NCBI GenBank assembly: GCA_965229215.1
Contig: OZ245864.1
Span: forward strand, 3,931,346-3,995,345
Length of the DNA stretch: 64,000 bases
Source: Tagaea sp.
GTDB taxonomy: Bacteria; Pseudomonadota; Alphaproteobacteria; CACIAM-22H2
Reading direction: 5' to 3'
Shown here: positions 1 to 64,000 of the stretch, piece by piece
Position numbering within the stretch: the stretch's first letter is position 1
Layout of the letters: every line of letters starts with the position of its first letter
Translations under genes and position numbers: made by a program
Notes under the pieces: generated by a model
Told to the model about the DNA's origin: nothing
Database searches by the model: none
The model's input: the letters and a program-made list of their open reading frames with translations, nothing else

Positions 1-1
1 C

Positions 2-478
2 CCCTGGAAGCTCGCCTGCACGGCGCGCGCGGCGGGCGAGGCGGAGCGCTATCCCGTGAAGCTGCCGCGCGCCAAACGCCCGATGCGCCGCGCCGTCGCC
101 TTCGTGCTGACGGACCGCACCGGTGCCGTGTGGCTGCGCCGGCGCGCCGACAAGGGCCTGCTCGGCGGCATGATGGAAGTGCCGTCGAGCGAATGGCGCG
201 CGGCCGATCCGTCCGAGAAGGCCGCGCGCGCCGCGGCACCGGCGGCCCTTGCGTGGCGAACGCTTGCGGGGCGCGTGCGCCACGGCTTCACGCATTTCGA
301 GCTGGAGCTGACGGTGTGGGCCGCACGTGGCGCACGCGCCGACGTGACGGGCGGGCAGTGGGTGGCGCTCGACAGGCTCGACGACGTCGCCCTGCCCACC
401 TTGATGCGCAAGGTGATCGCGCACGCCCTCAAGGCGGCGAAAGACAGCCTGCCAGCGCGCGCGCGAGTCCGCGCATGA
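2..478 (+). CDS. mutY: A/G-specific adenine glycosylase MutY, C-terminal (NUDIX-like) domain; 5' end lies outside the window
   Basis: The frame is open from the window edge. The C-terminal motif pattern (LLGGMMEVPSSEW..FTHFELEL) is typical of the MutY 8-oxoG-recognition domain. GC3 is high. Confidence 0.65.
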   Translation, partial: PWKLACTARAAGEAERYPVKLPRAKRPMRRAVAFVLTDRTGAVWLRRRADKGLLGGMMEVPSSEWRAADPSEKAARAAAPAALAWRTLAGRVRHGFTHFELELTVWAARGARADVTGGQWVALDRLDDVALPTLMRKVIAHALKAAKDSLPARARVRA

Positions 479-1340
479 TCGCCGCATAGGCCGCCGGGCC
501 CGGCGGAATATCGACGCCGACATAGTCGAGCGTGGCGACGCGCGCATCGGTTCCTTCCACGATGGTGCGCACCAGCGACGGCTCGAACTGCGGTTCGGCG
601 AACACGCAGATCGCCGCGCTGCGCCGCACCTTGTCGCGGATGCGCTGGACGCGCTGCGCGCCGGGCCGCCGCTCGGGGCTGACCGTGATCGAGCCCGCGG
701 TCGCGAGGCCGTAGCGCTTCTCGAGATACTGGTAGGCGTCGTGGAACACGATGAAGGGCTTGCCCGCGAGCGGGCGCAGCGTTGCTGCCAGCTCGTCGTC
801 GAGCGCGTCGAGCATCGCCTGCGTCTTCGCGGCGTTGGCCGCATAGTGCAAGGCATTGGCGGGATCAAGCTTCGCGAGTTCCGTCGCCGCGGCGGCGGCG
901 AGGATCTTCAGGTTGCGCGGATCGAGGAAGAGGTGGCCGTCGATGGCACCCGCACCGTGGGCATGGCCGTCGCCGTCGTCTTCCCACACGCCGCCGCTGC
1001 GCGCCTGCAGCTTCCCGATGCCGGGAAGATCGGCGAGTGCGACGATCCGCGCGCGCCCGGCGAGGCCCGCGAGCGGGCGGGCGAGGAACGTCTCGTAGTC
1101 GCGCCCGATCCAGAAGACCAGGTCGGCCTCCTCGAGCAGGCGGGCCTCGGACGGGCGCATCGCATAGGTATGCGGCGAGGCGCCGCCCTTGATGACGGTC
1201 TCGGGCATGCCGATGCCGTCCATCACGCCGGCCACGATCGATTGCAGCGGGGCGAAGCTCGTCACGACGCGCGGCGCGGCCTCGCCCGGTGCGGGCAATG
1301 CGAGGAGGGCGGCAAGGGTGGCGAGCCTCAAAATCCGCAT
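429..1340 (-). CDS. znuA: Zinc ABC transporter substrate-binding protein ZnuA
   Basis: Signal peptide MRILRLATLAALLALPAPGEA. His/Asp/Gly-rich loop (EDDGDGHAHGAGAIDGH). ZnuA/TroA-family conservation. Start chosen at the internal ATG (cat at 1338-1340) that follows the signal-peptide logic. Confidence 0.85.
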   Translation of the reverse strand: MRILRLATLAALLALPAPGEAAPRVVTSFAPLQSIVAGVMDGIGMPETVIKGGASPHTYAMRPSEARLLEEADLVFWIGRDYETFLARPLAGLAGRARIVALADLPGIGKLQARSGGVWEDDGDGHAHGAGAIDGHLFLDPRNLKILAAAAATELAKLDPANALHYAANAAKTQAMLDALDDELAATLRPLAGKPFIVFHDAYQYLEKRYGLATAGSITVSPERRPGAQRVQRIRDKVRRSAAICVFAEPQFEPSLVRTIVEGTDARVATLDYVGVDIPPGPAAYAAIMRGLARALAGCLSPP

Positions 1341-1361
1341 GGTGGTCCGGGCCTCCGATGA

Positions 1362-1390
1362 GCTATAATGTACCGTATAGTATAACATCC
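1362..1390. promoter_or_regulatory. AT-rich candidate Zur operator in the znuA/zur divergent intergenic region
   Basis: Sequence ctATAATGTAccgtatagtaTAACATcc lies in a 68-bp divergent promoter region between zinc-uptake genes. The palindrome is imperfect. Confidence 0.3.
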
Positions 1391-1408
1391 AACCGGAACG
1401 CAAGGCAC

Positions 1409-1888
1409 ATGGCGAAACGGCCGGCGAAGGCCCCGCAGGCGGGGCACAATCACGGGGCCTGTATCTCGGACGCGATGAAAGCGGCCGAACGCCTGTGCGC
1501 GGACAGCGGCGAGAAGCTGACCGACCTGCGCAAGCGCGTGCTGGAACTCGTCTGGGCAAGCCACAAGCCGGTCGGCGCCTACCAGCTGCTCGACAGCCTG
1601 CGCACCGACGGCCGCTCGGCCGCCCCGCCGACCGTCTATCGCGCGCTGGAGTTCCTGCTGGCACAGGGTCTCGTCCATCGCGTCGAATCGCTCAACGCCT
1701 ATATCGGCTGCACGCATCCGGGCGAGCGGCACGCCACGCAGTTCCTGATCTGCAGGCGCTGCGGCACGGCCGTCGAGCTCGACGATCCGCGCATTGCCGC
1801 GGCGATCGACATGAGTGCCGCGCGCATCGGCTTCGAGGTGGGTGCGCGCACGGTCGAGGTCGCGGGCACCTGCGCGGACTGTCGATGA
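1409..1888 (+). CDS. zur: Zinc uptake regulator Zur (Fur family)
   Basis: Fur-family architecture with HxH and CxxC motifs (HNHGAC...CRRCG...CADC). Divergent from znuA. Its stop overlaps the znuC start (ATGA). Confidence 0.85.
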   Translation: MAKRPAKAPQAGHNHGACISDAMKAAERLCADSGEKLTDLRKRVLELVWASHKPVGAYQLLDSLRTDGRSAAPPTVYRALEFLLAQGLVHRVESLNAYIGCTHPGERHATQFLICRRCGTAVELDDPRIAAAIDMSAARIGFEVGARTVEVAGTCADCR

Positions 1889-2688
1889 GCGCGGCCCCGC
1901 TGATTGCTGGGCCCCTGATTTCAGGGCGTGGCATCGTCAAGAAATTCGAGGATCGCACGGTGCTCGACCATGTCGATGTCGCGGTCGCGCCCGGCGAAAT
2001 CGTCACGGTCATCGGGCCCAACGGGGCGGGCAAGACCGTGCTGCTGCGCATCCTGCTCGGTCTCGTGCCGGCGGATGCGGGCGCGGTCGAACGGCGCGAA
2101 GGCCTCGCCGTCGGCTACATGCCGCAGAAATTCGCCGTCGACGAGAACCTGCCGCTGCGCGTGTCGCGCTTCGTCGGGCTCGCCGGCAGGTTCTCGGCGA
2201 AGGAGATCGAAGCGGCGCTCGACGAAGTGGGCGTCGCCGCGCGTATCGATGCGCCCGTGCAGGGCCTGTCGGGCGGCGAGTTCCAGCGCGTGCTGCTGGC
2301 GCGTGCATTGCTGCGCCAGCCGCAGCTCCTCGTGCTCGACGAGCCCGCGCAGGGCGTGGACGTGATCGGGCAGGACGCGCTCTACGACCTGGTTGCCGAC
2401 GTGCGCGAACGCCACCGCTGCGGCGTGCTGCTGGTCAGCCACGACCTGCATCTGGTGATGGCGCGCTCGGATCGCGTGCTGTGCCTCAACGGGCATGTGT
2501 GCTGCTCGGGACGGCCCGAGGCCATCGGCAAGGACCCGGCCTTCGCCGAATTGTTTGGTGCACGCGCCGGCGAATCGCTCGCACTCTACCGCCACCGGCA
2601 CGACCATGTGCACGATGCGGCGGACGCGCATCACCATCATCACGGCCATGATCACGACCACGATCACGCGGGCCATCGCCATGGATGA
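1885..2688 (+). CDS. znuC: Zinc ABC transporter ATP-binding protein ZnuC with a His-rich C-terminal tail
   Basis: Walker A (GPNGAGKT), LSGGE signature and Walker B (LLVLDEP) are present. The C-terminus is HRHDHVHDAADAHHHHHGHDHDHDHAGHRHG. Confidence 0.9.
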   Translation: MSAAPLIAGPLISGRGIVKKFEDRTVLDHVDVAVAPGEIVTVIGPNGAGKTVLLRILLGLVPADAGAVERREGLAVGYMPQKFAVDENLPLRVSRFVGLAGRFSAKEIEAALDEVGVAARIDAPVQGLSGGEFQRVLLARALLRQPQLLVLDEPAQGVDVIGQDALYDLVADVRERHRCGVLLVSHDLHLVMARSDRVLCLNGHVCCSGRPEAIGKDPAFAELFGARAGESLALYRHRHDHVHDAADAHHHHHGHDHDHDHAGHRHG

Positions 2689-3466
2689 GTTCTTCTGGCG
2701 CGCCCTCGCGGCGGGCATCGGGCTTGCCGCGATCGCCGGACCCTTGGGCAGCTTCGTGGTGTGGCGGCGCATGGCGTTCTTCGGCGACGCGCTGGCGCAT
2801 TCGGCACTGCTGGGCGTGGCGCTGGGATTCCTGCTGCGCATCGAGGTGAATCTCGCCATCGCCGCGATGTGCGTGGTCTTCGCGACATTGCTGACCGCGA
2901 TGCTGGCGCGTGCGCGTCTGGCGCCCGACACGCTGCTGTCGATCTGCGCCTTCACGGCCCTGTCGGTCGGGCTCGTGGCGCTGTCGTTCGTGGAAAACGT
3001 GCGTGTCGACCTGATCGGCTATCTCTTCGGCGACATCCTCGCGGTCGGCCGCGCGGATCTCGCGTGGATCTGGGGCGGGGCCGGGGTCGGGCTCGCGGTG
3101 CTGGGGTTGCTCTGGCGTCCGCTGCTGTCGGTGACGGTGCATGCCGATCTGGCGGCCGTCGAAGGCGTCAACGTGGGCGCGATGCGCCTTGCCTTCGTGC
3201 TGCTGCTGGCCGTGCTCGTCGCGGTGGCGATGAAGATCGTCGGCGTGCTGCTGGTCACCGCCCTGCTGGTGATGCCGGCGGCGGCCGCGCGCCGCTTCGC
3301 GCGCAGCCCGGAAAGCATGGCCGCGATCGCGGCGGGGATCGGGGCGGTTGCGAGCGTGGCGGGGCTGCTGGCGTCGGTCGAGTTCGACACGCCGTCCGGC
3401 CCGTCGGTCGTCGTCGCGGCCGCCAGCCTGTTCGCCGCCAGCCTCGTGCTGCCGCAGCGGCGCTAG
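2681..3466 (+). CDS. znuB: Zinc ABC transporter permease ZnuB
   Basis: Polytopic hydrophobic protein of the ABC-3 family. Start overlaps the znuC stop (ATGGATGA). Confidence 0.9.
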   Translation: MDEFFWRALAAGIGLAAIAGPLGSFVVWRRMAFFGDALAHSALLGVALGFLLRIEVNLAIAAMCVVFATLLTAMLARARLAPDTLLSICAFTALSVGLVALSFVENVRVDLIGYLFGDILAVGRADLAWIWGGAGVGLAVLGLLWRPLLSVTVHADLAAVEGVNVGAMRLAFVLLLAVLVAVAMKIVGVLLVTALLVMPAAAARRFARSPESMAAIAAGIGAVASVAGLLASVEFDTPSGPSVVVAAASLFAASLVLPQRR

Positions 3467-4503
3467 GCTTCGCGCCCCAACGCGTGTGCGGCGATCACGG
3501 CCGCGCTCAGCAGGATCACGGCACCGGCCTGATGGGCGGCGGCCAGCGGGACCGGCACCCACAGCATCAGCGTCGCGATGCCGAGGCACGCTTGTGCAAG
3601 TGCCGCGGCCGGCACGGCCAGTACGGCGACGCGATCCGCGTGCGTGCGTGCTGCGGCCGCGTTCTTCCACGCGAACAGGCAGGCGAGCGCGGCGGCGGTA
3701 ATGCCGAGCCAGCGATGGTTGAACTGCACGCTCGCGTGGTTCTCGAACAGGTTCCGCCAGAAGGGCTCGATGTCGGAATAGCCCGCCGGCACCAGCCGCC
3801 CGTCCATCAGCGGGAACGTGTCGGAGACGAGGCCGGCATCGAGGCCCGCGACGAACGCGCCCGCCAGGATCGTCACGAACACGAAACCCGCCAGCGCTAG
3901 GCCGCGCGTGCGTGCAGGCGTGGACGTGCGGGCCCCGCGCAGCATGTCGAGCGCCATCCACAGCAGGCCCGCATGCAGGGCGAGCGCGAGTGCGAGATGG
4001 AGTGCAAGCCGGTACTGGCTGACGGCGAGCATGTCGCGCTCGAGCCCGCTTGCGACCATCCACCAGCCGATGGCGCCCTGCAGCCCGCCGAGGCAGAAGA
4101 GGGCCGCGAGCTTCGCGGCCTGCACGCCCCGCACATGCCCGCGCGCCCAGAACCAGACGAAGGGAAAGAAGAAGACGAGGCCGATCAGGCGGCCCCAGAA
4201 GCGGTGGAACCACTCCCAGAAGAAGATGCGCTTGAACTCGGCGAGGCTCATGCCCGCGTTCTTCAGCTGGTACTGGTCGATCTGCCGGTACTTGTCGAAC
4301 TCGGCCTGCCAGTCGGATTCCGACAGCGGCGGCAACGCCCCGGCCACCGGACGCCACTCGACGATCGACAGGCCGGATTCGGTGAGGCGCGTGATACCGC
4401 CGATCACCACCATCGCGAAGATCATCGTGCAGCACACGAGCAGCCACAGCCCGACGGGCCGGGCGCTGCGGGCGGTCGCTGGGGCGAGGGCGATATTGCG
4501 CAT
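3463..4503 (-). CDS. ctaA: Haem A synthase CtaA (COX15 family)
   Basis: Eight-TM architecture with conserved His pairs, 346 aa. Internal ATG start chosen (cat at 4501-4503). Confidence 0.8.
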   Translation of the reverse strand: MRNIALAPATARSARPVGLWLLVCCTMIFAMVVIGGITRLTESGLSIVEWRPVAGALPPLSESDWQAEFDKYRQIDQYQLKNAGMSLAEFKRIFFWEWFHRFWGRLIGLVFFFPFVWFWARGHVRGVQAAKLAALFCLGGLQGAIGWWMVASGLERDMLAVSQYRLALHLALALALHAGLLWMALDMLRGARTSTPARTRGLALAGFVFVTILAGAFVAGLDAGLVSDTFPLMDGRLVPAGYSDIEPFWRNLFENHASVQFNHRWLGITAAALACLFAWKNAAAARTHADRVAVLAVPAAALAQACLGIATLMLWVPVPLAAAHQAGAVILLSAAVIAAHALGREA

Positions 4504-4632
4504 CGTACGAAGGAGATAGACCGAAACGGCCGGCCGGGCCAGCGCGCCGCGGGCGCGTAACTGCGCACCGTCTTGACAAGCCCCCGCCACCTGATGACAC
4601 ATATGTACACGAACGACCTGCCGGGAGCACCG

Positions 4633-5109
4633 ATGCAGCCTGCCGCCAAGCTCGAACCCTCGAACGCGACCAAGCCTGCGACCGAGTGCGAATACGTTCT
4701 GGAAACGCAGATCGGCCATCTGCTGCGCCGCGCCCACCAGCGCCACGTCGCGCAGTTCGAAAAGGAAGTCGGCGACCTCGACCTCACGCCCACGCAATTT
4801 GCTGCTCTGGCGAAAATAAGCGAGCGCGGCGAGGTGTCGCAGAACCTTCTCGGCCGCATGACGGCGATGGATCCCGCGACCATCCAGGGCGTCATCCAGC
4901 GCCTGATGGCGCGCGGCCTGATCGACCGGCGCCCCGATCCCAACGACCGGCGCGCCACGCTGCTGCGCCTCAGCACGCAAGGTCGCACGCTGACGCGCGA
5001 GGCGATCCGCCGCGCGCACCGCGTATCGAGCGCCGTGCTCGAACCGATGTCGCCCGAAGAGCGCGCGACGATGACCGGCCTGCTGCGAAAGCTTACGGAA
5101 CTTACATGA
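4633..5109 (+). CDS. MarR-family transcriptional regulator
   Basis: wHTH MarR pattern (LTPTQFAALAKI...GLIDRRPDPNDRRATLLRLS). GGGAG RBS before the ATG at 4633. An upstream in-frame start at 4573 is possible. Confidence 0.75.
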   Translation: MQPAAKLEPSNATKPATECEYVLETQIGHLLRRAHQRHVAQFEKEVGDLDLTPTQFAALAKISERGEVSQNLLGRMTAMDPATIQGVIQRLMARGLIDRRPDPNDRRATLLRLSTQGRTLTREAIRRAHRVSSAVLEPMSPEERATMTGLLRKLTELT

Positions 5110-8100
5110 ACCTCGCCTTCGGACTTGCCTTCGCCGATCTCTACGATCGTGCGCAGCTCGCGCGCATCGACGGTCTTTTCGCGGACGCGCTGAAGGCGGC
5201 CGATCCGGCCCTGCACGACCGGCTGATGGCCGCGCGCGCGAACCCCGACGCGCTCGCCGCCAAGGACGAGGGCAATCTGCTCGTCGATGCCGGCCCGCAT
5301 GTCGAGAATTTCGTGGCGAAACTGTTCGGCATCGAGGCCGAGGCCGAGGCGCTGGCCAGGCGCACCCATGCGCTCGCCCCGCTCTATGCGGTCAAGCGCC
5401 TGTTCGTGCAGCGGCGCGCGGCGAAGGCCGCGAAGGCCGAAGCGCTCGTCGCATTCGACCCCTCGACGATGGACAGGCTGCTGGGTGCCGGCTGGAGCGA
5501 GCTCAAATTCGCCGAGGCCGTGACGGCTTGGGAGAAGGACGAGGCCGCCAACAAGGACGCGCTTGCGGCGGCGCTGGATTACGCGGGCTGGGCGCTCGTC
5601 ACCGAAGCCGGGCGCAAGCGCCACGGCAAGGGCATCCTGTTCCGCGTGCCGGGCAAGCCCGATCCGCAGAACTACATCGCGCTGGAGACGATCGACATCG
5701 ACGGCGTGCGCATGCAGCGCCTGCCCGAGCACGAATGGCGCCACCGCGACGGCTTCGCGCTGACCGACGAGGGCATGGGGCTCGACCGTGCGCTCGACCA
5801 GGCGAACTACTGCATCTGGTGCCACGCGCAGGGCAAGGACTCCTGCTCGAAGGGCCTCAAGGACAAGAAGACGGGCGCGTTCCAGAAGACGGTGTTCGGC
5901 GTCAATCTCGCCGGCTGTCCGCTGGAAGAGAAGATCTCGGAGATGCATGCGCTGAAGTCCAACGGCTTCGCGCTGGGCGCCTTCGCGACGATCCTCGTCG
6001 ACAACCCGATGGTCGCCGCGACCGGCCACCGCATCTGCAACGACTGCATGAAGGCCTGCATCTACCAGAAACAGGACCCGGTCGACATCCCGCAGGCCGA
6101 GACGCGCATCCTCAAGGACGTGCTCGCGCTGCCGTGGGGCTTCGAGATCTATTCGCTGCTGACGCGCTGGAACCCGCTCAACGTCCGCCGCCCGCTGCCG
6201 CGCCCCGACACGGGCCGCAAGGTGCTGGTCGTCGGCCTCGGGCCCGCGGGCTACACGCTCGCGCACCATCTGATGAACGACGGTCATGTGGTGGTCGGCA
6301 TCGACGGGCTGAAGATCGAGCCGCTGCCGCCGTCGGTGTCGGGCATCGCCGCGAACGGCGCGCGCGTGGCGTTCGAGCCGGTGCGCGACAGCACCGCCCT
6401 GTTCGAGAATCTGGACGAGCGCGTGCTCGCGGGTTTCGGCGGCGTGGCCGAGTACGGCATCACGGTGCGTTGGGACAAGAACTTCCTGAAGGTCATCCGC
6501 CTGCTGCTGGAGCGGCGCGAGACCTTCGCGATGTACGGCGGCATCCGATTCGGCGGCACGCTGACGATCGAGGAAGCCTACGCGATGGGCTTCGACCACG
6601 TCGCGCTGTGCATGGGCGCGGGGCGGCCCACCATCGTCGACATGCCCGGCGGTCTCGCGCGCGGCGTGCGGCAGGCGTCGGACTTCCTGATGGCGCTGCA
6701 ACTCACGGGGGCGGCCAAGAAGGACTCGCTCGCCAACCTGCAGATCCGCCTGCCGGTCGTCGTCATCGGCGGCGGCCTCACGGCGATCGACACGGCGACG
6801 GAATCGCTCGCCTACTACGTGCGGCAGGTCGAGAAGTTCCTGCTGCGCTATGAAACCCTCGTCGCCGAGCGCGGCGAAGCGGTCGTGCGCGCGCGCTGGA
6901 CGGCGGAAGATTCCGAGATCGCGGCCGAGTACATCGCGCATGCGCGTGCACTCCGCGCCGAGCGCGAGAAGGCGCGGACCGAGGCCCGCGAACCCGCTTT
7001 CGCGCCTCTGCTCGACAGCTGGGGCGGGGCGACGGTCGCCTACCGCCGCCGCCTGATCGACGCGCCCTCCTACACGCTCAATCACGAGGAAGTCGCCAAG
7101 GCGCTGGAAGAAGGCGTGCGCTTCGCCGAGAGTCTGACGCCAATCGCCGTCGAGACCGACGCCTACGGCGCCGCCAAGGCGCTGAAGGTCAAAACGGCCG
7201 AGGGCGAAGAACGCACGCTGCCTGCGCGCGCGATTCTCGTCGCGGCCGGCACGCAGCCCAACACGGTGCTCGCGCGCGAGGAGCCGGGCCGCGTGAAGCT
7301 GCACGGCAAGTATTTCGCGGCGATCGACGAGGATGGCAATCCGGTCGAGCCGGAAAAGCAGACCTCGAAGCCCGCGATCCCGCACGTGCTGATGGGGATC
7401 GGCGCGGAAGCCGGGCGCGCGAGCTTCTTCGGCGACCTGCACCCGTCGTATTTCGGCAATGTCGTGAAGGCGATGGGGTCGGCCAAGCAGGGCTATCCGG
7501 TCATCACGCGGGCGCTGGCGAAGCTGCCGCGTTCGGCGGTGACGTGGCGCGATCTTCGCGCCACGCTCGATGCCGATCTGCGCGCGAGCGTGCACGCGGT
7601 CAACCGCCTGACGCCCAACATCATCGAGATCGTGGTGAAGGCGCCGCGCGCGGCGCGCAGCTTCCAGCCCGGCCAATTCTACCGGCTGCAGAATTACGAG
7701 GCGTATGCGCGACGCGTCGACGGCACGGTGCTGGCGATGGAAGGCCTCGCGATGACCGGGGCGTGGACCGACAAGGACAAGGGCCTGATCGCGGCGATCG
7801 CGCTCGAGATGGGCGGCTCGTCCGATTTGTGCGCGGGCCTCAAACCCGGCGAGCCTGTCGTCATGATGGGCCCGACGGGCACGCCGACCGAAACGCCGTC
7901 GGGCGAGACGGTGGCGCTCGTCGGCGGCGGGCTCGGCAACGCGGTGCTGTTCTCGATCGGCGCGGCGCTGCGCAAGGCGGGCTCGAAGGTCGTCTATTTC
8001 GCCGGCTACAAGAAAATCCAGGACCGCTACAAGGTCGAGCAGATCGAGGCGGCGGCCGACGTGGTCGTGTGGTGTTGCGACGAGGCGCCGGGCTTCGTGC

Positions 8101-8558
8101 CCGGCCGCGCGCAGGACAAGACGTTCACGGGCAACATCGTTGCGGCGATGAACGCCTATGCGACGGGTGCCCTGGGCGACCAGCCCGTGCGCCTGCAGGA
8201 TGCCGACAGGATGATCGCCATCGGCTCGGACCGCATGATGGATGCGGTGGGCCGCGCGCGCCACGGGCTGCTGAAGCCGTGCGTGAAGCCCGGCCACCAC
8301 GCCATCGGCTCGATCAACTCGCCCATGCAGTGCATGATGAAGGAAATCTGCGCCCAGTGCCTGCAGCCGCACCGCGATCCGGTCACGGGCAAGCAGACGG
8401 TGGTCTTCTCGTGCTTCAACCAGGATCAGGATCTCGACCATGTCGATTTCGCGGGCCTGTCCGCGCGCCTGGGCCAGAACGCGCTGCAGGAGAAACTCGC
8501 CGCCCAGTGGATCGACCGCGCGCTGAAGCGCCTCGATCTGCGGCAGGCGGCGGAATAA
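5106..8558 (+). CDS. Large (1150 aa) fused FAD/NAD(P)-dependent oxidoreductase with three parts: an N-terminal Cys-rich Fe-S region, a GltD-like pyridine nucleotide-disulfide domain and a C-terminal PyrK/FNR-like electron-transfer domain
   Basis: Cys clusters (CIWCH..C..C, C..C..C). Rossmann GXGXXG (VVGLGPAGY). FNR-like segment (GPTGTP...VGGGLGNAVL). ATGA overlap with the MarR stop. Confidence 0.7.
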   Translation: MNLAFGLAFADLYDRAQLARIDGLFADALKAADPALHDRLMAARANPDALAAKDEGNLLVDAGPHVENFVAKLFGIEAEAEALARRTHALAPLYAVKRLFVQRRAAKAAKAEALVAFDPSTMDRLLGAGWSELKFAEAVTAWEKDEAANKDALAAALDYAGWALVTEAGRKRHGKGILFRVPGKPDPQNYIALETIDIDGVRMQRLPEHEWRHRDGFALTDEGMGLDRALDQANYCIWCHAQGKDSCSKGLKDKKTGAFQKTVFGVNLAGCPLEEKISEMHALKSNGFALGAFATILVDNPMVAATGHRICNDCMKACIYQKQDPVDIPQAETRILKDVLALPWGFEIYSLLTRWNPLNVRRPLPRPDTGRKVLVVGLGPAGYTLAHHLMNDGHVVVGIDGLKIEPLPPSVSGIAANGARVAFEPVRDSTALFENLDERVLAGFGGVAEYGITVRWDKNFLKVIRLLLERRETFAMYGGIRFGGTLTIEEAYAMGFDHVALCMGAGRPTIVDMPGGLARGVRQASDFLMALQLTGAAKKDSLANLQIRLPVVVIGGGLTAIDTATESLAYYVRQVEKFLLRYETLVAERGEAVVRARWTAEDSEIAAEYIAHARALRAEREKARTEAREPAFAPLLDSWGGATVAYRRRLIDAPSYTLNHEEVAKALEEGVRFAESLTPIAVETDAYGAAKALKVKTAEGEERTLPARAILVAAGTQPNTVLAREEPGRVKLHGKYFAAIDEDGNPVEPEKQTSKPAIPHVLMGIGAEAGRASFFGDLHPSYFGNVVKAMGSAKQGYPVITRALAKLPRSAVTWRDLRATLDADLRASVHAVNRLTPNIIEIVVKAPRAARSFQPGQFYRLQNYEAYARRVDGTVLAMEGLAMTGAWTDKDKGLIAAIALEMGGSSDLCAGLKPGEPVVMMGPTGTPTETPSGETVALVGGGLGNAVLFSIGAALRKAGSKVVYFAGYKKIQDRYKVEQIEAAADVVVWCCDEAPGFVPGRAQDKTFTGNIVAAMNAYATGALGDQPVRLQDADRMIAIGSDRMMDAVGRARHGLLKPCVKPGHHAIGSINSPMQCMMKEICAQCLQPHRDPVTGKQTVVFSCFNQDQDLDHVDFAGLSARLGQNALQEKLAAQWIDRALKRLDLRQAAE

Positions 8559-8612
8559 GGGACATCTGCTAGACTCGAAGTCGCTGCATCTGGGTCACGA
8601 CAGGAGGCTTGT

Positions 8613-9815
8613 ATGGAACGCAGGACGTTGCTGAATCTGGCCGTTGCCGCCGCGGTGGCCGGCTGGACGCCGATGGCCGCGGCGCAGGAGCCGATCCGCA
8701 TCGGCGAGCTCAATTCCTACAAGGTCTTCGCCGCCTTCCTCGAGCCCTACAAGAAGGGCATGGAGCTGGCGGTCGACGAGATCAACGCGTCGGGCGGCGT
8801 GCTCCGCCGCAAGCTCGAGATCGTCAGCCGCGACGACAACGGCCAGCCGGGCGACGCCGTGCGCGTGGCCGAAGAGCTGCTGACGCGCGACAAGGTCGCC
8901 TTCCTGATCGGCACGTTCCCGTCGAACATCGGGCTTGCGGTGGCGAGCTTCGCCAAGGAGCGCAAGATCCTGTTCATCGCGTCGGAGCCGCTGACCGACA
9001 AGATCGTCTGGGACCAGGGCAACCGCTATACGTTCCGCCTGCGCACCTCGACCTACATGCAGACCGCGATGCTCGTACCCGAGGCCGCGAAGCTCGCGAA
9101 AAAGCGCTGGGCCATCGTCTATCCCAATTACGAATACGGGCAGGCCGCGACGGCCGCCTTCAAGCAGCTGATCAAGGAACGCCAGCCCGACGTCGAGTTC
9201 GTCGTCGAGCAGGCCACGCCGCTGGGCCGCATCGAGGCGGGCGCCGTCGCCGACGCGATCGCGGCGGCGAAGCCCGATGCGATCTTCTCCTCGCTGTTCG
9301 GGCCCGACTTCGCCAAGTTCGTGCGCGAAGGCACGACGCGCGGCACGTTCAAGGGCGTACCGGTGTTCAACATCCTCGGCGGCGAGCCCGAATATCTCGA
9401 TCCGCTGCTCGATGAGGCGCCGGTGGGCTGGTACGTCACCGGCTATCCCTGGCAGGACATCAAGACGCCCGAGCACCAGAAGTTCCTCGCGGCCTACCAG
9501 GCGAAGTTCAAGGACTATCCGCGCCTCGGCTCGATCGTCGGCTACACGGCCGTGATGAGCGCGGCCGCCGCGATCCGCAAGGCGGAATCGCTGAACACCG
9601 AGAAGCTGGTCGAGGCGATGAAGGGCCTCACGCATTCCTCGCCGTTCGGCGACATCACCTATCGCCGGCAGGATCACCAGTCGACGATGGGGGCCTATGT
9701 CGGCAAGGTCGGGCTTCGCGACGGCAAGGGCGTGATGGTCGACTGGACCTACGCCGACGGCGCCAGGTTCCTGCCCTCCGACGCGGACGTCGCGAAGATG
9801 CGGCCCGCGGAATAG
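8613..9815 (+). CDS. Branched-chain amino-acid (Liv-type) ABC transporter substrate-binding protein
   Basis: Signal peptide followed by a type-I periplasmic binding fold of the LivK/LivJ family. GGAGG RBS. Confidence 0.8.
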   Translation: MERRTLLNLAVAAAVAGWTPMAAAQEPIRIGELNSYKVFAAFLEPYKKGMELAVDEINASGGVLRRKLEIVSRDDNGQPGDAVRVAEELLTRDKVAFLIGTFPSNIGLAVASFAKERKILFIASEPLTDKIVWDQGNRYTFRLRTSTYMQTAMLVPEAAKLAKKRWAIVYPNYEYGQAATAAFKQLIKERQPDVEFVVEQATPLGRIEAGAVADAIAAAKPDAIFSSLFGPDFAKFVREGTTRGTFKGVPVFNILGGEPEYLDPLLDEAPVGWYVTGYPWQDIKTPEHQKFLAAYQAKFKDYPRLGSIVGYTAVMSAAAAIRKAESLNTEKLVEAMKGLTHSSPFGDITYRRQDHQSTMGAYVGKVGLRDGKGVMVDWTYADGARFLPSDADVAKMRPAE

Positions 9816-9841
9816 CAGCGCCGCGCTCCGGCCCGGCGCCG

Positions 9842-11719
9842 ATGGGCGATATCGCGATCCAGTTCCTGAACGGGCTCGCCGGGGCGTCCTCGCTGTTCCT
9901 CGTCGCGGCCGGGCTGTCGGTCATCTTCGGCGTCAGCCGGATCGTCAATTTCGCGCACGGCTCGCTCTACATGCTCGGGCTCTATCTCGCCTGGAGCCTC
10001 GTCGGCCATTTCGGGCGCGCGTCGGTTCTCGGCTTCTGGGGCGGCGTCGTGTGTGCGGCGCTCGCGGTCGGGCTGATCGGCGCCGCCATCGAGATGCTGG
10101 TGCTGCGGCGGATCTACCGCGCGCCCGAGATGTTCCAACTGCTCGCCACCTTCGCGCTCGTGCTCGTTGCGAAGGACGCGGCACTCTATGTCTGGGGCGC
10201 TGAAGACCTGCTGGGCCCGCGCGCACCCGGCCTGCGCGGGGCCGTCGAGATCTTCGGGCGGCGCTTTCCGGAATACGACCTGCTGCTGATCGCCATCGGC
10301 CCCGCCGTGCTCGGCCTTCTCTGGCTGCTGATGAACCGCACGCGCTGGGGCACGCTGGTGCGCGCGGCGACCGAGGACCGCGAGATGGTCGCGGCCCTCG
10401 GCGTCGACCAGTCGCGGCTCTTCACCGGCGTGTTCTTCCTCGGCGCGTGCCTCGCGGGGCTGGGCGGCGCGTTGCAGCTGCCGCGCGAGCCGGCACAGCT
10501 GGCACTCGACATCTCCGTCATCTCCGACGCGTTCGTCGTCGTGGTCGTCGGCGGCATGGGGTCGGTCGGCGGCGCCTTCCTCGCGGCCCTGCTGATCGCG
10601 CAGGTCAAGGCGCTGTGCATCGCGGTCGGCGACGTGACGCTGCTGGGCACCGTCTTCTCGTTCAGCAAGTTCACGCTGGTGGCGGAGTTCGTCATCATGG
10701 CCGCGGTGCTGATCGTCCGGCCGTGGGGCCTGCTCGGCAAGCCGCCGGTCGCGGCGCGCGGGGCCGCGGCGCTCGAGCCGCCGATGGCACCGCCCGGCCC
10801 GGTGTTCTGGCCGACGATGCTGCTGCTCACGGTCTTCCTCGCGATGATCCCGCTGGGCGGCGAGGGCTACGCGCTCGTCCTCGCCATCGACATCGCGGTC
10901 TTCGCGCTCTTTGCGGTCACGCTGCATTTCCTGATGGGGCCGTCGGGCATGGTGTCGTTCGGGCATGCGGCCTATTTCGGGCTCGGCTGCTACGGGGCGG
11001 CACTCGCCTTCCTGAAGCTGCAATGGCCCGCGGAGGCCGCCCTGCTTGCGGCACCGCTCGCGGGCGGGCTTGGCGCCTTGCTGTTCGGCTGGTTCTGCGT
11101 GCGGCTGTCGGGCGTGTATCTCGCGATGCTCACGCTCGCCTTCGCGCAGATCGCCTGGTCGGTCGTCTTCCAGTGGGATGCGTTCACCGGCGGCTCGAAC
11201 GGTCTCGTCGGCCTGTGGCCGCAGGGCTGGGCGCGGGAGCGCACGCTGTTCTACTGGGCGGTGCTGGGGACGAGTGCCGCCGCGATCTTCCTGCTGTGGC
11301 GCATCGTCCACGCGCCGCTGGGCTACGCGCTGCGCGCGGCGCGCGATTCCACGCTGCGCGCCGAGGCGATCGGCATCGACGTGCGCCGCGTGCGCTGGAT
11401 CGGCTTCGCGCTCGCCGGCGCGTTCGCGGGCCTCGCAGGCGGGCTCTTCGCGTTCTCGAAGGGAAGCATCTCGCCCGAGGCTCTGGGCGTCGCCCGCTCG
11501 GTCGACGGGCTCGTCATGGTGCTGCTGGGCGGCGTGCAGACGCTGACGGGGCCGGTGCTGGGGGCCGCCGCCTTCACGCTGCTGCAGGACGAGATCGCGC
11601 GCGGCACCGACTATTGGCGCGCCGTGCTGGGCGGGGCGATCCTCGTCCTCGTCCTCGCCTTTCCCGCCGGCATCGCGGGTGCCTTGAAACGCCTCTTCGC
11701 GCGGGAGGACGGGCGATGA
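9842..11719 (+). CDS. Branched-chain amino-acid ABC transporter permease, fused LivH-LivM type (625 aa)
   Basis: Two consecutive permease modules with a LivH-like N-terminus and a LivM-like C-terminus. High GC3. Confidence 0.85.
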   Translation: MGDIAIQFLNGLAGASSLFLVAAGLSVIFGVSRIVNFAHGSLYMLGLYLAWSLVGHFGRASVLGFWGGVVCAALAVGLIGAAIEMLVLRRIYRAPEMFQLLATFALVLVAKDAALYVWGAEDLLGPRAPGLRGAVEIFGRRFPEYDLLLIAIGPAVLGLLWLLMNRTRWGTLVRAATEDREMVAALGVDQSRLFTGVFFLGACLAGLGGALQLPREPAQLALDISVISDAFVVVVVGGMGSVGGAFLAALLIAQVKALCIAVGDVTLLGTVFSFSKFTLVAEFVIMAAVLIVRPWGLLGKPPVAARGAAALEPPMAPPGPVFWPTMLLLTVFLAMIPLGGEGYALVLAIDIAVFALFAVTLHFLMGPSGMVSFGHAAYFGLGCYGAALAFLKLQWPAEAALLAAPLAGGLGALLFGWFCVRLSGVYLAMLTLAFAQIAWSVVFQWDAFTGGSNGLVGLWPQGWARERTLFYWAVLGTSAAAIFLLWRIVHAPLGYALRAARDSTLRAEAIGIDVRRVRWIGFALAGAFAGLAGGLFAFSKGSISPEALGVARSVDGLVMVLLGGVQTLTGPVLGAAAFTLLQDEIARGTDYWRAVLGGAILVLVLAFPAGIAGALKRLFAREDGR

Positions 11720-12465
11720 AGGTGCTCGAAGTCTCCGGCCTCGCGAAGGCGTTCGGCGGCGTGCATGCCGTGCGCGGCGTCGATTTCGCCGTGTCGAAGG
11801 GCGAACTGCTGGCGATGATCGGCCCGAACGGGGCGGGCAAGAGCACCTGCTTCAACATGCTGAACGGTCAGCTGCGGCCCGATACGGGCAGCGTGATGCT
11901 GGCCGGGCGCAGCCTCGTGGGCCTTGCCCCGCACGCGATCTGGCGTCTGGGCGTGGGCCGCACGTTCCAGATCACGGCGACGTTCGGCTCGATGACGGTG
12001 CGCGAGAACGTGCAGACGGCGCTGCTGTCGTTCCATCGCGGCCTGTCCGGCTTCTGGCGGCAGGCGGCGGCCCAGTATCGCGACGAAGCGACGGCGCTGC
12101 TCGAGCGTGCGGGCATCGCCGAGCTTGCCGAGCGGCCCTGCGGCATCCTCGCCTACGGCGACCTGAAGCGCGTCGAACTTGCCGTGGCGCTTGCCAACAG
12201 GCCGCGCCTGCTGCTGATGGACGAGCCGACCGCCGGCATGGCGCCGGCCGAGCGGCTGGCGCTGATGGAGCTGACCGCGCGCCTCGCGCGCGCGGACGGC
12301 ATCGCCGTGCTGTTCACCGAGCACGACATGGATGTCGTATTCGCGCATGCCGACCGCGTGATCGTGCTCGACCGCGGTGCTGTCATCGCTTCGGGCAATC
12401 CCGTCGCGGTGCGGGCAGACGCGAAAGTGCGGCAGGTCTATCTCGGCGCGGACGGGGGGCATTGA
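11716..12465 (+). CDS. livG: Branched-chain amino-acid ABC transporter ATP-binding protein (LivG-like)
   Basis: Walker A GPNGAGKST and Walker B LLLMDEP. ATGA overlap with the permease stop. Confidence 0.85.
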   Translation: MKVLEVSGLAKAFGGVHAVRGVDFAVSKGELLAMIGPNGAGKSTCFNMLNGQLRPDTGSVMLAGRSLVGLAPHAIWRLGVGRTFQITATFGSMTVRENVQTALLSFHRGLSGFWRQAAAQYRDEATALLERAGIAELAERPCGILAYGDLKRVELAVALANRPRLLLMDEPTAGMAPAERLALMELTARLARADGIAVLFTEHDMDVVFAHADRVIVLDRGAVIASGNPVAVRADAKVRQVYLGADGGH

Positions 12466-13163
12466 TGCTCGCGGTCGACGGCATCGACGTCTTCTACGGA
12501 CGCGCGCACATCCTTGCCGGCCTGTCGCTGACGGTCGGCAAGGGCGAGGTCGTCGTCCTGCTGGGGCGCAACGGGGCGGGCAAGTCGACGACGATGAAGG
12601 CGATCATGGGCCTCGTCCCGCCGGCGCGCGGCAGCATCGAGTTCCTCGGCACGCGCATCGGGCGGATGGCGACCCACGAGATCGCGCGGCTCGGCCTCGG
12701 CTACGTGCCGGAAGACAGGCGCATCTTCGCGGGACTGACGGTGATGGAGAATCTGGAAGTCGGCCGGCGCGCGGCCGATAGTGGCAACGCCTGGACGCCC
12801 GAGCGGCTGTTCGATCTCTTCCCCAACCTCGGCCGCATGCGCGACCGGCCGGGCGGGCGCATGTCGGGCGGCGAGCAGCAGATGCTGACGATCGCGCGCA
12901 CGCTGATGGGAAACCCGAAGCTCGTGCTGCTCGACGAACCGTCGGAGGGACTCGCGCCCGTCGTGGTCGAGCAGATGGCGCGCACGGTGCGCACGCTGAA
13001 GGGCGAGGGGCTGTCGGTCCTGCTCAGCGAGCAGAACCTGCATTTCGCGCGCGAAGTGGCCGACCGCGCCTACATCGTCGAGAAAGGCCGCATCCGCTAC
13101 GACGGCGCGATGGCCGCATTGATGGAAGACGCAGGCGCGCGCGCGACGTTCCTCGGCGTCTAG
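12462..13163 (+). CDS. livF: Branched-chain amino-acid ABC transporter ATP-binding protein (LivF-like)
   Basis: Walker A GRNGAGKST, LSGGEQQ signature and LVLLDEP. ATGA overlap with livG. Confidence 0.85.
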   Translation: MMLAVDGIDVFYGRAHILAGLSLTVGKGEVVVLLGRNGAGKSTTMKAIMGLVPPARGSIEFLGTRIGRMATHEIARLGLGYVPEDRRIFAGLTVMENLEVGRRAADSGNAWTPERLFDLFPNLGRMRDRPGGRMSGGEQQMLTIARTLMGNPKLVLLDEPSEGLAPVVVEQMARTVRTLKGEGLSVLLSEQNLHFAREVADRAYIVEKGRIRYDGAMAALMEDAGARATFLGV

Positions 13164-13179
13164 ACGTCGGCGTCTAGAC
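13154..13179. repeat. Two tandem copies of the 12-bp CGGCGTCTAGAC, each containing the palindrome GTCTAGAC, at a convergent gene junction
   Basis: Seen directly in sequence. Copy 1 is at 13154-13165 and copy 2 at 13168-13179. The livF stop TAG (13161-13163) and the MCP stop (rc of 13174-13176) each sit in the CTAG core of one copy. Confidence 0.7.
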
Positions 13180-15510
13180 AGACCGGACCGAGCGCAGGAA
13201 GCCTTCGACCGCCGTGTGCAGGCGCGCGGCATCGCTGCCGAACGCCCCGGCGGTCTCCAGCATGCGCCGGGCCGATTCGCCCGTGCGCGCGGCATCGCCA
13301 TCCACGTCGGAGATGGTGTTGCTGACCTGCTCGTTGCCCTTGGCGACCTCGCCGGCATTGTCGGCGATGGCGCCGATCGACGCGCGCTGCTGGTCGATGG
13401 CCACCGCGATCGCCGATGCGATCGCGTCGATCCGGCCGATGGTCTGCGCGATCGTGTCGATGCGCCCGACGGCGAGCCCCGTCGCCTTCTGCATCTGGTC
13501 GATCTGCTGGCGGATATCCACCGTCGCGCGCTCGGTCTGGCTGGCGAGGGCCTTGACCTCGCCGGCGACCACGGCGAAACCCTTGCCGGCCTCCCCCGCG
13601 CGCGCGGCCTCGATCGTCGCGTTGAGCGCCAGCAGGTTGGTCTGCGCGGCGATCGTCTGGATGAGCTCGACGACGCTTTCGATGCGCTTGGCCGTCGTCT
13701 CGAGGCCCCGCACGGCCTCGTTGGTGTCGCCCGTCTGCGCGACCGCTGCCGCCGCGACGCTGCCGGACTCGTCGACCTTGCGCTTGATCTCGTCGATCGA
13801 GGCGGTGAATTCGACGACGGCCTGCGTGACCGACCGCACGGTGGCGCTGGCCTGGCGCGAAGCGGCCGCCACGAGCGCCGACTTCTCGCTCGTCGACGTC
13901 GCGGCCCTGGAAAGCGCTTGCGCCGCATCCAGCAGGCCCTGCGAACCGGCCGACACCCGATCGACGATGCCCAGCACGTTGCCCTCGAACTCGCGTGCGA
14001 CCGTCATCAGGTTGGCACGCCGCTCGGCCTCCGCCTGCGCCTTCGCTTCTTCCTGCTGGTGGCGCATGGCCTGGTTGTCGCGCGCGTTGTCGCGGAAGAC
14101 GGCAAGGGCGGCCGCCATCTCGCCGATTTCGTCGCGGCCCGCCGGCGGCAGGGCCGTATCGAGGGCACCCGCCGCGATCGCGCGCATGGCGCGCGCCGTG
14201 TCTGCCACCCGCCCGGCGACGCTGCGGCCGATGAACCATGCCGCCGCAAGCCCGATGGCGAGCGCGCCGAGTGTGCCGCCGAGAATCGTGGCGCGCGCCT
14301 GCGCGCCGAACGCGTTCAGGGTGCGCTCCTCGCGTTCGACCAGTTCCGTCGTCCGGCCCGCGACGTCGCGCGCGATCGCGTCCGATTCCGCGATCGCGTC
14401 CTGATTGGCCTGCAGGGCCGCGACCAGCCCGGCAAGCTCCTCGCGGAACGTCGCCGCCGCCTGCCCGATCGCGGCGGCCTGCGGGCGTTCGTCGGGGGAG
14501 AGGCGCCGCTGCAACTGCGCCGACACGCCGAAGATACGTCGCACGATGGCGGCCGCCGCGTCGACCGATGCCGCGCGGGTCTGCGCGTCGTCGGCGGCTG
14601 CTGCGCGCAACATGGTCGTCTGCAACGCTTCGGCCTGGACCTGGAGGTCCAACGCGAAATTCTGCACGCCGAGACTGTCGATCGCGGTCTGGCGGGCCTG
14701 CTCGGCCTCGCCGCGCGCCGCGGCGATCGCCTCGTTCTGCCGTTTGCCGAGGGCGGCCGTCAGCATGCGCATCGTCTGGAGACCGCGTTCGGCGGCGCGC
14801 GGATCGCCGCCCGTCGCCGCCAGCCGGTAGGCGGTGACCGCTTCGGCGATGCGCCCCGCCAGCGCCTCGTCGTCCGAGCCGGCCGTCTGCCGGCGCAGCA
14901 GGGCCGCGGCGACGAACGAACTGCGGAGAGTCGCGGCGACGCCGTCCTCGTCCTTGGCCGCCGCCGCCGTCGCGGCAGCGCCTGCCGCCGCGATCAGGCG
15001 CTCGGACGTGACGAGGACCTCCGAACGCTGGGCGAGGCCGGCCTCGGCCGCCGCCTGGCCGCTTCCCGCGACCTCGCGCGCGCTCGCGGCTGACGTCGCG
15101 ATGGCCCGCGCCCGCTCGGCGATCTGGCGGACGAGGGCGTCGAGCTTGTCGGACGCCGCGCGCGCGCGCGCTCCGGCGTCGCCGACCTTGGCCACCGTCG
15201 CGCGCATCGCGTCGAGCGCCGGGGCGAGCGCTTCGCGGTCCGCTTCGTCGAGCGCACGCAGTGCGGCGCCGACGCGCTCGGGATCGAGTGCGGTGCGCGC
15301 CTCGTCGAGTTCGCTCGCCGCACCGCGCAGCGCGTAACGCACCGTGCTGCCGTCGGCCGTCGCCGTCCGGTAGAGGAGCGTCTGCGCCGCGTCGCTGCGC
15401 GCGGAGGCGCGCGCGTAGGTATCGGTCACCGCATAGCCGATCCAGCCCACGCCGACCGATAGCGCTACGACGGCGAGAAAGCCGAGGCCGATCCGGGTTG
15501 AGATGCGCAT
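13174..15510 (-). CDS. Methyl-accepting chemotaxis protein (778 aa)
   Basis: N-terminal TM helix, long helical ligand-binding region, second TM plus HAMP, and a highly conserved MCP signalling domain ([31 protein letters not shown]). Confidence 0.85.
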
Positions 15511-15642
15511 GGCGGGATTTTCCGAGGGCGTGTCGATTGCGATTAACGCTCTGTTTACGCCGGTCGGATGTAGAATGGGTTAACCTAAAATACAAAAGTA
15601 TTACGTTCTGCAACTAAAACAGATAAACCCTCGGAGAGCGAA

Positions 15643-16236
15643 ATGAAGATCCACCGGTTCGTCACGGCCGCCCTGCTTGGGGCCGCACTCGTCCTGGCCG
15701 GCACGCCCGCCGCCAAAGCCAACGAATTCGAGAAGCAGATGCGTTCCTTTTTCGAGGCCAAGGTCCGGCCGCTGCTTTCCGATCCCGAAGTGGTCGCGGC
15801 GATCAAGGCGCAGAACGCCAGGCATGTCGGCCTCGACGACGCGAAGATAGACGTCCTCGACAAGCAATGGCGGGCGGAGGCGAAGGCAGGCGGCAAGGGC
15901 CCGCTGATCGACGACCTGATGGGCCGGCCGCTGTCGGCGCGGCTCAAGGCGTTCAAGCAGGCGAACGCGGGCATCGTCCTCGAGATCTTCCTGATGGACG
16001 ACAAGGGCCTGAACGTCGCGCAGGCCGACGTGACGACCGACTATATGCAGGGCGACGAGGCGAAGTGGCAGAAGACCTTCCTGATCGGACCGGCCGCGGT
16101 GTTCGTCGACGATCTGGATTTCGACGAAAGCAGCAAGTCCTTCCAGGCGCAGATCAGCGCCACGGTCGTGGATCCGGCGACGAAGGCGGCGATCGGCGCC
16201 ATCACCATCGGCCTTGCGGTCGAGAAGCTCCCCTAG
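15643..16236 (+). CDS. Hypothetical periplasmic protein (signal peptide), divergent from the MCP gene
   Basis: Cleavable signal peptide MKIHRFVTAALLGAALVLAGTPAAKA. High GC3. No family recognised. Confidence 0.55.
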   Translation: MKIHRFVTAALLGAALVLAGTPAAKANEFEKQMRSFFEAKVRPLLSDPEVVAAIKAQNARHVGLDDAKIDVLDKQWRAEAKAGGKGPLIDDLMGRPLSARLKAFKQANAGIVLEIFLMDDKGLNVAQADVTTDYMQGDEAKWQKTFLIGPAAVFVDDLDFDESSKSFQAQISATVVDPATKAAIGAITIGLAVEKLP

Positions 16237-16264
16237 ACTTCCCGGTCCGGTCCTTCGAGCCGCC

Positions 16265-16528
16265 TCAATGCAGCGTCATCAGGTTCGCGTTGAGGCGGAA
16301 CTCGGCGGGCCTGATGATCTCCGAATGCGCGACGCGCACCTTGAAGAGCTTGCCGTCGAGATTGCGCTCCCAGAAATCGAGGAACTTCTTGAGCACGGGG
16401 AACTCGGGAGCCAGATCCAGTTCCTGCCAGACATATGTCTGCAGGAACGCGGGATGGTCGGGCATCCGGTAGAGGATCTCGGCTGTGGTAATCCGATAGT
16501 CACCCAGCTGGCGCTCGAAGTCGGACAT
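16265..16528 (-). CDS. Usg-like family small protein
   Basis: MSDFERQLGDYRITTAEILYRMPDHP... matches the conserved alphaproteobacterial Usg-like family pattern. Start set at the internal ATG (cat at 16526-16528). Confidence 0.55.
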   Translation of the reverse strand: MSDFERQLGDYRITTAEILYRMPDHPAFLQTYVWQELDLAPEFPVLKKFLDFWERNLDGKLFKVRVAHSEIIRPAEFRLNANLMTLH

Positions 16529-16659
16529 GTGTTGCACACCCTCCTTTCGTTTCGCGGGCCGAACCGAATCGGCCCCTCTAGCCTCTCGCAAGGAACGTGC
16601 CGATTTCAATCATTATTCCAATGCCTTAGCAGCCTCCCTTAGAGAGTGCTGCCAATCCC

Positions 16660-16688
16660 CTTGACGGGATTTGCGGGAATCCCTATTT
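16660..16688 (+). promoter_or_regulatory. Candidate σ32 (RpoH) heat-shock promoter of groESL
   Basis: CTTGAC -35 (16660-16665), a 15-nt spacer, then CCCTATTT -10 (16681-16688). This resembles the consensus CTTGAA-N13-16-CCCCATNT. Confidence 0.4.
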
Positions 16689-16692
16689 CCGC

Positions 16693-16717
16693 TGGCACTC
16701 GCCGGATGCGAGTGCCA
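16693..16717 (+). promoter_or_regulatory. CIRCE element (HrcA operator)
   Basis: TGGCACTC-N9-GAGTGCCA is a perfect 8-bp inverted repeat with a 9-nt spacer, 22 nt upstream of groES. Consensus is TTAGCACTC-N9-GAGTGCTAA. Confidence 0.65.
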
Positions 16718-16738
16718 ATTCAATCGGGAGATACGCAT

Positions 16739-17056
16739 ATGAAATTCAAGCCGCTCCATGACCGCGTCCTCGTGCGTCGCGTCGAGGAAGAATCGAAGAC
16801 CGCCGGCGGGATCATTATCCCGGACACGGCCAAGGAAAAGCCGATGCAGGCCGTGATCGTGGCCGTCGGCCCCGGTGCCCGCAACGAAAAGGGCGAGCTG
16901 ATCGCCATGTCGGTCAAGGCCGGCGACCGCGTCCTGTTCGGCAAGTGGTCGGGCACGGAAGTGAAGATCGACGGCGAAGATCTCCTCATCATGAAGGAGA
17001 GCGACATCCTCGGCACGCTCGAAGGCGTTGCCGGTTCGGCCAAGAAGGCCGCCTGA
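16739..17056 (+). CDS. groES: Co-chaperonin GroES
   Basis: Strong conservation ([31 protein letters not shown]). 105 aa with a short extra C-terminal tail. Confidence 0.95.
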
Positions 17057-18709
<1,653 letters not shown>

Positions 18710-18737
18710 GTCGCGCCGATCCGGTCGAAGACGGGGA

Positions 18738-18770
18738 AGGGCCGCAGCGTACGCTGCGGCCCTTTTTCGT
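18738..18770 (+). terminator. Rho-independent terminator after groEL
   Basis: GC hairpin GGGCCGCAGCG-tac-GCTGCGGCCC followed by TTTTTCGTTT. Confidence 0.7.
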
Positions 18771-18822
18771 TTGCGTGCCCCGTGATAGTGCTTTGCGCAC
18801 ACGCTTCCCGGAGAGATACGCG

Positions 18823-19764
18823 ATGTCGGGCACGCCTCGGATCTATGCGGCGCTTTGCGGGGCCGCGATGGCCGCCGCCAACTTCTCGCCGCCCGCCGCC
18901 GCGGCCGACGCGACGCTGGCCGAGCGCGTGATGCAGCTTTCGCGCGCCAGCAAATGGCAACTCGCGGCCAGCGTGCCGCTCGCCTTCCCCACGCACCATC
19001 CGCAGGGCATGGTGCGGATCGGCGAGCGCATGGTGATGTCGTCGGTCGAGATCGTCGAGCCGACGCAGCGCTATCCGAGCCCGCAAGGCGGGCTCGACCG
19101 CAGCGCCGGGCGCGGGCAAGGGCATCTCTTCGAATTCGACATGCAGGGAAAGCTGCTGCGCCAGGCGAAGCTGGGCGAGGGCGACATCTATCATCCCGGC
19201 GGCATCGACTTCGACGGCCGCGACATCTGGGTTCCGGTCGCCGAATACCGGCCCGACAGCAAGGCGATCGTCTACCGGGTCGATCCCGCGACGCTGCAGG
19301 CGAGCGAGGTGCTGCGCGTCGCCGACCATATCGGCGGCATCGTCCACGACGCCGATGCGGGCACGCTGCACGGCGTAAGCTGGGGCTCGCGGCGCTTCTA
19401 CCGCTGGGCGCTCGGCGCCGATCTGCGCGCGACGGGTGCCGCGCCGCTGCGCCGCCTCAATCCCTCGCACTATGTCGACTATCAGGACTGCCACTATCTG
19501 GGCGCGGGGCGGATGCTCTGCTCGGGGCTGAACGCCTACCGGATGTCGCCCGACGCGCCGCGCTTTCCGCTGGGCGGGATCGAGATCGTCGATCTAGCGA
19601 GCGGCACGCCGGTCTTCCAGGTGCCGGTGACGCAATGGACCGAGTCCGGCCTGCCGATGACCCAGAATCCCTTCTGGGCGGAATCGCACGGCGCGGGCCT
19701 GCGCTTCTATTTCGTGCCCGAGGACAACAAGTCGCAGATGTACGTCTACGACGTGACGCCCTGA
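18823..19764 (+). CDS. Hypothetical secreted protein (signal peptide; possible beta-propeller)
   Basis: Signal peptide MSGTPRIYAALCGAAMAAA. High GC3 and 313 aa. No family assigned. Confidence 0.55.
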   Translation: MSGTPRIYAALCGAAMAAANFSPPAAAADATLAERVMQLSRASKWQLAASVPLAFPTHHPQGMVRIGERMVMSSVEIVEPTQRYPSPQGGLDRSAGRGQGHLFEFDMQGKLLRQAKLGEGDIYHPGGIDFDGRDIWVPVAEYRPDSKAIVYRVDPATLQASEVLRVADHIGGIVHDADAGTLHGVSWGSRRFYRWALGADLRATGAAPLRRLNPSHYVDYQDCHYLGAGRMLCSGLNAYRMSPDAPRFPLGGIEIVDLASGTPVFQVPVTQWTESGLPMTQNPFWAESHGAGLRFYFVPEDNKSQMYVYDVTP

Positions 19765-19777
19765 CGGCGCGCGGATT

Positions 19778-19966
19778 TCACTCGGTCGGGCAGGTCTTGA
19801 TGCCGAGCAGCGTGTAGGCCGGGCAGAAGCGGAAGAGGGCAGTCGCGATCGGCACGATGCCGACCAGCGCCCACGGGCTCTGCGGACCCCAGAAGTAGAG
19901 CGACAGGATGAAGGCGCCCGCGGCGAGGCGCAGGATGCGGTCGATACCGCCGACATTGGCTTGCAT
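19778..19966 (-). CDS. DUF2892 (YgaP-like) small membrane protein
   Basis: 62 aa with two TM segments and a CP.Y..LG motif (FRFCPAYTLLGIKTCP) typical of DUF2892. Confidence 0.6.
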   Translation of the reverse strand: MQANVGGIDRILRLAAGAFILSLYFWGPQSPWALVGIVPIATALFRFCPAYTLLGIKTCPTE

Positions 19967-20106
19967 GGTTCGGGGCCTCCGGCAATTTAGAGAAGCCTCA
20001 TATTCGCACGGATTGCGCCGACCATCGCGGACAATTTGTCGCGCATGTGCGGCTGCGAACGGATTTCTGGACGGAGCCGCCTTGCGCTTGTAGCTTGCCG
20101 CCCGCC

Positions 20107-21066
20107 ATGCAAGCCATTTTCGACGTCATCCTGCCGGTCTTCGGCATCATCCTGACCGGCTATTTCTCCGGCCGCATCAAGCTGCTCGGGCCCGACAGCT
20201 CGGAAGCGCTGAACAAGTTCTGCTACTGGTTCGCGTTGCCGCCGGTGCTGTTCCTGGGGCCGGCGCGTGTCCCCCTCGAACAGGTCTTCAACCTGCCCTT
20301 CATCGCGACCTTCATGGGCGGCGTCGCGATCACGTGGCTGGTGGCGCTCGTCGCCGGCATGCTCGCCTTCCGCGACCGGCCGGCGGTGACGGCGCTGGCG
20401 CTGCTGAGCGGCACCTTCGCGAATGTCGGCTACATGGGCATCCCGCTGTTCCTCGCGGCCTTCGGGCCCGAGGGCGTGCTGCCCGCCGTCATCTCCACCG
20501 TCAGCTGCACGCTGCTGCTGGTCGGCGCGACCGTGATCATCGTGGAGGCGGATCTCGCCGGGCAGGGCGGCGCGGCGACCGCGTTCGGCAAGGTGCTCAA
20601 GGGCCTCGCCAGGAGCCCGCTGATCGTGGCGCCGCTGTCGGGCCTCGCCTTCAACCTGTCTGGCCTGCCGATGCCGAAGCCGCTGTCGAATTTCGGCGAG
20701 CTGCTGGGTGCGGCGGCAGGGCCCGCGGCACTCTTCGCCATCGGGCTGTTCCTGTCCACGCGCTCGCTCGGCACGCTCGTGGGCGGCAAGAAGCTCGTCG
20801 AGGTCGGCTGGCTCGTCTGGGTCAAGCTGATCGTCCATCCGCTTGCCACGTGGTGGCTCGCGGGCATCTTCGGGCTCGACGCGTTCTGGACCGGCTCGGC
20901 CGTCATCCTCGCCTCGCTGCCCACGGCCGCACTCTGCTTCGTGCTCGCCCAGCAATACCGTCAGTTCGTCGAGCGCGCGTCGGCGACGATCCTGATCTCG
21001 ACCGTGCTGTCGCCGCTCATCCTGTCGGCGCTCATGGTCCTTTATGCGGGGATCCGTCCGGGCTGA
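20107..21066 (+). CDS. AEC-family (auxin efflux carrier-like) transporter
   Basis: About 10-TM protein of 319 aa. N-terminal MQAIFDVILPVFGIILTGY matches the AEC/malonate-permease pattern. Confidence 0.75.
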   Translation: MQAIFDVILPVFGIILTGYFSGRIKLLGPDSSEALNKFCYWFALPPVLFLGPARVPLEQVFNLPFIATFMGGVAITWLVALVAGMLAFRDRPAVTALALLSGTFANVGYMGIPLFLAAFGPEGVLPAVISTVSCTLLLVGATVIIVEADLAGQGGAATAFGKVLKGLARSPLIVAPLSGLAFNLSGLPMPKPLSNFGELLGAAAGPAALFAIGLFLSTRSLGTLVGGKKLVEVGWLVWVKLIVHPLATWWLAGIFGLDAFWTGSAVILASLPTAALCFVLAQQYRQFVERASATILISTVLSPLILSALMVLYAGIRPG

Positions 21067-23869
21067 AGAATTCGCGCGTGCGCGCGATCGCTTCGGCCAA
21101 CCCGATCCGCTCGATCGTCACGCCCTCGGGGAACGCCTTGGCGAGGCGCGAGGGGAAGCGGGAATCCAGCAGCACGAACACGCCGGTATCGTCGGCCCGC
21201 CGAACCAGCCGCCCGAACGCCTGCTTGATGCGAAGGCGCACCAGCCGGTCGTCGTAGGCCGACTTGCCGAAATGCGCGCGCCGCGCCTTGTGCAGGATGT
21301 CGGGGCGCGGCCAGGGCACGCGGTCGAACACGATGAGGCGCAGCGAACGGCCCGGCACGTCGACGCCGTCGCGCACCGCATCGGTGCCGAGCAGGCAGGA
21401 ATCCTCCTCCGCGCGGAAGATGTCGACGAGCGTGGAGACGTCGAGCCGGTCGACATGCTGGGCATAGAGCGGCAGGCCCGCGCGTTCCAGCGGCCCGCCG
21501 ATCCGGCTGTGGATCGCGCGCAGCCGCCCGATGGCGGTGAACAGGCCGAGCGCACCGCCCTTCGAAGCGAGGAAGAATTCGCGATAGGCCGCCGCCACGC
21601 GGTCGGGCGCGTCGCGTTCCAGGTCGTTGACGACGAAGACGCGCGTGTTCTTCGCGTAGTCGAAAGGCGAGGGGACCTGCGCGCGCGTCCAGTCCGGCAT
21701 GTGCGCCGCCCCGGTGCGCGCGGCGGCCGCCGCCCAGTCGGCCTCGACGTCGCCGGTCGCGTCGGTCAGCGTGGCCGACGTGACGAGCGCGCCATGCGCG
21801 GGTCGCAGGACGGCCGCGGCGAAAGGCACCGTCGGGTCGATCCAGCGGCGATGCACGCCCACGTCGGCATCGCGCCCGTCCATGCGTTCCAGCGCCATCC
21901 AGTCGACGAAATCGGGCGGGGTCTCGCCCGACAGCGCTTTGAGCATGCCGCGCCAGCCCGCAAGCTCGTTGCCCGCGCGCCGTGCGATGCCGCGCGCCAC
22001 GGCCTCGATCCGCGCGCGCGTCGCGGTGTCGAGATCGGCGGCCTCGTCGTCGAGGCGCGCCACCAGCAGCTTCGCCAGTGCCACCATCGGCTCGGCGATG
22101 CGCGCGAGGGCGGCATCCAGCTTCTCGGCCGCGTCGATCAGCCCGTCGAGCGGCGGGCGGCAGTCGGTCTCCAGCGAATAGCCGTCGCCGGCATCCGATG
22201 CGGCGCGCGCGAGCACCTGTTTGCGCACGACGGCGAGGAAGGCTTCGGTCGGCCCGGTGGTCTCGCCCGCGAGGCGCTGCAGCCAGCCTTCGCCGGGCAG
22301 GGCGCGCGCGGCGGCGACCGCGCGTTCCAGCAATTCGCTGCCGCCGTCGAGATCGGCGACGAGTTCGCCCGCGCGCGCCTTGAGGCCGCGCACGCGGCTG
22401 CGGCCGGTGGTTTCCGCTCCCACGATCCAGCGGCGCAGCTCGACCGTTTCCTGCCCGGTCAACGCACCCCCGAACGCGGAATCGGCGGCATCGAAGACGT
22501 GATGCCCTTCGTCGAACACGTAGCGCGTGGGCAGCGTCGATTGCGCGGAACCGGCCGAGAGATCGACGGCGGCGGCCCCGAGCGCGGCCTGCATCATCAC
22601 GAGCGCGTGGTTGGCGATGACGATCTCGGCCTTGCGCGCGCGGCGCACCGATTTTTCGATCGGGCATCGCATGTAATGCGGGCAGGCCGAATAGATGCAT
22701 TCGCCGCGCCGGTCGGCGAGGCCGCGCGTGCGCGCCTTGCCGACCAGATCGGGCAGCCATGCCGGGAAATCGCCGCCGACCATGTCGCCGTCGCGGCTGG
22801 CGGCCGCCCAGCGCGCCATCAGGCCCAGCGCCGTCGCATCCTGCGGGCGCGTGGCGATCCCGCGCACCGAATCCTCGAGATTGAGGAGGCACAGGTAATT
22901 CTCGCGCCCCTTGCGGATGACGACCTTGCGCGCCTTCGTCGCCGGCTCGTCGTGCAGCCGATCCAGTTCCCGGTCGATCTGGTGCTGGAGGTTCTTGGTG
23001 TAGGTGCTGATCCACACCGCACCCTGGTTCTTCTCCGCCCACAGCGTCGCGGGCGCGAGATAGCCGAGCGTCTTGCCCACGCCCGTTCCCGCTTCCGCGA
23101 CCACGAGGCGCGGCGTTTCCGCCGCATCGCGCGGTGCGAAGGCGCCGGATACGGCGGAGGCATAGTCCGCCTGCTCGGGCCGCGCCTCGCTGCCTTCGCC
23201 CAGCATGTCGGCCAGGCGGCGGCGCGCCTCGTCGGGATCGACGGGCAGGTTGCCGGGCGGCGGTTCGGGCGCGGTCTCGACCCATTCCTCGATGCGCCGC
23301 CAGGCTTCGAGCCCCTGCACCGAACGGTCGGTCTCGTAAGCACCGGGCGAATCGCCGAGTGCGGCGAGCACGGATTCCGCCCAGCGCCAGCCACCGCGCG
23401 CCATCGCGCGCGCGGCCCCGACGATGTCGGGATTGCGCGCGACGAGCGGTTCGGCGAGTTCGGCCAGCAGGCGGCGGACGGATTCGTGGACGGCCTGCAC
23501 CTCGGCCGAAAGCCCGTGCGGGGCGGGCAGGTCCATCGCCTCGGCAAGGCCCCGCGCGGTCGGCAGGCAGAAGCGGGCCGGGCGCACGAAGGCATAGAGT
23601 TCGAGCGCGTCGTAGCAGGCGAGCCGGTCGAGCCCCAGCCGGCGCGCAGTGGCGGGTGCGTGCACGGCGATGGGCGGTTCGGCCATCGCGCGGGCCGAGG
23701 CTTCCGACAGGCGGATCTCCTCGATCTCGCCGTCGGCCGTAAGCCATGCGGCCTGCGCCACGCCTGCGGCAAGGACCGGGACGGCGGGCACGCGCACGGC
23801 CGCCACGCGCGGATTGCTGCCGCGGAAAGGAACGACCGTGCTGTCGGCCGAGGGGGGCGAATCGCGCAT
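21032..23869 (-). CDS. ATP-dependent DNA helicase, DinG/Rad3 (DEAD_2) family
   Basis: Walker A AGTGVGKT, Fe-S Cys cluster (C..C..C..C) and DEGH box (VFDEGHHV). 945 aa. Its 3' end overlaps the AEC gene by 35 bp (convergent). Confidence 0.8.
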   Translation of the reverse strand: MRDSPPSADSTVVPFRGSNPRVAAVRVPAVPVLAAGVAQAAWLTADGEIEEIRLSEASARAMAEPPIAVHAPATARRLGLDRLACYDALELYAFVRPARFCLPTARGLAEAMDLPAPHGLSAEVQAVHESVRRLLAELAEPLVARNPDIVGAARAMARGGWRWAESVLAALGDSPGAYETDRSVQGLEAWRRIEEWVETAPEPPPGNLPVDPDEARRRLADMLGEGSEARPEQADYASAVSGAFAPRDAAETPRLVVAEAGTGVGKTLGYLAPATLWAEKNQGAVWISTYTKNLQHQIDRELDRLHDEPATKARKVVIRKGRENYLCLLNLEDSVRGIATRPQDATALGLMARWAAASRDGDMVGGDFPAWLPDLVGKARTRGLADRRGECIYSACPHYMRCPIEKSVRRARKAEIVIANHALVMMQAALGAAAVDLSAGSAQSTLPTRYVFDEGHHVFDAADSAFGGALTGQETVELRRWIVGAETTGRSRVRGLKARAGELVADLDGGSELLERAVAAARALPGEGWLQRLAGETTGPTEAFLAVVRKQVLARAASDAGDGYSLETDCRPPLDGLIDAAEKLDAALARIAEPMVALAKLLVARLDDEAADLDTATRARIEAVARGIARRAGNELAGWRGMLKALSGETPPDFVDWMALERMDGRDADVGVHRRWIDPTVPFAAAVLRPAHGALVTSATLTDATGDVEADWAAAAARTGAAHMPDWTRAQVPSPFDYAKNTRVFVVNDLERDAPDRVAAAYREFFLASKGGALGLFTAIGRLRAIHSRIGGPLERAGLPLYAQHVDRLDVSTLVDIFRAEEDSCLLGTDAVRDGVDVPGRSLRLIVFDRVPWPRPDILHKARRAHFGKSAYDDRLVRLRIKQAFGRLVRRADDTGVFVLLDSRFPSRLAKAFPEGVTIERIGLAEAIARTREFFSPDGSPHKGP

Positions 23870-23959
23870 GGCCCATCATAGGGCTTCGGCGGGCGTTGAC
23901 GCACCGGCGCATGGGCCCTAGTTTCGCGGGCCGTTTCGACAATTCCATCCGAGAGCGCC

Positions 23960-25576
23960 ATGACCGATTCCCCCGCACCCCTTTCTTCCGCCCCGCCGAC
24001 CCGCGCGGACGCGATGAAAGGCCGTGCGTGGCCGTTCGAGGAGGCGCGCCGCCTCGTCGCGCGCACCGGCGAGAAGGTCCCGGCCAAGGGCTACGTGCTG
24101 TTCGAGACGGGCTACGGTCCCTCGGGCCTGCCGCATCTGGGCACGTTCGGCGAGGTCGTGCGCACGACGATGGTGCGCAAGGCCTTCGCGATGCTGTCCG
24201 ACGTGCCGACCAAGCTGTTCGCCTTCTCCGACGACATGGACGGCCTGCGCAAGGTTCCCGACAACATCCCCAACGGCGAGATGCTGGCGAAGAACATCGG
24301 CATGCCGCTGACGGCGGTGCCCGACCCGTTCGGCAAGTTCGACAGCTTCGGCGCGCACAACAACGCGATGCTGCGCGAATTCCTCGACCGCTTCGGCTTC
24401 GAGTACGAGTTCGTGTCCTCGACGCAGATGTACAAGTCGGGCAGGTTCGACGCGACGCTGCTGAAGGTGCTGCGCGGCTATCGCGCCATCATGGACATCA
24501 TGCTGCCGAGCCTGCGCGAGGAACGCCGCCAGACCTATTCGCCCTTCATGCCCGTGTGCCCGAAGACCGGCCGCGTGCTGCAGGTGCCGACGGTGGAGAC
24601 GAAGCCGGAGGCGGGCACCATCGTCTATCGCGACGAGGCGGGAAATCTCGTCGAGACGCCGGTGACGGGCGGGGCATGCAAGCTGCAATGGAAGATCGAC
24701 TGGGCGATGCGCTGGACGGCGCTCGAGGTCGACTACGAGATGTCGGGCAAGGACCTGATCGATTCGGTCAAGTACTCGTCCAAGGTCGCGCGCGCCATCG
24801 GCGGCAAGCCGCCGGAAGGCTTCACCTACGAGCTCTTCCTCGACGAAAAGGGCGAGAAGATCTCGAAGTCGCGCGGCAACGGCCTGACGATCGAGGAATG
24901 GCTGAAGTACGGGCCGGCCGAAAGCCTGTCGCTGTTCATGTACCAGCAGCCCAAGGCCGCCAAGCGCCTGCATTTCGACGTGATCCCGCGCCACGTCGAC
25001 GACTATCTGTCGTTCGTCGAGCGATTCCGGACGCAGAACGTGCAGCAGAAGCTCGACAATCCGGTCTTCCACATCCACGGCGGCGAGCCGCCGGCGCCGG
25101 AAGCCAACGGCCTGCCGTTCAGCATGCTGCTCAATCTCGTCGGCGTGGCGAACTCGCTCGACAAGGACGTGCTGTGGGGCTTCATCAGCCGCTATGCGCC
25201 CAAGGCTTCGCCGCAGACGAACCCGATGCTCGACCGGCTGGTCGGCCATGCGATCGCCTATTTCCGCGACTATGTCGAGCCCACGCGCGTGTTCCGTGCG
25301 CCCAGCGACATGGAGAAGGCGGCCCTTGCCGATCTCGATGCGTGCCTGGCGAAGCTTGCGCCCGACGCGAGCGCGGAAGAGATCCAGAACGAGGTCTACG
25401 CGGTCGGCAAGCGCCACCCGTTCCCCGAACTGAAGGCGTGGTTCCAGTCGATGTACGAGACGATGTTCGGCGCGAGCCAGGGCCCGCGCATGGGCTCGTT
25501 CATCGCGCTCTACGGAATCGCACCCACGCGCGCGCTGATCGCGCGCGTGCTGTCGGGCGAGATGTCGAAGGCCTAG
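23960..25576 (+). CDS. lysK: Lysine--tRNA ligase, class I (archaeal-type LysK)
   Basis: Class-I HIGH-like motif (GLPHLGT) and KMSKS (KISKSRGN). 538 aa. Confidence 0.9.
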
Positions 25577-25690
25577 ACCCTCACCCCGCAACGTATACGT
25601 TGCGCCTCTCCCGCAAGCGGGAGAGGGGACGCTCACGACAAGCTCGCTAGATCACCCTCTCCCGCTTGCGGGAGAGGGCAGGGGTGAGGG
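25577..25690. repeat. REP-like nested palindromic element pair (inverted copies of CCCTCACCCC...CTCTCCCGCAAGCGGGAGAGGG)
   Basis: Copy 1 (25577-25627) carries the inner perfect palindrome GCAACGTATACGTTGC plus CTCTCCCGCAAGCGGGAGAG. Copy 2 (25655-25690) is its reverse complement without the insert. Confidence 0.6.
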
Positions 25691-25692
25691 CC

Positions 25693-26331
25693 TTACTGGC
25701 TGACCCAAAGAATGCGGTGGCAGAACACGACGTCGGAGATGTCGAACGTGCGTTCGGCGTGCGCGGCGTTGAGGCTGGTCAGTTCCAGCTTGCGCTGGCC
25801 CTTGCGGATCAGCTGCTTGGCCATCACTTCGCCGGCCGTCGTCTTGACGACGACGCGGTCGCCGCGGCGCAAGCTGGCCTGCGGCGAGACGACGATCGTG
25901 TCGCCGTCGCGATAGACCGGCTCCATGCTGTCGCCCGCCACCATCAGCGCGTAGGCGTGCGTGTCGGCAAGCTCGGGGAACAGCAGTTCGTCCCAGCCCG
26001 TACCGGTGGGATAGCCGGCGTCGTCGAAGAAGCCCTTCTCGCCCGCCTGCGCATAGCCGATGACGGGGACACGGCGCATGGCGCCGGCCACGCTCGGCAC
26101 CGTGCCGATATAGCCGACGAACTCCGACATCGTGGCGCCGGTCGCCTCGAGGATCTTCGAGATGCTCTCGGTCGACGGCCAGCGCGGCCGGCCGTCGCGC
26201 GACACGCGCTTCGACTTGTTGAAGGTGGTGGGATCGAGGCCGGCGCGGCGCGCGAGACCCGACGGGGAGAAGCCATGATCGCCTGCGAGCTGATCGATGG
26301 CCTGCCAAACATCTGCGTGACGGAGAATCAT
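25693..26331 (-). CDS. S24-peptidase / phage-repressor-like (COG2932, LexA-like) transcriptional regulator
   Basis: N-terminal HTH (GFSPSGLARRAGLDPTTFNKSKR) plus a C-terminal S24 autopeptidase with Ser (GDSMEP) and Lys (IRKGQRK). 212 aa. Divergent from the phage-like cluster. No GTTC-N7-GTTC SOS box upstream. Confidence 0.8.
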   Translation of the reverse strand: MILRHADVWQAIDQLAGDHGFSPSGLARRAGLDPTTFNKSKRVSRDGRPRWPSTESISKILEATGATMSEFVGYIGTVPSVAGAMRRVPVIGYAQAGEKGFFDDAGYPTGTGWDELLFPELADTHAYALMVAGDSMEPVYRDGDTIVVSPQASLRRGDRVVVKTTAGEVMAKQLIRKGQRKLELTSLNAAHAERTFDISDVVFCHRILWVSQ

Positions 26332-26476
26332 GTGTGAATTTTTACTCAGGTTGTTGCGGATTGCATTAGGTATGTATGCCAATTTGAATTTCAAAAAGAA
26401 ATATTCCTTATATCCAAACGGACTGCTTCCCTTTATCAAGTTGTTTCCAATTTGTTCTGTAAACCGGAGATGGCGG

Positions 26477-26944
26477 ATGATGGCGGGCGCGAAGGCGGCG
26501 GGAAGGGGCGGGCGGACGATGGAAGGGGCCGTCGCGTCGGACGATGCGGCCGCCCTCGTCGTGTTCCGCGACCAGACCGAAATCGCCTGGCTGCGGGGCC
26601 TGCGCCGCGGCTTCCGGCACTGCGCGGTCTGGGTGCGCGCCGGCGACCTGTGGGTCGTGCAGGAAAGCCTGTCGAACCGGACAATTCTGGGGGTCTGGCA
26701 GGCCGACCGGGAGGCCGATCTGGTGGCCGCCCTGCGCCGCGCCGGGCACCGGGTCGTGCGCGCCCGGATCCGGCCGGCGCCGCGGCGCCTCGCCCCGCCG
26801 CTGCCCTTCAGCTGCGTGGAGGCGGTCAAGCGCGTGCTCGGCATCCATGCCTGGCATGTGCTGACGCCCTGGCAGCTCTACCGGCATTTGATCCGGGGCT
26901 CTCGAAAATCACATTTGACAATTACCCTAAATAGGAATATTTAA
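26477..26944 (+). CDS. Hypothetical protein, first gene of the phage-like cluster (start 26477 or 26519)
   Basis: Very high GC3 in this frame, versus low GC3 in the overlapping alternative frame. Flanked by AT-rich islands. No recognised family. Confidence 0.5.
   Translation: MMAGAKAAGRGGRTMEGAVASDDAAALVVFRDQTEIAWLRGLRRGFRHCAVWVRAGDLWVVQESLSNRTILGVWQADREADLVAALRRAGHRVVRARIRPAPRRLAPPLPFSCVEAVKRVLGIHAWHVLTPWQLYRHLIRGSRKSHLTITLNRNI
26915..26943 (+). promoter_or_regulatory. Candidate σ70-type promoter ahead of the portal operon
   Basis: TTGACA (26915-26920) followed by a 17-nt spacer and TATTTA, within an AT-rich island. Confidence 0.35.
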
Positions 26945-27053
26945 AGTTTCAGGCTCATAAATCGAGCTCTTTCCGGCTCCTTCCAGTCCTTGAATGGCTC
27001 TGGAGGGGCCGGAAATAGGTACGGATACCGTCCCCTCGAACCGGAGATGTCCC

Positions 27054-27275
27054 ATGGGTGGTTTTTTCTCGCCGTCGATTCCCGAACCCCCGCCGCCCCC
27101 GCCGATGCCGGCGTTGCCCGAGCCGGTCGATCCGGACAAGGAAGCGCGCGAGGCGCGCATCAAGGCGATGATCCGCCGCCGTCGCGGCCGGGCCGGCCTC
27201 GTGGCGACGGGCGAGCGCGGCGTGCTGCTCGCACCCGCTGCCGCGCAGGGCCTCGCCTCGAAGCTCGGGGAATGA
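27054..27275 (+). CDS. Small Pro-rich hypothetical protein (73 aa), translationally coupled to the portal gene
   Basis: GGAGA RBS and near-perfect GC3. Stop overlaps the portal start (ATGA). Sequence MGGFFSPSIPEPPPPPPMPALPEP. Confidence 0.5.
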   Translation: MGGFFSPSIPEPPPPPPMPALPEPVDPDKEAREARIKAMIRRRRGRAGLVATGERGVLLAPAAAQGLASKLGE

Positions 27276-28795
27276 CGATGGCCGAGATCCGATCCGAAAC
27301 GGCCCCGCGCGACACGCTCGCCCGCTTCCGCCGCGCCCGCCAGGCGCGTGGCGCCTGGGAGCCCGCGTGGCAGGATTGCTACGAGTTCGCGATGCCGCAG
27401 CGCGTGGCGTCGGGCGGCGGCGAGCGGCGCGGCGAACGCCTGTTCGACGCGACCGCCGGCGATGCGGCCGAGCAGTTGGCCGCATCGCTGATGTCGCAGC
27501 TTGTACCCCCGTGGTCGCGCTGGTTCGGCCTGCAGCCGGGCGGCGACGTGCCCGAGGAACACCGCGCGGCGCTCGGCGAGGTGCTGGAGAAGGCGGCCGC
27601 ATCGTTGCAGGCGCATTTCGACCGCTCGAACTTCGCCATGGAGATCCACCAGTGCTTCCTCGACCTCGTCGTCGCGGGCACGGCGATGCTGCAGTTCGAG
27701 GAGGCGCCGGCGGGCGCGGACTCCGCGTTCCGCTTCGCGGCCGTTCCGCTGGCGAGGCTGGCACTCGACGAGACCTCGGAGGGCGCGTTCGACATCGTCT
27801 TCCGCACGAGCGAGCTTTCGACCGAGCGGCTGGTCGAGCGTTTCCCGGACGCGGCGCTGCCCGACGCGCTGCGCAAGCCCGATCCGCGCGGCGGGGCCGA
27901 GCGCAGGCACACGATCGTCGAGGCGATGTTCGCCGAACGGCCCGGCTACCGCTACATGGCGCTGCTGGAAGACGGCGGCGACGCGTCGCAGCCCGTCGTG
28001 CTCGCCGAAGGGAATTTCGCGCAGCCGCCCTTCCTCGCCTTCCGCTGGCTCAAGGCGCCGGGCGAGGTCTATGGCCGCTCGCCCGTGATGAAGGCGCTGC
28101 CCGACATCAAGACCGCGAACAAGGTCGTCGAGCTCGTGCTGAAGAACGCCTCGATCGCCGTCACCGGCATCTGGCAGGCCGACGACGACGGCGTGCTCAA
28201 TCCCGCCAACATCCGCCTGCAGCCGGGCACGATCATCCCCAAGGCGGTCGGCTCGGCGGGCCTCACGCCGCTGGAGGCGCCCGGCCGTTTCGACGTGTCG
28301 AACCTCGTGCTCGACGATCTGCGCGGCCGCATCCGGCATGCGCTGCTCGCCGATCGCCTCGGCCAGGTCGACAGCCCGACGATGACGGCGACCGAAGTGC
28401 TCGAGCGCTCGGCCGAGATGTCGCGCATCCTCGGCGCCACCTACGGCCGCCTGCAGGCCGAGCTGCTTACGCCGCTGATCGCGCGCGCCATCGCCATCCT
28501 GCACCGGCGCGGCGAGATCCCGCCCGTGCTGGTCGACGGCCGCGTGGTCGAGCTCCAGTACAAGTCGCCGCTGGCGCTGGTGCAGGCGCAGGCCGACGTG
28601 CGCAACGCGATGCTGTGGATCACGCAGGCGGCCAGCCTCGGGCCCGAGGCGATGGCCGTCGTCGACGCGGGCGCGGCCGCGCGCTGGATGGCGCGCGCGC
28701 TCAGCGTGCCGCCCGATCTCGTGCGCCCGCCGGCCCCGGCCGCGGCGCCGTTGCAGATGCTCGCGCAGGCTCTCTCCGCCCAACCCCGGCAATGA
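27272..28795 (+). CDS. Podovirus (T7 gp8-like) head-to-tail connector / portal protein
   Basis: 507 aa. Collinear similarity to T7 gp8, including W.P.WQDC..F..P, the YGRS motif and TATEVLERSAEMSRILGATYGRLQAELLTPLI (compare T7 TAEEIRYVASELEDTLGGVYSILSQELQLPLV). Confidence 0.85.
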   Translation: MTMAEIRSETAPRDTLARFRRARQARGAWEPAWQDCYEFAMPQRVASGGGERRGERLFDATAGDAAEQLAASLMSQLVPPWSRWFGLQPGGDVPEEHRAALGEVLEKAAASLQAHFDRSNFAMEIHQCFLDLVVAGTAMLQFEEAPAGADSAFRFAAVPLARLALDETSEGAFDIVFRTSELSTERLVERFPDAALPDALRKPDPRGGAERRHTIVEAMFAERPGYRYMALLEDGGDASQPVVLAEGNFAQPPFLAFRWLKAPGEVYGRSPVMKALPDIKTANKVVELVLKNASIAVTGIWQADDDGVLNPANIRLQPGTIIPKAVGSAGLTPLEAPGRFDVSNLVLDDLRGRIRHALLADRLGQVDSPTMTATEVLERSAEMSRILGATYGRLQAELLTPLIARAIAILHRRGEIPPVLVDGRVVELQYKSPLALVQAQADVRNAMLWITQAASLGPEAMAVVDAGAAARWMARALSVPPDLVRPPAPAAAPLQMLAQALSAQPRQ

Positions 28796-28809
28796 AGGAA
28801 GGAACGACC

Positions 28810-29526
28810 ATGACCGATCCGATCGCAGCTCCCCCCGCACCGCCCGCACGTCCCGACCATGTGCCCGAGAAATTCTGGGATGCGGGAAGCGGGCAGGTCC
28901 GCGTCGACGCGCTCTCGAAATCCTATGCGGAACTCGAGCGCAAGCTCTCCGGCATGATCCCGGGGCCGAAATCGCCCGAATGGGAGCAGAGCTGGCGCAG
29001 GGCCGCCGGCGTGCCCGATGCGCCCGACGGCTATCGCATCGCGCCCAAGGACGATCTCGTCGCCGTCGATGCCGACGTGAACCGCCGCCTGCATGCGGCC
29101 GGCTTCACGCCGCAGCAGGCCCAGCTCGTCTACGACCTGGCGGTCGAGCGGCTGGTGCCGATGGTGCAGGACTATGCGGGTTCCTACCGTGCCGAACTCG
29201 CGCACGAGAAGCTCGTGGCGGAATTCGGCGGGGCGGAGAAGTGGGCCGCCCTCGCCCCGCAGATCGCGCGCTGGGGGCAGAAGAACCTGCCGGCACCCGT
29301 CTACGACGCGCTCGCCTCGACGCCCGAGGGAATCCGCGCGCTGCACCGGATGATGAATTCGGGCGAGCCCAGCCTGCGCGGCTTCGGCGCGCCCGCGGCC
29401 CCGGCCAGCGAGGACGACCTGCGCAGGCTGATGGCCGACAAGCGCTACTGGCGCGACCACGATCCGGCGATCGTGCGCACCGTCACCGAAGGCTTCAGGC
29501 GCCTCTATCCCGAACGCGAAAAGTGA
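28810..29526 (+). CDS. Putative scaffolding protein (position-equivalent to T7 gp9)
   Basis: 238-aa acidic helical protein lying between the portal and capsid genes. AAGGAAGG RBS. Assignment is by synteny only. Confidence 0.45.
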   Translation: MTDPIAAPPAPPARPDHVPEKFWDAGSGQVRVDALSKSYAELERKLSGMIPGPKSPEWEQSWRRAAGVPDAPDGYRIAPKDDLVAVDADVNRRLHAAGFTPQQAQLVYDLAVERLVPMVQDYAGSYRAELAHEKLVAEFGGAEKWAALAPQIARWGQKNLPAPVYDALASTPEGIRALHRMMNSGEPSLRGFGAPAAPASEDDLRRLMADKRYWRDHDPAIVRTVTEGFRRLYPEREK

Positions 29527-29536
29527 GAAAGACGGC

Positions 29537-29609
29537 TTGACAGGATGACAACTTAAGATTATATTCAAGACAACGTGCCGCCCGTGCTTGCCGCGGAGAA
29601 CGGCACGTT
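29537..29609 (+). promoter_or_regulatory. Near-consensus σ70 promoter (TTGACA-N17-TATATT) plus 5'-UTR hairpin upstream of the capsid gene
   Basis: TTGACA at 29537-29542 and TATATT at 29560-29565. Inverted repeat AACGTGCCG (29572-29580) / CGGCACGTT (29601-29609). Confidence 0.5.
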
Positions 29610-29707
29610 CCCTTCACATCTCCCGCGAAACGGGGTCGGCGCATCCATTTGCGATGCACCGGCAACCCTCGCTTGCGGGTCCCCCAACCGGTCACACAGA
29701 GGGACCC

Positions 29708-30520
29708 ATGCCCGACATCGACAAGGCTTTCGTCAAGCAATACGAGAACGACGTCCATCTCGCCTTCCAGCGGATGGGCTCGAAGCTGCGCACGAGCGTG
29801 CGCACGAAGAAGAACGTCCAGGGCGCTTCGACCGTCTTCCAGAAGATGGGTCGCGGTGCCGCGACGACCAAGGCGCGGCACGCGGCCGTGCCCGTCATGA
29901 ACGTGGACCACGCGACCGTCGAGGTTTTCCTGAAGGACTACTATGCGGGCGAATGGCTCGACGCGCTCGACGAGATCAAGGGGCCGAGCGACGAGCGTTC
30001 GGCGGTCGTGAATTCCGGCGCCTACGCGCTGGGGCGCAAGACCGACGAGCTCATCATCGACGCGCTGCAGACCTCGACGAACTTCGCAGGCACGGCGGCC
30101 GACGGCCTCACCAAGGCCAAGATCCTCGAGGCCTTCGAGAAGCTGGGCGCGTCCGACGTGCCCGACGACGGCGACCGCTGCGCGGTCATCGGCTGGAAGC
30201 AGTGGAGCGAGCTGCTCCAGATCGAGGAGTTCGCCAACGCCGACTATGTCGGCGAGGACGAGCTGCCCTGGCAGGGCACGCAGGCCAAGAAGTGGCTCGG
30301 CACGCTGTGGATGCCGCATTCGGGCCTGATCGCGGCCGGCGGCGTGCGCTCGTGCCACTGGTACCACAAGGCGGCCGTCGGCCACGCGTCGGGCTGCGAG
30401 GTCAAGTCGGACGTCACCTGGCACGGCGACCGCGCGTCGTTCTTCATCAGCAACATGATGAGCCAGGGTGCCGGCATCGTCGATGCGGCGGGCGTCGTCA
30501 CGCTGCGCTGCAAGGAGTAG
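29708..30520 (+). CDS. Major capsid protein (T7 gp10-like, HK97 fold)
   Basis: 270 aa. N-terminal region resembles T7 gp10 (TSVRTKKNVQGASTVFQKMGRGAA vs SISSGKSAQFPVLGRTQAA). Sits between the scaffold-like and tubular genes. AGAGGGA RBS. Confidence 0.65.
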   Translation: MPDIDKAFVKQYENDVHLAFQRMGSKLRTSVRTKKNVQGASTVFQKMGRGAATTKARHAAVPVMNVDHATVEVFLKDYYAGEWLDALDEIKGPSDERSAVVNSGAYALGRKTDELIIDALQTSTNFAGTAADGLTKAKILEAFEKLGASDVPDDGDRCAVIGWKQWSELLQIEEFANADYVGEDELPWQGTQAKKWLGTLWMPHSGLIAAGGVRSCHWYHKAAVGHASGCEVKSDVTWHGDRASFFISNMMSQGAGIVDAAGVVTLRCKE

Positions 30521-30531
30521 GGAGAAAACAG

Positions 30532-30801
30532 ATGGCCTTCGAACTCAAGAACCTGTCCGTGCTCGCCTACGCCAACGGCTTCACGCTCTGGCACTACACC
30601 ACGCCGGATGCGGCGGCCGCCGTCGACGACGCGGGCTATTTCGACGCCGCCGCCGACATGCTGCGCGCGGGCGACATGATCCTCGCCAACACCGCCACCG
30701 GCGGCGGCGCCCAGAGCGGCGTCTTCGCGGTGGCGGGCGTGGCGGCCGGATCGGTCGATGCCGCGAGCCTCACGCCGTTCGGCGCGTCCAACCCCGACTG
30801 A
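30532..30801 (+). CDS. Small hypothetical virion-associated protein (89 aa)
   Basis: GGGAGAAAAC RBS. High GC3. Lies between the capsid and tail tubular A genes. Confidence 0.45.
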   Translation: MAFELKNLSVLAYANGFTLWHYTTPDAAAAVDDAGYFDAAADMLRAGDMILANTATGGGAQSGVFAVAGVAAGSVDAASLTPFGASNPD

Positions 30802-30868
30802 GACCCGGAAACCGGCGGGCGGGTTCTTCCGCCCGCCGGATCTTCCCCAGGAATTCCAGGAGAACCCG

Positions 30869-31438
30869 ATGGCCCTCACGTCCATCGCGCTGTGCGCGCG
30901 CGCCCTCGTCAAGCTCGGTGCCCGGTCGATCGCCTCGTTTGACGAGGGTACGGCCGAAGCCGAGATCGCGGCCGTGCTCTATCCCTCGATCCGCGACGGG
31001 CTGCTGTCCGCGCACCCGTGGAGCTTCGCGACCGCGCAGGCGTCGCTCGCGCGCCTCGCGCGCACGCCGGTCGCCGACCATGCCCACGCCTACCAGCTTC
31101 CCGCCGATTTCCTGCGCGCCCTTTCGCTCGGTTCCGGCACGCGCGGGCGGGGCACGGAGTACCGGATCGTCGAATCGGCGCTGCACTGCGACGCCGACGC
31201 GGTCGTGCTTTCCTACGTGTTCCGGCCCGACGAGACCGGCTTCCCGCCTTTCTTCGACACGCTGCTGATCGCGACGCTCGCGGCCGAATTCTGCCTGCCG
31301 GTGACCGAGAGCACGACGCGCGCCGAACTGCTGCGCCGCACGGCCGAATCCGAGTTCCGCCGCGCGCGCCTGATCGACGCCCAGCAGGACACGCCCCAGC
31401 GCATCGAGGACTTCACGCTGGTGGAGGCGCGCCGATGA
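30869..31438 (+). CDS. Tail tubular protein A (T7 gp11-like)
   Basis: 189 aa, close in size to T7 gp11 (196 aa), with a similar N-terminal pattern (ARALVKLGARSIASFDEG vs NDILASIGEPPVSTLEG; HPWSF vs RGWTF). Confidence 0.7.
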   Translation: MALTSIALCARALVKLGARSIASFDEGTAEAEIAAVLYPSIRDGLLSAHPWSFATAQASLARLARTPVADHAHAYQLPADFLRALSLGSGTRGRGTEYRIVESALHCDADAVVLSYVFRPDETGFPPFFDTLLIATLAAEFCLPVTESTTRAELLRRTAESEFRRARLIDAQQDTPQRIEDFTLVEARR

Positions 31439-33342
31439 GCGTCGTGCGCCTTGCCAAGACGAGCTTCGCCTCGGGCGAGATCGGCCCCGCGATGTACGGC
31501 CGCAGCGACCTGCGCGCGTTCGAGAACGGCGCGCGCACGCTGCGCAACGTTTTCGTGCAGCCCTCGGGTGGCGTGCGCCGCCGGCCGGGCCTCGTGCATA
31601 TCGACCTGCTGCCCGGCCCTGCGCGCCTGATCGGGTTCGAGTTCAACACCGAGCAGGCGTATCTGCTCGCGGTGCTGGGCGGCGAGACGCGCGTGTGGCG
31701 CGAGGACGAGCGCGTCGCGACCTTCGCCACGCCCTGGTCGGCCGCGCAGATCGGCCAGCTCGCCTGGACGCAGAGCGCCGACACGCTGCTCGTCGTGCAT
31801 CCCGACGTGCCGCCGCGGCGCATCACGCGCACGTCGGACACCGCGTGGAAGGTGGAGCCGTGGGCCTTCTTCGAGGAGAAGGGCATCTGCCGGCAGCCCT
31901 ATCACAAGTTCGCGGCCGACGAGGTGACGCTGACGCCGAACGGCACGGCCGGCACGGTGACGCTGAGCGCCTCGGCCGACGTGTTCGTCGCCGGGCATGT
32001 CGGGCTGCGCTTCCGCGTGCAGACGAAGGAGATGAAGATCGATGCCGTGGCGGGCCCGCGCACGGCCACGGCCACGCTTTGCACCGAGCAGACGCTGCCC
32101 GACACGAGCGCGACGCGCGACTGGGAGGAGCAGGCCTTCTCCGACGTGCGCGGCTGGCCGGTCAGCGTCACGTTCCATCAGGACCGGCTGGTGATCGGCG
32201 GCTCGCGCGACCTGCCCAACCGGCTGTGGCTGTCGAAATCCGGCGACCTGTTCAATTTCGACCTGGGTACCGGCCTCGACGACGAGGCGATCGAGTTCGC
32301 GCTGCTGTCCGACCAGGTCAACGCGATCCGGCACGTCTTCTCGGGCCGCCACCTGCAGGTCTTCACGTCGGGGGCCGAGTGGATGGTGTCGGGCGAACCG
32401 CTGACGCCCGAGAACGTCCAGCTCGACCGCCAGACCCGCATCGGCAGCCCGATCGACCGGTCGGTGCGCCCGCGCGACGTCGACGGCGCCACGCTGTTCG
32501 CCGGGCGCGGCGGGCGCGACCTGCGCGAGTTCCTGTTCGCCGACGGCGAGCAGGCCTATCAGGCGACGGATCTGGCGCTGCTCGCACCCCATCTGGTGCG
32601 CGATCCCGTCGCCATCGACTACGACCCCGACGACCGGCTGCTGCATGTCGTCAACGCCGACGGCACGCTCGCGACGCTGACGGTCTATCGCGCCGAACAG
32701 GTGACGGCGTGGACGCTGCAGACCACGCAGGGCGCGTTCCGCGCGGTCGCGGTGGCGGCGAACGAGACGTATCTCGCCGTCGAGCGCGACGGCGCATGGT
32801 CGATCGAGAGCTTCGATGCGGACTACGCGACCGATGCGGCCGTCTGGATCGAGCCGCCGGCCGGTGCGGCGCACTGGTCGGGGCTTTCGCATCTCGACGG
32901 CAAGGCGGTCGAACTCGTCGGCGACGGCGTGCCGCTGGGCACGACCGTCCCTGCGGGCGGCAAGGTGCCGGTGCTTGCACCCGTCGCGGAACTCGAAGCC
33001 GGCCTCGGCTTCGTTTCCGTCATCGAGCCGCTGCCGCCGTCGCTTGCGGCAGCGGGCGGTGCCAGTCCGCGCAGCGTGCGCCTGATCGAGGCGACGTTCC
33101 GCCTGCTGGAGGCGCGCCAGATGCGCCTCGACACCGGCAGCGGCCCCGTCGACGTGCCGTTCCGCGCCTTTGCGGCGGGCGGAATGCTCGACCGGCCGGT
33201 CGCCGGCTTCACCGGCGAGAAGCGCGTGCGTGCACTCGGCTGGAAACGCGCGGGCGTCGACGCGCTGTGGCGCATCGAACTGCCGGCACCGCTGCCTTTC
33301 ACGCTGCTCTCCGTAACCCAGGAAATGAAGGTGAACGACTGA
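31435..33342 (+). CDS. Tail tubular protein B (T7 gp12-like)
   Basis: 635 aa. N-terminal similarity to T7 gp12 (SFASGEIGP...R.D.....NG......GGVRRRPGL vs NLKGGISQQP..LRYPDQGSRQVNG.....GLQKRPPL). ATGA overlap with the tubular A gene. Confidence 0.8.
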   Translation: MSVVRLAKTSFASGEIGPAMYGRSDLRAFENGARTLRNVFVQPSGGVRRRPGLVHIDLLPGPARLIGFEFNTEQAYLLAVLGGETRVWREDERVATFATPWSAAQIGQLAWTQSADTLLVVHPDVPPRRITRTSDTAWKVEPWAFFEEKGICRQPYHKFAADEVTLTPNGTAGTVTLSASADVFVAGHVGLRFRVQTKEMKIDAVAGPRTATATLCTEQTLPDTSATRDWEEQAFSDVRGWPVSVTFHQDRLVIGGSRDLPNRLWLSKSGDLFNFDLGTGLDDEAIEFALLSDQVNAIRHVFSGRHLQVFTSGAEWMVSGEPLTPENVQLDRQTRIGSPIDRSVRPRDVDGATLFAGRGGRDLREFLFADGEQAYQATDLALLAPHLVRDPVAIDYDPDDRLLHVVNADGTLATLTVYRAEQVTAWTLQTTQGAFRAVAVAANETYLAVERDGAWSIESFDADYATDAAVWIEPPAGAAHWSGLSHLDGKAVELVGDGVPLGTTVPAGGKVPVLAPVAELEAGLGFVSVIEPLPPSLAAAGGASPRSVRLIEATFRLLEARQMRLDTGSGPVDVPFRAFAAGGMLDRPVAGFTGEKRVRALGWKRAGVDALWRIELPAPLPFTLLSVTQEMKVND

Positions 33343-33914
33343 TGGGCGCTCTCACGATTCCACAGATGATGATGGCGCAGACCGCCATGGCGGGCGCGGG
33401 CCTCGTCCAGGGCCTCGCCAATTCGCATGCCGCCGCTTCGCAGGCACAGGCGCAGGCCCGCGCGCAGGCGCAGATGGCGCAGGCACAAGCCGAACGCCAG
33501 CGCGAGCTGCTCGACCGGCAATACGCATCCGAGACGCGCCGGCGCACCAACCTGCTCGAACGCGCGACCGCCAAGGCGCGCGTCTCGTTCGGCGCGCGCG
33601 GCCTGTCGCCGACCGACGGTTCGGCGGGCGCATTGCTCGACGGCATCGAGACCGATTTCGGCCTCGACGAGGCCGAGCGCACGCAGGATTACGGCATGCG
33701 CCGCTCGGCCCTCGACGCCGGGCTCGCGGACTCGCTGCAGCGCATCGATTTCGCGACAGGCCGAAACCTTCTCGACCGCGAGTCCGACATCCAGCGCCGC
33801 GTCCTCGGCCTGCTGAACTGGGGCACGCGCAGTTTCGGACGCGGCGGCGGATTGCCGCGCGGCCCGGTCGGCGACTTCCCCGTCAATTCCGGCCTCTACG
33901 ACAACCTTGCCTGA
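33342..33914 (+). CDS. Small internal virion protein candidate (190 aa, Gln/Ala-rich; gp13/gp14 position)
   Basis: AQ-rich low-complexity N-terminus (AASQAQAQARAQAQMAQAQAERQ). Lies between the tubular B and tail fibre genes. Confidence 0.4.
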   Translation: MGALTIPQMMMAQTAMAGAGLVQGLANSHAAASQAQAQARAQAQMAQAQAERQRELLDRQYASETRRRTNLLERATAKARVSFGARGLSPTDGSAGALLDGIETDFGLDEAERTQDYGMRRSALDAGLADSLQRIDFATGRNLLDRESDIQRRVLGLLNWGTRSFGRGGGLPRGPVGDFPVNSGLYDNLA

Positions 33915-33925
33915 GGAGCACTGAC

Positions 33926-36574
33926 ATGAGCGACCACATCAAGATCGCCGCCAAGCTGCCGCGCTGCCGCTATCGCGCGAACGGCATGCAGCGCGTCTTC
34001 ACGTTCGATTTCGCCGTCTTCCGGCCCGAGGATGTCGAGATCCGCATCGACGGCACGCCGGTCGCGGGCGGCTATGCCGTCGCGGTCGGCGCACTCGGCA
34101 CGGGTGCCGCCACGCTCGACGCGGCACCCGCCGACGGCGCCATCGTCACGCTGAGCCGCCGCCTCGTCGTGCGGCGCGAGACGGATTTCCAGGAAGGCGG
34201 CGAGCTGCGCGCCAAGACGCTCAACGACGAGCTCGATTTCCAGACGGCCGCTCTCCAGCAGGTCGAGACGGCCGCCGCGCGCGCCCTGCATCTGCCGGTC
34301 GACGATCCGGACGATGCCACGACGCAGCTTCCGCGCGCGACGGCGCGCGCGAACCGCGCGCTGGTGTTCGATGCGGCCGGAAATCCGGCCGTGTCGGCCG
34401 ACCTCTATGCCGACCAGGCGGCGGCATCCGCCGCCAGCGCCGCTTCCGCCGCCGCTTCGGCCGGTTCGGCCGCTTCGGCTTCCGCCAACGCTTCCGATTC
34501 CGCCGTCGCCGCCGCGACGGGCTCGGCATCGGCCGCGAGCTCCGCCGCTTCGGCCGCCGCGCAGGCGACGTCGGCGAGCGCATCGGCGGCAGGTGCGGCT
34601 TCTTCGGCGCTCGCCGCATCCGGTTCGGCCGCATCGGCCGCTTCGGCGGCCGCCGGGCTCTCGGCGCTCGCGATCGCGTGGAATTTCGAATCCGCGGACG
34701 CGATGGCCGAACCCGCGGCCGGGGCCCTGCGCTTCAACGCCGCCACGCCTGCCGGCGCGAGCGCGCTGGCGCTCTCGGCGAACGCGGCCGATCCCGGCAA
34801 TCCCGACATCTCCGGCATCGTCGCCGCGTGGAACGCCAGCACCAGCACGTCGGCGCGCGGCCAGCTCGTGCTGCGCAAGCGCGGTACGCCCGCGACGTTC
34901 GCCGCCTTCAAGGTCTCGGGCGTGACGGACAACGGCGCCTGGCTGCTGGCCGACGTGGTGCCCGTCGCATCGGCCGGAACGTGGAGCGCCGGCGATACCG
35001 CCTATGCCGTCTTCACGGCCGCGGGCGACAAGGGCGACACCGGCAGCCTCGCCGGCGGCGGCTCGCTGACCGCGTCGATTGAGGAAGCCAAGCGGGTCGC
35101 GATTGCCTCCGCCGCGACGACGAACGTGTGGGGCGGGGACGGGAACTTCGTCCACGTCACGGGGAACGCGACGATCGCGAGCTTCGGCATCGCGCCGCAG
35201 GCGGGTTCGCAGCGCACGATCGTGTTCGACGGCGCGCTGACGCTGGTGCATGCGGCACCCGCACTCCAGCTGCCGGGCGGGGCCAGCATCGTCACGGCGC
35301 CGGGCGACCGCGCCATCGTGCGCGCGGACACGCCGGCCAATCACATCGTCGTCGCCTATACGCGCGCCGACGGCACGCCGCTGGCGCTGGGCAATGCCGG
35401 ACCCGTGCAGGCGATCCTTGCGGGCGAAACACTCGCCGACCGCGATCTCGTCTACCAGGACATCTTCAACCAGCGCGGCGGCGGGTCGACGCGCTGGTAC
35501 AGGGTCGATGCCGACGCGACCGGGCCGGTGCGCATCTCGCCGACGATCGGCATCGCGCTGGGCGCGATCGCGGGGGGAAGCACGGGCGCAGCGCAGATCC
35601 GCGCGGGGCGCGTGGCGGGGTTCGCGGGCCTGGTCGCGGGCGGCCCGGTCTGGGCGTCGGCGACGCCCGGCGGCGTGACCCAGTCCCCGCCGCCGCTTCC
35701 GGCGGGCGGCACGCAGCATGCGCTGCGCCTGGTCGGGATCGCGGCGTCGGCGGCCGAGATCGATTTCGCGCCCGACGACGACACGCTGTTCGTGAAGACC
35801 GGCGACGCGCTCGCGCACGGCGGCGTCCTGACGGTCGAGCACTGGAGCGATGTCGGCGCGCCCGACCGCGTGCCCTATGCCTCGACGATCGCGCAGGTCT
35901 TCGCGACGACCGTTTCGCGCGGCGCCGGCTCCAACGGCACCACCTACAACGGCTACACCGTGCGTCTCAGGTTCGCCGCGAGCGTGCTGTCGACGTCCGG
36001 AAGCCGGGTGCGCGTCACGTTCAAGGCGGGCGGCACGCAGCCGCTTGCGGTGAACAACGCCTATATCGGCGAGGCGGCGGCCGGCGGCAACGCCTGGGAT
36101 TTCGCAGCATCCCCCGCGCGCCTCACCTTCGGCGGCGGCGCCAACGGGTTTTCCATTCCCGTCGGCGCGAGCATCGTCTCCGACAGCGTCGTGTTCGCGC
36201 TCGACGAGGCGAAGAGCCACATCGTCTCGCTCGAAGTGCCGAGTGCGGGCGGACCATACGGCACGGACTACACCTCCGTGCCGGCCGGCTGGTCGACCTA
36301 CTACAAGTTGGGCGGCGTGGCGGATGCCGGCGCGGTGGCGCCCGGCGGATACAGCCAGGATTCCGCGAACACATATCTCGTCACGGCGGTCGAGGTTCTC
36401 GTCGTCACCCGCCGCGAGCCCGAGCCGGTCTTTCCCGAGGCGCGCTTCGCGGGCGCCGCCGACAGGGTCACCTGCCGCTACGACGACGGGGCGGGCGGCA
36501 ACGCCGACACGCGCACGAGCTTCGTGAACCGGACCGGCGCGCTGCAGGCGCTCGCCGTCGAGGTGCAGCTGTGA
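33926..36574 (+). CDS. Tail fibre protein (T7 gp17-like N-terminal adaptor domain, Ala/Ser-rich shaft, C-terminal beta-rich domain)
   Basis: 882 aa. N-terminus (IKIAAKLPRCRYRANGMQRVFTFDFAVFRPEDVEIRIDGTPV) parallels T7 gp17 (IKTVLTYQLDGSNRDFNIPFEYLARKFVVVTLIGVDRKVL). Contains a long A/S repeat region. Confidence 0.7.
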   Translation: MSDHIKIAAKLPRCRYRANGMQRVFTFDFAVFRPEDVEIRIDGTPVAGGYAVAVGALGTGAATLDAAPADGAIVTLSRRLVVRRETDFQEGGELRAKTLNDELDFQTAALQQVETAAARALHLPVDDPDDATTQLPRATARANRALVFDAAGNPAVSADLYADQAAASAASAASAAASAGSAASASANASDSAVAAATGSASAASSAASAAAQATSASASAAGAASSALAASGSAASAASAAAGLSALAIAWNFESADAMAEPAAGALRFNAATPAGASALALSANAADPGNPDISGIVAAWNASTSTSARGQLVLRKRGTPATFAAFKVSGVTDNGAWLLADVVPVASAGTWSAGDTAYAVFTAAGDKGDTGSLAGGGSLTASIEEAKRVAIASAATTNVWGGDGNFVHVTGNATIASFGIAPQAGSQRTIVFDGALTLVHAAPALQLPGGASIVTAPGDRAIVRADTPANHIVVAYTRADGTPLALGNAGPVQAILAGETLADRDLVYQDIFNQRGGGSTRWYRVDADATGPVRISPTIGIALGAIAGGSTGAAQIRAGRVAGFAGLVAGGPVWASATPGGVTQSPPPLPAGGTQHALRLVGIAASAAEIDFAPDDDTLFVKTGDALAHGGVLTVEHWSDVGAPDRVPYASTIAQVFATTVSRGAGSNGTTYNGYTVRLRFAASVLSTSGSRVRVTFKAGGTQPLAVNNAYIGEAAAGGNAWDFAASPARLTFGGGANGFSIPVGASIVSDSVVFALDEAKSHIVSLEVPSAGGPYGTDYTSVPAGWSTYYKLGGVADAGAVAPGGYSQDSANTYLVTAVEVLVVTRREPEPVFPEARFAGAADRVTCRYDDGAGGNADTRTSFVNRTGALQALAVEVQL

Positions 36575-38058
36575 GCGAGCCCGCACCGCCGAGTTTCCCC
36601 GACTTCGTCGAGCAGTGGAACGCGCTGCAGGGGCTCGCGACGCCCGCCGTGCACCGGCGCATGGCCGACTGGCTTGCCGACGCGCGCGCGGACCGGGCGA
36701 CGGGCCTGGTGCTGCTCGCGTTCCGCTCCAGCGGCAAGTCGACGCTGGTCGGCCTCTTCTGCGCCTGGCTGCTCGCCTGCGATCCCGACCTGCGGGTGAT
36801 GGTGCTGGCGGCGGAAGAGGCGCTGGCGCGCAAGATGGTGCGCAACGTCAAGCGCATCGTCGAGCGCCATCCGGCGACCGCGGGCCTCAAGCCCGCGCGC
36901 AAGGAGCTGTGGTCGGCCGACCAGTTCGTCGTCGAGCGGCGCGCGGAGCTGCGCGACCCCTCGATGCTGGCGCGCGGGCTTGCGGGCAACATCACCGGCA
37001 GCCGGGCCGACATCGTCATCTGCGACGACGTCGAGGTGCCAAACACCTGCGACACGCACGCCAAGCGCGCCGACCTGCGTGCGCGCCTGCTCGAGATCGA
37101 CTACGTGCTCGTGCCCGGCGGGCTGCAGCTCTATATCGGCACGCCGCACAACTACTATTCGATCTATGCCGACGCGGCGCGCGAGGAGGCGGGGGAGACG
37201 GCGCCGTTCCTCGACGGCTTCCGCCGCCTGTCGGTCCCGGTCCGCGACGCGGCGGGCGACAGCGCGTGGCCCGAACGCTTCGACGACGCGCGGATCGGGG
37301 CGGTGCTGACGCGGACCGGTCCGCTCAAGTTCCGCGCGCAGATGATGCTGGAGCCGGTCGCCGACGGCGCCTGCCGTCTCGATCCGGACCGCCTCGTTCC
37401 CTACGACCTGCCGCTCGACTATTCGGAAGGCAACGGCCAGCCGGTGCTGTCGATCGGCGGGAAACGCATGATGTCGGCAAGCTGCTGGTGGGACCCGTCC
37501 TACGGCTCGCCCGACGGCGACCGGTCGGTCGTCGCCATCGTCTTCACCGACGAGGACGGGCATGCCTGGCTGCACGACATCGCGTACCTGTCGGTGCCGC
37601 AAGGCGACGCGCGCGGCGACGAGGCAAGCGCCTTCTGCCGGCAGGTCGCCGAATTCGCGCGGCGCAACCACGCGCCGGGCGTGCGCATCGAGACCAACGG
37701 CCTCGGCGGCTTCCTGCCCGGCATCCTGCGCAAGGAGATGTCGGCCGCCGGCATCGGCGCCGCCGTGACCGGCGCGCACAGCCGCGTCGCGAAGGCCAAG
37801 CGCATCCTCGACGCGTTCGACGCACGGCTCGCCGCCGGCATGCTGCATGCGCACGCGCGCATCCGCGAAACGCCGTTCCTCGCCGAGATGCGCGAATGGC
37901 GGGCCGACATCCCCGGCATCCGCGACGACGGGCTCGACGCCGTCGCCGGCTGCCTTGCGAGCGAACCGTTGCGTCTCGCGCCCGCCCCGCGACCCGAGCG
38001 CGCGGACTGGCGGCCGGGGGCGCCCGCGCGCCTCGTGCCGAGCGATTTCGAGATCTGA
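36571..38058 (+). CDS. Terminase large subunit (T7 gp19-like)
   Basis: GTG start overlapping the fibre stop (GTGA). Walker A (AFRSSGKSTLVGL). Acidic nuclease-domain residues. 495 aa. Confidence 0.8.
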   Translation: MSEPAPPSFPDFVEQWNALQGLATPAVHRRMADWLADARADRATGLVLLAFRSSGKSTLVGLFCAWLLACDPDLRVMVLAAEEALARKMVRNVKRIVERHPATAGLKPARKELWSADQFVVERRAELRDPSMLARGLAGNITGSRADIVICDDVEVPNTCDTHAKRADLRARLLEIDYVLVPGGLQLYIGTPHNYYSIYADAAREEAGETAPFLDGFRRLSVPVRDAAGDSAWPERFDDARIGAVLTRTGPLKFRAQMMLEPVADGACRLDPDRLVPYDLPLDYSEGNGQPVLSIGGKRMMSASCWWDPSYGSPDGDRSVVAIVFTDEDGHAWLHDIAYLSVPQGDARGDEASAFCRQVAEFARRNHAPGVRIETNGLGGFLPGILRKEMSAAGIGAAVTGAHSRVAKAKRILDAFDARLAAGMLHAHARIRETPFLAEMREWRADIPGIRDDGLDAVAGCLASEPLRLAPAPRPERADWRPGAPARLVPSDFEI

Positions 38059-38076
38059 GAAGGAAAGGGAAGCATC

Positions 38077-38373
38077 ATGGACATGTTCGAACTCTCGCCC
38101 GGCCTGGCGCTCGTCGCGGCGTCGGACGCCTCGAGCTTCGGCGCGATCGCCTGGCTCCTCTGGAAGCGCCACCAGGATCACGACCGCGTGCTCGACCGGC
38201 TGCGCCAGGCCTGCCTCGACGAGACGCGCGAGCTGCGACAGGCGCTGGCCGAGTTCAAGCTGGAGGTCGCGCGCGGCTACGCTTCGATCGGCTACATCAA
38301 GGACGTGGAGAACCGCCTGACGGCGCATCTGCTGCGCATCGAGGCGAAACTCGACGGCGCGTCGGGGGGCTGA
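38077..38373 (+). CDS. Small single-TM protein (holin- or spanin-like candidate)
   Basis: 98 aa with one TM helix (ALVAASDASSFGAIAWLLW) then a coiled coil. Follows the terminase gene. Confidence 0.4.
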   Translation: MDMFELSPGLALVAASDASSFGAIAWLLWKRHQDHDRVLDRLRQACLDETRELRQALAEFKLEVARGYASIGYIKDVENRLTAHLLRIEAKLDGASGG

Positions 38374-38374
38374 G

Positions 38375-38920
38375 ATGATTCCGGCATTGATCGCCCAGAT
38401 CGGCCTGCCGCTGCTGGCGAAGCTCGTCGGTGGTGCCTTGTCGCGCGTCGACCATCCGGCCGCGCGCGAAGCCGCGCGCACGCTCGCGGCGGCCGGCGAC
38501 GACCTCACGCCCGAGCAGATCGCCGAAGCCAACCGCCATCTCGAAGCGCTGGCGAAGAGCGAAAGCGAGGAAGACCGCGAGACGCTGCGCGAGGTCAACG
38601 CGTCGCTGCGCGCCGAGGCCGCCAGCGAGGACGCCTATGTAAGGCGCATGCGGCCGACCTTCGGCTACGTGATGGCGGCGACGTGGGCGGCGCAGATGGG
38701 CGCGGTCGCGTGGGTCGTGGTGCGCGCACCCGCCGAAGCGGCCGCGGTGATCGAGGCGCTGGGCGCGCTGTCGGTCGTCTGGTCGGTCGGGCTGTCGGTG
38801 CTGGGCGTCTATGTCTACAAGCGCTCGGCCGACAAGGCCTTGTCTGCGGGGGCCCTGTCGGCGGGCGTGCCGGTGACGGGGCTCGTCGAGCGGCTGCTGC
38901 GGGCAGGAGAACGGCGCTAG
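38375..38920 (+). CDS. Membrane protein resembling 3-TM GTA-type holins
   Basis: 181 aa. Helical N-terminal region then hydrophobic segments near the C-terminus ([41 protein letters not shown]). Last gene of the cluster. Confidence 0.4.
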
Positions 38921-40590
38921 GTCGCGGCCGCCTGTTCCTGCTGCGCGCCGCCGGTCGCGTTCGTCAGCAGCCGCTCGGAGATGCGGCGCAGGCCGACGAT
39001 GTTCTCGCTCACCGTCGCGAGGGAGACGCGCACGTCGGCCGAACTCGTGCTGACCGCGTTGATCTCGCGGCTGACGTTCTTGATCTTCGCGGAGACCTCG
39101 CGCGAGGCCTCGGCCGTCTGCGCCACGTTGCGCGCGATCTCCTGCGTGGCGGAACCCTGCTGCTTCATCGCGGCGGCGATGGCGCCGGCCACGCCGTCGA
39201 CTTCGCGGATGCGCTCGCCGATCTCGGCGACGGCCGCGACGGCGGCCTGCGTGGCGTTCAGGATCTCGGCCACGAGGCGGTCGATGTCCTCGGTCGAGCG
39301 GCCGGTCTGGTTGGCGAGGTTCTTCACTTCGGATGCCACGACCGCGAAACCCTTGCCGGCCTCGCCCGCGCGCGCGGATTCGATCGTGGCGTTGAGCGCG
39401 AGCAGGTTCGTGCGCCCGGCGATCTGGCCGATGAGCTTGCTCACATCCGAGATCTTCGCGACCGCGTCCGACAGCGAACGGATCGTCGACTGCGCCTTCT
39501 CGCCGCTGGAGACGGCAAGGCGCGTGACGCCCGAGGCGCGCGCGACCTGCGCGGAAATCTCGCGGATCGAGGCCGAAAGCTGCTCGGCCGCCGAAGAGAC
39601 GGTCTGCACGTTGACGAGGGCGAGTTCGGAGGCGGTGGCCACGGCCTCGCTCTCGGCCAGCACCTCGTCGGCGAGCTTGGTCATGCCCAGCGCCGCGTCG
39701 TCGACCGTGCCGGTGGCGGCGGCGATCGAATCCACGGCGACGGCGGTCTCGCGCACCGTCCGGGCCATCTCGACGGCGCGCAGCTTGCGGCGTTCCTCGG
39801 ATTCGGCCGCCATCTTCGCCGTCTCGGCCCGCAGCCTTTCGTTTTCGACCGCGTTGTCCTTGAAGAAGGAGACGGCGCCGGCCATGTCGCCGACCTCGTC
39901 GGTGCGCCCGCTGCCGGGGATCTCGACGGCGAGGTTGCCCGAGGCGAGCCCGCTCATCGCCGTGGCCATCGCGCGGATCGGCCAGCCGATGTTGCGCGCG
40001 AGCAGGAGCCCGACGACCGCCGCCGCGACGACGGTGAAAAGGGCGACGGCGGAAAGCGCCAGGACGACGTTGTCGGCGATCTTCCCGGCATCCTGCCGGA
40101 AATAGTAGCCCTGTTCCTTCGCCGCCTCGTTGACGATCGTCAGTTTCGTCTCGAGCGACTTCAGCAGCGATTCGCGTTCCTTGAGGAGTTCCGCGGTTTC
40201 GGGATTCGCGAGGATCCGTTCGCGCAGGGCGCTCCACTTCGCCAGCGTCTGCTTGACGTCTTCGATGCGGGCGATGCTTTCGGGATCGTGGGCGCGTTCC
40301 TCGACGATCGCGATATCCTCGAGGATCGCTTCTTCGCGCTTCTTCAGTGTCGCCGGATCGACCTTGCCGCCGTCCCTGCGCTGCTGCAGGGCACGCGTGA
40401 CGGCAAGGTCGAGCCTGGCGAAGTTGGTCATCGCCGAAGCCGCGAAGTCGCTCGCCATCAGCGGGCCGTCATAGAGGCCCTCGGTCAGCGAGGCGATCTG
40501 CCGCAGCCCGAAGACGGCATACGCACCCATCGCCGTCGTCAGCAGCGCGACGACGGTGAGGCAGACGAGGATCTTTCCGCGAATGCGCAT
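38917..40590 (-). CDS. Methyl-accepting chemotaxis protein (557 aa)
   Basis: TM1, periplasmic helical domain, TM2, HAMP and conserved MCP signalling domain ([31 protein letters not shown]). Convergent 4-bp overlap with the last cluster gene. Confidence 0.85.
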
Positions 40591-40623
40591 GGTCGCCGCT
40601 CCGCCCGGTCGGGTCCGGCAGGA

Positions 40624-40944
40624 TTACTTGACGGTAAGCTTCATCTTCATCTGCGGATGGATCGCGCAGCGGACCTCGCCGCTGCCTTCCTTGGCGAAGG
40701 TGATGTCGCTCGACTCGCCCGGCTTCTGCACCTTCAGCTCGAAGGCGATGCCCGGCGACTGGGAATAGACGTTGTGCGTGAACGGGTCCTCGTTCTTGAA
40801 GACGACGACGTCGCCCTTGCTGATCGTCATTTCCTCGACCGCGAACTTCTTGTCGAGCTGGACGACCGTGTTGCTGGCGGCGAACGCGTAGCTGCTGGCG
40901 GCGCCGACGGCGAGCGCGATCGCGGGCAATAGATGGGAACGCAT
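40624..40944 (-). CDS. Type-1 copper cupredoxin (pseudoazurin/amicyanin-like)
   Basis: Signal peptide. Cu ligands His (FTHNV) and C-x2-H-x4-M (CAIHPQMKM). 106 aa. Confidence 0.7.
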   Translation of the reverse strand: MRSHLLPAIALAVGAASSYAFAASNTVVQLDKKFAVEEMTISKGDVVVFKNEDPFTHNVYSQSPGIAFELKVQKPGESSDITFAKEGSGEVRCAIHPQMKMKLTVK

Positions 40945-40989
40945 GTCTTCTGTCTCCTCGGTGTGGGGTTCGTGCGGGGTCCGCCTGCC

Positions 40990-42090
40990 TTACTTCGCCG
41001 CGTGGTCGCGCGGCGGCAGGTGGGGGACGGGATAGGGCGGCATGTCGCTGGTCAGCGTGCGCATGAACTCGACGATGTCGGCGATTTCCGCCGCCGTCAG
41101 GTTGAGCGGGCGCACGTCCGTCGACACGCTTTCGCGCTTGGCGTCGCCGCCGCGGTTGTAATGCTCGACGACCTTGACGAGGTTGGCGACCGAACCGTCG
41201 TGCATGTAGGGATCGGTCCGCTCGATCTCGCGCAGCGTCGGCGTCTTGAAGGCGTGATCCATGCTGGGCAGGTTCAGGATCTTGATGCGCCCGGCGTCGG
41301 CATCGGTCAGGCCGATGTCGTAGAAGCTGTTGTCGGTGAAGTTCCAGCCCGAGTGGCAGGCCGAGCAGTTCGCCTTCGTGTTGAACAGCATGAAGCCGCG
41401 CTTGGCCGGCTCCGAGATCGCTTTCTCGTCGCCCGCGATCCACTTGTCGAAGGGCGCGGTGCCGGAAACGAGGCCGCGCTCGAACACCGCGATCGCCTTG
41501 ACGATCGTCTCGATCTTCAGGCCCTCGCCGGGGAAGGCGGCGTCGAACAGCTTCACGTAGCCGCTGATGCCCTTGAGCTTGTCGACGAGCGGGCCCGGCT
41601 GGTGGTTCATGCCGGTCGGGTTGCCCAGCGGCCCGCGGATATGGCCTTCGAGCTCGACCGTGCGGCCGTCCCAGGCCGTCTGTTCGGTCCAGGCGAGATT
41701 GAGCAGCGTCGGCGCGTGGCGCACGTGCCGCGCGCCGGCGTGGCCGACGCTCTTGTTCAGCCCGTCCGTCCAGGCGAGGCCCGGCAGGTGGCAGCTCGAG
41801 CACGACAGGTCGTCGTTGAGCGAAAGGCGCGGATCGAAGAACAGCTTCTCGCCGAGCTTCGCCTTTTCGGCCGAGTAGGGATTCTCGGGCAGGTAGCGCA
41901 CGCCGGCAGGGCGCACATAGTCCTTCTTGTACTCGGCGATCGTCTTCCACGGCTTCTGCGGGGGCACGGTCTGGCCGATCGCGGTGGCGATGCCGAGCCC
42001 GCCTGCGAGCACGGCGACTGCGATTGCGCCAAGATTTCCGAGCTTCCGGGCGCGGGGGGACGCCATGATTTTTTCGAGCGCGGGTCGCAT
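40990..42090 (-). CDS. Di-haem cytochrome c peroxidase (CCP/MauG family)
   Basis: Two CxxCH motifs (CSSCH, CSACH) and the conserved PTLREI..DPYMHDG. GGAGGA RBS seven nt before the ATG at 42090. An alternative GTG start at 42123 is possible. Confidence 0.85.
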   Translation of the reverse strand: MRPALEKIMASPRARKLGNLGAIAVAVLAGGLGIATAIGQTVPPQKPWKTIAEYKKDYVRPAGVRYLPENPYSAEKAKLGEKLFFDPRLSLNDDLSCSSCHLPGLAWTDGLNKSVGHAGARHVRHAPTLLNLAWTEQTAWDGRTVELEGHIRGPLGNPTGMNHQPGPLVDKLKGISGYVKLFDAAFPGEGLKIETIVKAIAVFERGLVSGTAPFDKWIAGDEKAISEPAKRGFMLFNTKANCSACHSGWNFTDNSFYDIGLTDADAGRIKILNLPSMDHAFKTPTLREIERTDPYMHDGSVANLVKVVEHYNRGGDAKRESVSTDVRPLNLTAAEIADIVEFMRTLTSDMPPYPVPHLPPRDHAAK

Positions 42091-42342
42091 ATGCAAATCC
42101 TCCGGTTCACTTTCGATCCGCACAAAATGAACCGACGCCCGTTAAAAATCCACTAGTAATGAGTGTAAACTACTAGTGTATGCGATCTAAAAACGTATGG
42201 CATTTTCGACGCCGCCGCGCATCGCGCACGCGCGGATTACGGGCGTAGCAAAAGGATGGCGGCACGCCGGTTCCGCCGCCGATCCGCGCGACCGTTCGAC
42301 ATGCTTCAACGCGCCGCCGAAGCACGCTAGTTTGGTGGCGGA

Positions 42343-42690
42343 ATGGCGACTCCGATCTTCCACATGTGCCGACGCGACGAATGGCAGGCGGCCACGGCGA
42401 GCGGAATGTATGCGGGCTCCTCGCAGGACCGCGGCGACGGCTTCATCCATTTCTCGTCCGCGACGCAGATCGTCGCCAGCGCCGCGAAGCACCGCGCCGG
42501 GCAGGACGATCTCGTGCTGATCGAGGTCGTGGCCGAATCGCTGGGCGATTCCCTCAGATGGGAAGCCTCGCGCGGCGGCGCGCTGTTCCCGCATCTCTAT
42601 GGCGGCCTGCCGGTGGCGAAGGTTGTGCGGCACGCGCCCTTGCGTCTCGGGCCCGACGGAAGCCACGTCTTTCCGTGGGGGCTCGCGTGA
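42343..42690 (+). CDS. DUF952 family protein
   Basis: Conserved DUF952 pattern (W....G.Y.GS..D..DGFIHFS...Q.....K.....DL.L..V.....GD.LRWE.SRGG.LFPHLYG.L). Typically precedes pyrD. Confidence 0.7.
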   Translation: MATPIFHMCRRDEWQAATASGMYAGSSQDRGDGFIHFSSATQIVASAAKHRAGQDDLVLIEVVAESLGDSLRWEASRGGALFPHLYGGLPVAKVVRHAPLRLGPDGSHVFPWGLA

Positions 42691-43754
42691 ACTGGTACGA
42701 TCTCGCCTTTCCGCTGATCCGCGCGATCGATCCCGAGGACGCGCACGGCCTCGCGGTCAAGGCGCTGGCCGGCGGCTTCGTGCCCACGCCGGCCCCGGTC
42801 GAGGATCCGAGCCTGCACGTGAAACTGTGGGGGCTCGATTTCCCGAACCCGATCGGCCTTGCCGCGGGCTTCGACAAGGATGCGCAGGTGCCCGACGCGA
42901 TGCTCGCGCAGGGCTTCGGCTTCGTCGAGATCGGCTCGGTCACGCCACGCCCGCAGCCGGGCAACCCGAAGAAGCGCCTGTTCCGTCTGACGGCGGACCA
43001 GGGTGTCATCAACCGGCTGGGCTTCAACAGCCGCGGCCTCGACGTCGCACGCGAGAATCTTGCGGCACGCAAGCGGCGCGGTGTGGTCGGCGTCAATCTC
43101 GGCAAGAACAAGGATACCGAGGACGCCGCCGACGACTACGTGAAAGGCGCTTTGGCGCTCGCCCCGTTCGCCGACTATCTCGTGTGCAACGTCTCCTCGC
43201 CCAACACGCCGGGCCTGCGGGCACTGCAAAGCCGCGAGGCGCTCGACGGCCTCGTGCTGCGCGTGCAGGAAGCGCTCGCCACGCTTGTTGGCGCCCCGCC
43301 GCTCGTCTTCAAGATCGCGCCCGACCTGGTCGATGCCGATCTGGAGGATGTCGTGCGCGTGGCGCTCGACCGCAGGCTCGCGGGCCTGATCGTCGGCAAC
43401 ACGACCCTGTCGCGGCCCGACACGCTCGCCGATCCGCAGAAGGCCGAGACCGGGGGCCTCTCCGGCCGGCCGCTTTTCGATCTTTCCACCCGAATCCTCG
43501 CCAGAACCCGCGCGCTCGCCGGGCGCGATCTGGTGCTGATCGGCACGGGTGGCGTGTTCGACGCGCACGACGCCTACGCCAAGATCCGGGCCGGCGCCTC
43601 GCTCGTGCAGCTCTATTCGGCGCTCGTCTATCGCGGGCCGGGGCTGGCCGCCCGCATCTGCCGCGAACTGCCCGCCCTGCTGCGCGCCGACGGCTTCGCC
43701 ACGGTGGCCGATGCGGTCGGCACCGCAACCTCGTTGACCGACGCGCGCGGATAG
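42687..43754 (+). CDS. pyrD: Dihydroorotate dehydrogenase (quinone), class 2
   Basis: GTG start overlapping the DUF952 stop (GTGA). Conserved PIGLAAGFDK, NVSSPNTPGLR and GTGGV motifs. 355 aa. Confidence 0.9.
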   Translation: MNWYDLAFPLIRAIDPEDAHGLAVKALAGGFVPTPAPVEDPSLHVKLWGLDFPNPIGLAAGFDKDAQVPDAMLAQGFGFVEIGSVTPRPQPGNPKKRLFRLTADQGVINRLGFNSRGLDVARENLAARKRRGVVGVNLGKNKDTEDAADDYVKGALALAPFADYLVCNVSSPNTPGLRALQSREALDGLVLRVQEALATLVGAPPLVFKIAPDLVDADLEDVVRVALDRRLAGLIVGNTTLSRPDTLADPQKAETGGLSGRPLFDLSTRILARTRALAGRDLVLIGTGGVFDAHDAYAKIRAGASLVQLYSALVYRGPGLAARICRELPALLRADGFATVADAVGTATSLTDARG

Positions 43755-43771
43755 GGGCATACCGGACCTCG

Positions 43772-44893
43772 ATGTCGCCCATCTCCCTGATCCTTCCCGC
43801 CGTTGCCTATGTCGTCGCCGGCGCCGCTGTCGGCCTGACGGCGGGCGTGCCGCTCGGCCTCACGGTCTTCGCGGTCGGCGCGGCCGTGCACGCGATCGTC
43901 GTCGCGGCCCAGCTCGCCAACCGGGTCGAGAACGCCGTACGCGCGCAGGCGCAGATCCGCCGCGAGCTGGCGTCGGCGCGCGAGGAGGCGCGCGGCATCC
44001 TCGAGGCGATCGAGAACGCCGCCCGCACGCGCCCCGATCTCGGCCACGTGATGGGCGAGGTGAAGGTGCTGCAGGGGCTGGTCGAGAAGCTGTCGGGCCA
44101 GCCCGTGCCGAAATCCGGCGCCGGGCCGGTGCGCCCCGATCCTTCCTACGGCGACGAACAGGTGCTCGACATCGTGCGCGACGCGCTGCGCGAGAACCGG
44201 GTCGAGCTCTATGTGCAGCCGATCGTCGATCTGCCGCAGCGCCGCCGCCGCCATTTCGAATGCTTCAGCCGCATGCGCGCGCCCGAAGGCCACATCATCG
44301 GCCCCGAGCGCTATCTGGCGCTCGCCGAGCGCTACGGTCTCGTCGCCGCGATCGACAACATGCTGCTGTTCCGCTGCGTGCAGCTCGTGCGCCGCATGCA
44401 GCGCACGAACGCGGGTGCGGGCATCTTCGTCAACATCTCCGAGCACACGCTCGCCGACACGCGCTTCTTCGCCGAGTTCGTCACGTTCATGGCGCAGAAT
44501 TCCGACCTGTCGCAGAACCTCGTCTTCGAGCTGGCCGAGGGCCACACGCGCCGCCTGACGGAAATCCAGTGGGCCGAGCTCGACCGGCTGGGCAGCCTCG
44601 GCTTCCGTTTCTCGATGGACCAGGTCGGCGACCTGCGCTTCGATCCCGCGGCGCTGGCCAAGCGCAATTTCCGCTTCGTGAAGGTCGATGCCAAGAAGAT
44701 CGTCGAATACGCCAACGGCGCTTCGGGCGCCGACTTCCTGCGCCTGCGCACGCAGATGATGGACCGGCACGTCGCGCTCGTGGTCGAGAAGATCGAGAGC
44801 GAGGCCGAACTCGTCGAGGTGCTCGACCTCGACGCCGATTACGGGCAGGGCTTCCTGTTCGGCGAACCGAAACCGCTCAAAGAAGAAAAATGA
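43772..44893 (+). CDS. Membrane-anchored EAL-domain protein (c-di-GMP phosphodiesterase-like; signature reads FEC instead of EAL)
   Basis: Two N-terminal TM helices, a coiled coil, then an EAL fold (YVQPIVDL...N..E..........E.AE....D......KVD...E.IE....QG). 373 aa. Confidence 0.8.
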   Translation: MSPISLILPAVAYVVAGAAVGLTAGVPLGLTVFAVGAAVHAIVVAAQLANRVENAVRAQAQIRRELASAREEARGILEAIENAARTRPDLGHVMGEVKVLQGLVEKLSGQPVPKSGAGPVRPDPSYGDEQVLDIVRDALRENRVELYVQPIVDLPQRRRRHFECFSRMRAPEGHIIGPERYLALAERYGLVAAIDNMLLFRCVQLVRRMQRTNAGAGIFVNISEHTLADTRFFAEFVTFMAQNSDLSQNLVFELAEGHTRRLTEIQWAELDRLGSLGFRFSMDQVGDLRFDPAALAKRNFRFVKVDAKKIVEYANGASGADFLRLRTQMMDRHVALVVEKIESEAELVEVLDLDADYGQGFLFGEPKPLKEEK

Positions 44894-45750
44894 CCCGTCC
44901 ACTCGAAGGTCTTGCGGCGGTCGCCGACCGCTACGACGTGTTCCTGCTCGACATGTGGGGCTGCATCCACGACGGGTACCGCGTGTTTCCCGGCGTGCAC
45001 GACCTCACCAAGCGCCTGCGCGCGATGGGCAAGCGCACGGTCGTGCTGTCCAACGCGCCGCGTCTGGTCCCCATCCTGATCCGCCAGATGCCGAATTTCG
45101 GCATCCCGGCCGATGCGTTCGACGGCATCGTCACGTCGGGCGAGGCCGCCTGGCAGGCGCTGATCGCCGACGAGCACAAGCTCGGCAAGCGCTTCCTGCA
45201 TGTGGGCATGGAAGCCAACATCGTCGATCCGGCGACGATCGGCTATTCGATGGTCGACGACGTATCGGACGCCGATTTCGTCTTCGCGACGGGTGCGGCG
45301 GGCGACGGCACGCTCGATCTCGACGCGCTGGCCCCGGTGATCGCCGCGGCGAAGAAGCGCGACCTGACGATGGTCTGCGCCAATCCCGATCTGGAAGTGA
45401 TGCGCGGCGAGACGCGCCTGCTGTGCGCAGGGACGCTCGCCCAGCGCTACGAGCAGATCGGCGGGCGCACGATCTATCACGGCAAGCCGCATCGCGGCGT
45501 GTACGAGCTGGCGCTGAAGATCGCGGGCAACCCCGACCGCAGCCGCGTGCTCGGCATCGGCGACGCGATGCGCACTGACGTCGCGGGCGCGCGCGGGGCA
45601 GGAATCGACCAGGCTTTCATCCCCGGCGGCATCCACGGCGAGGCGCTGAAATCGCCGATGGGTTCGCTGCCGGACACGGCGGCGATGGAGGTCCTTTCGG
45701 CCCAGTTCGGTTTCGCGCCGACCTACGCTTTGGCCGAATTGCGCTGGTAA
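44890..45750 (+). CDS. HAD-superfamily hydrolase (subfamily IIA-like)
   Basis: N-terminal DxD-type motif (FLLDMWG), S/T motif (VLSNAP) and C-terminal K...GDxxxTD (GIGDAMRTD). ATGA overlap with the EAL gene. Confidence 0.75.
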   Translation: MTRPLEGLAAVADRYDVFLLDMWGCIHDGYRVFPGVHDLTKRLRAMGKRTVVLSNAPRLVPILIRQMPNFGIPADAFDGIVTSGEAAWQALIADEHKLGKRFLHVGMEANIVDPATIGYSMVDDVSDADFVFATGAAGDGTLDLDALAPVIAAAKKRDLTMVCANPDLEVMRGETRLLCAGTLAQRYEQIGGRTIYHGKPHRGVYELALKIAGNPDRSRVLGIGDAMRTDVAGARGAGIDQAFIPGGIHGEALKSPMGSLPDTAAMEVLSAQFGFAPTYALAELRW

Positions 45751-45930
45751 TTTCCGAGTCGCGCGAATCAGGGGGCCGGGGGCGACGAGGCGGAGTTTTC
45801 CGCAGCCCTGTGGACAAGCGACTCTCCGTCCATTGAATCAATCTCTTGCCGGCCGAATCGCAGGCGGGCGGATTCGCGCGCCTATCAGCGCGCGTCCCGC
45901 ATCGTTACATTTGCAAGGCAGGAGAAGGAC

Positions 45931-48081
45931 ATGGCGGACTTTACCAAGCCGAATCTGGCGGACTGGGAGAAACTCGCGCGCGCCGAGCTGAAGGGTGCGG
46001 CATCGGAGAGCCTTGCCTGGACGAGCCCCGAGGGAATCGTCGTCAAGCCGCTCTATACCGAGGCCGATCTTGCCGGGCTCGAACATGTCGGCGGCATGCC
46101 GGGCATCGCACCCTATGTACGCGGGCCCCGCGCCACCATGTACGCCAACCGGCCCTGGACGATCCGGCAATATGCCGGCTTCTCGACGGCCGAGGAATCG
46201 AACGCGTTCTACCGCAAGGCGCTCGCTGGCGGGCAGGCGGGGCTTTCGGTCGCCTTCGATCTCGCCACGCATCGCGGCTACGACAGCGACCATCCGCGCG
46301 TCACGGGCGACGTGGGCAAGGCGGGCGTTGCGATCGATTCCGTCGAGGACATGAAGATCCTGTTCGACGGCATCCCGCTCGAGAAGATGTCGGTCTCGAT
46401 GACCATGAATGGCGCGGTGCTGCCCGTGCTCGCGGCCTTCATCGTCGCGGGCGAGGAGCAGGGCGCCACGCAGGCGCAGCTTTCCGGGACCATCCAGAAC
46501 GACATCCTCAAGGAGTTCATGGTCCGCAACACCTACATCTATCCGCCCGCGCCCAGCATGCGCATCGTGGCCGACATCATCGCGCACACGGCCGCGCACA
46601 TGCCGAAATTCAATTCGATCTCGATCAGCGGCTATCACATGCAGGAAGCGGGGGCGACCTGCGTGCAGGAACTCGCCTTCACGCTCGCGGACGGTCTCGA
46701 ATACGTCCGGGCCGCGCTGTCGAAGGGCCTCGACGTCGATGCTTTCGCGCCGCGCCTGTCGTTCTTCTTCGCCATCGGCATGAATTTCTTCATGGAGATC
46801 GCCAAGCTGCGCGCCGCGCGCTTCCTGTGGGCGCGCGCGATGAAGAAGCTCGAGCCGAAGAAGGCCGACAGCCTCGCGCTGCGCACGCACTGCCAGACCT
46901 CGGGCGTCTCGCTGACCGAGCAGGACCCCTACAACAACATCGTGCGCACCGCGTTCGAGGCGATGGCGGCTGCACTCGGCGGCACGCAGTCGCTGCACAC
47001 CAACTCGTTCGACGAGGCGCTGGCGCTGCCCACGCCCTTCTCCTCGCGCATCGCGCGCAATACGCAGCTCATCCTGCAGGAGGAGACGGGGATCTCCCGC
47101 GTCGTCGATCCGCTGGCCGGCAGCTATTATGTCGAGCACCTGACCGCCTCGATGATCGCCGAAGCCCAGAAGCTGATCGACGAGGTTGAGGCGCTGGGCG
47201 GCATGACCAAGGCGGTCGAGAGCGGCATGCCCAAGCTGCGCATCGAGGAGGCTGCCGCGCGCCGGCAGGCGCGCATCGACCGCGGCGAGGAGACCGTCGT
47301 CGGCGTCAACAAGTACCGCCCCGCCGAAACCGAGCAGATCGACATTCTCGACGTCGACAACGCGGCCGTGCGCGAAAGCCAGATCGCGCGCCTGAAGAGG
47401 GTCCGCGCGTCGCGCGACGCGAAGAAGGTCGCCGGCACGCTCGAGGCCCTCACCAAGGCCGCCGCATCGGGCGAAGGCAACCTGCTGACGCTCGCCATCG
47501 AGGCGATGCGCGCGCGCGCGACGGTGGGCGAGGTCTCCGACGCGCTGGAGAAGGTCTATACGCGCCACCGCGCGACGATCCGCTCGGTCACCGGCATCTA
47601 CGGCTCGGCCTATGACGGGGATGCCGGCTTCGCGCGCATCAAGGAGGATGTCGCCGCCTTCGCCAAGACCGAAGGCCGCCGCCCGCGCATGCTGGTGGTG
47701 AAGCTCGGCCAGGACGGGCACGACCGGGGGGCCAAGGTGATCGCGACGGCGTTCGCCGACATCGGCTTCGACGTCGATGTGGGCCCGCTCTTCCAGACGC
47801 CGGAAGAAGCCGCGCGCCAGGCGATCGAGAACGACGTGCATGTCATCGGCGTGTCCTCGCAGGCCGCCGGCCACAAGACGCTGGTGCCCGCCCTGATCGC
47901 GGCGCTGAAGGCCGCGAAGGCGGACGACATCCTCATCGTGTGCGGCGGGGTGATCCCGCCGCAGGACTATCAGGGGCTGATCGAGGGCGGCGTCGCCGCC
48001 ATCTACGGCCCCGGAACGAATATCCCGCACGCCGCGGCCGAGATTCTCGGCCTCATCCGGCGCCAGCGCAAAGCCGCTTAA
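45931..48081 (+). CDS. Methylmalonyl-CoA mutase (single large subunit type, B12-dependent)
   Basis: 716 aa. Conserved mutase TIM-barrel motifs and a C-terminal B12-binding DxHxxG (DGHDRGAKV). Confidence 0.92.
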
Positions 48082-48124
48082 AGACTCCAACCGACGACGC
48101 CCCCGGGCAGAAGCGAACCGCAAC

Positions 48125-51100
48125 ATGGACGACAAGAAGACCGGCCCCCGCCTCATCCGCAGCAGCGAAGCGCAGCCCGACAACGCGATCCGGGCCGCCA
48201 ACGATCCGGGCGGGCCGGCCTACGAGCCGCTGCCGCCGGTCGGGCGGCGCAGCTTCTTCGTCGCCGCGGGCCTGAGCGGGGCGTGGATACTCGCCGTGCT
48301 CTGGTACGCGAACGCGCAGGTCGGCTTCTCGGCCTTCGGCGAGATGCTTCCGCACGAGCTGGGCGCGTTCGTCGGCGGCGCCGCGATGCCGCTGATGGTG
48401 CTGTGGTTCGTGTTCGCGTATCTCGCGCGCGGGCGCGATCTCGCCCGGCATGCGCGCGCGCTCGAAGTGCGCCTTTCCGAGCTCGCCTATCCGGCCGAGC
48501 GCGCGGAGATCAAGCTGCGCACGATCGGGGAAAGCCTGCACGAGCAGGCCAAGGCGCTGGCGGCCGCGTCCGACACGGCGACGAACCGCCTGTCCGAGGC
48601 GCGTCAGGGCCTGTCGACGCAGGCAAGCGAACTCACCACCGTTTCCGATCAGGCCGCGATGCGCGCCATGCAGGTGATGGCCGGCCTTCGCCGCCACGCC
48701 GACGGGCTCGAGCGCGTCACCTCGCTGCTGTCGAGCCGCGTGCAGATCGTCGAGGCCGCCGTGCGCGAGCAGGCCGACGCGCTCGCCGGCGCCTCCGACC
48801 GGGCGCTGTCGCAGTCGCGCGAGATCAATGCCACGCTGCGCGAGCAGATCGAGACGCTCGCCTCGACCAACGAGAAGACGGCCGCCAACGCCGGCGCCAT
48901 CCGCGAGGCGCTGCGCGAGCAGTCGCAGGATCTCGCCGAGACGACCGAGCGCGCGCGCGCGCGCGCGGCCGAAATCCGCTCGATCCTCGCCGACCAGAGC
49001 TCGGCCCTGATCGACGCGACCGAGGGCGCGCTCGACCGCGCGCGCGAAGTGGGCGAATTGCTGCGCAAGCAGTCCGACGCCTTCTCCGACGCCGCCGAGA
49101 CGGCCGAAGGGCGCGCGAGCGCCGCGGCCGTCGAGATGGGCTCGGCCCGCCGTTCGGCCGAAGCCGCCAGCGACAACCTTGCGGAAGCCTCCGACAAGCT
49201 GCTGGGTCTCGCGCGCGAGCTCGCCCGCCAGAGCGACACGACGCAGAACGCGCTGCGCGCGCAGATGTCGGTCCTCGCGGAAGCCGCCGGCGACGCGCAG
49301 CTGCGCGTCGACACGGCCGGCGCCGCGATCCGCGAACGCACCGACGACGTGACGACCGCCGCCGTGCGCATGAACGACGTCGCCACGAATCTGGGTGCGG
49401 AGACGCGCAACCTGCAGGCGACGCTCGAGCGGCTCGCCGCGCGCACCGAAGCGTCGAGCGAATCCGTCCGCCGCCAGGGCCACGAGCTCGCGACGGCCGC
49501 CGACCAGGCGGTCGCGCGCGTGCGCGCCGCGGGCGAGGCGTTCCATTCCCAGTCGCGCGAACTGGCCGATGCCGCCGCGCAGGCGCTGGCGCGCGTGGGT
49601 GCCACCACCGCCGGATTCTCGGAAGTCGCGCGCGAAGTGACTCTGCGCACGCAGGAAGCCGAAGCCAAGGCCGCATCGATCGGCGAGGACATGCGGCGCC
49701 ACGGGGCGGGCCTCGTCGAGGCCGCCGACACCGCCGGGCGCAGTGCGGGCGAAGCCGGCGCCAAGCTGTCGCGCGAGGTGGAGGCCATCCTGCGCGCGTC
49801 CGGCGCGCTCGCCGCCGAGGCGATGTCGACCGAATCGATGCTGCAGGCCGAAACGCATCTCGTCGCCGAGGCCGCCCAGCGCGCCCGCGCGAGCGTCGAA
49901 GGGGCGGGGGCCGCGCTCAAGGCGCGCATGGAGGATCTCGACGCGTCCAGCCGCCGCGTGGGCGAATCGCAGGTGGCGCTGGACGGGCTTGCCCAGCGCA
50001 GCCAGGAATCGCTCGACCGCGTCGCCGCGCGCGTCGATGCCTCGGGCGAGGTCGCGCGCCGCCGCGCCGACGAACTCGTCGTCGCCGCCGACCAGGCGGC
50101 CCAGCGCGTACGCATGACGAGCGAAGGTTTCCGCGTACAGGCGCAGGACATGGTGCATGCGGCCGACCTCGGCCTCGCGCGCGCCGAGGAACTGGGCGCC
50201 ACGCTGAAGCGCCGCAGCGAAGAGATCGATTCCGCCAGCGAGCGCACCACCCAGCGCCTGGACACGCTCGCCGACCATGTGCGCGCGCAGAGCGTCGTGC
50301 TGGCCGATACGGCCGGCGAGACCGCGCAGAAGCTCGGCACGTCGGGCGAGGCCGTGCGCCTGAAGGTCGAAGCGCTCGAAGCCGCCGCCGACGCCACGAT
50401 TTCGCGTCTGGGCGACGCCGCCTCGTCGGTCGACCGGCGCGCCAGGGATCTCGACACGACGGCGGCCCTTGCCGCCCAGCGCCTTGACGAGAGCGGCGAG
50501 AAGCTGCGCGCGCGCGGGCTGGAAGCGGAAGCCAGCGTCGCCTCGGCCACCCAGCGTCTCGACGCGACCGCGATCGCCCTCGGGCAGGACGCGCGCGAGG
50601 TCGCCACGGCCCTCGACCGTGCCGCCGCGCGCATGGAAGCGACCGGCGAGGTCGCGCGCAACGAAGGTGCTGCGCTCGAAGTGGGCGCCGACCAGGCCGC
50701 CGCGCGCGTACGCGCGGCCGGCGAGGGATTCCGCCAGGAAACGCAGGGTCTGGTACGCGCCGCCGAAAACGGCATGTCGCAGGCCGATGCCTATGCCGAA
50801 GCGCTCAAGCACCGCGCGGCCGAGATGGTCGAGACCGCGGGCCGCGTGGGCGAGCGTCTCGACGCGCTCCACGGCACGCTGCGCGAGCAGACCGCCGATC
50901 TCGCCGAGACGGCGGGCCAGAAGGCGCTGGAGCTCGACCGCGCGGGCGAGGCCGTCCGCCAGAAGGCCGAGGCGATCGGCGCCACGGCGGAGGCCGCGCG
51001 CCTGCGCATCGACGAAGCCGCTTCGGACGTCGCGCGCAACGCCAAGGATCTCGATGCCATGGGGCACCAGGCCGCCGCGCGCCTGCGCGACGGGGCGGAA

Positions 51101-54040
51101 CAGCTGCGCCAGCGCACGATGGAGGCCGACGCGAACGTCGCGGCCGCCACCCAGCGCCTCGACGCCACGTCCGCCGCCCTTTCCAAGGACGCGCACGAGG
51201 TTGCCGTCGCGGTCGACCGCGCGTCGGCACGCATGGAAGCGACCGGCGAAGTGGCAAGGCGCGAGAACGAGCAGCTCGTCCTCGCGGCCGACCAATCGAC
51301 CGTGCGCCTGCGCAGCACCGGCGAGACCGTGCGCCAGGAAACCAACGCGCTCGTCCACGCGGCCGAAGCGGGCATCGCGCAATCGGCCGCCTACGCCGAG
51401 ACGCTGCGCCAGCGCAGCCACGACCTTTCCGATACGGCCGGCCGCGTGGGAACGCAGCTGGGCGAACTGCACGGGGCACTCCGCGCGCAGACGATCGAGC
51501 TCGGCAGCGTTGCCGAGGACAAGACGGCGATCCTCGAACGCTCGGCCGAGACGCTGCGTCTGGGCACCGAGGCGATCGAGGCGGCCGCATCCGCCGCGCG
51601 TACGCGCATCGACGAGGCGGCCGGCGACGTGGGCCGCAGCGCGCGCGATCTCGACGCCACGACCCATCAGGCCGTGGCGCGCCTGCGCGACGGCGCGGAA
51701 ACGCTGCGCCAGCGCGCCTCGGAAGCGGACGCCAATGTCGCGGCGACGACCCAGCGCCTGGATGCCACGGCCGCTTCGCTCGCCAAGGACGCCAACGAGA
51801 CCGTCACCGCCGTCGATCGTGCCACCGCACGCATGGAAGCGAGCGGCGAGGCCGCCCGGCGCGAGAACGAGCAGCTCGTCCTTGCCGCCGACCAGTCGGC
51901 CGCGCGCGTGCGCGGGGCCGGCGAGACGTTCCGCGTGGAAACGCAGAGCCTCGTGCATGCGTCCGAGCAGGGGCTCGACCGCGCGAACCAGCTTGAAACC
52001 GCGATCGCGCAGCGCGCGGCGGAAACCAGCGCCGCGGCCGACCGGGCGCTCACGCGCCTCGACGAGGCGGCCGATTCCCTGCGCAAGCGCGGGCTCGAGG
52101 TGACGGAAGTCTCGGGTGCGGCCGTGCTGTCGATCGGCAACGCGGGGCATGCGCTGCGCCGCGAGACCGAGGAACTCGGCAGCGCTTCGGCCCTGTCGGC
52201 ATCGCGCATCAACGAGACGGCGGCCCTGCTGGACCAGCGCTCGGGCGAACTCGCCTCGATCGCCGCGCAGGCCGGCCAGCGTCTCAAGGAATCGTCCGAA
52301 TCGCTGCGCGCGCGCACCGGCGAGCTCGAAGGGGCGGCCGAACGTTCGGCCGTGCGCGTCGGCGCCATCGACGCCTCGCTGCGCGACCAGACGCTCGCGC
52401 TGCTCAAGACCATCGAGCAGGTGTCGGGCCGGGCGGGCGAAGTGGGCGCCGTCCTCGAAAACCAGGTCGCGGCCGTCGCGCGTGCGTCGGACGACGCGAC
52501 CGCGCGCCTGCGCGCCTCTTCCGACGTGTTCCGCGACCGGGCCGGCGAGATGCAGGTCCTCGCAACCGCCACGACCGAGAAGGTCTCGGCGACGGGTGCC
52601 GAAACCGAACGCCGCCTGCAGGCGCTCGCCACGCAGGCCGTCGAGACCTCGGGCCGTCTCGAGGAGAGCGGCGAGACCTTCCGCCAGCGCCTCGGCGACA
52701 TGAACCGCGCGGCGACGAGCGTGGGCGGCCTGATGGCCGAGGCAAGCGAGACCTTCCGCCGCCATTCGGGCGACCTGCAGGTCGCGGTCGACGGTGCGCT
52801 CTCGCGCATCGGGCAGGCCGGGCAGGCATTGCGCGAACGCACGGTCGATCTCGGCGGTGCCGCCGATGCGGCCGAAGCGCGGCTGTCGATGGTGGCCGAA
52901 CTCATGCGCGGCAACGCGGGCTCCCTTGCCGACATCGCGGACCGTTCGGCGGTCAAGCTCGATGCACTGGGCGAGGCGCTGGTGCGCCGCGCGGCCGAGC
53001 TTTCCGCCATGTCCGACGGCACGGCCGCGCGCCTTGCCACGGTCGACGCCACGCTGGGCGAGCAGCGCGAGAACCTCGTGCGCACGCTGGAGACGCTGGG
53101 CAGCCGCGCCAACGAACTCGGTCAGGTGCTGCGCGGCCAGGCCGATCACCTCAACGGTGTCGTCGCCGAAGCGGGCGAGCGCCTGTCGGAAGTGGGCGCC
53201 CAGTTCGACCGGCAGGCCCGCGAGGCCGCCGATGCCGCGACCGTCGCCAGCCAGCGCATCGGCGAGACCGGCACGTCGCTGCGCCGCCGATCGGACGAAC
53301 TGCAGGTCGCCGCACAGGACGGCGGCATGAAGCTCGAAGCCACCGGCGAGAGCTTCCGTCGCCGCGCGGAAGAGGTCATGGCGGCCGTCGGCCAGGCGGC
53401 CGCCCGCATCGCCTCGGTCGGCGAGAGCTTCGCGCGCCAGACGCGCGAAATGGGCGTGGCGATGGATGCCGCCGAACGGCGCATCGCGGAAGCCGAACGC
53501 CTGCTGGCGCACGAGGCCGAGACGTTGGATGCGGCGGCCTCGAAGGTCACGCGCGATGCCTCGGAAGCCACCGACGCCTTCCGCCGCCAGGCGGACGATC
53601 TCGCGTCGGCGGCGGCCAGCGCCAACGACGCGCAGGCGCGCCTCACCTCGAGCGAGTTCGAAGCCAAGCGCGGCCGCTTCCTGCGCGCCTCGCGTCTCGT
53701 CGTCGAAGGGCTCAACTCGCTGTCGATCGACCTTGCGCGCACGCTCGACCCGAGCGTCACCGACCGCGTGCTGAAGGAGTTCCTCGGCGGCGACCGCGGC
53801 GTGTTCGTGCGCCGCCTCCTGCGCCTCAACTGGGGGTCGACGGGCAAGGTCGTGCAGAAGCGCTACGGCGAGGATGCGGATTTCCGCCGCTACGTCACCG
53901 ACTACCTGACGCAGTACGATCGCCTGATCGCCGACGCGCGCGAGGCCGATCCGGAAAACGTGCTCGTCTCGACCTTCCTGTCGGCCGACGTCGGCAAGCT
54001 CTACATGACGCTCGCGTCGATCGTGGGCTGGAAGAAGTAG
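48125..54040 (+). CDS. Giant (1971 aa) membrane-anchored coiled-coil protein with apolipoprotein-like ~200-aa repeats
   Basis: Two N-terminal TM helices. About 1700 aa of Ala/Arg/Glu-rich helical repeats. A unique C-terminal globular domain (LNWGSTGKVVQKRYGEDADFRRYVTDYLTQYDRL). High GC3 throughout. Confidence 0.75.
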   Translation: MDDKKTGPRLIRSSEAQPDNAIRAANDPGGPAYEPLPPVGRRSFFVAAGLSGAWILAVLWYANAQVGFSAFGEMLPHELGAFVGGAAMPLMVLWFVFAYLARGRDLARHARALEVRLSELAYPAERAEIKLRTIGESLHEQAKALAAASDTATNRLSEARQGLSTQASELTTVSDQAAMRAMQVMAGLRRHADGLERVTSLLSSRVQIVEAAVREQADALAGASDRALSQSREINATLREQIETLASTNEKTAANAGAIREALREQSQDLAETTERARARAAEIRSILADQSSALIDATEGALDRAREVGELLRKQSDAFSDAAETAEGRASAAAVEMGSARRSAEAASDNLAEASDKLLGLARELARQSDTTQNALRAQMSVLAEAAGDAQLRVDTAGAAIRERTDDVTTAAVRMNDVATNLGAETRNLQATLERLAARTEASSESVRRQGHELATAADQAVARVRAAGEAFHSQSRELADAAAQALARVGATTAGFSEVAREVTLRTQEAEAKAASIGEDMRRHGAGLVEAADTAGRSAGEAGAKLSREVEAILRASGALAAEAMSTESMLQAETHLVAEAAQRARASVEGAGAALKARMEDLDASSRRVGESQVALDGLAQRSQESLDRVAARVDASGEVARRRADELVVAADQAAQRVRMTSEGFRVQAQDMVHAADLGLARAEELGATLKRRSEEIDSASERTTQRLDTLADHVRAQSVVLADTAGETAQKLGTSGEAVRLKVEALEAAADATISRLGDAASSVDRRARDLDTTAALAAQRLDESGEKLRARGLEAEASVASATQRLDATAIALGQDAREVATALDRAAARMEATGEVARNEGAALEVGADQAAARVRAAGEGFRQETQGLVRAAENGMSQADAYAEALKHRAAEMVETAGRVGERLDALHGTLREQTADLAETAGQKALELDRAGEAVRQKAEAIGATAEAARLRIDEAASDVARNAKDLDAMGHQAAARLRDGAEQLRQRTMEADANVAAATQRLDATSAALSKDAHEVAVAVDRASARMEATGEVARRENEQLVLAADQSTVRLRSTGETVRQETNALVHAAEAGIAQSAAYAETLRQRSHDLSDTAGRVGTQLGELHGALRAQTIELGSVAEDKTAILERSAETLRLGTEAIEAAASAARTRIDEAAGDVGRSARDLDATTHQAVARLRDGAETLRQRASEADANVAATTQRLDATAASLAKDANETVTAVDRATARMEASGEAARRENEQLVLAADQSAARVRGAGETFRVETQSLVHASEQGLDRANQLETAIAQRAAETSAAADRALTRLDEAADSLRKRGLEVTEVSGAAVLSIGNAGHALRRETEELGSASALSASRINETAALLDQRSGELASIAAQAGQRLKESSESLRARTGELEGAAERSAVRVGAIDASLRDQTLALLKTIEQVSGRAGEVGAVLENQVAAVARASDDATARLRASSDVFRDRAGEMQVLATATTEKVSATGAETERRLQALATQAVETSGRLEESGETFRQRLGDMNRAATSVGGLMAEASETFRRHSGDLQVAVDGALSRIGQAGQALRERTVDLGGAADAAEARLSMVAELMRGNAGSLADIADRSAVKLDALGEALVRRAAELSAMSDGTAARLATVDATLGEQRENLVRTLETLGSRANELGQVLRGQADHLNGVVAEAGERLSEVGAQFDRQAREAADAATVASQRIGETGTSLRRRSDELQVAAQDGGMKLEATGESFRRRAEEVMAAVGQAAARIASVGESFARQTREMGVAMDAAERRIAEAERLLAHEAETLDAAASKVTRDASEATDAFRRQADDLASAAASANDAQARLTSSEFEAKRGRFLRASRLVVEGLNSLSIDLARTLDPSVTDRVLKEFLGGDRGVFVRRLLRLNWGSTGKVVQKRYGEDADFRRYVTDYLTQYDRLIADAREADPENVLVSTFLSADVGKLYMTLASIVGWKK
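49950..52350 (+). repeat. Intragenic tandem repeats (~600-bp period, 4 or more copies) within the giant coiled-coil gene
   Basis: The unit starting ...ATQRLDAT... recurs at ~50546, ~51143 and ~51743, with a more diverged copy at ~49950. The DNA-level repeat GCATGGAAGCGACCGGCGAGG recurs with a 600-bp period. Confidence 0.55.
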
Positions 54041-54047
54041 GCGCCGT

Positions 54048-55163
54048 TTACATCCGCCAGGCGGGCTCCGCGCGCGCCATCGCCCAGAGCAGCTTGTCGA
54101 GCGCGGGCGCCATGCCGTCCTTGCGCTGGCGCGTGTTGGTCAGGGCCGCCCAGCACAGGCCGCGCGCCGTGCGCACCATCAAGGTCGCCGTGCCGGCAAG
54201 GCTGCCGGTGTGCCAGCGGTTGCCTGCGGGATTGATCGACCAGCCGCACGCGTATCTCGGATTGGCCGTTGTTCCTGCCGTCATCGCGGCGGTCGCGGCG
54301 GCCGTCAGCAGCGGCGGCCCGGCTGCGTCGGCGAACAGCGCCGTCTCCGAGGCCGTCGCGATCCAGCCGCCATGCGCGTCCATGCGCCGGACATTCAGGG
54401 AATAGGGGTCCTGTCCGTCCTGTCCGTGGTAGCGCACCTCGTCGGGCCGCCGTTCGGCCAGCGTGTTGCCAGCGATCGCCATGCCGGCGGCGCCGGCCGG
54501 CTGGAGCACGGCGTCGCGCACATAGGCCTCGTACGACTTGGCGGTAACCTTCTCGATGATCCGGCCGAGGAGGCAGAAGCCGAAATTGGAATAGGCATAG
54601 GCCGCCCCCGGCGCGTTCGGAAGCCGCAGGCGCAGCCCGTCGGCGATCACCTCCGCCATGCCGCGTGCCGGCGGGCCGAACATCGGATCGCTGGCGTCGT
54701 TGGGCCAGCCGCCGGCCGTGTGGGTCAGCAGATGATGGACCGCGATCGCACGCAGCGGCGATCCCGCCGGAATCGGCCCGCCCGGTTCGCCGAGGAGGCC
54801 CGACGGACCGAAGACGCGCGCGTCGAGGGACAGCCGGCCGGCGTCGACCAGCGTGAAGACCGCGACCGACGTGATCGGCTTGGACACGCTCGCCAGCCGG
54901 AACCTGTGCGCGGCCGCAAGCTGCGTGCCGGCAACCCTGTCGGCCAGGCCGAACGCGGCGGCATGGACGACGCGCCCGCCCTGCGCAAACGCGATGCTGA
55001 GGCCGGGAACGGGAAATTCGCGCAAGTAGCCGGCGGCGAGTTCGGATATCCGCGCGCGCGCCGCAGGCGAAGGCCCGGGGACGCCGTCTGCCGCCCGCAG
55101 GCGCCCGGGCGCGAGAAGGAAAGTGATTCCGCCCGCGAGAAAGCGACGCCGCGACGTGCGCAT
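54048..55163 (-). CDS. Serine hydrolase, beta-lactamase/transpeptidase-like (class C-like)
   Basis: Tat-type signal (MRTSRRRFLAGG), S-x-x-K motif (SVSK) and YSN motif. 371 aa. Confidence 0.75.
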   Translation of the reverse strand: MRTSRRRFLAGGITFLLAPGRLRAADGVPGPSPAARARISELAAGYLREFPVPGLSIAFAQGGRVVHAAAFGLADRVAGTQLAAAHRFRLASVSKPITSVAVFTLVDAGRLSLDARVFGPSGLLGEPGGPIPAGSPLRAIAVHHLLTHTAGGWPNDASDPMFGPPARGMAEVIADGLRLRLPNAPGAAYAYSNFGFCLLGRIIEKVTAKSYEAYVRDAVLQPAGAAGMAIAGNTLAERRPDEVRYHGQDGQDPYSLNVRRMDAHGGWIATASETALFADAAGPPLLTAAATAAMTAGTTANPRYACGWSINPAGNRWHTGSLAGTATLMVRTARGLCWAALTNTRQRKDGMAPALDKLLWAMARAEPAWRM

Positions 55164-55177
55164 TTCGCGGCCGCCCG

Positions 55178-55987
55178 TCAGTCGTAGAACGCGGGCGAGC
55201 GGCGCTGGGCGAGGCTCTGCGGCCGGTCGTGGTTGATCCAGAGTTCGGCCTTCTCGGTCGCCAGCGTATCGGCGATGCGCTGCATGGCGGCGAGCGTCTT
55301 GTCCTTGTCGAAATTCTGGACCGGGACGCGCCGGTTCTCCCAGTTGTCGCGGAAATGCACGGCATCGCCGCTGAGCACGAGCGTGCCCGTCTTCGCCAGC
55401 CGCAGGCGCAGCGACTGGTGGCCCGGCGTGTGGCCGGGTGTCGTGAAGATCACGACGCTGCCGTCGCCGAACACGTCGTGGTCGCCGTCGAGCTTGCGGG
55501 CGGCGGCATTCGCCGGGAACGGGGCCGTGCGCCCGGCGCCGAAGGCCCAGTCGTATTCCGTGCGCTGGATCAGCACGGTCGATTTCGGGAACATCGCCAC
55601 GTTGCCGACGTGGTCGCCGTGCGTGTGCGAGATGCCGACATAGGCGATGTCGGCCGGCTTCACGCCGATCTCGGCAAGCTGGCTGGCCAGCGTGCGCGCC
55701 CGGCTTGCCGTGCCGACCGCGTTCGTCACGGGGCTCGTGGCGAGCGCATCGGGATAGCCCGTGTCCCACAGCATCAGGCCGCGCGCGTGGCGGATCAGGT
55801 AGCAGTTGTTGGCGAGCACCAGTGGCTGGCCGACATTCACGCCCGGCGACCAGCGCGACTGGTCGGCCGCATTGTTCTGGCCGCAATCCATCACATAGAC
55901 GCGCTCGGCCGCCGGTGCGGGCGGCGTGGGGGCGCAGGCTGCGAGCGCGAGGGCGGCGAGAGCGGCAAGGGCGGCTTGACGGGGCAT
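55178..55987 (-). CDS. MBL-fold metallo-hydrolase (N-acyl homoserine lactonase-like), lipoprotein signal
   Basis: HxHxDH motif (HTHGDH). Lipobox-like LALAACA. 269 aa. Confidence 0.75.
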   Translation of the reverse strand: MPRQAALAALAALALAACAPTPPAPAAERVYVMDCGQNNAADQSRWSPGVNVGQPLVLANNCYLIRHARGLMLWDTGYPDALATSPVTNAVGTASRARTLASQLAEIGVKPADIAYVGISHTHGDHVGNVAMFPKSTVLIQRTEYDWAFGAGRTAPFPANAAARKLDGDHDVFGDGSVVIFTTPGHTPGHQSLRLRLAKTGTLVLSGDAVHFRDNWENRRVPVQNFDKDKTLAAMQRIADTLATEKAELWINHDRPQSLAQRRSPAFYD

Positions 55988-56027
55988 GGGCGATCCTCCG
56001 GCCGGCATCCTAGCGCAGAATCAATAA

Positions 56028-56525
56028 TCAATAGAGCGTGCCGTCCGACCGGAAGACGAGCGAGTAACAGAGGATCATCGCGACCTCGGAGCCCTCATTG
56101 GTCATCGGGACCATCAGGTTCTCGACGGCCTTGTGGCGCTCCTGGTGGCGGAAAACGAGATTGCCGCGCCGCCAGGTCGCGTCGCCGGTCCGCGCCATGT
56201 GGCAGTACCGCTCGAGCATCTCGGGCTGGCGCTCCAGCCGGTCGCGATGCATCCGGATGAAGGATCGGCCGGTCGGGTCGGACTCGAGCGAGGCGACCTC
56301 GTGCGTGCCGCACATCCGGTAGACGAGTTCGAACGGATCGTGCGTCACGTCGAGGATCCAGATGCGCGACAGCAGGTCCGGGATATCGACCGGATCGAAC
56401 TTGCGGCGCGACGGCAGCCCGCCGTCCGGCGCGATGCGCCGGAGATAGCGCCACAGCCGGTCGACGTTCGGATGCCAGCCGGAGATGCCTTCCGGTGGGA
56501 CGATGCTGTACACGATGTCGCTCAT
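56028..56525 (-). CDS. PAS-domain-like small cytoplasmic protein
   Basis: 165 aa with a PAS-fold-like pattern. The rest of the long ORF is antisense to secA and was rejected. Confidence 0.55.
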   Translation of the reverse strand: MSDIVYSIVPPEGISGWHPNVDRLWRYLRRIAPDGGLPSRRKFDPVDIPDLLSRIWILDVTHDPFELVYRMCGTHEVASLESDPTGRSFIRMHRDRLERQPEMLERYCHMARTGDATWRRGNLVFRHQERHKAVENLMVPMTNEGSEVAMILCYSLVFRSDGTLY

Positions 56526-56596
56526 CTCGGCGCGCACCCGGAGGGTCGTGCGGGTAGGTGGATGGGCAAATTGTAAGGCGGCGCCGTGGCCGGAAG

Positions 56597-59305
<2,709 letters not shown>

Positions 59306-59504
59306 GCAGATAGACCTCGATAATCGCGGATTTCGCCGACGGGCGGCCCCCGGCGTCGGGCAGGGGAGAGATAGGGCCAGAAGTTCGGCATGTCAACGCG
59401 GCCCTGCGACGCTTTCCGGCGGCCCGTCCGGCCTTGTTCGGGCCCGCTTTCCCGTGCAAGAGTGCCGCCGCCCATTTCCGGGCCACGACGAAAGGATTCC
59501 ACCG

Positions 59505-60365
59505 ATGTTTCGCCCCCGCCTGCGCGCCGCCGCGCTCGCCGTCCTTCTGTGCGCGACCGGCTTTTCCGGCAGCGCTTCGGCGCAGGCGCCGGCCCCGGGC
59601 GAGGATCCGGTCGTGGCGCGGGTCGAGGGCATCGCCATCCGGCGTTCGGACGTCGTGAATTTCCAGCGCTCGCTGCCCCCGCAGCTCCAGCAGATGCCGG
59701 TCGAGGCGCTGTTCGAGCCGATCGTCGACCGGCTTGTCTCGCAGAAGCTGATCGCGGCCCAGGGCCGCAAGGACAATCTCCAGAACGACGCCGAATACAA
59801 GGCGCGCATGATGCAGTTCGAGGAGCGGGTGATGCAGGAGATCGTGCTCAACCGCATGCTCGAGAAGCGCATGACGGACGCCGCCCTGCGCGAGCGCTTC
59901 GCCGCCTTCCAGAAGGACAATCCCGGCCGCGAGGAAGTCCGCGCGCGCCACATCCTCGTCGCCAACGAGCAGGGCGCCAAGGACATCATCTCCGAACTGG
60001 GCAAGGGCGGGGATTTCGCGAAGATCGCGGCCGACCGGTCGATCGATCCGGCCGGCAAGCAGTCGGGCGGCGATCTCGGCTTCTTCGGCAAGGACGACAT
60101 GGTGCCGGAATTCTGGACCGCAGCCTCGGGCCTCAAGGCCGGCGAGACGACCAAGGCGCCGGTGAAGAGCCAGTTCGGCTGGCACGTGATCCGCGTCGAG
60201 GAGCGCCGCTCGGTGAGCGAGAGCTTCGAGGAAGTGCGCGAGAAGATCGCCAGCGACATGTCGCAGGAACTGATGACCGGCTATGTCGAGGGCCTGGTGA
60301 AGGGCGCCAAGGTCGAACGCTTCGGCCTCGACGGCAAGCCGCTGCCCGTCGCCCCCGCGAAGTAA
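59505..60365 (+). CDS. Parvulin-type peptidyl-prolyl cis-trans isomerase (SurA/PpiD-like, periplasmic)
   Basis: Signal peptide. PpiC domain (RARHILV...GGDLGFF..G.MVPEF...QFGWHVI). AAAGGA RBS. Confidence 0.8.
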   Translation: MFRPRLRAAALAVLLCATGFSGSASAQAPAPGEDPVVARVEGIAIRRSDVVNFQRSLPPQLQQMPVEALFEPIVDRLVSQKLIAAQGRKDNLQNDAEYKARMMQFEERVMQEIVLNRMLEKRMTDAALRERFAAFQKDNPGREEVRARHILVANEQGAKDIISELGKGGDFAKIAADRSIDPAGKQSGGDLGFFGKDDMVPEFWTAASGLKAGETTKAPVKSQFGWHVIRVEERRSVSESFEEVREKIASDMSQELMTGYVEGLVKGAKVERFGLDGKPLPVAPAK

Positions 60366-60375
60366 GCAGGCCGCC

Positions 60376-61608
60376 ATGTCGCACGCCGTTTCGCCGCTGG
60401 CCCCGAAGTCTTTCCCCGCATTGCCGATCATCGGCGGCATGCGTCTGGCAACGACGCTGACCGGCATGCGCTACAAGGGGCGCGACGACCTGTTCTTCGC
60501 CGCGTTCCAGCCGGGCACGGCCGTGGCGGGCGTGTTCACGTCGAACAAGATGCCGGGCGTGCCGGTCGACTGGTGTCGCAAGCATATCGGCGGCGGGCGC
60601 GCGCGCGGGCTCGTCGTCAATGCCGGCAACGCCAACGTGTTCACTGGCAAGGCGGGTGCTGCCGCCTGCGCCGAGACCGCCAAGGCGGCGGCCAAGGCGC
60701 TGGGCTGCAAGGCCGCGGAGATCTTCATTTCGTCGACCGGCGTCATCGGCCAGGTGCCCGACGCGGGCAAGCTTTCGGCCGCGACTTCGGCAGCCTCCCT
60801 GCGTCTCGGCACGGCCTCGATCGAGGGTGCCGCGCGCGCCATGATGACGACCGACACCTTCGCGAAGGGTGCCGGCGCCGCCGCACGCGTCGGCGGCAAG
60901 ACCGTGCGCGTGGCCGGGATCGCCAAGGGCAGCGGCATGATCGCGCCCGCGATGGCGACGATGCTCGCCTACGTCTTCACCGACGCCGCCGTCTCGCCCG
61001 CCGTGCTGCGCGCGATCCTCAAGGATGTCGCCGCGCGCACGTTCAACGCGATCACGGTCGACGGCGACACCTCCACGTCCGACACGCTGATGGCCTTCGC
61101 GACCGGCGCTGCCGGCAACAAGACCGTCTCGGGCGCGTCGTCGGCCGATGCCGCGGCGCTGAAGAAAGCCATCGAGGCCGTGTGCCTCGATTTGGCGATC
61201 CAGGTCGCCAAGGACGGCGAGGGCGCGCAGAAGCTGGTGCAGGTCGACGTGACGGGGGCCGCGGACGACGCGGCCGCACGCACGATCGGCATGGCGATCG
61301 CCAATTCGCCGCTGGTCAAGACGGCAATCGCCGCGGCCGACGCCAACTGGGGCCGCATCGTCATGGCCGTGGGCAAGAGCGGCGAGAAGGCCGACCGCGA
61401 CAGGCTGAAGGTCTCGGTCGGCGGCACGACCATCGCGCGCAAGGGCATGCCGGTTCCCGGCTACGACGAGGCGCCGGTCGCCGCCCACATGCAGGGCCGC
61501 GACGTGCGCATCGCGGTCGATATCGGCCTCGGCAAGGGCAAGGCGCGCGTGTGGACCTGCGATCTGACCCACGCCTATATCGACATCAATGGCAGCTACC
61601 GGAGCTGA
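60376..61608 (+). CDS. argJ: Bifunctional glutamate N-acetyltransferase / amino-acid acetyltransferase ArgJ
   Basis: 410 aa. Conserved ATML self-cleavage site (PAMATMLAYVFTDA). Confidence 0.9.
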   Translation: MSHAVSPLAPKSFPALPIIGGMRLATTLTGMRYKGRDDLFFAAFQPGTAVAGVFTSNKMPGVPVDWCRKHIGGGRARGLVVNAGNANVFTGKAGAAACAETAKAAAKALGCKAAEIFISSTGVIGQVPDAGKLSAATSAASLRLGTASIEGAARAMMTTDTFAKGAGAAARVGGKTVRVAGIAKGSGMIAPAMATMLAYVFTDAAVSPAVLRAILKDVAARTFNAITVDGDTSTSDTLMAFATGAAGNKTVSGASSADAAALKKAIEAVCLDLAIQVAKDGEGAQKLVQVDVTGAADDAAARTIGMAIANSPLVKTAIAAADANWGRIVMAVGKSGEKADRDRLKVSVGGTTIARKGMPVPGYDEAPVAAHMQGRDVRIAVDIGLGKGKARVWTCDLTHAYIDINGSYRS

Positions 61609-62050
61609 AGGCTGCGACGATCCGGCGCTGTCGGCGCGGCTGGCAGCGCCTGCGCGCGTGGTGCTCGTGGTCGCCGCCGCGCTGATCGATTCCGACGGGC
61701 GCGTGCTGCTTGCCCGCCGCCCGCCCGGCAAGGCGATGGCCGGCCTGTGGGAATTCCCCGGCGGCAAGATCAACGCGAACGAGACGCCGGAAGCCGCCCT
61801 CGTGCGCGAGCTGCACGAGGAGCTCGGCATCGATCTCTCGCATGCCTGCCTCGCGCCGCTGACTTTCGCCTCGCACCGCTACGATGATTTCCACCTGCTG
61901 ATGCCGCTCTATGCGGCGCGCAACTGGAAAGGCACGCCGCAGCCGCGCGAAGGCCAGGAACTGGCGTGGGTGCGGCCCAACGCCATGCGTGAGTATCCGA
62001 TGCCGCCGGCGGACGTGCCGCTGGTGGCGATGCTGCAGGATCTACTTTAG
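61589..62050 (+). CDS. mutT: NUDIX hydrolase (MutT-like 8-oxo-dGTP diphosphatase)
   Basis: Nudix box GLWEFPGGKINANETPEAALVRELHEELGI. Overlaps the argJ 3' end by 20 nt. Confidence 0.75.
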   Translation: MAATGAEGCDDPALSARLAAPARVVLVVAAALIDSDGRVLLARRPPGKAMAGLWEFPGGKINANETPEAALVRELHEELGIDLSHACLAPLTFASHRYDDFHLLMPLYAARNWKGTPQPREGQELAWVRPNAMREYPMPPADVPLVAMLQDLL

Positions 62051-62962
62051 CGGCGGCGCCGAGCGGTCCGCATCGAGCGCGTCCGCCAGCCGATGCACCG
62101 CACTGCCCGGACGCAGCGCCTTGGGCTGGCTCGCATGCGGGGCCCAGGCCGTCAGGTTCAGGATCTGGAACGTCGCCGGCATGCGACCTTCGTCGGCGAA
62201 CAGGTCCTCGTAGATCGCCGCGGCGCGCAGCAGCGTGGAGCGCCGCGTGAAATCCTTGCGCCGCTCGACGATCGCGTTCGCCTCGCCCATGCCGCGCAGG
62301 TCGCGCATCAGGTCGAGCGCGTTTTCATAGGAGACCGTGATCGTGTCGGCATCGACGACGGGGAGCGCGAAGCCTGCACGCTGGAGGAGCGCGCCCGCAT
62401 CGCGCACGTCGGCGAAGGGCGAAACGCGCGGCCCTGCGCCGCCGCTTTCCGCCATCTCGGCCTCGATCAGCGCGCGGCGCAGTTCGCCCAGCGTCTCGCC
62501 GCCGAGGATGGCGGCGAGGAAAAGCCCGTCGGGCTTCAGCGCGCGGCGGGCCTGCAGGAGCGCGCCGGGAAGATCGTTGGTCCAGTGCAGCGACAGGCAG
62601 CTGACGATCAGGTCGAAGCTGCCGTCGGCGAAGGGCAGGAACTCCTCGTCGGCGACGGCGACGAGACGCGCGGCTTCGCCGCCGCAGGGACGCGCGCGCG
62701 CGGCCTTCATCATCGTGCTCGACAGGTCGCACTGCACGATCGTCCCGATCCCGTTGCGCCCGGCCAGCAACGGCGCAAGCACGCCGGTGCGCGCACCAAG
62801 ATCGAGCGCGCGCGGGAATTCGCGCGCGACGTCGTCGAGCCGCTCGACCAGACGCTCGGCGACTTCCTGGAAAAGGAAATCGTGATCGGCGAAATGCCGC
62901 GCCGCGCGGTCGCGATGGCGGCGCACGGTGCGGCGGTCGAAGATGGCGAGCGGGCTGCCCAT
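62042..62962 (-). CDS. Class I SAM-dependent methyltransferase
   Basis: Motif I-like (LDLGARTG) and Methyltransf_11-like (FDLIVSCLSLHW). 306 aa. Confidence 0.7.
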   Translation of the reverse strand: MGSPLAIFDRRTVRRHRDRAARHFADHDFLFQEVAERLVERLDDVAREFPRALDLGARTGVLAPLLAGRNGIGTIVQCDLSSTMMKAARARPCGGEAARLVAVADEEFLPFADGSFDLIVSCLSLHWTNDLPGALLQARRALKPDGLFLAAILGGETLGELRRALIEAEMAESGGAGPRVSPFADVRDAGALLQRAGFALPVVDADTITVSYENALDLMRDLRGMGEANAIVERRKDFTRRSTLLRAAAIYEDLFADEGRMPATFQILNLTAWAPHASQPKALRPGSAVHRLADALDADRSAPPLK

Positions 62963-63040
62963 GCCGAATTCCTAGCGCGTTTCGACGGTCCGGGAAACCT
63001 TGCGCATACGTTTCGCGTGATTGACTCGCGGGGGTGCCGC

Positions 63041-63826
63041 GTGCTGGCATCTTCACCCGTGGAATTTGCCCGCCGGATATCCGAACTGATCGTGCGCGGT
63101 GCGCGCGCGGGTCTCGATGCGGTCGTTCCGCCCACCTGCCTTCGATGCGAATGCATCGTCGCCTCGCCCGGCGGCGTCTGCGCCGCGTGCTGGCAGAAGC
63201 TCGCATGGATTGACCGGCCGTTCTGCGTGCGTTGCGGCGTCCCGTTCGGTGCCGATCTGAGCGGAACGGGGGCCGATGCAATTTGTGCGGACTGCCTCGC
63301 CCATCGTTCGCCGCTTGCGACGGTCCGCGCGGCCCTGCGCTATGACGATGCGAGCCGCGATCTCCTGCTCGGCTTCAAGCATGCCGATCGCACGCATGCC
63401 GCCCCGCATTTCGGCAAGTGGCTGGCGCGCGCCGGTGCGGACGCACTGGCCGGCGCCGATCTTCTCGTGCCCGTGCCGCTGCACTGGACGCGCCTCGTCT
63501 GGCGGCGCTTCAACCAGGCGGCGCTGCTTGCGCAGGCGCTTGCCCGCGAAAGCGGCGTGGCGTGCGTGCCCGACCTGCTGGTGCGCGCGCGGCGCACGCC
63601 GATCCAGGGCATGCTCGGCCGGCTGCAGCGCAAGCGCAACGTCCGCCGCGCCTTTTCGCTTCGCGCCCGCCACCTTGCGCTGGCGAAGGGAGCCTGCGTG
63701 GTGCTTGTCGACGACGTGCTGACGACCGGCGCCACACTCGCCGAATGCGCCCGCACGCTCCGCCGGGCGGGGGCGGCGGAAGTGCGGGCCGTGACCCTGG
63801 CGCGGGTCGTGCTGACCCCCGATTAA
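63041..63826 (+). CDS. comF: ComF-family protein (phosphoribosyltransferase-like, competence factor F homologue)
   Basis: N-terminal Cys4 zinc ribbon (CLRCE...CAACW / CVRCG...CADC). C-terminal PRTase motif (VVLVDDVLTTGATL). GTG start. Confidence 0.7.
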   Translation: MLASSPVEFARRISELIVRGARAGLDAVVPPTCLRCECIVASPGGVCAACWQKLAWIDRPFCVRCGVPFGADLSGTGADAICADCLAHRSPLATVRAALRYDDASRDLLLGFKHADRTHAAPHFGKWLARAGADALAGADLLVPVPLHWTRLVWRRFNQAALLAQALARESGVACVPDLLVRARRTPIQGMLGRLQRKRNVRRAFSLRARHLALAKGACVVLVDDVLTTGATLAECARTLRRAGAAEVRAVTLARVVLTPD

Positions 63827-63906
63827 TGCATGCCGGGCGGACTGGAACTCGGCGGCGCACCCGGCTATCTTTTCGGTAACGGCGTTTCCTGAAGGAGCGA
63901 TCGGCA

Positions 63907-64000
63907 ATGGCGGCGAAGGTCGAGATCTACACCAGCCCGTTCTGCGGCTATTGCGCGCGCGCCAAGCGCCTGCTGTCCGCCAAGGGCGTGTCGTACGAGG
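63907..64000 (+). CDS. grxC: Glutaredoxin (Grx3-like); 3' end lies outside the window
   Basis: MAAKVEIYTSPFCGYCARAKRLL contains the CGYC active site. Confidence 0.75.
   Translation, partial: MAAKVEIYTSPFCGYCARAKRLLSAKGVSYE

Follow-up and report, generated by a model that had tools for sequence, protein, structure and literature searches.

At the locus studied here, which lies in a window of 64 kb (the whole stretch of Tagaea DNA that was analysed), S24rep, a gene for an HTH-S24 protein, is transcribed divergently from geneA, the first gene of a phage-like cluster (Table 1). As the sequence-only reading that preceded this work had described, the two are separated by 145 bp (26332-26476), with the ATG of geneA at 26477. 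This intergenic region is indeed an AT-rich island, being the lowest-GC 145-nt stretch of the window; its GC content is, however, 37.2% (34.1% for 26332-26460, against 69.5% for the window) and not about 30% as first given. On the left side, the region is flanked by dinG and lysK, the latter convergent with S24rep, and the nested hairpin between these two genes is probably a bidirectional terminator. Rfam models gave only sub-threshold miRNA-model matches in 25500-27400, mostly on this terminator hairpin.

The cluster measures about 12.4 kb and is T7-like in its structural and packaging genes. Its order is a small gene, portal, scaffold, major capsid, small5, tail tubular A and B, internal virion protein, an 882-aa fibre, large terminase, a second small gene and a holin-like gene. 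The portal belongs to PF12236 (Head-tail_con, 6e-134 in Pfam). No integrase, replication gene, RNA polymerase or tRNA is found in or beside the cluster, which is followed on the right by genes for a chemoreceptor, a cupredoxin-like protein and cytochrome c peroxidase, and then by DUF952 and pyrD. The nearest sequenced phages are Pelagibacter podophages, with 31-37% portal identity. IMG/VR has automatically flagged such regions as prophages, and literature searches yielded nothing specific on a domesticated or vertically inherited T7-like cluster. The product of geneA has 1334 homologues, none of them named, and alignment reveals the invariant residues H34, C35, C99 and E101 (numbered from the M at 26519). 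It has no match in Pfam, NCBIfam, PHROG or PADLOC, nor does its AF2 model (pLDDT 82) have a fold match in the PDB by Foldseek. The idea of a permuted papain-like hydrolase, suggested by a His on a strand and a Cys at a helix start, was supported by no test and was dropped.

Table 1. Features of the S24rep-geneA locus and the adjoining cluster (coordinates of the window)
Feature	Coordinates	Strand	Remarks
Nested GC-rich hairpin	25574-25695		between convergent lysK and S24rep; -88 kcal/mol, z = -10.8
S24rep	25693-26331	minus	212 aa; HTH + S24 self-cleaving repressor-like protein
S24rep codon K172	25816-25818		
S24rep codon S135	25927-25929		
S24rep codons A96-G97	26041-26046		
Extended -10-like element TGAGTAAAAAT	26338-26348	minus	for S24rep; invariant in three Tagaea genomes
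Candidate operator O_S	26362-26382		TGCATTAGGTA (26362-26372) and imperfect dyad TAGGTA-TGTA-TGCCAA (26367-26382)
CCAATTTG, copy 1	26379-26386	plus	overlaps weak left half-site of O_S
LexA-like box GTTTCCAATTTGTTC	26443-26457	plus	GTTT-N7-GTTC, one mismatch; ends 19 nt before geneA ATG
geneA	26477-26944	plus	155 aa; first cluster gene in this genome; same product in public annotation
P2 promoter-like site	26915-26943	plus	within geneA 3' end: TTGACA (26915-26920), 11 nt, TAGGAA (26932-26937), TATTTA
T7-like structural and packaging cluster	27054-38920	plus	Pfam and PHROG assignments
Portal	27278-28795		
Major capsid	29708-30520		
Large terminase	36571-38058		
Holin-like	38375-38920		

S24rep matches the Pfam family Peptidase_S24 (PF00717) at 3.4e-21 (75.6 bits; cut-off 23.3), and PHROG 4, "transcriptional repressor", covers its residues 12-211 (3e-29). 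The match to HTH_26 is weak (21.6 bits, just below the cut-off of 22), and several homologues carry PF13443 as a precomputed annotation. The earlier description of a 212-aa HTH plus S24 protein with a Ser/Lys dyad agrees with these results: in a family profile alignment with the LexA/UmuD C-terminal domain, S135 (GDS135MEP) and K172 (VMAK172) correspond to LexA S119 and K156. In the PDB, LexA and UmuD were reached by the family profile only, the single S24rep sequence giving no match. At 39 residues ahead of the serine lies a cleavage-type motif, PVIGYAQA96-G97, of which we take the Ala-Gly pair to be the cleavage site by its resemblance to the VAAG of LexA. A96, G97, S135 and K172 are each retained in 80 of the 81 orthologues; the exception, lineage L070, lacks G97, S135 and K172 together. 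The dN/dS of S24rep, against the Tagaea genome L002, is 0.09. The sequence features thus support an assignment of S24rep as a CI/LexA-type HTH-S24 regulator with a full predicted self-cleavage apparatus. Judged by the same kind of evidence, it is distinct from LexA proper, with 32.7 bits for the LexA equivalog TIGR00498 against a cut-off of 110.95 and no match to the LexA DNA-binding domain in Pfam. Its nearest public relatives come from genomes of Tagaea sp. (Rhodospirillales), with 93-97% protein identity, and no phage repressor goes beyond about 28% identity when most of the protein is aligned. More than 8000 HTH-S24 relatives were found, all generically named, and literature searches returned nothing specific on the family.

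Two repeated motifs in the intergenic region, CCAATTTG and GAATTT, had been put forward as operators. There are indeed two copies of CCAATTTG, but they start at 26379 and 26447 rather than at 26388 and 26448, the first position having been 9 nt off, and the second copy is the spacer of the LexA-like box. An exact 8-mer repeat appears in 16% of composition-matched shuffles, and both copies are unconserved in the sister Tagaea genomes L001 and L002. GAATTT, present twice (26336 and 26386), is trivial in AT-rich DNA. Both motifs were therefore rejected as operators. When the three Tagaea genomes are aligned, no more than three blocks of the intergenic region prove invariant: the S24rep start codon with GAATTTTTxCTCA, containing the extended -10-like box; TGCATTAGGTA (26362-26372); and GTTTnnnnTTTGTTCT (26443-26458), spanning the LexA-like box.

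A scan of 25500-27400 for consensus sigma-70 sequences found no promoter, so that promoter assignments are drawn from cross-genus conservation only. Upstream of S24rep, an equivalent of the -10-like element, TGnGACAAT-N6-ATG, is conserved in 38 loci. No Shine-Dalgarno sequence or other ribosome-binding site precedes the S24rep ATG and, since this ATG lies 6-7 nt past the element, the mRNA is probably leaderless; we infer that the element acts as an extended -10 promoter giving such an mRNA. In the same 38 loci the S24rep ATG is preceded, at a fixed distance of 38-41 nt, by a hexamer, TTCCTA (TACCTA in Tagaea and Defluviicoccus). A weaker left half-site, TAkGAA, lies 10 nt upstream and completes a 16-bp imperfect dyad, with G in 24 of the 30 sites of the position weight matrix (PWM). 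This PWM, which was built without Tagaea sequences, ranks 26361-26384 first in the whole 64 kb (17.6 bits) and 26926-26949, the P2 site, second (12.1 bits); it favours AT-rich islands, and a shorter PWM is unspecific, also scoring coding TTCCTG sites highly. In lineages lacking the cluster, TTCCTA-type hexamers are found pointing either way, or paired in inverted or everted form, which favours a transcription-factor half-site over a promoter element, and the invariant N-terminal domain of S24rep fits a conserved target. By the usual argument from autoregulation, the TTCCTA/TAGGTA motif would be the operator of S24rep itself.

The region contains one strong conserved site of this kind, and second copies are clear in other genera. 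In most of these another gene, geneR (121 aa), lies directly divergent from S24rep and is followed by geneA, and a second TCCTA is found immediately beside the TTGACA of the promoter for geneR. The two copies are about 29-30 bp apart in Rhodospirillales, against 21-22 bp in Acetobacteraceae. The window has degenerate versions of both the second copy and the geneA promoter's -35. At P2, TAGGAA abuts the -10 of a TTGACA promoter-like site; an A-rich upstream sequence and TTGACA are conserved at this position in many genera, and the TAGGAA site itself reaches significance in no more than 8 of 29 loci.

The LexA motif of Alphaproteobacteria is GTTC-N7-GTTC (PMC8565304). It was claimed before, as an argument for an element-specific repressor, that the region has no canonical SOS box, and the exact motif is indeed found nowhere in the 64 kb; overlooked, however, was the one-mismatch box GTTTCCAATTTGTTC, which is orthologous to exact boxes at the equivalent position in other genera. 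Its half-sites are conserved in the three Tagaea genomes, with a variable spacer, and the GTTT variant is also found in the Azospirillum oryzae group. Counting boxes within 200 bp upstream of S24rep, 17 of the 41 loci with geneR contain an exact box and 31 a box with at most one mismatch. The Tagaea loci have none (0/3) and three (3/3), respectively, and loci without geneR and geneA have one and two out of 36. Shuffled controls give rates of 0.006 for exact boxes and about 0.11 with at most one mismatch. The box, frequent in element loci and rare in element-free loci, thus belongs to the first promoter of the element and not to S24rep. When the genera are aligned, the box is positioned about 27-33 nt past a conserved TTGACA, which would place it over the likely transcription start, itself deduced. 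The gap from box to first ATG is the same, 18 nt, in locus L026, where geneR comes first, and in the window, where this is geneA. A point against a LexA site in the window is the mismatch, as scored by the general alphaproteobacterial motif.

A gene for a self-cleaving CI-like repressor and a near-canonical LexA site stand together at the head of the cluster, so that DNA damage probably turns the cluster on. An SOS-type switch for the phage-like cluster had already been suggested from the divergent position of S24rep and is plausible. We propose, and give an even chance to, a double SOS lock in which host LexA and the chromosomal CI-like S24rep together control a domesticated T7-like particle cluster. 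S24rep would bind a dyad of the TAGGWA type, whose centre lies some 35-45 bp upstream of the S24rep start, leading to autoregulation, and in this genome it would probably also bind the TAGGAA abutting the -10 of P2, which is predicted to feed the genes from portal to holin. Host LexA would bind the GTTT-N7-GTTC box that immediately precedes the first gene of the cluster. Upon DNA damage, RecA filaments would promote self-cleavage of both LexA and S24rep, the latter at Ala96-Gly97 by Ser135 and Lys172, and with both locks open the particle and lysis genes would be expressed. Repression of the cluster by S24rep, as well as binding, cleavage and the transcription starts, are deduced from the arrangement and conservation of these elements.

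The distribution of the locus bears directly on this proposal. A scan with one genome per species yielded at least 594 relatives of S24rep, and the best 80 loci were kept. The gene order from S24rep and geneA through portal, scaffold and capsid onward is shared by Tagaea, Azospirillum, Magnetospirillum, Telmatospirillum, Defluviicoccus, Terasakiella and many MAGs, and also by 67 IMG/VR contigs; one group of IMG/VR loci has the cluster without an adjacent S24rep, which speaks against the double lock. Protein identities track those of the neighbouring lysK product (portal 57-78%, LysK 62-79%). Against L002, the dN of the portal is 0.155 and that of LysK 0.154, and the cluster genes have dN/dS values of 0.13-0.34, compared with 0.30 for lysK. 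The genes of the cluster are intact, and these values point to purifying selection on them; the cluster is anciently inherited and has diverged in step with its host. A link to the mitomycin-inducible particles with 10-kb DNA of Azospirillum lipoferum/B510 (PMC3899980) was considered and found unsupported, A. oryzae-group loci giving only portal and scaffold matches.

In about 30 loci without the cluster, S24rep has lysK on one side and, 63-220 bp away on the other, a divergent pyrD or DUF952-pyrD; these loci belong to Rhizomicrobium, Bradyrhizobium, Xanthobacteraceae and some Acetobacteraceae. The orthologues there are 57-66% identical and have intact catalytic residues. The cluster therefore occupies the junction between S24rep and pyrD, and S24rep is not element-specific; as far as gene neighbourhoods tell, it is a gene of the host chromosome and not of the element. 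The earlier proposal of an element-specific repressor rather than the host LexA is right in its second part and wrong in its first. An element-specific CI repressor acting through the CCAATTTG and GAATTT repeats, with LexA uninvolved, would be in line with the divergent CI-like layout and with the lack of an exact SOS box in the window. We nevertheless consider it highly improbable, given orthologues in element-free genomes, repeats that are unconserved and at chance level, and a near-canonical box whose counterparts elsewhere are exact.

As the orthologues of S24rep are equally conserved without the cluster, these proteins must have some other target, and the cluster may be no target at all. 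It could be imagined that the SOS wiring runs through the LexA box alone and that S24rep is an independent, ancient, autoregulated host regulator, acting on pyrD/DUF952 or on distant targets, beside whose gene a prophage ancestor merely inserted. That the box follows the element and not S24rep is in favour of such an explanation, as are the cluster-less loci, where the divergence from pyrD and the motif are both present, and the lack of conservation of the P2 site across genera. It is at odds with the divergent layout and tight promoter geometry that are conserved in many genera and in 37 IMG/VR contigs, with the TCCTA copy that abuts the -35 of the element's first promoter, and with the second-best PWM match of the window falling on P2. 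Control by LexA alone is, in our estimation, rather unlikely, yet to be taken seriously beside the double lock.

Tagaea differs from the other lineages with the cluster in that geneR, present in 41 other loci, is missing from all three of its loci, that of the window included. The product of geneR matches no Pfam family at E values up to 1, the PrtN family included, and its best fold matches, to Q21 (TM 0.45, E = 3) and to a viral "transcriptional regulator" (E = 0.22), are both non-significant. A role as Q-like antiterminator was set aside on account of these fold matches and of leader terminators following P2 in few genera only; it is kept as a lead. In Acetobacteraceae a remnant consisting of S24rep, box, geneR and small5 only precedes pyrD. 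The absence of geneR from Tagaea raises the alternative of a relic switch, a partly broken circuit with geneR deleted and a degenerate promoter; the cluster would then be silent or would answer to something else, for example to AT-rich DNA silencing, the cell cycle or quorum signals. About 20 extra nucleotides and a poor -35 upstream of the box in Tagaea agree with this, as does the outcome of the promoter scan; on reading the sequence, no CtrA-type TTAA-N7-TTAA was seen. Decay of this kind is improbable, however, in view of the selection acting on the intact cluster genes, which resembles that on lysK, and of the box half-sites and TGCATTAGGTA being among the few conserved intergenic blocks of Tagaea.

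The proposed double lock combines traits of several known systems. The PrtR/PrtN system of R- and F-pyocins and the AlpR/AlpA system, both of Pseudomonas aeruginosa, rely on a chromosomal CI-like S24 repressor cleaved with the help of RecA, beside which lie a small regulator gene and then a domesticated cluster of phage origin for particles or lysis (PMC8609362); the layout here is alike. In most genera, the position of PrtN is held by geneR; unlike PrtN, geneR has no match to that Pfam family and is missing in the window, and a LexA box is added. Moreover, judging by the genes, one would expect particles with T7-like heads and short tails, and not tailocins. With lambda CI and P22 C2, S24rep shares the S24 domain and, by a weak match, the HTH, as well as the Ala-Gly site, the Ser-Lys dyad, the divergence from the lytic side and the likely leaderless mRNA. 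The lambda cI mRNA from PRM is leaderless. In contrast to these phage repressors, orthologues of S24rep are vertically inherited at a fixed lysK-pyrD locus, with or without the element, and there is no cro-like partner, integrase or tripartite operator at the locus. S24rep does not fall in the class of element-encoded immunity repressors either, having element-free orthologues and a cluster with no integrase in or beside it.

Alphaproteobacterial LexA has the peptidase family in common with S24rep, and the control region contains a box of the LexA type; S24rep differs by a probable N-terminus of the Cro/C1 type instead of a winged helix, and by its own TTCCTA-like motif. Dual control by LexA and a phage repressor is exemplified by CTXphi (RstR and LexA), coliphage 186 (Tum) and GIL01 (gp7), in which a host LexA site is located in the phage early promoter beside a phage-type repressor. 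Those are mobile phages, whereas the element described here is immobile and co-diverges with its host. Gene transfer agents of the RcGTA type are alike in being compact, structural-only, phage-like clusters, vertically inherited in Alphaproteobacteria under purifying selection. The module of Tagaea is, however, T7-like (PF12236 portal, capsid, tail tubular proteins) rather than of the HK97-type g2-g15 kind. Control of RcGTA lies with CtrA and GafA, and is not known to involve an S24 repressor encoded nearby. Finally, HdiR and the non-canonical LexA of Bacteroidetes are chromosomal, damage-responsive HTH-S24 repressors outside LexA proper (PMC8565304), and S24rep is likewise a non-LexA HTH-S24 protein.

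The type of repressor is known; its combination with a LexA site and the evolutionary setting are new. On a wider scale, S24rep and the LexA box might be the damage switch of an undescribed, vertically inherited, podovirus-derived particle system across Rhodospirillales, a GTA-like or killer-particle "viriform", with S24rep belonging to an ancient second family of RecA-responsive repressors in Alphaproteobacteria that is older than the element or outlives it where it is lost. We put this forward tentatively and with considerable doubt. If the circuit works, it would provide a testable handle on the large uncharacterised HTH-S24 family, and on domesticated T7-like clusters of Rhodospirillales, a class that seems not to have been described. 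It would then also follow that an immobile element can combine a host LexA site with a CI-like repressor. The natural variants, in which Tagaea has lost geneR, Acetobacteraceae keep a geneR-small5 remnant and other lineages have S24rep alone beside pyrD, could serve to trace how such a circuit is co-opted or decays.

The junction between S24rep, the self-cleaving repressor-like protein with an HTH and an S24 domain, and DUF952-pyrD is the constant site of the T7-like cluster in many Rhodospirillales genera (comparison over L001-L080, the best 80 loci of at least 594 relatives). The cluster diverges as much as lysK does, and its dN/dS lies between 0.13 and 0.34; together, these values indicate that it has been passed down vertically over a long time. 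Neither an integrase nor replication genes are found within it. In this vertical inheritance the T7-like cluster resembles a GTA; a literature search found no description of it.

Features of the window and of a related locus
Feature	Location	Strand	Remarks
Nested GC-rich hairpin	window 25574-25695		between convergent lysK and S24rep genes; -88 kcal/mol, z = -10.8
T7-like cluster	window 26477-38920		~12.4 kb
geneA	window 26477-26944		invariant H, C, C, E residues
small5	window 30532-30801		PHROG 18004
1971-aa ORF	window 48125-54040		downstream of methylmalonyl-CoA mutase
geneR	L026 9516-9878	-	conserved 121-aa gene, also at 40 other loci

Within the hairpin beside S24rep, CTCTCCCGC-AAG/TTG-CGGGAGAG occurs twice; the structure probably acts as a terminator in both directions or represents a REP-like element. 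In L015, L016, L020 and L026, the leader that separates geneA from the portal operon holds strong intrinsic terminators (-19 to -26 kcal/mol, each with a T run after it), which lie downstream of the P2-like promoter and ahead of the structural genes. They could serve attenuation or antitermination control in these genera; Tagaea has no such strong terminators in that interval. In one S24rep orthologue (L070), the cleavage and catalytic residues G97, S135 and K172 have been lost together, being replaced by AA, G and M, so that this protein is probably a non-cleavable derivative. The serine is likewise absent from the protein matches P0019 and P0030.

Both leading genes of the cluster lack an assigned family. 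GeneA, the first in the window, combines invariant residues and a confident AF2 model (pLDDT 82) with the lack of any family or PDB fold match, so its product may be a small enzyme, or have a metal-binding fold, of a new kind. GeneR (invariant W26, W28, C32, C53 and H75) has no significant fold match either, its weak, non-significant resemblances being to transcription factors, the Q21 antiterminator among them. GeneR is the ancestral first gene downstream of the LexA box (GTTC-N7-GTTC), and it has been deleted from all three Tagaea loci, including the window.

The arrangement is altered in several relatives. Eight IMG/VR loci of about 59% GC (L095, L096, L098, L101, L102, L106, L108 and L110) carry the cluster and geneR but have no S24rep next to them; the divergent position is taken by another gene, of 108 aa, no LexA box is present, and AATAGGAAAT is conserved upstream of geneR. 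In the Azospirillum oryzae group (L009-L013), matches within 10 kb are limited to S24rep, geneR, geneA, portal and scaffold. With its capsid and tail genes absent or replaced, the cluster is decaying in this lineage. Finally, in seven Acetobacteraceae loci (L042, L043, L048, L052, L054, L063 and L078) the S24rep-pyrD interval has been reduced to two genes, geneR and a small5 homologue (small5 being a small conserved cluster protein), and an exact LexA box is retained, which suggests that both genes are useful apart from particles.

Follow-up and report, generated by a model that had tools for sequence, protein, structure and literature searches.

The window, a 64-kb stretch of the Tagaea sp. 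chromosome, carries a ~13-kb block of T7-like particle genes, and the question is whether this block is what is left of a recent prophage or a particle system that the host has domesticated. The block (25693-38920) consists of a repressor gene on the minus strand and 13 co-directional plus-strand genes in the order predicted cysteine hydrolase, small virion-type protein, portal, scaffold, capsid, decoration-like protein, adaptor, nozzle, gp14-like protein, fibre, T7-type large terminase, membrane protein and holin (Table 1). A sequence-only reading of this DNA had counted twelve genes and started the block at an ATG at 26330; the 73-aa gene g1b has to be added, that ATG overlaps the start codon of the divergent repressor, and the first plus-strand gene begins at 26477. 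The repressor itself had been missed. Profile and sequence searches bore out the T7-like late-gene assignments for all named genes, and the relatives with solved structures agree. Better gene starts than the earlier ones were found for the portal (27272), the capsid (29708) and the adaptor (30869).

The element contains no integrase, replication gene or RNA polymerase, and the whole window holds no homologue of the early, replication or RNA polymerase genes of T7, HTVC010P and Hodr. No tRNA was found in the window, and a search for att-like repeats at the element flanks gave none, so that the absences listed in the sequence-only reading stand. The remainder of the window is made up of housekeeping genes, and the GC and GC3 of the element are host-like. 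Taking this gene content together with the related loci described below, we regard it as likely that the element derives from a T7-morphology podovirus that was domesticated long ago and became fixed in the chromosome, and that it acts as an SOS-controlled, GTA-like particle system. It is a strong candidate for an undescribed GTA-like system under DNA-damage control, and a search of the literature for descriptions of the element family found none.

Table 1 Features of the particle gene block and its control sites, in window coordinates
Feature	Position	Strand	Basis
CI-like repressor, 212 aa	25693..26331	-	N-terminal HTH and C-terminal Peptidase_S24 self-cleaving domain
Divergent control region, AT-rich	26332..26476	.	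Sequence; alignment with 7 relatives
Block TTGCATTAGGTA	26361-26372		Invariant, in divergent control region
LexA (SOS) box-like site GTTTCCAATTTGTTC	26443..26457	+	GTTT-N7-GTTC, 20 nt 5' of first particle gene
g1, 155 aa	26477..26944	+	Conserved; identical to a database protein
Promoter-like site TTGACA-N17-TATTTA	26915..26943	+	By eye; start of AT-rich spacer before structural genes
g1b, 73 aa (MGGFFSPS...)	27054..27275	+	Just 5' of portal gene
Portal, T7 gp8 type	27272..28795	+	Pfam Head-tail_con 1e-133
Scaffolding protein, T7 gp9 type	28810..29526	+	Pfam Phage_T7_Capsid 3.8e-10
Sigma-70-type promoter-like site TTGACA-17-TATATT	29537..29565	+	5' of capsid gene
Capsid-gene leader, conserved	29566..29707	+	Invariant blocks, 8 relatives
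Major capsid protein, HK97 fold, 270 aa	29708..30520	+	Pfam Phage_capsid_2 2e-77
g5, 89 aa	30532..30801	+	phrog_18004 4e-19
Tail adaptor (tubular protein A, T7 gp11 type)	30869..31438	+	phrog_394 4e-46
Tail nozzle (tubular protein B, T7 gp12 type)	31435..33342	+	phrog_376 2e-136
g8, gp14-like internal virion protein	33342..33914	+	Pfam T7_gp14 4.9e-6
Tail fibre	33926..36574	+	phrog_1640 tail protein, residues 13-122
Large terminase, T7 gp19 type	36571..38058	+	NCBIfam NF033889 termin_lrg_T7 2.5e-121, full length
g11, 98-aa single-pass membrane protein	38077..38373	+	phrog_29007
Holin, GTA_holin_3TM family	38375..38920	+	Pfam PF11351 2.6e-12
Overlap of holin stop codon with convergent MCP gene	38917-38920		4 bp shared

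Among solved structures, the portal has relatives in LME-1 (9e-38), Carin-1 (5e-23) and T7 gp8 (about 5e-16), and the nearest relative of the capsid protein is that of LME-1 (9eg4, 2.5e-22). The LME-1 head is T=7 and ~60 nm, and its decoration protein gene follows the capsid gene (PMC12407071), which is the position of g5 in the element. From this position we infer that g5, which was found in 123 loci and is 36% identical to an 81-aa Hodr gene at the matching place, may be a head-decoration protein. The GC3 frame shifts to another frame in the g1b region; g1b has a 68-aa homologue at the matching position in Magnetospirillum (53% identity) and a weak similarity to HTVC010P gp03, and is a probable small virion or head protein. 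The g1 product is predicted to be a papain-like cysteine hydrolase (permuted NlpC/P60- or YiiX-like) and is a candidate lysis or cell-wall enzyme.

The adaptor, whose homologues have 189 aa, matches the Carin-1 connector (8ck1_E, 2e-5), and the nozzle, with more than 3100 homologues, matches the nozzle of Carin-1 (8ck1, 6e-90) and LME-1 (9efk_M, 1e-53). The sole ejection-type protein in the element is g8, which scores 27.0 bits against T7_gp14, exactly the Pfam cut-off, also matches the internal virion protein family phrog_418 (1.7e-4), and evolves fastest of the element genes (dN/dS 0.32-0.66). The fibre has a conserved tail-attachment domain of ~165 aa at its N-terminus, followed by an Ala/Ser-rich linker, and varies in its C-terminal part; its match to tail-fibre families is limited to the N-terminal ~130 aa, it also matches HTVC010P gp22 and gp23, and only the N-terminal 17-44% can be aligned among close relatives.

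The terminase scores 406 bits against termin_lrg_T7 (cut-off 150) and matches phrog_38 (1e-75) and the T7 gp19 structures 8dgc and 4bij (about 3e-20). No small terminase gene was identified for the element; a 98-aa gene that precedes the terminase in ~50 other loci is missing from the window's clade, and g11 was rejected for this role; it reads as a single-pass membrane protein whose C-terminal part is a long helix. Its N-terminal hydrophobic helix is followed by a basic patch, the C-terminal motif is invariant, dN/dS in the closest relatives is 0.09-0.14, and the Magnetospirillum counterpart sits directly 5' of an endolysin; g11 is probably a member of the lysis cassette. The last two genes had been read as small membrane proteins: the last is a holin (phrog_3427, 7e-8), and the penultimate, g11, is one long helix in the predicted structure (pLDDT 86) with an N-terminal membrane segment and is not recognisable as a holin. 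A Hydrolase_2 endolysin carried by 63 other loci is missing from the window's clade, so lysis there would need the putative g1 enzyme or a gene at some other genomic site.

By sequence, the virion genes are closest to those of pelagiphage Hodr, the HTVC010P type, LME-1 and Carin-1, and the terminase is of the T7 gp19 type. The closest cultured phages, Pelagibacter phage EXVC031P Hodr and the HTVC010P-type pelagiphages, share the order portal, (Bbp19-like), scaffold, capsid, decoration-like, adaptor, nozzle, gp14-like and fibre, but they are infectious phages of 34-35 kb with an early/replication module, and their terminase has no relationship to that of the element. Identity to Hodr is 46% for the capsid, 36% for the portal and 29-37% for the nozzle, and the cultured phages nearest the element reach at most 46% in the capsid and at most 37% in the portal and nozzle. 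Directly 3' of its nozzle gene Hodr has genes for 159, 783 and 1247 aa, the last matching T7 gp16; these gp15-/gp16-like proteins (783 and 1247 aa) have no homologue in the element family. Legionella LME-1 and Cobetia Carin-1, distant in sequence, are the nearest relatives with solved portal, capsid, adaptor and nozzle. Unlike the element, these two are genuine phages; LME-1, which was isolated as a phage, is an integrative mobile element for which matches to internal virion proteins were reported (PMC12407071). Judged by predicted function, the element keeps only genes for head building, DNA packaging, a short tail with its fibre and cell lysis, and has lost those for integration, replication and transcription as well as gp15/gp16-type ejection proteins.

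At least 508 related loci were found in species-representative genomes, many of them metagenome bins, and the host clade is Rhodospirillales plus Acetobacterales. Most loci examined (118/127) were collinear and compact, and some were split or rearranged. In ~165 related loci the span from repressor to terminase was 11.1-19.0 kb (median 12.6 kb); none of them had a homologue of the replication or early genes of T7, HTVC010P and Hodr, and gp15/gp16-type ejection proteins were absent from all. No full-length 35-45 kb T7-like prophage appeared among them, which favours the earlier proposal of domestication over a recent deletion. Related IMG/VR contigs were all 4-26 kb except one 44-kb provirus call, whose tested ORFs gave no replication or integration domains. 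Across the 80 best-matching genome loci, from several families in two orders, the nozzle protein was at least 54% identical.

A very improbable alternative is that the locus is an inert, slowly decaying prophage remnant in which only the repressor is selected, for immunity to related phages, and the structural genes are merely linked to it. Of the element genes, the repressor is indeed conserved best between close relatives (93-97% identity, dN/dS about 0.07-0.13), and four accessory genes have been lost in the clade of the window. However, the capsid (131/131), nozzle (159/159), terminase (103/103) and portal (79/83) genes were full length in nearly all loci, stop codons occurred in at most 3 loci per core gene, and overall the core genes were full length in 95-100% of about 80-160 loci covering two orders. 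All 13 element genes had dN/dS well under 1, and the element values (about 0.1-0.3; 0.12-0.30) and dS were similar to those of adjacent host genes, these NG86 estimates being approximate in a 70% GC genome and dS being saturated beyond the nearest relatives. At a divergence as deep as 54% nozzle identity, neutral decay would have destroyed the core genes.

Could the element still move? A satellite or minimal temperate phage, excised and replicated by enzymes of a helper phage or the host and repeatedly inserted near lysS, would account for the loci that do not adjoin lysS, about half of those with enough upstream sequence (adjacency in 15/29), for the permuted arrangements and exchanged repressor and fibre modules, and for the classing of such regions as proviruses by IMG/VR pipelines. 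We give this reading very little credence, because the window and the related loci examined yielded no integrase, excisionase, replication initiator, primase or att repeats, composition is fully host-like, and no related contig resembles a free 30-40 kb genome. Moreover, pairwise distances of element proteins co-vary with those of the adjacent LysRS (Pearson 0.90-0.98, slope 0.8-1.0, Mantel p <= 0.0005), the reference being the physically linked lysS rather than the species tree. The helicase-lysS flank of the window recurs in Elioraea, a member of another order, and in a further lineage a methylmalonyl-CoA mutase gene lies near the element. The shared helicase-lysS flank and the LysRS co-variation support long residence more firmly than the 4-bp overlap with the chemotaxis (MCP) gene, which is real and from which long residence had first been argued. 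Signs of exchange with phages are a replaced repressor allele in two relatives (L008 and L009; 47-52% identity vs 93-97% in other close relatives), swapped fibre C-termini and a terminase unrelated to that of the closest phage.

The repressor and the particle genes are divergently transcribed, and the repressor adjoins the first particle gene in 54 loci. It matches Pfam Peptidase_S24 (3e-21) and HTH_26 as well as the transcriptional repressor family phrog_4 (3e-29), and has a GDSMEP serine motif with a lysine further downstream; an assignment as LexA was rejected (33 bits vs a cut-off of 111). Alignment of the control region with 7 relatives revealed invariant blocks amid otherwise diverged DNA. 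GTTC-N7-GTTC is the alphaproteobacterial LexA motif. GTT(C/T)-N7-GTTC or its complement lies between the repressor and g1 in 43/54 loci, at a constant spacing from the repressor; by chance, about 2 matches would be expected per 64 kb, counting both strands. Most sites in distant genera are the exact GTTC-N7-GTTC and lie about 85-92 nt from where the repressor starts. The promoter-like site before the capsid gene has 11/12 consensus matches, is the sole such site in 13.7 kb and is kept in relatives. The site near the end of g1 was unreported by the consensus scan, its second hexamer agrees with TATAAT at 3/6 positions only, and it is a weak promoter candidate. In the capsid leader, which had no match in Rfam, the block CGGCAACCCTC is predicted to pair with the ribosome-binding site and start codon further downstream; covariation support is absent because the predicted pairs are all invariant.

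One consistent interpretation is that the CI-like S24 repressor silences the rightward genes in undamaged cells, and host LexA probably adds repression via the conserved box. Upon DNA damage, active RecA would lead the repressor and LexA to cleave themselves, and host RNA polymerase would read the cluster from sigma-70-type promoters, one before the structural genes and a strong one before the capsid. Portal, scaffold and capsid would assemble a procapsid to be filled by the T7-type terminase; with the element unable to excise or replicate itself, the packaged DNA would have to be chromosomal. The particle would be completed by the adaptor, nozzle, gp14-like protein and fibre, the holin, g11 and probably the g1 hydrolase would lyse the producer, and the fast-changing fibre tip would bind related cells. 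Since gp15/gp16 are absent, DNA would reach the periplasm at most, and uptake would depend on the recipient, paralleling RcGTA, which relies on recipient competence genes. The function is probably GTA-like. Since the closest capsid relative of solved structure is T=7, the head may exceed the 13-kb element in DNA capacity, unlike classical GTAs.

Bacillus subtilis PBSX and the Pseudomonas R/F pyocins are chromosomal, non-replicating, phage-derived particles that cells release by lysis when their DNA is damaged; the S24-type self-cleaving repressor PrtR controls pyocins, and PBSX packages host DNA. The element, known from its genes, resembles them in SOS-type control and domesticated particle genes, whereas they are derived from myoviruses or siphoviruses, have no sequence relationship to it and, in the case of pyocins, lack a head and terminase. 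The conservation of capsid, portal and terminase rules out a tailocin. An SOS-induced, PBSX-like bacteriocin that packages host DNA and is selected for killing or damaging competitors on adsorption rather than for gene delivery seems unlikely: terminase, portal, scaffold and capsid, intact in nearly all loci and under purifying selection, would be superfluous for a pure killing device, known tailocins being without heads, and a search of the element for a toxin-like domain gave none. Such a killer particle would nevertheless fit the SOS-type control, by a likeness to pyocins, colicins and PBSX drawn from general knowledge, the fast diversification of the fibre tip, as expected of strain-specific targeting, and the loss of the DNA-translocating gp15/gp16 with retention of the gp14-like, outer-membrane-pore-type protein.

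The GTA-like reading is best compared with the RcGTA type (Rhodogtaviriformidae). Both are chromosomal clusters (~13-15 kb) of head, tail, packaging and lysis genes that lack genes for replication and integration, have passed vertically, under purifying selection, through a large clade of Alphaproteobacteria and are regulated at the host level; their holins belong to the same Pfam family, and neither appears to have virion machinery for moving DNA across the inner membrane, as the lack of gp15/gp16 suggests for the element. In contrast, RcGTA is HK97-like and siphoviral and has a headful-type terminase and CtrA/GafA/quorum-sensing control, whereas the element has a podoviral ancestor, a T7-type terminase, a CI-like S24 repressor with an SOS box and hosts in Rhodospirillales and Acetobacterales, lacks a prohead protease, tape measure and tail tube, and may have a head not smaller than itself. 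Faecalibacterium FpGTA is likewise a GTA-like element inferred to be podovirus-like in morphology (PMC12946183); unlike the element described here, it is found in Firmicutes, has its genes divided between two operons and is backed by sequenced encapsidated DNA.

Because the GC content of the window is ~70%, genes were called by third-position GC bias, which placed a 13.2-kb block between two housekeeping genes, lysS and a methyl-accepting chemotaxis gene (MCP). Functions were assigned from Pfam, PHROGs and NCBIfam together with sequence matches to solved structures. T7-like head genes (portal, scaffold and HK97-fold capsid), the adaptor, the nozzle and the N-terminus of the fibre are all present. 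The solved relatives detected by sequence were gp8 and gp19 of T7, the portal, adaptor and nozzle of Carin-1 (a Cobetia phage) and the portal, nozzle and capsid of LME-1 (Legionella); the T7 gp8 structures match the portal at about 5e-16. These matches bear out the gene list, from portal to terminase, of the sequence-only reading. That reading had counted 12 genes, but 13 lie on the plus strand, the additional one being the small gene g1b, and it had overlooked the divergent S24 repressor. Its first ORF began too early, inside the start codon of the repressor (g1 starts at 26477); elsewhere its gene identities stood and several of the starts had to be moved.

Features of the phage-derived block and its neighbours (window positions)
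Feature	Position	Strand	Evidence or context
lysS, class I lysyl-tRNA synthetase	23960-25576		left neighbour
Repressor, HTH + Peptidase_S24, CI-like, self-cleaving	25693-26331	minus	phrog_4 transcriptional repressor, 3e-29; GDSMEP serine motif
AT-rich divergent region, 145 bp			between repressor and the 13 plus-strand genes
SOS-box-like GTTT-N7-GTTC	26443-26457		20 nt before g1 start codon
g1, predicted cysteine hydrolase	26477-26944	plus	
Weaker promoter-like site, TTGACA-N17-TATTTA			before g1b
g1b, small virion-type protein	27054-27275	plus	
Portal, T7 gp8 type	27272-28795	plus	Head-tail_con, 1e-133
Scaffold, T7 gp9 type	28810-29526	plus	Phage_T7_Capsid, 4e-10
Sigma-70-type promoter-like site, near-consensus, TTGACA-17-TATATT	29537-29565		precedes capsid gene
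Capsid, HK97 fold	29708-30520	plus	Phage_capsid_2, 2e-77
g5, decoration-like by position	30532-30801	plus	
Adaptor, T7 gp11 type	30869-31438	plus	phrog_394; structure matches
Nozzle, T7 gp12 type	31435-33342	plus	phrog_376; Carin-1 and LME-1 structure matches
g8, gp14-like	33342-33914	plus	27.0 bits, equal to Pfam cut-off
Fibre, gp17-type N-terminus	33926-36574	plus	phrog_1640
Large terminase, T7 gp19 type	36571-38058	plus	NF033889, 406 bits
g11, membrane helix	38077-38373	plus	
Holin, GTA_holin_3TM	38375-38920	plus	
MCP, methyl-accepting chemotaxis gene	38917-40590	minus	right neighbour

Several alternative assignments were tried and rejected. The repressor is not LexA itself, its LexA score being 33 bits where the cut-off is 111. 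The reading frame of g5 is -1 relative to the capsid gene, and an extension of the capsid by frameshifting in the manner of T7 10A/10B was ruled out by the ribosome-binding site and start codon of g5, which is a separate conserved gene. A small-terminase role for g11 was dismissed since its product is a single long helix anchored in the membrane; the gene lies beside the lysis genes. No small terminase was found, and the T7 gp18 query was without match in the window. PDB sequence searches with g5, g8 and the fibre gave no match, and a Foldseek search of g1 against the PDB gave no significant one. Conservation of the fibre is limited to its N-terminal ~165 aa; in the related locus L164 the fibre carries a weak Phage_T7_tail match. 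lysS and the repressor gene converge on a stretch (25605-25677) with two 23-nt arms that are fully complementary to each other and almost palindromes in themselves (CCTCTCCCGCAAGCGGGAGAGGG); the simplest reading is a pair of bidirectional terminator hairpins that mark where the element begins on the left.

In the window, tRNA genes, Rfam matches and att-like direct repeats on either side of the block were looked for and not found, and the T7 DNA polymerase, primase-helicase, ligase, SSB and exonuclease gave no significant match in the window or in related loci. The same was true of the T7 RNA polymerase, for which the sole hit, 35 residues of g1b (E 0.04), is put down to chance. The claim that replication genes, RNA polymerase, tRNA and att repeats are lacking thus holds for the window. 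The early genes of HTVC010P, a pelagiphage type, and of Pelagibacter phage EXVC031P (Hodr) are absent from the window as well, and replication or early-gene homologues of T7, HTVC010P and Hodr occur in none of the ~165 loci examined. Only the gp14-like member of the gp14/gp15/gp16 ejectosome set is kept in the window; neither T7 gp15 and gp16 nor the two Hodr proteins of 783 and 1247 aa have a match there or in the ~165 loci. Neither the window nor the related loci examined yielded an integrase with att sites, a replication module or the whole apparatus for infection, and the element does not qualify as an ordinary inducible prophage, though it has kept a CI-like repressor. GC content and GC3 of the block are host-like, PADLOC gave no defence-system match, and the rest of the window consists of ordinary cellular genes (GroEL, SecA, methylmalonyl-CoA mutase, an ABC transporter, CtaA and Fur).

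Two ORFs in this cellular part were noted separately. A 1971-aa ORF at 48125-54040 (plus strand, ~74% GC, marked positive AT skew) directly follows the methylmalonyl-CoA mutase gene. Pfam, PHROG and T7 searches gave nothing for it beyond a sub-threshold match to an apolipoprotein-like repeat; its candidacy as a gp16-like protein was rejected for want of a PHROG or T7 match, and it seems not to be part of the element. Another ORF, at 58968-60365 (plus), overlaps the 5' end of secA on the opposite strand and matches phrog_16409, of unknown function, at 1.8e-33.

Among 50,697 phage records the closest was Hodr, the nearest cultured phage, with 46% identity in the capsid and 36-37% in the portal; other HTVC010P-type, Methylophilales, Yersinia and Vibrio podophages reached ~30%. 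Hodr (34.2 kb) has the same late-gene order as the element, and 11-12 of its 59 genes have homologues in the family of loci to which the element belongs: the portal, a Bbp19-like gene, the scaffold, the capsid, a small post-capsid gene, the adaptor, the nozzle, the fibre, the endolysin and one small gene. Straight after its nozzle gene, Hodr carries genes for 159, 783 and 1247 aa in the arrangement of gp14/gp15/gp16, and the 1247-aa protein matches T7 gp16 weakly. The family has no homologue of the terminase of Hodr, of its entire early region or of the proteins of 783 and 1247 aa. Because Hodr has gp15/gp16-type proteins and the family lacks them throughout, their absence is, from this sequence comparison, a derived loss, and the terminase of the element is by the same kind of comparison a T7-type replacement. 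The paper on HTVC010P mentions in passing that the closest homologue of its terminase is in a Rhodospirillaceae bacterium. The HTVC010P terminase does not match that of the window, so this homologue may lie outside the element family.

The family is large. More than 3100 nozzle homologues were found, many of them on megabase-scale chromosomes; of the top 120, nearly all have lengths of 626-643 aa, one being a 436-aa fragment, and every full-length one has 57-83% identity. When one genome per species was scanned, at least 508 loci emerged. The best 80 of these come from Tagaea and Azospirillum-like MAGs, Magnetospirillum, Terasakiella, Caenispirillum, Telmatospirillum and Magnetovibrio, and from Elioraea, Belnapia, Siccirubricoccus and Crenalkalicoccus of the Acetobacterales. 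Of the relatives, an 'uncultured Azospirillum' or Tagaea-like MAG is the nearest. The plasmid collection contained no close relative (best 32% identity), so a comparison with Azospirillum chromids yielded nothing.

When the window proteins were mapped onto 161 loci from genomes and IMG/VR, 118 of the 127 loci with at least four core genes were collinear, and the repressor, divergent in all cases, adjoined g1 or an extra small gene. A full-length 35-45 kb prophage in relatives, which would have spoken against domestication, was not found: the span from repressor to terminase is 11.1-19.0 kb (median 12.6 kb). The IMG/VR relatives measure 4-26 kb apart from one 44-kb call, and 'proviruses' called in isolate genomes are typically 12-16 kb. 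The 44-kb contig was rejected as a complete phage, as its tested ORFs had no replication or integration domains.

The clade of the window (the window and L001-L010) is the most reduced of the family and lacks four genes that are common elsewhere: a 125-aa gene after the repressor (52 loci), the Bbp19-like gene (61 loci), a 98-aa gene before the terminase (50 loci) and a Hydrolase_2 endolysin (63 loci). The 125-aa protein (e.g., L165 4745-5122) is encoded directly after the SOS box and is possibly a regulator. The 98-aa protein (e.g., L165 14619-14915) is helical, matches phrog_31793 and lies just before the terminase, and is a possible candidate for the small terminase. Three fetched loci (L164, L036 and L038) contain tail, terminase and lysis genes only; their head genes, if present, are therefore elsewhere. 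Host-type genes also occur inside the element: an MCP fragment and a radical-SAM gene in L081 from Magnetospirillum sp. (6124-6813 and 8314-9348), and, in L033 (4622-6466), a flavodiiron/metallo-beta-lactamase gene that separates the terminase block from the capsid block.

The position of the element is conserved. lysS lies just upstream in 15 of the 29 loci with sufficient flank, and this flank is conserved across orders: in Elioraea the order helicase, lysS, one inserted gene, repressor and element is that of the window. Even a rearranged Rhodospirillales locus is still near the methylmalonyl-CoA mutase gene, as is the window. The shared flank in Elioraea supports long residence. The genes are also not decaying, the other outcome that would have told against the sequence-only reading. 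Across ~160 loci, full-length copies make up 131/131 for the capsid, 159/159 for the nozzle, 103/103 for the terminase and 79/83 for the portal; none of these core genes has stop codons in more than three loci. Against the closest relative, L001, dN/dS by NG86, approximate at 70% GC, is 0.12-0.30 for the element genes and 0.47 for g8 (dS 0.29-0.56); the host neighbours give 0.24 (MCP), 0.31 (peroxidase) and 0.08 (lysS) at similar dS.

For nozzle, portal, capsid, adaptor and terminase alike, pairwise protein distances are correlated with the distances of LysRS, which is encoded next to the element (Pearson r 0.90-0.98, slope 0.8-1.0; Mantel p ≤0.0005), the host marker here being a linked gene and not a species tree. 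The element therefore evolves at the pace of a housekeeping gene and in step with its flank. Judged by this linked marker and the conserved lysS flank, it is inherited vertically with the host; the dN/dS values and the intact genes show purifying selection. There are signs of limited exchange with phages, which temper a strictly vertical picture: a swapped repressor allele, swapped fibre tips, a foreign terminase, and some rearranged or relocated loci. The repressor allele is that of L008 and L009 (Tagaea/Azospirillum-like), in which the structural genes are ~70% identical to those of the window, the repressor is 47-52% identical and the GTTY-N7-GTTC box is missing; this looks like the replacement of an immunity region inside an otherwise vertically inherited element.

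The spacer between the repressor and g1 contains invariant blocks within otherwise diverged DNA. GTT(C/T)-N7-GTTC or its complement is present in this spacer in 43 of 54 loci, and the form found in distant genera is for the most part exactly GTTC-N7-GTTC, at ~85-92 nt from where the repressor gene starts; over the 64 kb of the window the same pattern occurs twice, as expected by chance. GTTC-N7-GTTC is the established LexA-binding motif of Alphaproteobacteria, and its combination with a self-cleaving repressor points to SOS control of the element via LexA. The element also retains a phage-type repressor of its own, and sigma-70-type promoter-like sites stand in place of a phage RNA polymerase.

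The scaffold-capsid spacer (29537-29712 in the window; also L001-L007 and L010) holds a conserved promoter and a 140-250-nt leader before the capsid gene, with the invariant blocks GGGACAACC, GGGTCG, CGGCAACCCTCGCTTGCGG and ACAGAGGGACCCATGCC. One upstream block is able to pair with the ribosome-binding site and start codon of the capsid gene, and the leader could mask the ribosome-binding site; the predicted pairs are all invariant, so covariation lends no support, and the leader has no Rfam match. The repeated ACAAC(C/G)G-like motifs of the leader might be a protein-binding site. In L008 and L009 the leader differs and has GATAAC repeats.

To our knowledge, very few phage-particle systems are known to have been domesticated independently, and RcGTA, the well-studied gene transfer agent (GTA) of Alphaproteobacteria, is derived from a siphovirus. 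RcGTA has HK97-type head genes with a prohead protease, siphovirus tail genes and a tape measure, whereas the structural genes of the element all belong to T7-type families; in Pfam, PHROGs and NCBIfam the two share only the holin family. Like a GTA, the element consists of chromosomal phage-like structural genes without replication, excision or integration genes of their own. The sequence-only reading had proposed a GTA- or tailocin-like element. R- and F-type pyocins are tail-only, whereas the element keeps capsid, portal, scaffold and terminase intact and conserved, which rules out a tailocin; the GTA-like half of the proposal fits the gene content. That terminase, portal and capsid are conserved also argues that DNA packaging matters. 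Particles of the element may transfer DNA, as GTAs do, or may mainly kill, in the manner of PBSX; we consider the second the less likely. The nearest solved capsid relative has a T=7 head of ~60 nm (LME-1 capsid structure, PMC12407071), and by this analogy the head of the element may hold more than 13 kb, unlike classical GTAs, which package essentially random host DNA in pieces too small for the whole gene set.

We rate the element as an independent phage domestication, probably GTA-like, widespread and ancient. The data fit an ancient domestication of a podovirus of T7 morphology into a host-controlled particle system. In such a system, as the gene content suggests, SOS induction would lead to head assembly, then packaging of DNA and tail attachment; the packaged DNA would be chromosomal because the element cannot excise or replicate. 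Lysis would proceed via the holin and adsorption via the rapidly diversifying fibre. A fuller reading makes the element an independent, ancient, GTA lineage of Alphaproteobacteria, derived from a podovirus of T7 morphology, that became fixed in Rhodospirillales and Acetobacterales. The SOS response would turn it on via LexA and the self-cleaving CI-like repressor, and its T7-type terminase would package chromosomal DNA; with the gp15/gp16 ejectosome discarded, DNA would be delivered only to the periplasm of the recipient, so that the strategy of RcGTA would have been reached by convergence from another virus. Taken jointly, these parts make a tentative reading, to which we give somewhat less than an even chance.

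No description of the element family was found in full-text searches of the literature. Mitomycin-induced particles with random 10-kb host DNA were reported for Azospirillum lipoferum and strain B510 and attributed to other, RcGTA-like prophage regions (PMC3899980). If our reading is true, the family, with at least 500 related loci in species-representative genomes, would be a second domestication, unrelated to RcGTA and from a T7-type podovirus, and the passage from virus to host-controlled DNA-packaging particle would be a repeatable evolutionary outcome. It would also be a natural experiment on viral functions, in which head, tail, terminase and lysis genes were kept and replication, integration, RNA polymerase and inner-membrane ejection proteins were dropped. 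The hypotheses are open to test in culturable Magnetospirillum, Terasakiella and Elioraea: SOS-induced release of short-tailed particles with host DNA, a T7-type terminase acting on chromosomal DNA, and a role of the conserved predicted cysteine hydrolase g1 as a lysis or entry enzyme.

The family also bears on annotation, as provirus-calling pipelines list regions of the element as viral contigs. One unannotated 5084-bp sequence from a human faecal sample (MT838907.1), deposited as 'Bacteriophage sp.', matches the portal at 59.5% and the capsid at 55%, far above any cultured phage, and is probably a piece of the element as carried by a bacterium.

Follow-up and report, generated by a model that had tools for sequence, protein, structure and literature searches.

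The phage-like region at 25693-38920 is, with the balance of probability tilted slightly in favor, what is left of a temperate T7-supergroup podovirus, fixed in the chromosome and retained as a functional module for making particles. This makes it a candidate gene transfer agent (GTA) or 'viriform'. The region covers 13.2 kb of the window, the 64-kb stretch of a 4.45-Mb contig that was analyzed here, and has host genes on both sides. The left flank is a lysyl-tRNA synthetase (LysRS) gene (23960-25576), and the right flank is a convergent chemoreceptor gene (38917-40590) whose end overlaps the end of the holin gene. The Pfam and PHROG content of the region included no integrase, replication, or excision genes, and no att-like repeats or tRNAs were found around it. 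On integrase/att, replication genes, and a full virion set, the region does not qualify as an intact temperate podophage. The other large ORFs scanned in the window have housekeeping Pfam domains, apart from a 1971-aa protein without a Pfam match. The ORFs of the cluster (14/14) are intact and abut or overlap. The annotated features are as follows:

25693..26331, minus strand: CI/LexA-type repressor (Cro/C1 HTH and peptidase S24), 212 aa (PF00717 3e-21, HTH_26, phrog_4 3e-29)
26332..26476, no strand: AT-rich divergent regulatory region (GC ~0.3-0.5 vs ~0.70 in the window)
26477..26944, plus strand: predicted permuted papain/NlpC-P60-like cysteine hydrolase, probably 155 aa (the 142-aa ORF of the earlier note)
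27054..27275, plus strand: 73-aa Pro-rich/basic protein (MGGFFSxPS...RRRRGRAGxVATxxRGVL...LLGE), just 5′ of the portal gene and conserved in relatives
27272..28795, plus strand: portal (head-tail connector), 507 aa (PF12236 1e-133, phrog_332)
28792..29526, plus strand: T7-type scaffolding protein, 244 aa (PF05396 4e-10)
29708..30520, plus strand: major capsid protein, 270 aa (PF19821 2e-77)
30532..30801, plus strand: 89-aa conserved protein, 3′ of the capsid gene (phrog_18004 4e-19)
30869..31438, plus strand: tail tubular protein A (adaptor), 189 aa (phrog_394 2e-46)
31435..33342, plus strand: tail tubular protein B (tubB, nozzle), 635 aa (phrog_376 2e-136)
33342..33914, plus strand: gp14-family internal virion (ejection) protein, 190 aa, Gln/Ala-rich (PF24072, phrog_418)
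33926..36574, plus strand: tail fibre, 882 aa (phrog_1640, T7-type N-terminal tail-attachment domain)
36571..38058, plus strand: large terminase (TerL), 495 aa (phrog_38 1e-75; T7 gp19 1e-20)
38077..38373, plus strand: 98-aa membrane protein (phrog_29007 2.5e-23)
38375..38920, plus strand: 3-TM holin, 181 aa, the final cluster gene (PF11351 GTA_holin_3TM 2.6e-12, phrog_3427)

The repressor gene is divergent from the structural operon. It occupies the same place in 34 of the 52 genome loci whose left flank is complete, and its dN/dS (0.06-0.13) is among the lowest in the cluster. Alignment with seven relatives showed the conserved blocks GATTGCATTAGGTA and GTTGTTT..TTTGTTCT in 26332..26476, for which we infer operator and promoter roles. 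A strong sigma-70-like promoter match (promoter scan 11/12) is located at 29537-29565, 5′ of the capsid gene. The 155-aa protein is predicted to be a candidate cell-wall hydrolase, and its papain/NlpC-P60-like cysteine-hydrolase fold ruled it out as a small terminase or core protein. In the family of the 73-aa protein, phrog_831, a set of phage proteins of unknown function, was matched by 17 of 23 members (best 4e-12); similarity of the 73-aa protein to T7 gp6.7 was undetectable. The 89-aa protein is homologous to gp30 of Methylophilales phage MEP301, which likewise lies 3′ of the capsid gene.

The 190-aa gene starts within the tubular B stop (TGATG). The protein scored 27.0 bits against Pfam T7_gp14 (PF24072), exactly the gathering cut-off, and matched phrog_418 'internal virion protein'. 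PF24072 is also the precomputed Pfam match of an identical protein (P0221) and was matched by 13 of the 35 orthologues (best E 6e-9). The protein after tubular B in Yersinia phage YeP5 (7e-40) and in MEP301 is phrog_418 too. The AF2 model has helices at 28-85 and 93-164, and the predicted layout is a hydrophobic helix at the N-terminus and, after it, a long hairpin of antiparallel helices. The best-TM Foldseek match of the model was a T7 infection-state chain (TMt 0.60, E=3.2, not significant); neither profile searches of PDB sequences nor an hhalign comparison with T7 gp14 produced a match. By these threshold-level HMM scores, the 190-aa ORF is a member of the T7 gp14 family. PF24072, phrog_418, synteny, and the hairpin model thus place a gp14-like protein after the nozzle gene, as in a T7-type ejectosome. 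With this assignment, the outer-membrane part of the ejectosome would be kept, and only gp15/gp16 and the small terminase (TerS) would be missing. The Magnetospirillum/Terasakiella group has no gp14 ORF after tubB, so gp14 is not universal among the cluster carriers.

The earlier note had described a Gln/Ala-rich ORF of 190 aa as sitting alone between tubular B and the fibre, and the frame plots agreed with this (33342-33914). Its claim that the gp14/15/16-like core is absent stands for gp15 and gp16, for which there is neither room here nor a homologue in the window or the 160 related loci, and falls for gp14. As an alternative it had also raised the small ORFs as suppliers of the missing functions, and on these four ORFs it was wrong or incomplete: the 190-aa ORF is a gp14 homologue, the 142-aa ORF has a hydrolase fold, the 89-aa protein is the counterpart of a post-capsid gene in the TerS-bearing MEP301, and the 73-aa protein belongs to phrog_831. 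Of the two findings that it named as speaking against a loss, the profile searches produced gp14 homology for the 190-aa protein, and no large core proteins are present inside the window.

The tblastn queries were T7 gp13-gp18, the internal proteins and TerS (gp49) of MEP301, and the internal proteins and 116-aa protein of YeP5. The DNA searched was the 64-kb window and 160 related loci with flanks of up to 10 kb on each side, and neither contained gp15/gp16 or TerS homologues. Searches of the same DNA by tblastn, Pfam, and PHROG found no gp15-like periplasmic tunnel protein (about 470-750 aa) and no gp16-like protein of the inner membrane and cytoplasm (about 600-1300 aa) with TM helices at its C-terminus. 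The sole T7 gp16 match in the 160 loci was to the N-terminal transglycosylase domain, in an unrelated flank (L143:4346-4759). Homologues of gp6.7, gp7.3, and gp13 were undetected in the window and the 160 loci, and near TerL these gave no match to T7 gp18, MEP301 gp49, or the YeP5 116-aa protein. No pseudogene relics of gp15/gp16 or TerS were found at 33342-38058. GC3 frame plots and translations showed three tightly packed plus-strand genes in this interval. Coding sequence fills essentially 100% of it and leaves no room for gp15/gp16-type genes of 3-6 kb or for TerS beside TerL. The gap from tubB to TerL has a median of 3.16 kb (110 loci), and 103 of the 132 ORFs of at least 250 aa in this gap carry a fibre N-terminal domain. 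Where variants of the cluster are larger, their extra ORFs encode fibre paralogues, lectin/SPRY proteins, or PG_binding_3 proteins, or are accessory genes of unrelated kinds that have been inserted. Small terminases and ejection proteins diverge quickly, and a novel small TerS could lie among the 73-, 89-, or 98-aa proteins.

The fibre gene begins 11 nt after the 190-aa gene, and its product has a conserved N-terminal attachment domain, an Ala/Ser-rich shaft, and a variable C-terminal part. Fibre residues 10-132 match phrog_1640 'tail protein', with a match to the MEP301 fibre N-terminus at 3e-16. The fibre homologues are alike in the N-terminal part only and carry Collar, C1q, F5/8-C, Gly_rich_2, or Phage_T7_tail domains. 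TerL qualifies as a large subunit, the one with the ATPase and nuclease domains, by its phrog_38 and T7 gp19 matches, and its dN/dS is 0.13-0.45. The identities of the fibre (phrog_1640, MEP301) and TerL (phrog_38, T7 gp19) hold, in line with the previous description of both as intact. The absence of a gp18-like small terminase beside TerL was likewise confirmed: the GTG start of TerL overlaps the fibre stop (GTGA), a TM protein follows downstream, and tblastn was empty. This 98-aa protein has one N-terminal TM helix and a conserved coiled coil (alignment of 86 orthologues). Its dN/dS is 0.05-0.14, and it is probably a lysis-associated protein and not a terminase subunit. No dedicated endolysin of a known family was found in the cluster.

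The temperate and marine podophages YeP4-6, MEP301, and the HTVC019P-type pelagiphages are, with about 23-45% identity, the closest phages for the 89-aa protein, the fibre N-terminus, the portal, the capsid, and tubular A/B. Tubular B is ~32% identical to its counterparts in Pelagibacter phages, MEP301, and Yersinia YeP4-6. These podophages share the module order of the cluster and the phrog_418 protein after tubular B; a divergent repressor is likewise present in YeP5. Unlike the cluster, they are complete (34-40 kb) and carry primase or other DNA-metabolism genes. After the phrog_418 protein, these nearest phages have 5-6 kb of internal proteins; the large internal proteins, absent from the cluster, are phrog_992, 1145, and 684 in YeP5 and gp23-26 in MEP301, and MEP301 also has an annotated TerS. 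In common with the T7 ejectosome, the cluster has a gp14-family gene directly after the nozzle gene, and the predicted helices fit the description of ejected T7 gp14. It differs in lacking gp15 (periplasmic tunnel), gp16 (inner-membrane/cytoplasmic ring), and the gp16 transglycosylase domain. In T7, gp14 and gp6.7 cross the outer membrane, and gp15/gp16 cross the periplasm and inner membrane (PMC11784390, PMC8954989).

Loci L001-L003 have the identical gene order, and so do the best 80 of 425 matching species genomes, which share the gene set at tubB identities as low as 54%. Carriers among these best 80 include Tagaea, Telmatospirillum, Magnetospirillum, Terasakiella, Belnapia, Roseospirillum, Micavibrio, and others. 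The best 80 of 575 IMG/VR contigs, of which many are 12-13 kb long, have this order too, and none of the 80 is a closely related complete phage (>50% tubB identity). LysRS is the left neighbor, as in the window, in every full-flank locus for which this flank could be identified (17 of 52), and LysRS identity correlates with tubB identity (r=0.98). The dN/dS over every cluster gene is 0.03-0.53, compared with 0.08-0.35 in the flanking host genes. Judged from these sequence comparisons, many Rhodospirillales-type bacteria carry the cluster as a 13-kb element that is fixed and vertically inherited, and it is not a gene-poor prophage.

A clearly less likely reading is a multi-locus element, in which the inner ejection proteins and TerS are encoded at unlinked chromosomal sites and injection is of the normal podovirus-like kind. 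Such scattering, 'often across multiple loci', is described for GTA genomes (PMC9662315), and several RcGTA components are unlinked. The absence of a dedicated endolysin of a known family is consistent with this reading, as are the extra PG_binding_3 genes within the cluster of some relatives, which show that accessory functions move around; the DNA examined is 64 kb of a 4.45-Mb genome. However, neither the window nor the 160 loci with their flanks of up to 10 kb per side contain such genes, and the remaining structural genes are held in one operon despite deep divergence. Relocation would need precise excision and re-insertion, because the nearest phages keep the ejection genes between tubB and the fibre. 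It is improbable that the cluster's own proteins replace gp15/gp16, for example with the nozzle, or else the 73-aa protein and gp14, forming a full phi29-like trans-envelope channel for autonomous cytoplasmic delivery, and the cysteine hydrolase standing in for the gp16 transglycosylase. A predicted hydrolase and two small conserved proteins are indeed encoded in the cluster, the small T7 protein gp6.7 co-assembles with gp14 (PMC11784390), and phi29-like podoviruses have no ejection proteins at all (PMC8954989). But the hosts of the latter are Gram-positives with a single membrane, whereas ejection proteins are commonly present in Gram-negative podoviruses and needed for infectivity (PMC8954989). 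Candidate core proteins have <300 aa of coding capacity here, where T7 devotes about 2000 aa to them, and the cluster encodes no TM-rich gp16-like C-terminus.

The layout of repressor and holin resembles SOS-induced bacteriocins, the fibre C-terminus is frequently swapped as in tailocins, and Magnetospirillum-group elements have several fibre paralogues. These features would fit a non-transfer particle, either a DNA-pressurised, tailocin-like killer with gp14 pores or programmed lysis with DNA release. We give this a little less weight than the substitution of gp15/gp16, since the portal, scaffold, capsid, and TerL are kept under purifying selection, which is costly for a mere pore-former. We know of no podovirus-derived tailocin. 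Capsid-forming satellites have their own capsid and packaging genes and lack some virion functions, as the cluster does. A helper-dependent, PICI-like satellite that relies on a co-infecting T7-like phage for its ejection proteins and TerS is nevertheless very unlikely here: the cluster has no integrase, replication/excision genes, or att repeats, encodes its own tail and fibre, has LysRS as its neighbor wherever this flank was identifiable (17/52 full-flank loci), and co-diverges with the host, and the best 80 of 575 IMG/VR relatives included no complete phage above 50% tubB identity. Scarcely credible is an ordinary decaying prophage remnant that lost genes by random deletion. The cluster is short and lacks an integrase, replication genes, and several virion genes, but its ORFs are intact and overlapping or abutting (14/14), its dN/dS (0.03-0.53) stands beside 0.08-0.35 for the neighboring housekeeping genes, and the same gene set recurs, with tubB identities as low as 54%, among the species genomes (the best 80 of 425). 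Conservation in genomes and IMG/VR, selection, and host co-divergence already contradict such decay.

For the favored reading as a domesticated podovirus, the comparison with RcGTA (Rhodogtaviriformidae) made in the earlier note is apt, and the comparative data go beyond that note in indicating a domesticated, vertically inherited cluster. Both are chromosome-fixed, phage-derived head-tail-packaging clusters of about 13-15 kb without integrase or replication genes, inherited vertically over an order-level clade of Alphaproteobacteria under purifying selection, with a holin from the same Pfam family (PF11351); a need for DNA uptake by the recipient is shared by proposal. RcGTA differs in its HK97-type siphovirus ancestry, as opposed to the T7-supergroup podovirus ancestry here (PF12236, PF05396, tubular A/B, gp14, fibre N-terminus). 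It is under CtrA/GafA control, whereas this cluster has its own CI/LexA-like repressor and a single compact operon. RcGTA has a TerS (g1), whereas none was recognized in this cluster, which is known from its genes alone. FpGTA of Faecalibacterium prausnitzii, reported as the first podovirus-like GTA-like element, is similar in that its particles are thought to be podovirus-like; compared by description only, it differs in its Gram-positive host, two loci, and experimental packaging data (PMC12946183).

GTA viriforms are defined by caudoviricete-derived proteins that form virion-like particles, an endogenised genome with mostly vertical inheritance, encapsidation of mostly random host DNA that is then delivered to other cells, and a small head that cannot package the whole of its own genome (PMC9662315). 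The portal, capsid, tail, and terminase are caudoviricete-derived by sequence similarity. The genome is fully endogenised, with host genes abutting both ends and no integrase, replication genes, or att repeats, and the 17 LysRS-flanked genomes (r=0.98) serve as a proxy for mostly vertical inheritance and co-diversification with the hosts. The small-head feature might fail if the capsid is T=7 as in related phages, because the cluster is only 13.2 kb; a T=7 capsid (about 35-40 kb capacity) could let the cluster fit one head, unlike in classical GTAs.

In the proposed mechanism, SOS-like autocleavage of the repressor would turn the operon on. TerL without a specificity subunit would package any available DNA ends, that is, host DNA, and particle release would be the work of the holin together with the hydrolase and the TM/coiled-coil protein. 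A related cell would then be bound by the fibre, and gp14, like T7 gp14, would prolong the nozzle across the outer membrane. The DNA would stop in the periplasm, because without gp15/gp16 nothing would span the periplasm and inner membrane. The cluster encodes no gp15/gp16-type proteins, which upholds the earlier view that the particle needs another delivery route. The DNA of RcGTA is reportedly taken up from the periplasm by the recipient's own import machinery. Purely by analogy, we speculate that DNA left in the periplasm would be imported in an RcGTA-like way by the DNA-uptake machinery of the recipient, so that delivery would be periplasmic and uptake competence-dependent. With gp14 as the sole retained piece of the DNA-injection apparatus, the cluster is a candidate for a new kind of GTA.

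Genes were called from frame plots of GC at the third codon position (GC3); the window has a GC content of ~70% and its ORF lists are full of spurious frames. The plots and translations showed that positions 33342–38058 hold three genes on the + strand, with non-coding DNA near zero:

33342–33914, + strand: 190-aa Gln/Ala-rich protein, whose ATG overlaps the stop codon of the gene for tail tubular protein B (tubB, nozzle) as TGATG
33926–36574, + strand: 882-aa tail fibre, with N-terminal matches to tail-protein PHROGs
36571–38058, + strand: large terminase (TerL, 495 aa), with a GTG start overlapping the fibre stop codon

The identities of TerL and of the upstream portal, T7-type scaffold, capsid, tail tubular protein A (tubA, adaptor) and tubB were upheld by PHROG and Pfam scans. 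The earlier note had held the fibre and TerL to be intact and the internal core and small terminase (TerS) genes to be apparently absent. These scans and the fibre match to Methylophilales phage MEP301 confirmed the former. The latter was borne out for gp15/gp16 and TerS: from the nozzle gene through TerL, the frame plots and packed genes showed neither 3–6 kb of gp15/gp16-type genes nor a TerS gene, and no decayed remnant of gp15/gp16 or TerS was found there. A 3-TM holin (PF11351) directly follows the 98-aa gene. The 180-bp scaffold–capsid spacer carries a sigma-70-type promoter match (29537–29565, + strand; TTGACA-17-TATATT, 11/12), the only near-consensus one within the cluster. By analogy with the phi10 promoter of T7, this putative promoter may boost capsid expression.

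Matches to 'tail protein' PHROGs and to the MEP301 fibre N-terminus (3e-16) cover the first ~130–160 residues of the 882-aa protein, which by its sequence is a tail fibre. Homologues in the databases had only the N-terminal part in common, and their distal domains differed (Collar, C1q, F5/8-C and Gly_rich_2, with Phage_T7_tail in distant members). This frequent swapping of the distal part suggests a continuing need for the particles to recognise cell surfaces. Residues ~165–250 (window 34418–34680) form an Ala/Ser-rich low-complexity tract in the shaft; it is encoded by imperfect GCC/TCG-rich direct repeats (families D1, D16 and D19) and locally disturbs the GC3 frame signal.

The identification of the 190-aa protein as gp14 is well supported but not airtight. 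Its score against Pfam T7_gp14 (PF24072), 27.0 bits, equals the gathering cut-off; the protein also matched phrog_418 'internal virion protein', contrary to the earlier claim that a gp14-like protein is apparently absent. PF24072 is the precomputed database annotation of an identical protein. Most related loci encode a 139–193-aa protein after tubB with the same N-terminal hydrophobic segment and the conserved motif R-A-R-F-G-A-x-G...G-S-A-x-A-x-L-x-G-L, and 13/35 of these proteins matched PF24072 (best 6e-9). The phrog_418 protein of the nearest phages lies directly after tubB (MEP301 gp27) or one gene further on (Yersinia phage YeP5; 160 aa, 7e-40). In the AlphaFold model (pLDDT 73), a short helix at the N-terminus is followed by two long antiparallel helices that meet at the conserved motif, and the same helix arrangement was described for ejected T7 gp14 (PMC11784390). 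Foldseek gave no significant match for the model; the best TM-score, to the T7 infection-state chain 8e4g_a, was 0.60 (target-normalised; E = 3.2, not significant). A profile of 35 gp14-like proteins returned only a poly-Q artefact from PDB sequences, and its hhalign comparison with the single sequences of T7 gp14 and MEP301 gp27 gave no informative match. The gp14 ORF is missing after tubB in the Magnetospirillum/Terasakiella group. Six loci of the Magnetospirillum group without this ORF (L023, L033, L082, L029, L063 and L097) carry between tubB and TerL 2–4 tail-fibre paralogues sharing the N-terminal adaptor, and also 460–1090-aa ConA-lectin/SPRY proteins starting with MLSDxMMLGGGRKAA.

None of the 73-, 89- and 98-aa proteins looks like a small terminase. 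The conserved 73-aa protein mostly matched phrog_831, a family of unknown function, and its family had no hhalign match to T7 gp6.7; we do not claim it as a gp6.7 analogue, the resemblance being confined to size, position and an N-terminal M-G/C-x-F-S-P. The 89-aa protein matched phrog_18004 and MEP301 gp30, which is likewise encoded after the capsid gene; MEP301 possesses a TerS of its own. The TM helix and the coiled coil of the 98-aa protein, encoded 3′ of TerL, are both kept in 86 orthologues, and the conserved TM helix speaks against a relocated gp18. The ORF previously listed as 142 aa is probably longer:

26477–26944, + strand: 155-aa ORF with a predicted permuted papain/NlpC-P60-like fold and no Pfam family

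The operon always opens with this gene, whose family comprises at least 1334 unannotated proteins with an invariant G-F-R-H-C ... C-V-E-x-x-K-R ... T-P-x-Q-L. On the predicted fold and the invariant His/Cys residues it was rejected as TerS, and the suggestion that it supplies the small terminase did not hold.

T7 gp15, the MEP301 and YeP5 internal proteins and three small terminases matched 0/160 related loci. The nearest phages (~32% tubB identity) encode 5–6 kb of large internal proteins right after the phrog_418 gene, whereas the element does not. The single T7 gp16 match in the 160 loci (L143, 4346–4759; 33% identity, E 8e-8) covered the N-terminal lytic-transglycosylase domain only; it sits on a 56.8-kb IMG/VR contig, ~4 kb upstream of where the capsid gene matched, and the domain may come from an adjacent prophage. 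The tubB–TerL gap was 3.16 kb at the median (range 0.74–9.8 kb) in the 110 loci with both genes in order. The fibre N-terminal domain was present in 103/132 ORFs of ≥250 aa in this gap; the remaining ORFs, among those sampled, were ConA-like lectin/SPRY virion proteins, and several further ones look like wrong-frame artefacts. Large capsid–tubA gaps held PG_binding_3 proteins, rearranged fibre/holin genes, a Sel1-repeat protein and a radical-SAM protein. In the large gaps checked at either position for relocated core proteins, fibre paralogues and these other proteins were found instead. Some relatives have an insertion after the 89-aa gene and before tubA that encodes one or two ~475–506-aa proteins whose C-terminal domain is PG_binding_3 (L024, 5482–6918 and 7922–9349; L045, 7867–9387). 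They may be peptidoglycan-binding or lytic accessory proteins, and the window lacks them. Unlinked genes for core proteins or TerS may lie elsewhere in the 4.45-Mb genome, of which the 64-kb window was searched.

The window also encodes a 1971-aa protein (48125–54040, + strand) whose N-terminal TM segments precede a repeated coiled coil of ~1800 aa, rich in Ala/Arg/Glu; it had no Pfam match and only a faint PHROG match (E 0.017). It is kept (1973–1977 aa) directly 3′ of methylmalonyl-CoA mutase in the related loci L002 and L003. As a membrane-anchored coiled-coil repeat protein beside that gene, with no phage matches, it was rejected as a displaced gp15/16 and seems unrelated to phages.

The cluster is a 13-kb island and not a prophage. 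It lies between a class-I lysyl-tRNA synthetase (LysRS) gene ending at 25576 and a chemoreceptor gene converging on the holin (38917–38920), and the other large window ORFs scanned were host genes (GroEL, helicase, SecA, ArgJ, CtaA, transporters, methylmalonyl-CoA mutase). No integrase or replication gene was present in the cluster, and no tRNA, Rfam family or att-like direct repeat was found. The sole regulatory gene encodes a divergently transcribed CI/LexA-type repressor (HTH + peptidase S24), next to the following region:

26332–26476, no strand: AT-rich divergent region of 145 bp, flanked by the S24 repressor gene and the operon; the genome is 70% GC

Blocks conserved in it among Tagaea and Telmatospirillum relatives (GATTGCATTAGGTA; GTTGTTT..TTTGTTCT) are putative operators or promoters. 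In the window and in locus L001, the holin is separated from DUF952 by genes for a chemoreceptor, a cupredoxin and a di-haem peroxidase (38917–42123, − strand); these genes are absent from L002, where the holin abuts DUF952, and from L003, which has a DUF4238 gene there. The element thus has a variable right junction. The left neighbour was LysRS wherever it was identified.

Three contigs reached via the fibre had the same gene set and order as the window. A tubB-based scan with one genome per species gave 425 relatives, and the best 80 of these were nearly all Alphaproteobacteria, mostly Rhodospirillales or Acetobacteraceae (Tagaea, closest at 83–90%, Telmatospirillum, Magnetospirillum, Terasakiella, Caenispirillum, Belnapia, Elioraea, Siccirubricoccus, Roseospirillum, Micavibrio and Defluviicoccus). 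The tblastn order in nearly all was repressor, 155-aa, (73-aa), portal, scaffold, capsid, 89-aa, tubA, tubB, (gp14), fibre, TerL, 98-aa and holin. IMG/VR yielded 575 relatives, the best 80 of which were the same mini-element, many on contigs of just 12–13 kb. Three loci (L036, L072 and L091) have TerL upstream of the capsid gene and portal and scaffold downstream of tubB/gp14, and in L148 portal is separated from the 155-aa gene by TerL, the 98-aa gene and the holin, so the module has been permuted in some lineages.

LysRS was the left neighbour in 17 genomes, and the identities of LysRS and tubB to the window correlated at r = 0.98 (a correlation, not a tree reconciliation), which indicates that the element diverges in step with its host. 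The dN/dS values were 0.03–0.53 for all 14 genes vs 0.08–0.35 for the flanking LysRS and DUF952 (Nei–Gojobori, four relatives), NG86 estimates being approximate in this GC3-saturated genome. Conservation, co-divergence and dN/dS together rule out a decaying remnant, and the same comparative evidence argues strongly against a mobile satellite.

Beyond the gene content, missing functions, selection and vertical descent found here, we infer the following mechanism. Gram-negative podoviruses are reported to have ejection proteins commonly and to need them for infectivity, gp14 being the most conserved (PMC8954989). In published T7 structures, the nozzle is prolonged through the outer membrane by gp14 together with gp6.7, and beyond it gp15/gp16 form the bridge over periplasm and inner membrane (PMC11784390). 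An element with gp14 but without gp15/gp16 would plausibly cross the outer membrane only. Brimacombe et al. reportedly found in 2015 that RcGTA works likewise, with its DNA imported by recipients via competence-type proteins. The loss of the small terminase fits non-specific packaging, because TerS confers packaging specificity and the RcGTA TerS no longer binds specifically. Induction of the SOS type is suggested by the S24 repressor, and release would involve the holin, the TM/coiled-coil protein and the predicted cysteine hydrolase.

Only a handful of GTA lineages are known, and the well-studied alphaproteobacterial GTAs descend from siphoviruses. On sequence evidence, the cluster is a candidate for an independently domesticated GTA lineage. 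Full-text literature searches turned up no account of a T7-type element from Alphaproteobacteria; FpGTA of the Gram-positive Faecalibacterium was called the first podovirus-like GTA-like element in a 2026 paper (PMC12946183). The formal GTA definition has six criteria (PMC9662315), of which three are supported by the sequence evidence here and three are experimental in kind. Among the latter three, the criterion of a head too small for its own genome may not hold. We tentatively speculate, at somewhat short of even odds, that the cluster is an order-wide, ancient GTA derived from a T7-type podovirus, without TerS and the periplasm/inner-membrane half of the ejectosome. With only the gp14 channel, it would perform a 'half-injection' and hand DNA to the recipient's uptake system, a second, independent invention of the RcGTA solution in Alphaproteobacteria from a different phage lineage.

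If true, this would be convergent domestication to one minimal design, in which replication, integration, packaging specificity and inner-membrane delivery are lost and the outer-membrane step is kept. It would also provide a natural deletion experiment on the ejectosome parts needed for each envelope layer, and the existence of cultured carriers (Magnetospirillum, Terasakiella, Belnapia, Caenispirillum, Roseospirillum) makes direct testing feasible. A T7-derived counterpart conserved in hundreds of Rhodospirillales-type species would be a new viriform family.

Follow-up and report, generated by a model that had tools for sequence, protein, structure and literature searches.

Sequence homology links a giant 25-residue-repeat protein of Tagaea to the GPR/RgsE family

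The pole organiser represented by the growth-pole ring protein GPR of A. tumefaciens (Atu1348) and the rhizobial growth and septation protein RgsE of S. meliloti (SMc00190) is the least understood of those in the Rhizobiales, and its domains have so far been defined by a loose analogy with apolipoproteins. The topology and membrane anchoring of RgsE have been verified experimentally (PMC7327166). The C terminus of GPR is required for both function and localisation, and GPR has been classed in the Pfam family PF01442, a link to lipids having been proposed by its authors (PMC8262873). In the Rhodospirillales, the remaining Rgs proteins were not detected by Krol et al., who proposed that the role differs in this order (PMC7327166).

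On sequence grounds, GPR and RgsE have a genuine, if distant, relative in a 1971-aa protein of Tagaea (Rhodospirillaceae, Rhodospirillales). Its open reading frame lies at 48125..54040 of the window, by which we mean the whole 64,000-nucleotide stretch of contig OZ245864.1 that was analysed; all features given with coordinates below are on the forward (+) strand. The frame is genuine and complete, with an ATG start, 1971 codons followed by a stop and a GC3 of 0.90, and orthologues of 1971-1977 aa occur in Tagaea MAGs. Its product is rich in alanine (21%), arginine (11%), leucine (10%) and glutamate (9%), with 0.6% proline.

An N-terminal, putatively cytoplasmic tail (aa 1-42, 48125..48250) forms the variable part of the protein, and the small indels found among orthologues are confined to it. 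Two transmembrane (TM) segments follow, at residues 43-63 and 78-101 by hydropathy (19-residue Kyte-Doolittle mean >1.6). The first (48251..48313) aligns to the TM region of RgsE and GPR, while the second, delimited as aa 79-101 (48359..48427), contains the invariant P50 and W55 of our alignment A2. The short loop between them (aa 64-78, 48314..48358), placed from the family alignment, carries the family motif (I/V)G(W/F)..(L/F)....LPHE(L/I)G. Beyond the membrane lie a conserved juxtamembrane helix, RGRDLARHARALEVRLSELAYPAE (aa 102-125, 48428..48499), whose GPR equivalent is ARARDLRNAARSMAEVALRLAEPE, then a helical rod of 1,718 residues (aa 126-1843, 48500..53653) made up of ~69 repeats of 25 aa, and finally a C-terminal all-alpha domain (aa about 1844-1971, 53654..54037), the family hallmark common to GPR and RgsE. 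A sequence-only reading of the locus had described a TM pair ahead of some 1700 helical residues, in agreement with the hydropathy and the rod, and a unique C-terminal domain, which proves to be distinct and conserved.

The same reading had judged the architecture GPR-like or TipN-like and suggested comparison with Atu1348 and with Caulobacter TipN. The comparison with GPR and RgsE goes beyond resemblance and establishes homology at both ends of the protein. The C-domain is 37% identical to RgsE over 115 aa (BLASTP, E 2e-22) and 36% identical to GPR over 128 aa (E 6e-17), and GPR scores 103.6 bits on the family profile, equivalent to E 1e-24 if 1.8 billion proteins were searched. The TM hairpin with its juxtamembrane module matches GPR at E 7e-8 and RgsE at E 3e-6 (BLASTP), at the equivalent position; the juxtamembrane signature R-x-R-D/E-L ... 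L-A-x-P-E after the second TM helix was likewise recovered at the equivalent position, as a domain of 16.5 bits, with profile A2, which comprises the N-terminal module plus the C-domain. Since the GPR sequence was derived by OCR from a supplement (2,099 of 2,115 residues, the letter O being read as Q), the homology was rechecked against RgsE, for which a clean sequence was available from a mislabelled PLSDB record. Like GPR and RgsE, the Tagaea protein combines an N-terminal TM pair, a homologous juxtamembrane helix, a continuous alpha-helix of about 1,700 residues (beyond the 1,500 taken as the criterion) and a C-domain of ~125 aa, and it is of similar total size (1971 aa vs 2115 for GPR and 2089 for RgsE).

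The rods, in contrast, differ. No alignment was obtained between the rod of the 1971-aa protein and those of GPR and RgsE, and their periods are 25 aa (3.57 residues per turn) in Tagaea and 11/22 aa (3.65) in GPR/RgsE; properties that depend on the rod need therefore not transfer from one to the other. PF01442 matches RgsE with 257.8 bits in 12 stretches and the Tagaea protein with 18.3 bits in a single stretch. Judged from such scores, multiple above-threshold PF01442 domains covering most of the rod characterise the Rhizobiales branch rather than the family at large. The Pro-rich low-complexity linker that precedes the C-domain in GPR (residues 1890-2000) is absent from the Tagaea protein, whose last 25-mer runs straight into the C-domain. 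What is new here, as far as these alignments reach, is the same anchor and C-domain as in GPR and RgsE joined by a different rod, built of 25-residue repeats and of exact length.

The basic repeat of the rod is 25 aa (75 nt). Multiples of 25 all lead the autocorrelation, with z = 25 at lag 25 and z = 27 at lag 200 relative to shuffled sequences, and 49 consecutive 25-mers (aa 626-1850, 50000..53674) keep perfect register without a single indel. Their consensus (L1 A4 A5 D6 A8 R11 L12 G16 E17 L/F19 R20 R22 A23 E25) sets large hydrophobic residues at positions 1, 12 and 19 and alanine at 4, 5, 8 and 23, which gives a narrow, Ala-rich hydrophobic face flanked by arginine and glutamate. The hydrophobic period, 3.57 = 25/7, is coherent across 1,225 residues, and proline makes up 0.0% of the rod (aa 126-1843). 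The 600-nt period reflects a larger unit, in which the 25-aa repeats are grouped in eights. Four such 200-aa units (aa 626-1425, 50000..52399) share 38-61% identity as protein, falling to 21-26% in later units. At the DNA level, copies separated by 600 nt show an ungapped identity of 59-67%, the background being 31 +/- 3% (maximum 41%). The sequence-only reading had thus detected a real DNA period of ~600 bp, although its middle coordinate was 3 nt out of register (50546/51146/51746), and the ~200-aa period that it proposed to define by self-comparison is present, but the basic 25-aa unit had been missed. Its term 'apolipoprotein-like' holds only loosely, as PF01442 scores 18.3 bits where 90 are required and the repeats are 25-mers with a 25/7 period rather than 11/22-mers. 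AlphaFold2 (AF2), supplied with the paralogous 200-aa units of the window itself as input alignment, predicted continuous helices of about 200 residues (DSSP) at a pLDDT of 64; because of this score, only the secondary structure was relied upon.

The length of the rod is strictly conserved. Two orthologues, 1971 and 1973 aa long and 91.6% identical, are encoded in independent assemblies on a contig of 1.87 Mb and a chromosome of 4.09 Mb, and their rods show zero indels relative to that of the window. Among Tagaea rods at 66-85% identity there is no indel of at least 5 aa except one exact 200-aa unit, by which species of the genus differ (1772-1779 aa in other species); the unit missing from the shorter orthologues corresponds to aa about 970-1171 (51032..51637), its exact place within the tandem units not being fixable. 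Copy number does therefore vary, as had been anticipated from the sequence. In the wider family, six rods of exactly 937 aa share an ungapped identity of only 21-43%; at a rod length of 885 aa the identity is 28%.

Homologues were collected with the C-terminal 180 aa as query, a full-length query having returned 8,000 low-complexity candidates and no homologue. The C-domain matches 1,925 clusters (50% identity) at E <= 1e-3, always in C-terminal position, and co-occurs with the N-terminal module in 100 of the collected sequences. Members span 246 aa, in rod-less forms, to about 2,000 aa, and one of the repeat-less 246-aa members is encoded on a 2.3-Mb contig; Sphingomonas parapaucimobilis carries a gene for a member of 774 aa. 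Young repeats lie near the centre of the rod in many members, though not in all (relative position 0.26-0.55), a pattern that is at most suggestive of a rod folded back on itself. For the C-domain, structure prediction gives a confident all-alpha fold (pLDDT 89.8, pTM 0.80); we found no Pfam or NCBIfam model for it, no relative in the PDB and no relative hinting at an activity, and a search with a 45-sequence profile of the N-terminal module and C-domain returned only 'hypothetical protein' names among the matches listed. Pfam and NCBIfam searches of the whole protein yielded no enzyme domain, which bears out the earlier view that it is not an enzyme.

As had been noted from the sequence, the gene lies directly downstream of one for methylmalonyl-CoA mutase (45931..48081), a conserved upstream neighbour. 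The 43-nt gap between them (48082..48124) holds no terminator-like or sigma-70-like site and the adjacency is conserved; the separate transcription unit that had been suggested is not indicated, and the giant may possibly be co-transcribed with the mutase gene. The mutase is not known to share the function of the giant. RgsE differs in having a divergent Hpt gene as its neighbour. A small Hpt gene adjoins both RgsE and the Sphingomonas homologue; searched by BLAST, neither the window nor the other loci showed a counterpart. Genuine MCP genes are also present in the 64-kb window.

Confidence in these assignments depends on how other readings of the protein fare. Short-read metagenomes yield mostly fragments and chimeric or frameshifted pieces of the gene (P0021, P0023), as might be expected had the repeat array been collapsed or expanded in assembly. 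The sequence-only reading had named such an artefact among the circumstances that would overturn it; with units merely 59-67% identical at the DNA level and same-length orthologues in chromosome-scale Tagaea assemblies, their rods indel-free against the window, its probability is negligible. The protein might also be SMC-like, kinesin-like or a nucleoid tether. The NCBIfam model SMC_prok_B matches (E 1.9e-6), RgsE of S. meliloti bears the product name 'kinesin', and origin localisation is disturbed in a gpr deletion mutant of A. tumefaciens. With TIGR02168, however, the score reaches 26 bits where 567 are required and covers coiled coil only, ATPase, motor, head and hinge domains are absent from the Pfam and NCBIfam matches, and ChIP of GFP-GPR at origins was barely above background, the origin effect being judged indirect; we consider a role of this kind very improbable. 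Neither MCPsignal nor HAMP was matched by Pfam in the 1971-aa protein, while the MCP genes of the same window were detected. Membership of the SMC, MCP and apolipoprotein families was rejected on scores.

Somewhat less remote, yet still improbable, is a lipid-binding protein of apolipoprotein or phasin type, which would cover membranes or the surfaces of lipid/PHB with its amphipathic helices and serve mainly to organise lipids. The protein and its relatives show weak, sub-threshold Apolipoprotein and ApoLp-III matches, GPR has been placed in PF01442 with a lipid link proposed by its authors (PMC8262873), and apolipoproteins A1/A4/E (PF01442) are likewise built of long amphipathic helical repeats rich in A/E/R/L. 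Against this, the PF01442 score falls well below the cutoff (18.3 vs 90 bits) and that of RgsE (257.8 bits), the repeats are Pro-free 25-mers rather than 11/22-mers, with no proline punctuation, the hydrophobic face is a narrow Ala/Leu stripe flanked by arginine and glutamate, and residue-exact length conservation would be unexpected of a surface coat. Helices of lipid surfaces have a period of 11/3 = 3.67, and that of the rod is 25/7 = 3.57. TipN of Caulobacter crescentus, a polarity landmark of the new pole with N-terminal TM helices and a long coiled coil, offers a model which we regard as unlikely, if the least so of these alternatives: the protein would serve as a mark of the new pole or of the division site, giving direction to polarity or to the placement of flagella, and would not organise envelope growth. 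By description the gross architecture is alike, two N-terminal TM helices and a coiled coil, and polar growth is not known from the host order; yet TipN, compared here by description only, is much shorter (882 aa), and the homology demonstrated is to GPR and RgsE. TipN has been called 'analogous' to GPR, and its termini are reported to be disordered (PMC13170164), whereas the family of the Tagaea protein has a folded, conserved C-domain. The Scy/FilP-type scaffolds of polar growth in Streptomyces, very long coiled coils with non-heptad repeats, were also compared by description: they resemble the Tagaea protein in length and in a strictly kept non-heptad period, and are polarity-associated in their own host, but have a 51-mer repeat and no TM anchor.

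We hold it probable that the protein belongs to the GPR/RgsE family as a membrane-anchored coiled-coil rod with a scaffold or ruler role; a membrane-anchored scaffold or molecular ruler is, from its sequence features, the most likely function. The N-terminal two-TM hairpin would anchor it in the inner membrane with both termini in the cytoplasm, and the juxtamembrane helix would lead into the rod, 1,718 residues of alpha-helix without a break or a proline. The 25-residue repeat can be read as heptad-heptad-hendecad, at 3.57 residues per turn, leaving one continuous narrow hydrophobic stripe; such a stripe typifies coiled coils that are long and almost straight, the state we infer for the rod. 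At the far end, the all-alpha domain, compact and about 125 residues long, may serve self-association or partner binding. Because the 246-aa relatives consist of the TM module and the C-domain alone, these two parts would form the functional core, and the rod would act as a spacer or ruler: through its exact length and phase it would determine the geometry of an assembly at the membrane. For that assembly, a polar or envelope-associated scaffold resembling the GPR ring is the foremost candidate. AF2 folded the rod back on itself at low confidence, and an antiparallel hairpin that brings the C-domain back to the membrane is plausible, though weakly supported. Localisation, interaction and phenotype data for the family come from members in the Rhizobiales only.

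A broader reading of the scaffold or ruler, which taken in all its parts jointly we offer only as tentative and somewhat doubtful, is that of an ancient 'molecular ruler' family spread across the Alphaproteobacteria, with GPR and RgsE as one specialised branch. Its core would be the TM hairpin and the C-domain; rods would have been built and rebuilt by lineage-specific repeat expansion (units of 25, 29, 36 or 22 residues), for the most part in the central region, and their length then frozen to the residue. Central expansion followed by such freezing would be compatible with a rod folded back antiparallel on itself, its C-domain thereby returned to the membrane. The rods of ~1,700 residues in the Rhizobiales and in Tagaea would be of independent origin, and in laterally elongating bacteria the protein would set the size of a polar or envelope structure that has no relation to polar growth. 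The Rhodospirillales possess MreB, and we know of no unipolar growth in this order.

The comparison with Tagaea separates what has been conserved over a long evolutionary distance, namely the TM/juxtamembrane module and the unnamed C-terminal domain of ~125 aa, from the apolipoprotein-like repeats, which are a single-lineage feature. It raises the question of the role of a GPR homologue in bacteria not known for polar growth. Rod length, kept to the residue at 21-43% identity, is altered in whole units, and the natural repeat-less versions provide minimal systems with which to work.

The open reading frame at 48125-54040 (+) begins with ATG, runs for 1971 codons, and shows a GC3 bias typical of genuine genes in this 70% GC genome. 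Its product (A 21%, R 11%, L 10%, E 9%) comprises an N-terminal tail of ~42 residues, hydrophobic helices at residues 43-63 and 78-101, which agree with the two N-terminal transmembrane (TM) helices proposed in the sequence-only reading, a proline-free rod (residues ~126 to 1843), and a distinct C-terminal tail of ~128 residues. The protein ends in GWKK.

The 600-nt period reported in the DNA is genuine, with gapless copies 59-67% identical against a background of 31 +/- 3%. Of its three proposed positions 50546 stands, while 51143 and 51743 are corrected by the measured register of 50546 / 51146 / 51746. Tandem repeats of ~200 aa are likewise real, but each is a higher-order unit that itself comprises eight 25-mers; the basic unit is 25 residues (75 nt). 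Every multiple of 25 tops the BLOSUM autocorrelation of the protein (z ~25 against shuffles), and residues 626-1850 can be written as 49 rows of 25 with no indels (consensus L1 A4 A5 D6 A8 R11 L12 G16 E17 L/F19 R20 R22 A23 E25). The four 200-aa units at 626-1425 share 38-61% pairwise identity. The hydrophobicity spectrum of 1,225 rod residues has a sharp peak at 3.57 residues per turn, or 25/7, which corresponds to a heptad-heptad-hendecad pattern; the hydrophobic stripe is narrow and composed of Leu and Ala. AlphaFold2 modelled residues 826-1225 as two unbroken ~200-residue helices, a low-confidence result (pLDDT 64) from which secondary structure alone was used.

A degenerate-pattern scan for the C-terminal domain (C-domain) across species-representative genomes returned 144 loci, the closest in Tagaea sp. 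MAGs (Rhodospirillales, Rhodospirillaceae). Independent assemblies encode orthologues of 1971-1977 aa, among them those on a contig of 1.87 Mb and a chromosome of 4.09 Mb, which are 91.6% identical to the protein of the window, and the rods of these orthologues show zero indels relative to it; an assembly artefact is thereby excluded. In other Tagaea species the protein is 1772-1779 aa long, lacking exactly one 200-aa unit and showing no other difference of at least 5 aa. The anticipated variation in copy number thus exists between species, in whole units. Most database matches to the gene lie on contigs under 5 kb, and short-read metagenome assemblies have yielded frameshifted or N-to-C chimeric fragments of it (sequences P0021 and P0023). 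Evidently, the repeats break short-read assembly, and full-length members are consequently hidden from protein databases.

Searches of Pfam and NCBIfam with the giant gave only sub-threshold coiled-coil noise, including 26 bits for the NCBIfam SMC model (cutoff 567). Its C-terminal 180 aa matched metagenomic fragments, all named 'hypothetical protein', as well as a 246-aa protein, also present on a 2.3-Mb contig, in which a TM hairpin is fused straight to the C-domain with no rod between. A profile of the C-domain, searched exhaustively with HMMER, extended the family to 1,925 clusters (50% identity) at E <= 1e-3, and 1,281 at E <= 1e-10, the domain always being C-terminal in proteins of ~240 to 1,900 aa. 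In 100 of the sequences collected it was found together with an N-terminal module, the TM hairpin and juxtamembrane helix, bearing the motif IGW..L..LPHELG...P....W....R.RDL....L...L..L.YPAE. In one subfamily (P0079, P0124, P0140, P0148, P0159, P0167, and others) 'FPSE' replaces 'YPAE', and many of these members end in ...AA (RAA, KAA, QAA), resembling ssrA-like ClpXP degrons. Paralogues of differing rod length can coexist, as contig CAVZIN010000010.1 bears members of both 398 and 1107 aa (L037, L042).

The family includes the growing-pole scaffolds GPR of Agrobacterium tumefaciens (Atu1348; sequence from the supplement of Zupan et al. 2021, PMC8262873) and RgsE of Sinorhizobium meliloti. Against the family profile, the last 128 residues of GPR score 103.6 bits (E 9.6e-25 when scaled to 1.8 billion library proteins), and its TM2 and juxtamembrane segment match at the equivalent position. 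By BLASTP, the giant aligns to GPR at the C terminus (36% over 128 aa, E 6e-17) and the N terminus (30% over 115 aa, E 7e-8), with no alignment between, and to a clean RgsE sequence at the C terminus (37% over 115 aa, E 2e-22) and the N terminus (E 3e-6). Homology at both ends therefore supports the GPR-like reading. Krol et al. (2020) reported that RgsE has 'more distant' homologues in Rhodospirillales and Emcibacterales, of which the giant's gene is one; they detected none of the other Rgs proteins in these orders and suggested that the role differs there (PMC7327166). The RgsE sequence used came from PLSDB record CP090106.1 (L080), where the gene is annotated 'kinesin'. The label of this record reads 'S. 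meliloti Ak57 plasmid pSymB', but at 3.72 Mb and with RgsE, folKBP, and petABC on board it looks like the chromosome.

Between the ends the proteins differ. The Apolipoprotein family (PF01442) scores 257.8 bits in 12 stretches of RgsE, but 18.3 bits, below the cutoff of 90, in the giant; the GPR rod has a period of 11/22 residues (3.65 per turn) and that of the giant 25 (3.57). The giant also lacks the Pro-rich linker which precedes the C-domain in GPR. Most non-Rhizobiales members examined share the 25-residue period (3.57), while a few have a period of 29, or local arrays with units of 36 to 40. Two of the latter, L026 (rod 469-786) and L017 (rod 438-660), contain arrays of 36-aa and 40-aa tandem units almost exactly at the rod midpoint, the remainder keeping the 25-aa period. 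Helical repeats are thus present as proposed, but their 'apolipoprotein' character is, from these scores and periods, a trait of the Rhizobiales branch. What is common to the family is the two ends. AlphaFold2 predicts a confident all-alpha C-domain of seven helices (pLDDT 89.8, pTM 0.80); a fold search of the PDB with this model gave no significant match (best E 0.13), nor did its sequence match any PDB chain.

Rod length is conserved. The 1,718-aa rods of Tagaea align without gaps at 72-85% identity, as do three 1,296-aa rods (63-76%); in six representative proteins the rod measures exactly 937 aa although gapless identity is just 21-43%, and 885-aa rods are 28% identical. As length is kept to the residue despite such divergence, and changes only in whole repeat units, these alignments point to the length and phase of the rod being under strong selection.

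Upstream of the giant, all on the + strand, lie genes for dihydroorotate dehydrogenase, an EAL-domain (c-di-GMP phosphodiesterase-type) protein (43700-44893, three genes upstream and conserved in Tagaea loci), a HAD hydrolase, and methylmalonyl-CoA mutase. Convergent genes for serine beta-lactamase-fold, MBL-fold, and SecA proteins follow downstream, and then ArgJ. Mutase, giant, SecA, and ArgJ keep this order in Tagaea and in far more distant carriers (C-domain 57-60% identical). The giant does lie directly downstream of the mutase, but the suggested separate transcription unit fares less well: the 43-nt gap holds no terminator-like or promoter-like site, and co-transcription is possible. No functional link between the two is evident. 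A divergent small Hpt gene neighbours the family gene in two orders, in S. meliloti (L080 5102-5470, -, 122 aa) and Sphingomonas parapaucimobilis (L081 5661-5954, -, 97 aa); BLAST detected no equivalent gene in the Tagaea window or the other loci. Elsewhere in the window, a prophage-like block (25693-38920) carries genes for an S24/LexA-type peptidase-repressor (25693-26844, -), a T7-type head-to-tail connector/portal (26990-28795, PF12236), and a capsid protein (29588-30520, PF19821), followed by three large ORFs (774, 882, and 480 aa) with no Pfam match. A 1290-aa ORF (4686-8558, +), whose sole match is Pyr_redox_2 at residues 512-708, overlaps the COX15/CtaA gene (3463-5019, -), and its real start is probably much further downstream.

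In the giant, a TM hairpin is followed by a juxtamembrane helix, then by a helical rod with a coherent 25/7 period, and last by a folded C-domain. Since natural rod-less members exist, we infer that the two ends may form the functional core. The rod would act as a coiled-coil spacer or ruler that sets the geometry of a membrane-associated assembly, most likely, judging from homology, a GPR-type scaffold of the pole or envelope. A TipN-like role, after the new-pole landmark of Caulobacter, is functionally close to this reading, and sequence does not separate the two. A lipid-coating, apolipoprotein-like role is disfavoured, the PF01442 scores, the rod period, and the constraint on length all standing against it. 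Readings as an SMC protein, kinesin, or MCP fail, as the defining domains are absent. Within the GPR-type scaffold reading, a rod folded back on itself would preserve in giants the proximity seen in rod-less members, where the C-domain lies ~16 residues from the membrane module. The youngest repeats lie near the rod centre in many, though not all, members. This fold-back, modelled by AlphaFold2 at low confidence, is plausible only.

A GPR homologue in Rhodospirillales had, as such, already been hinted at in the literature, but of the family-level anatomy we found no description. This directly testable anatomy comprises an unnamed conserved C-domain, a 25/7 rod of 25-mers instead of repeats of the apolipoprotein type, rods whose length is exact to the residue, and minimal members that have no rod.
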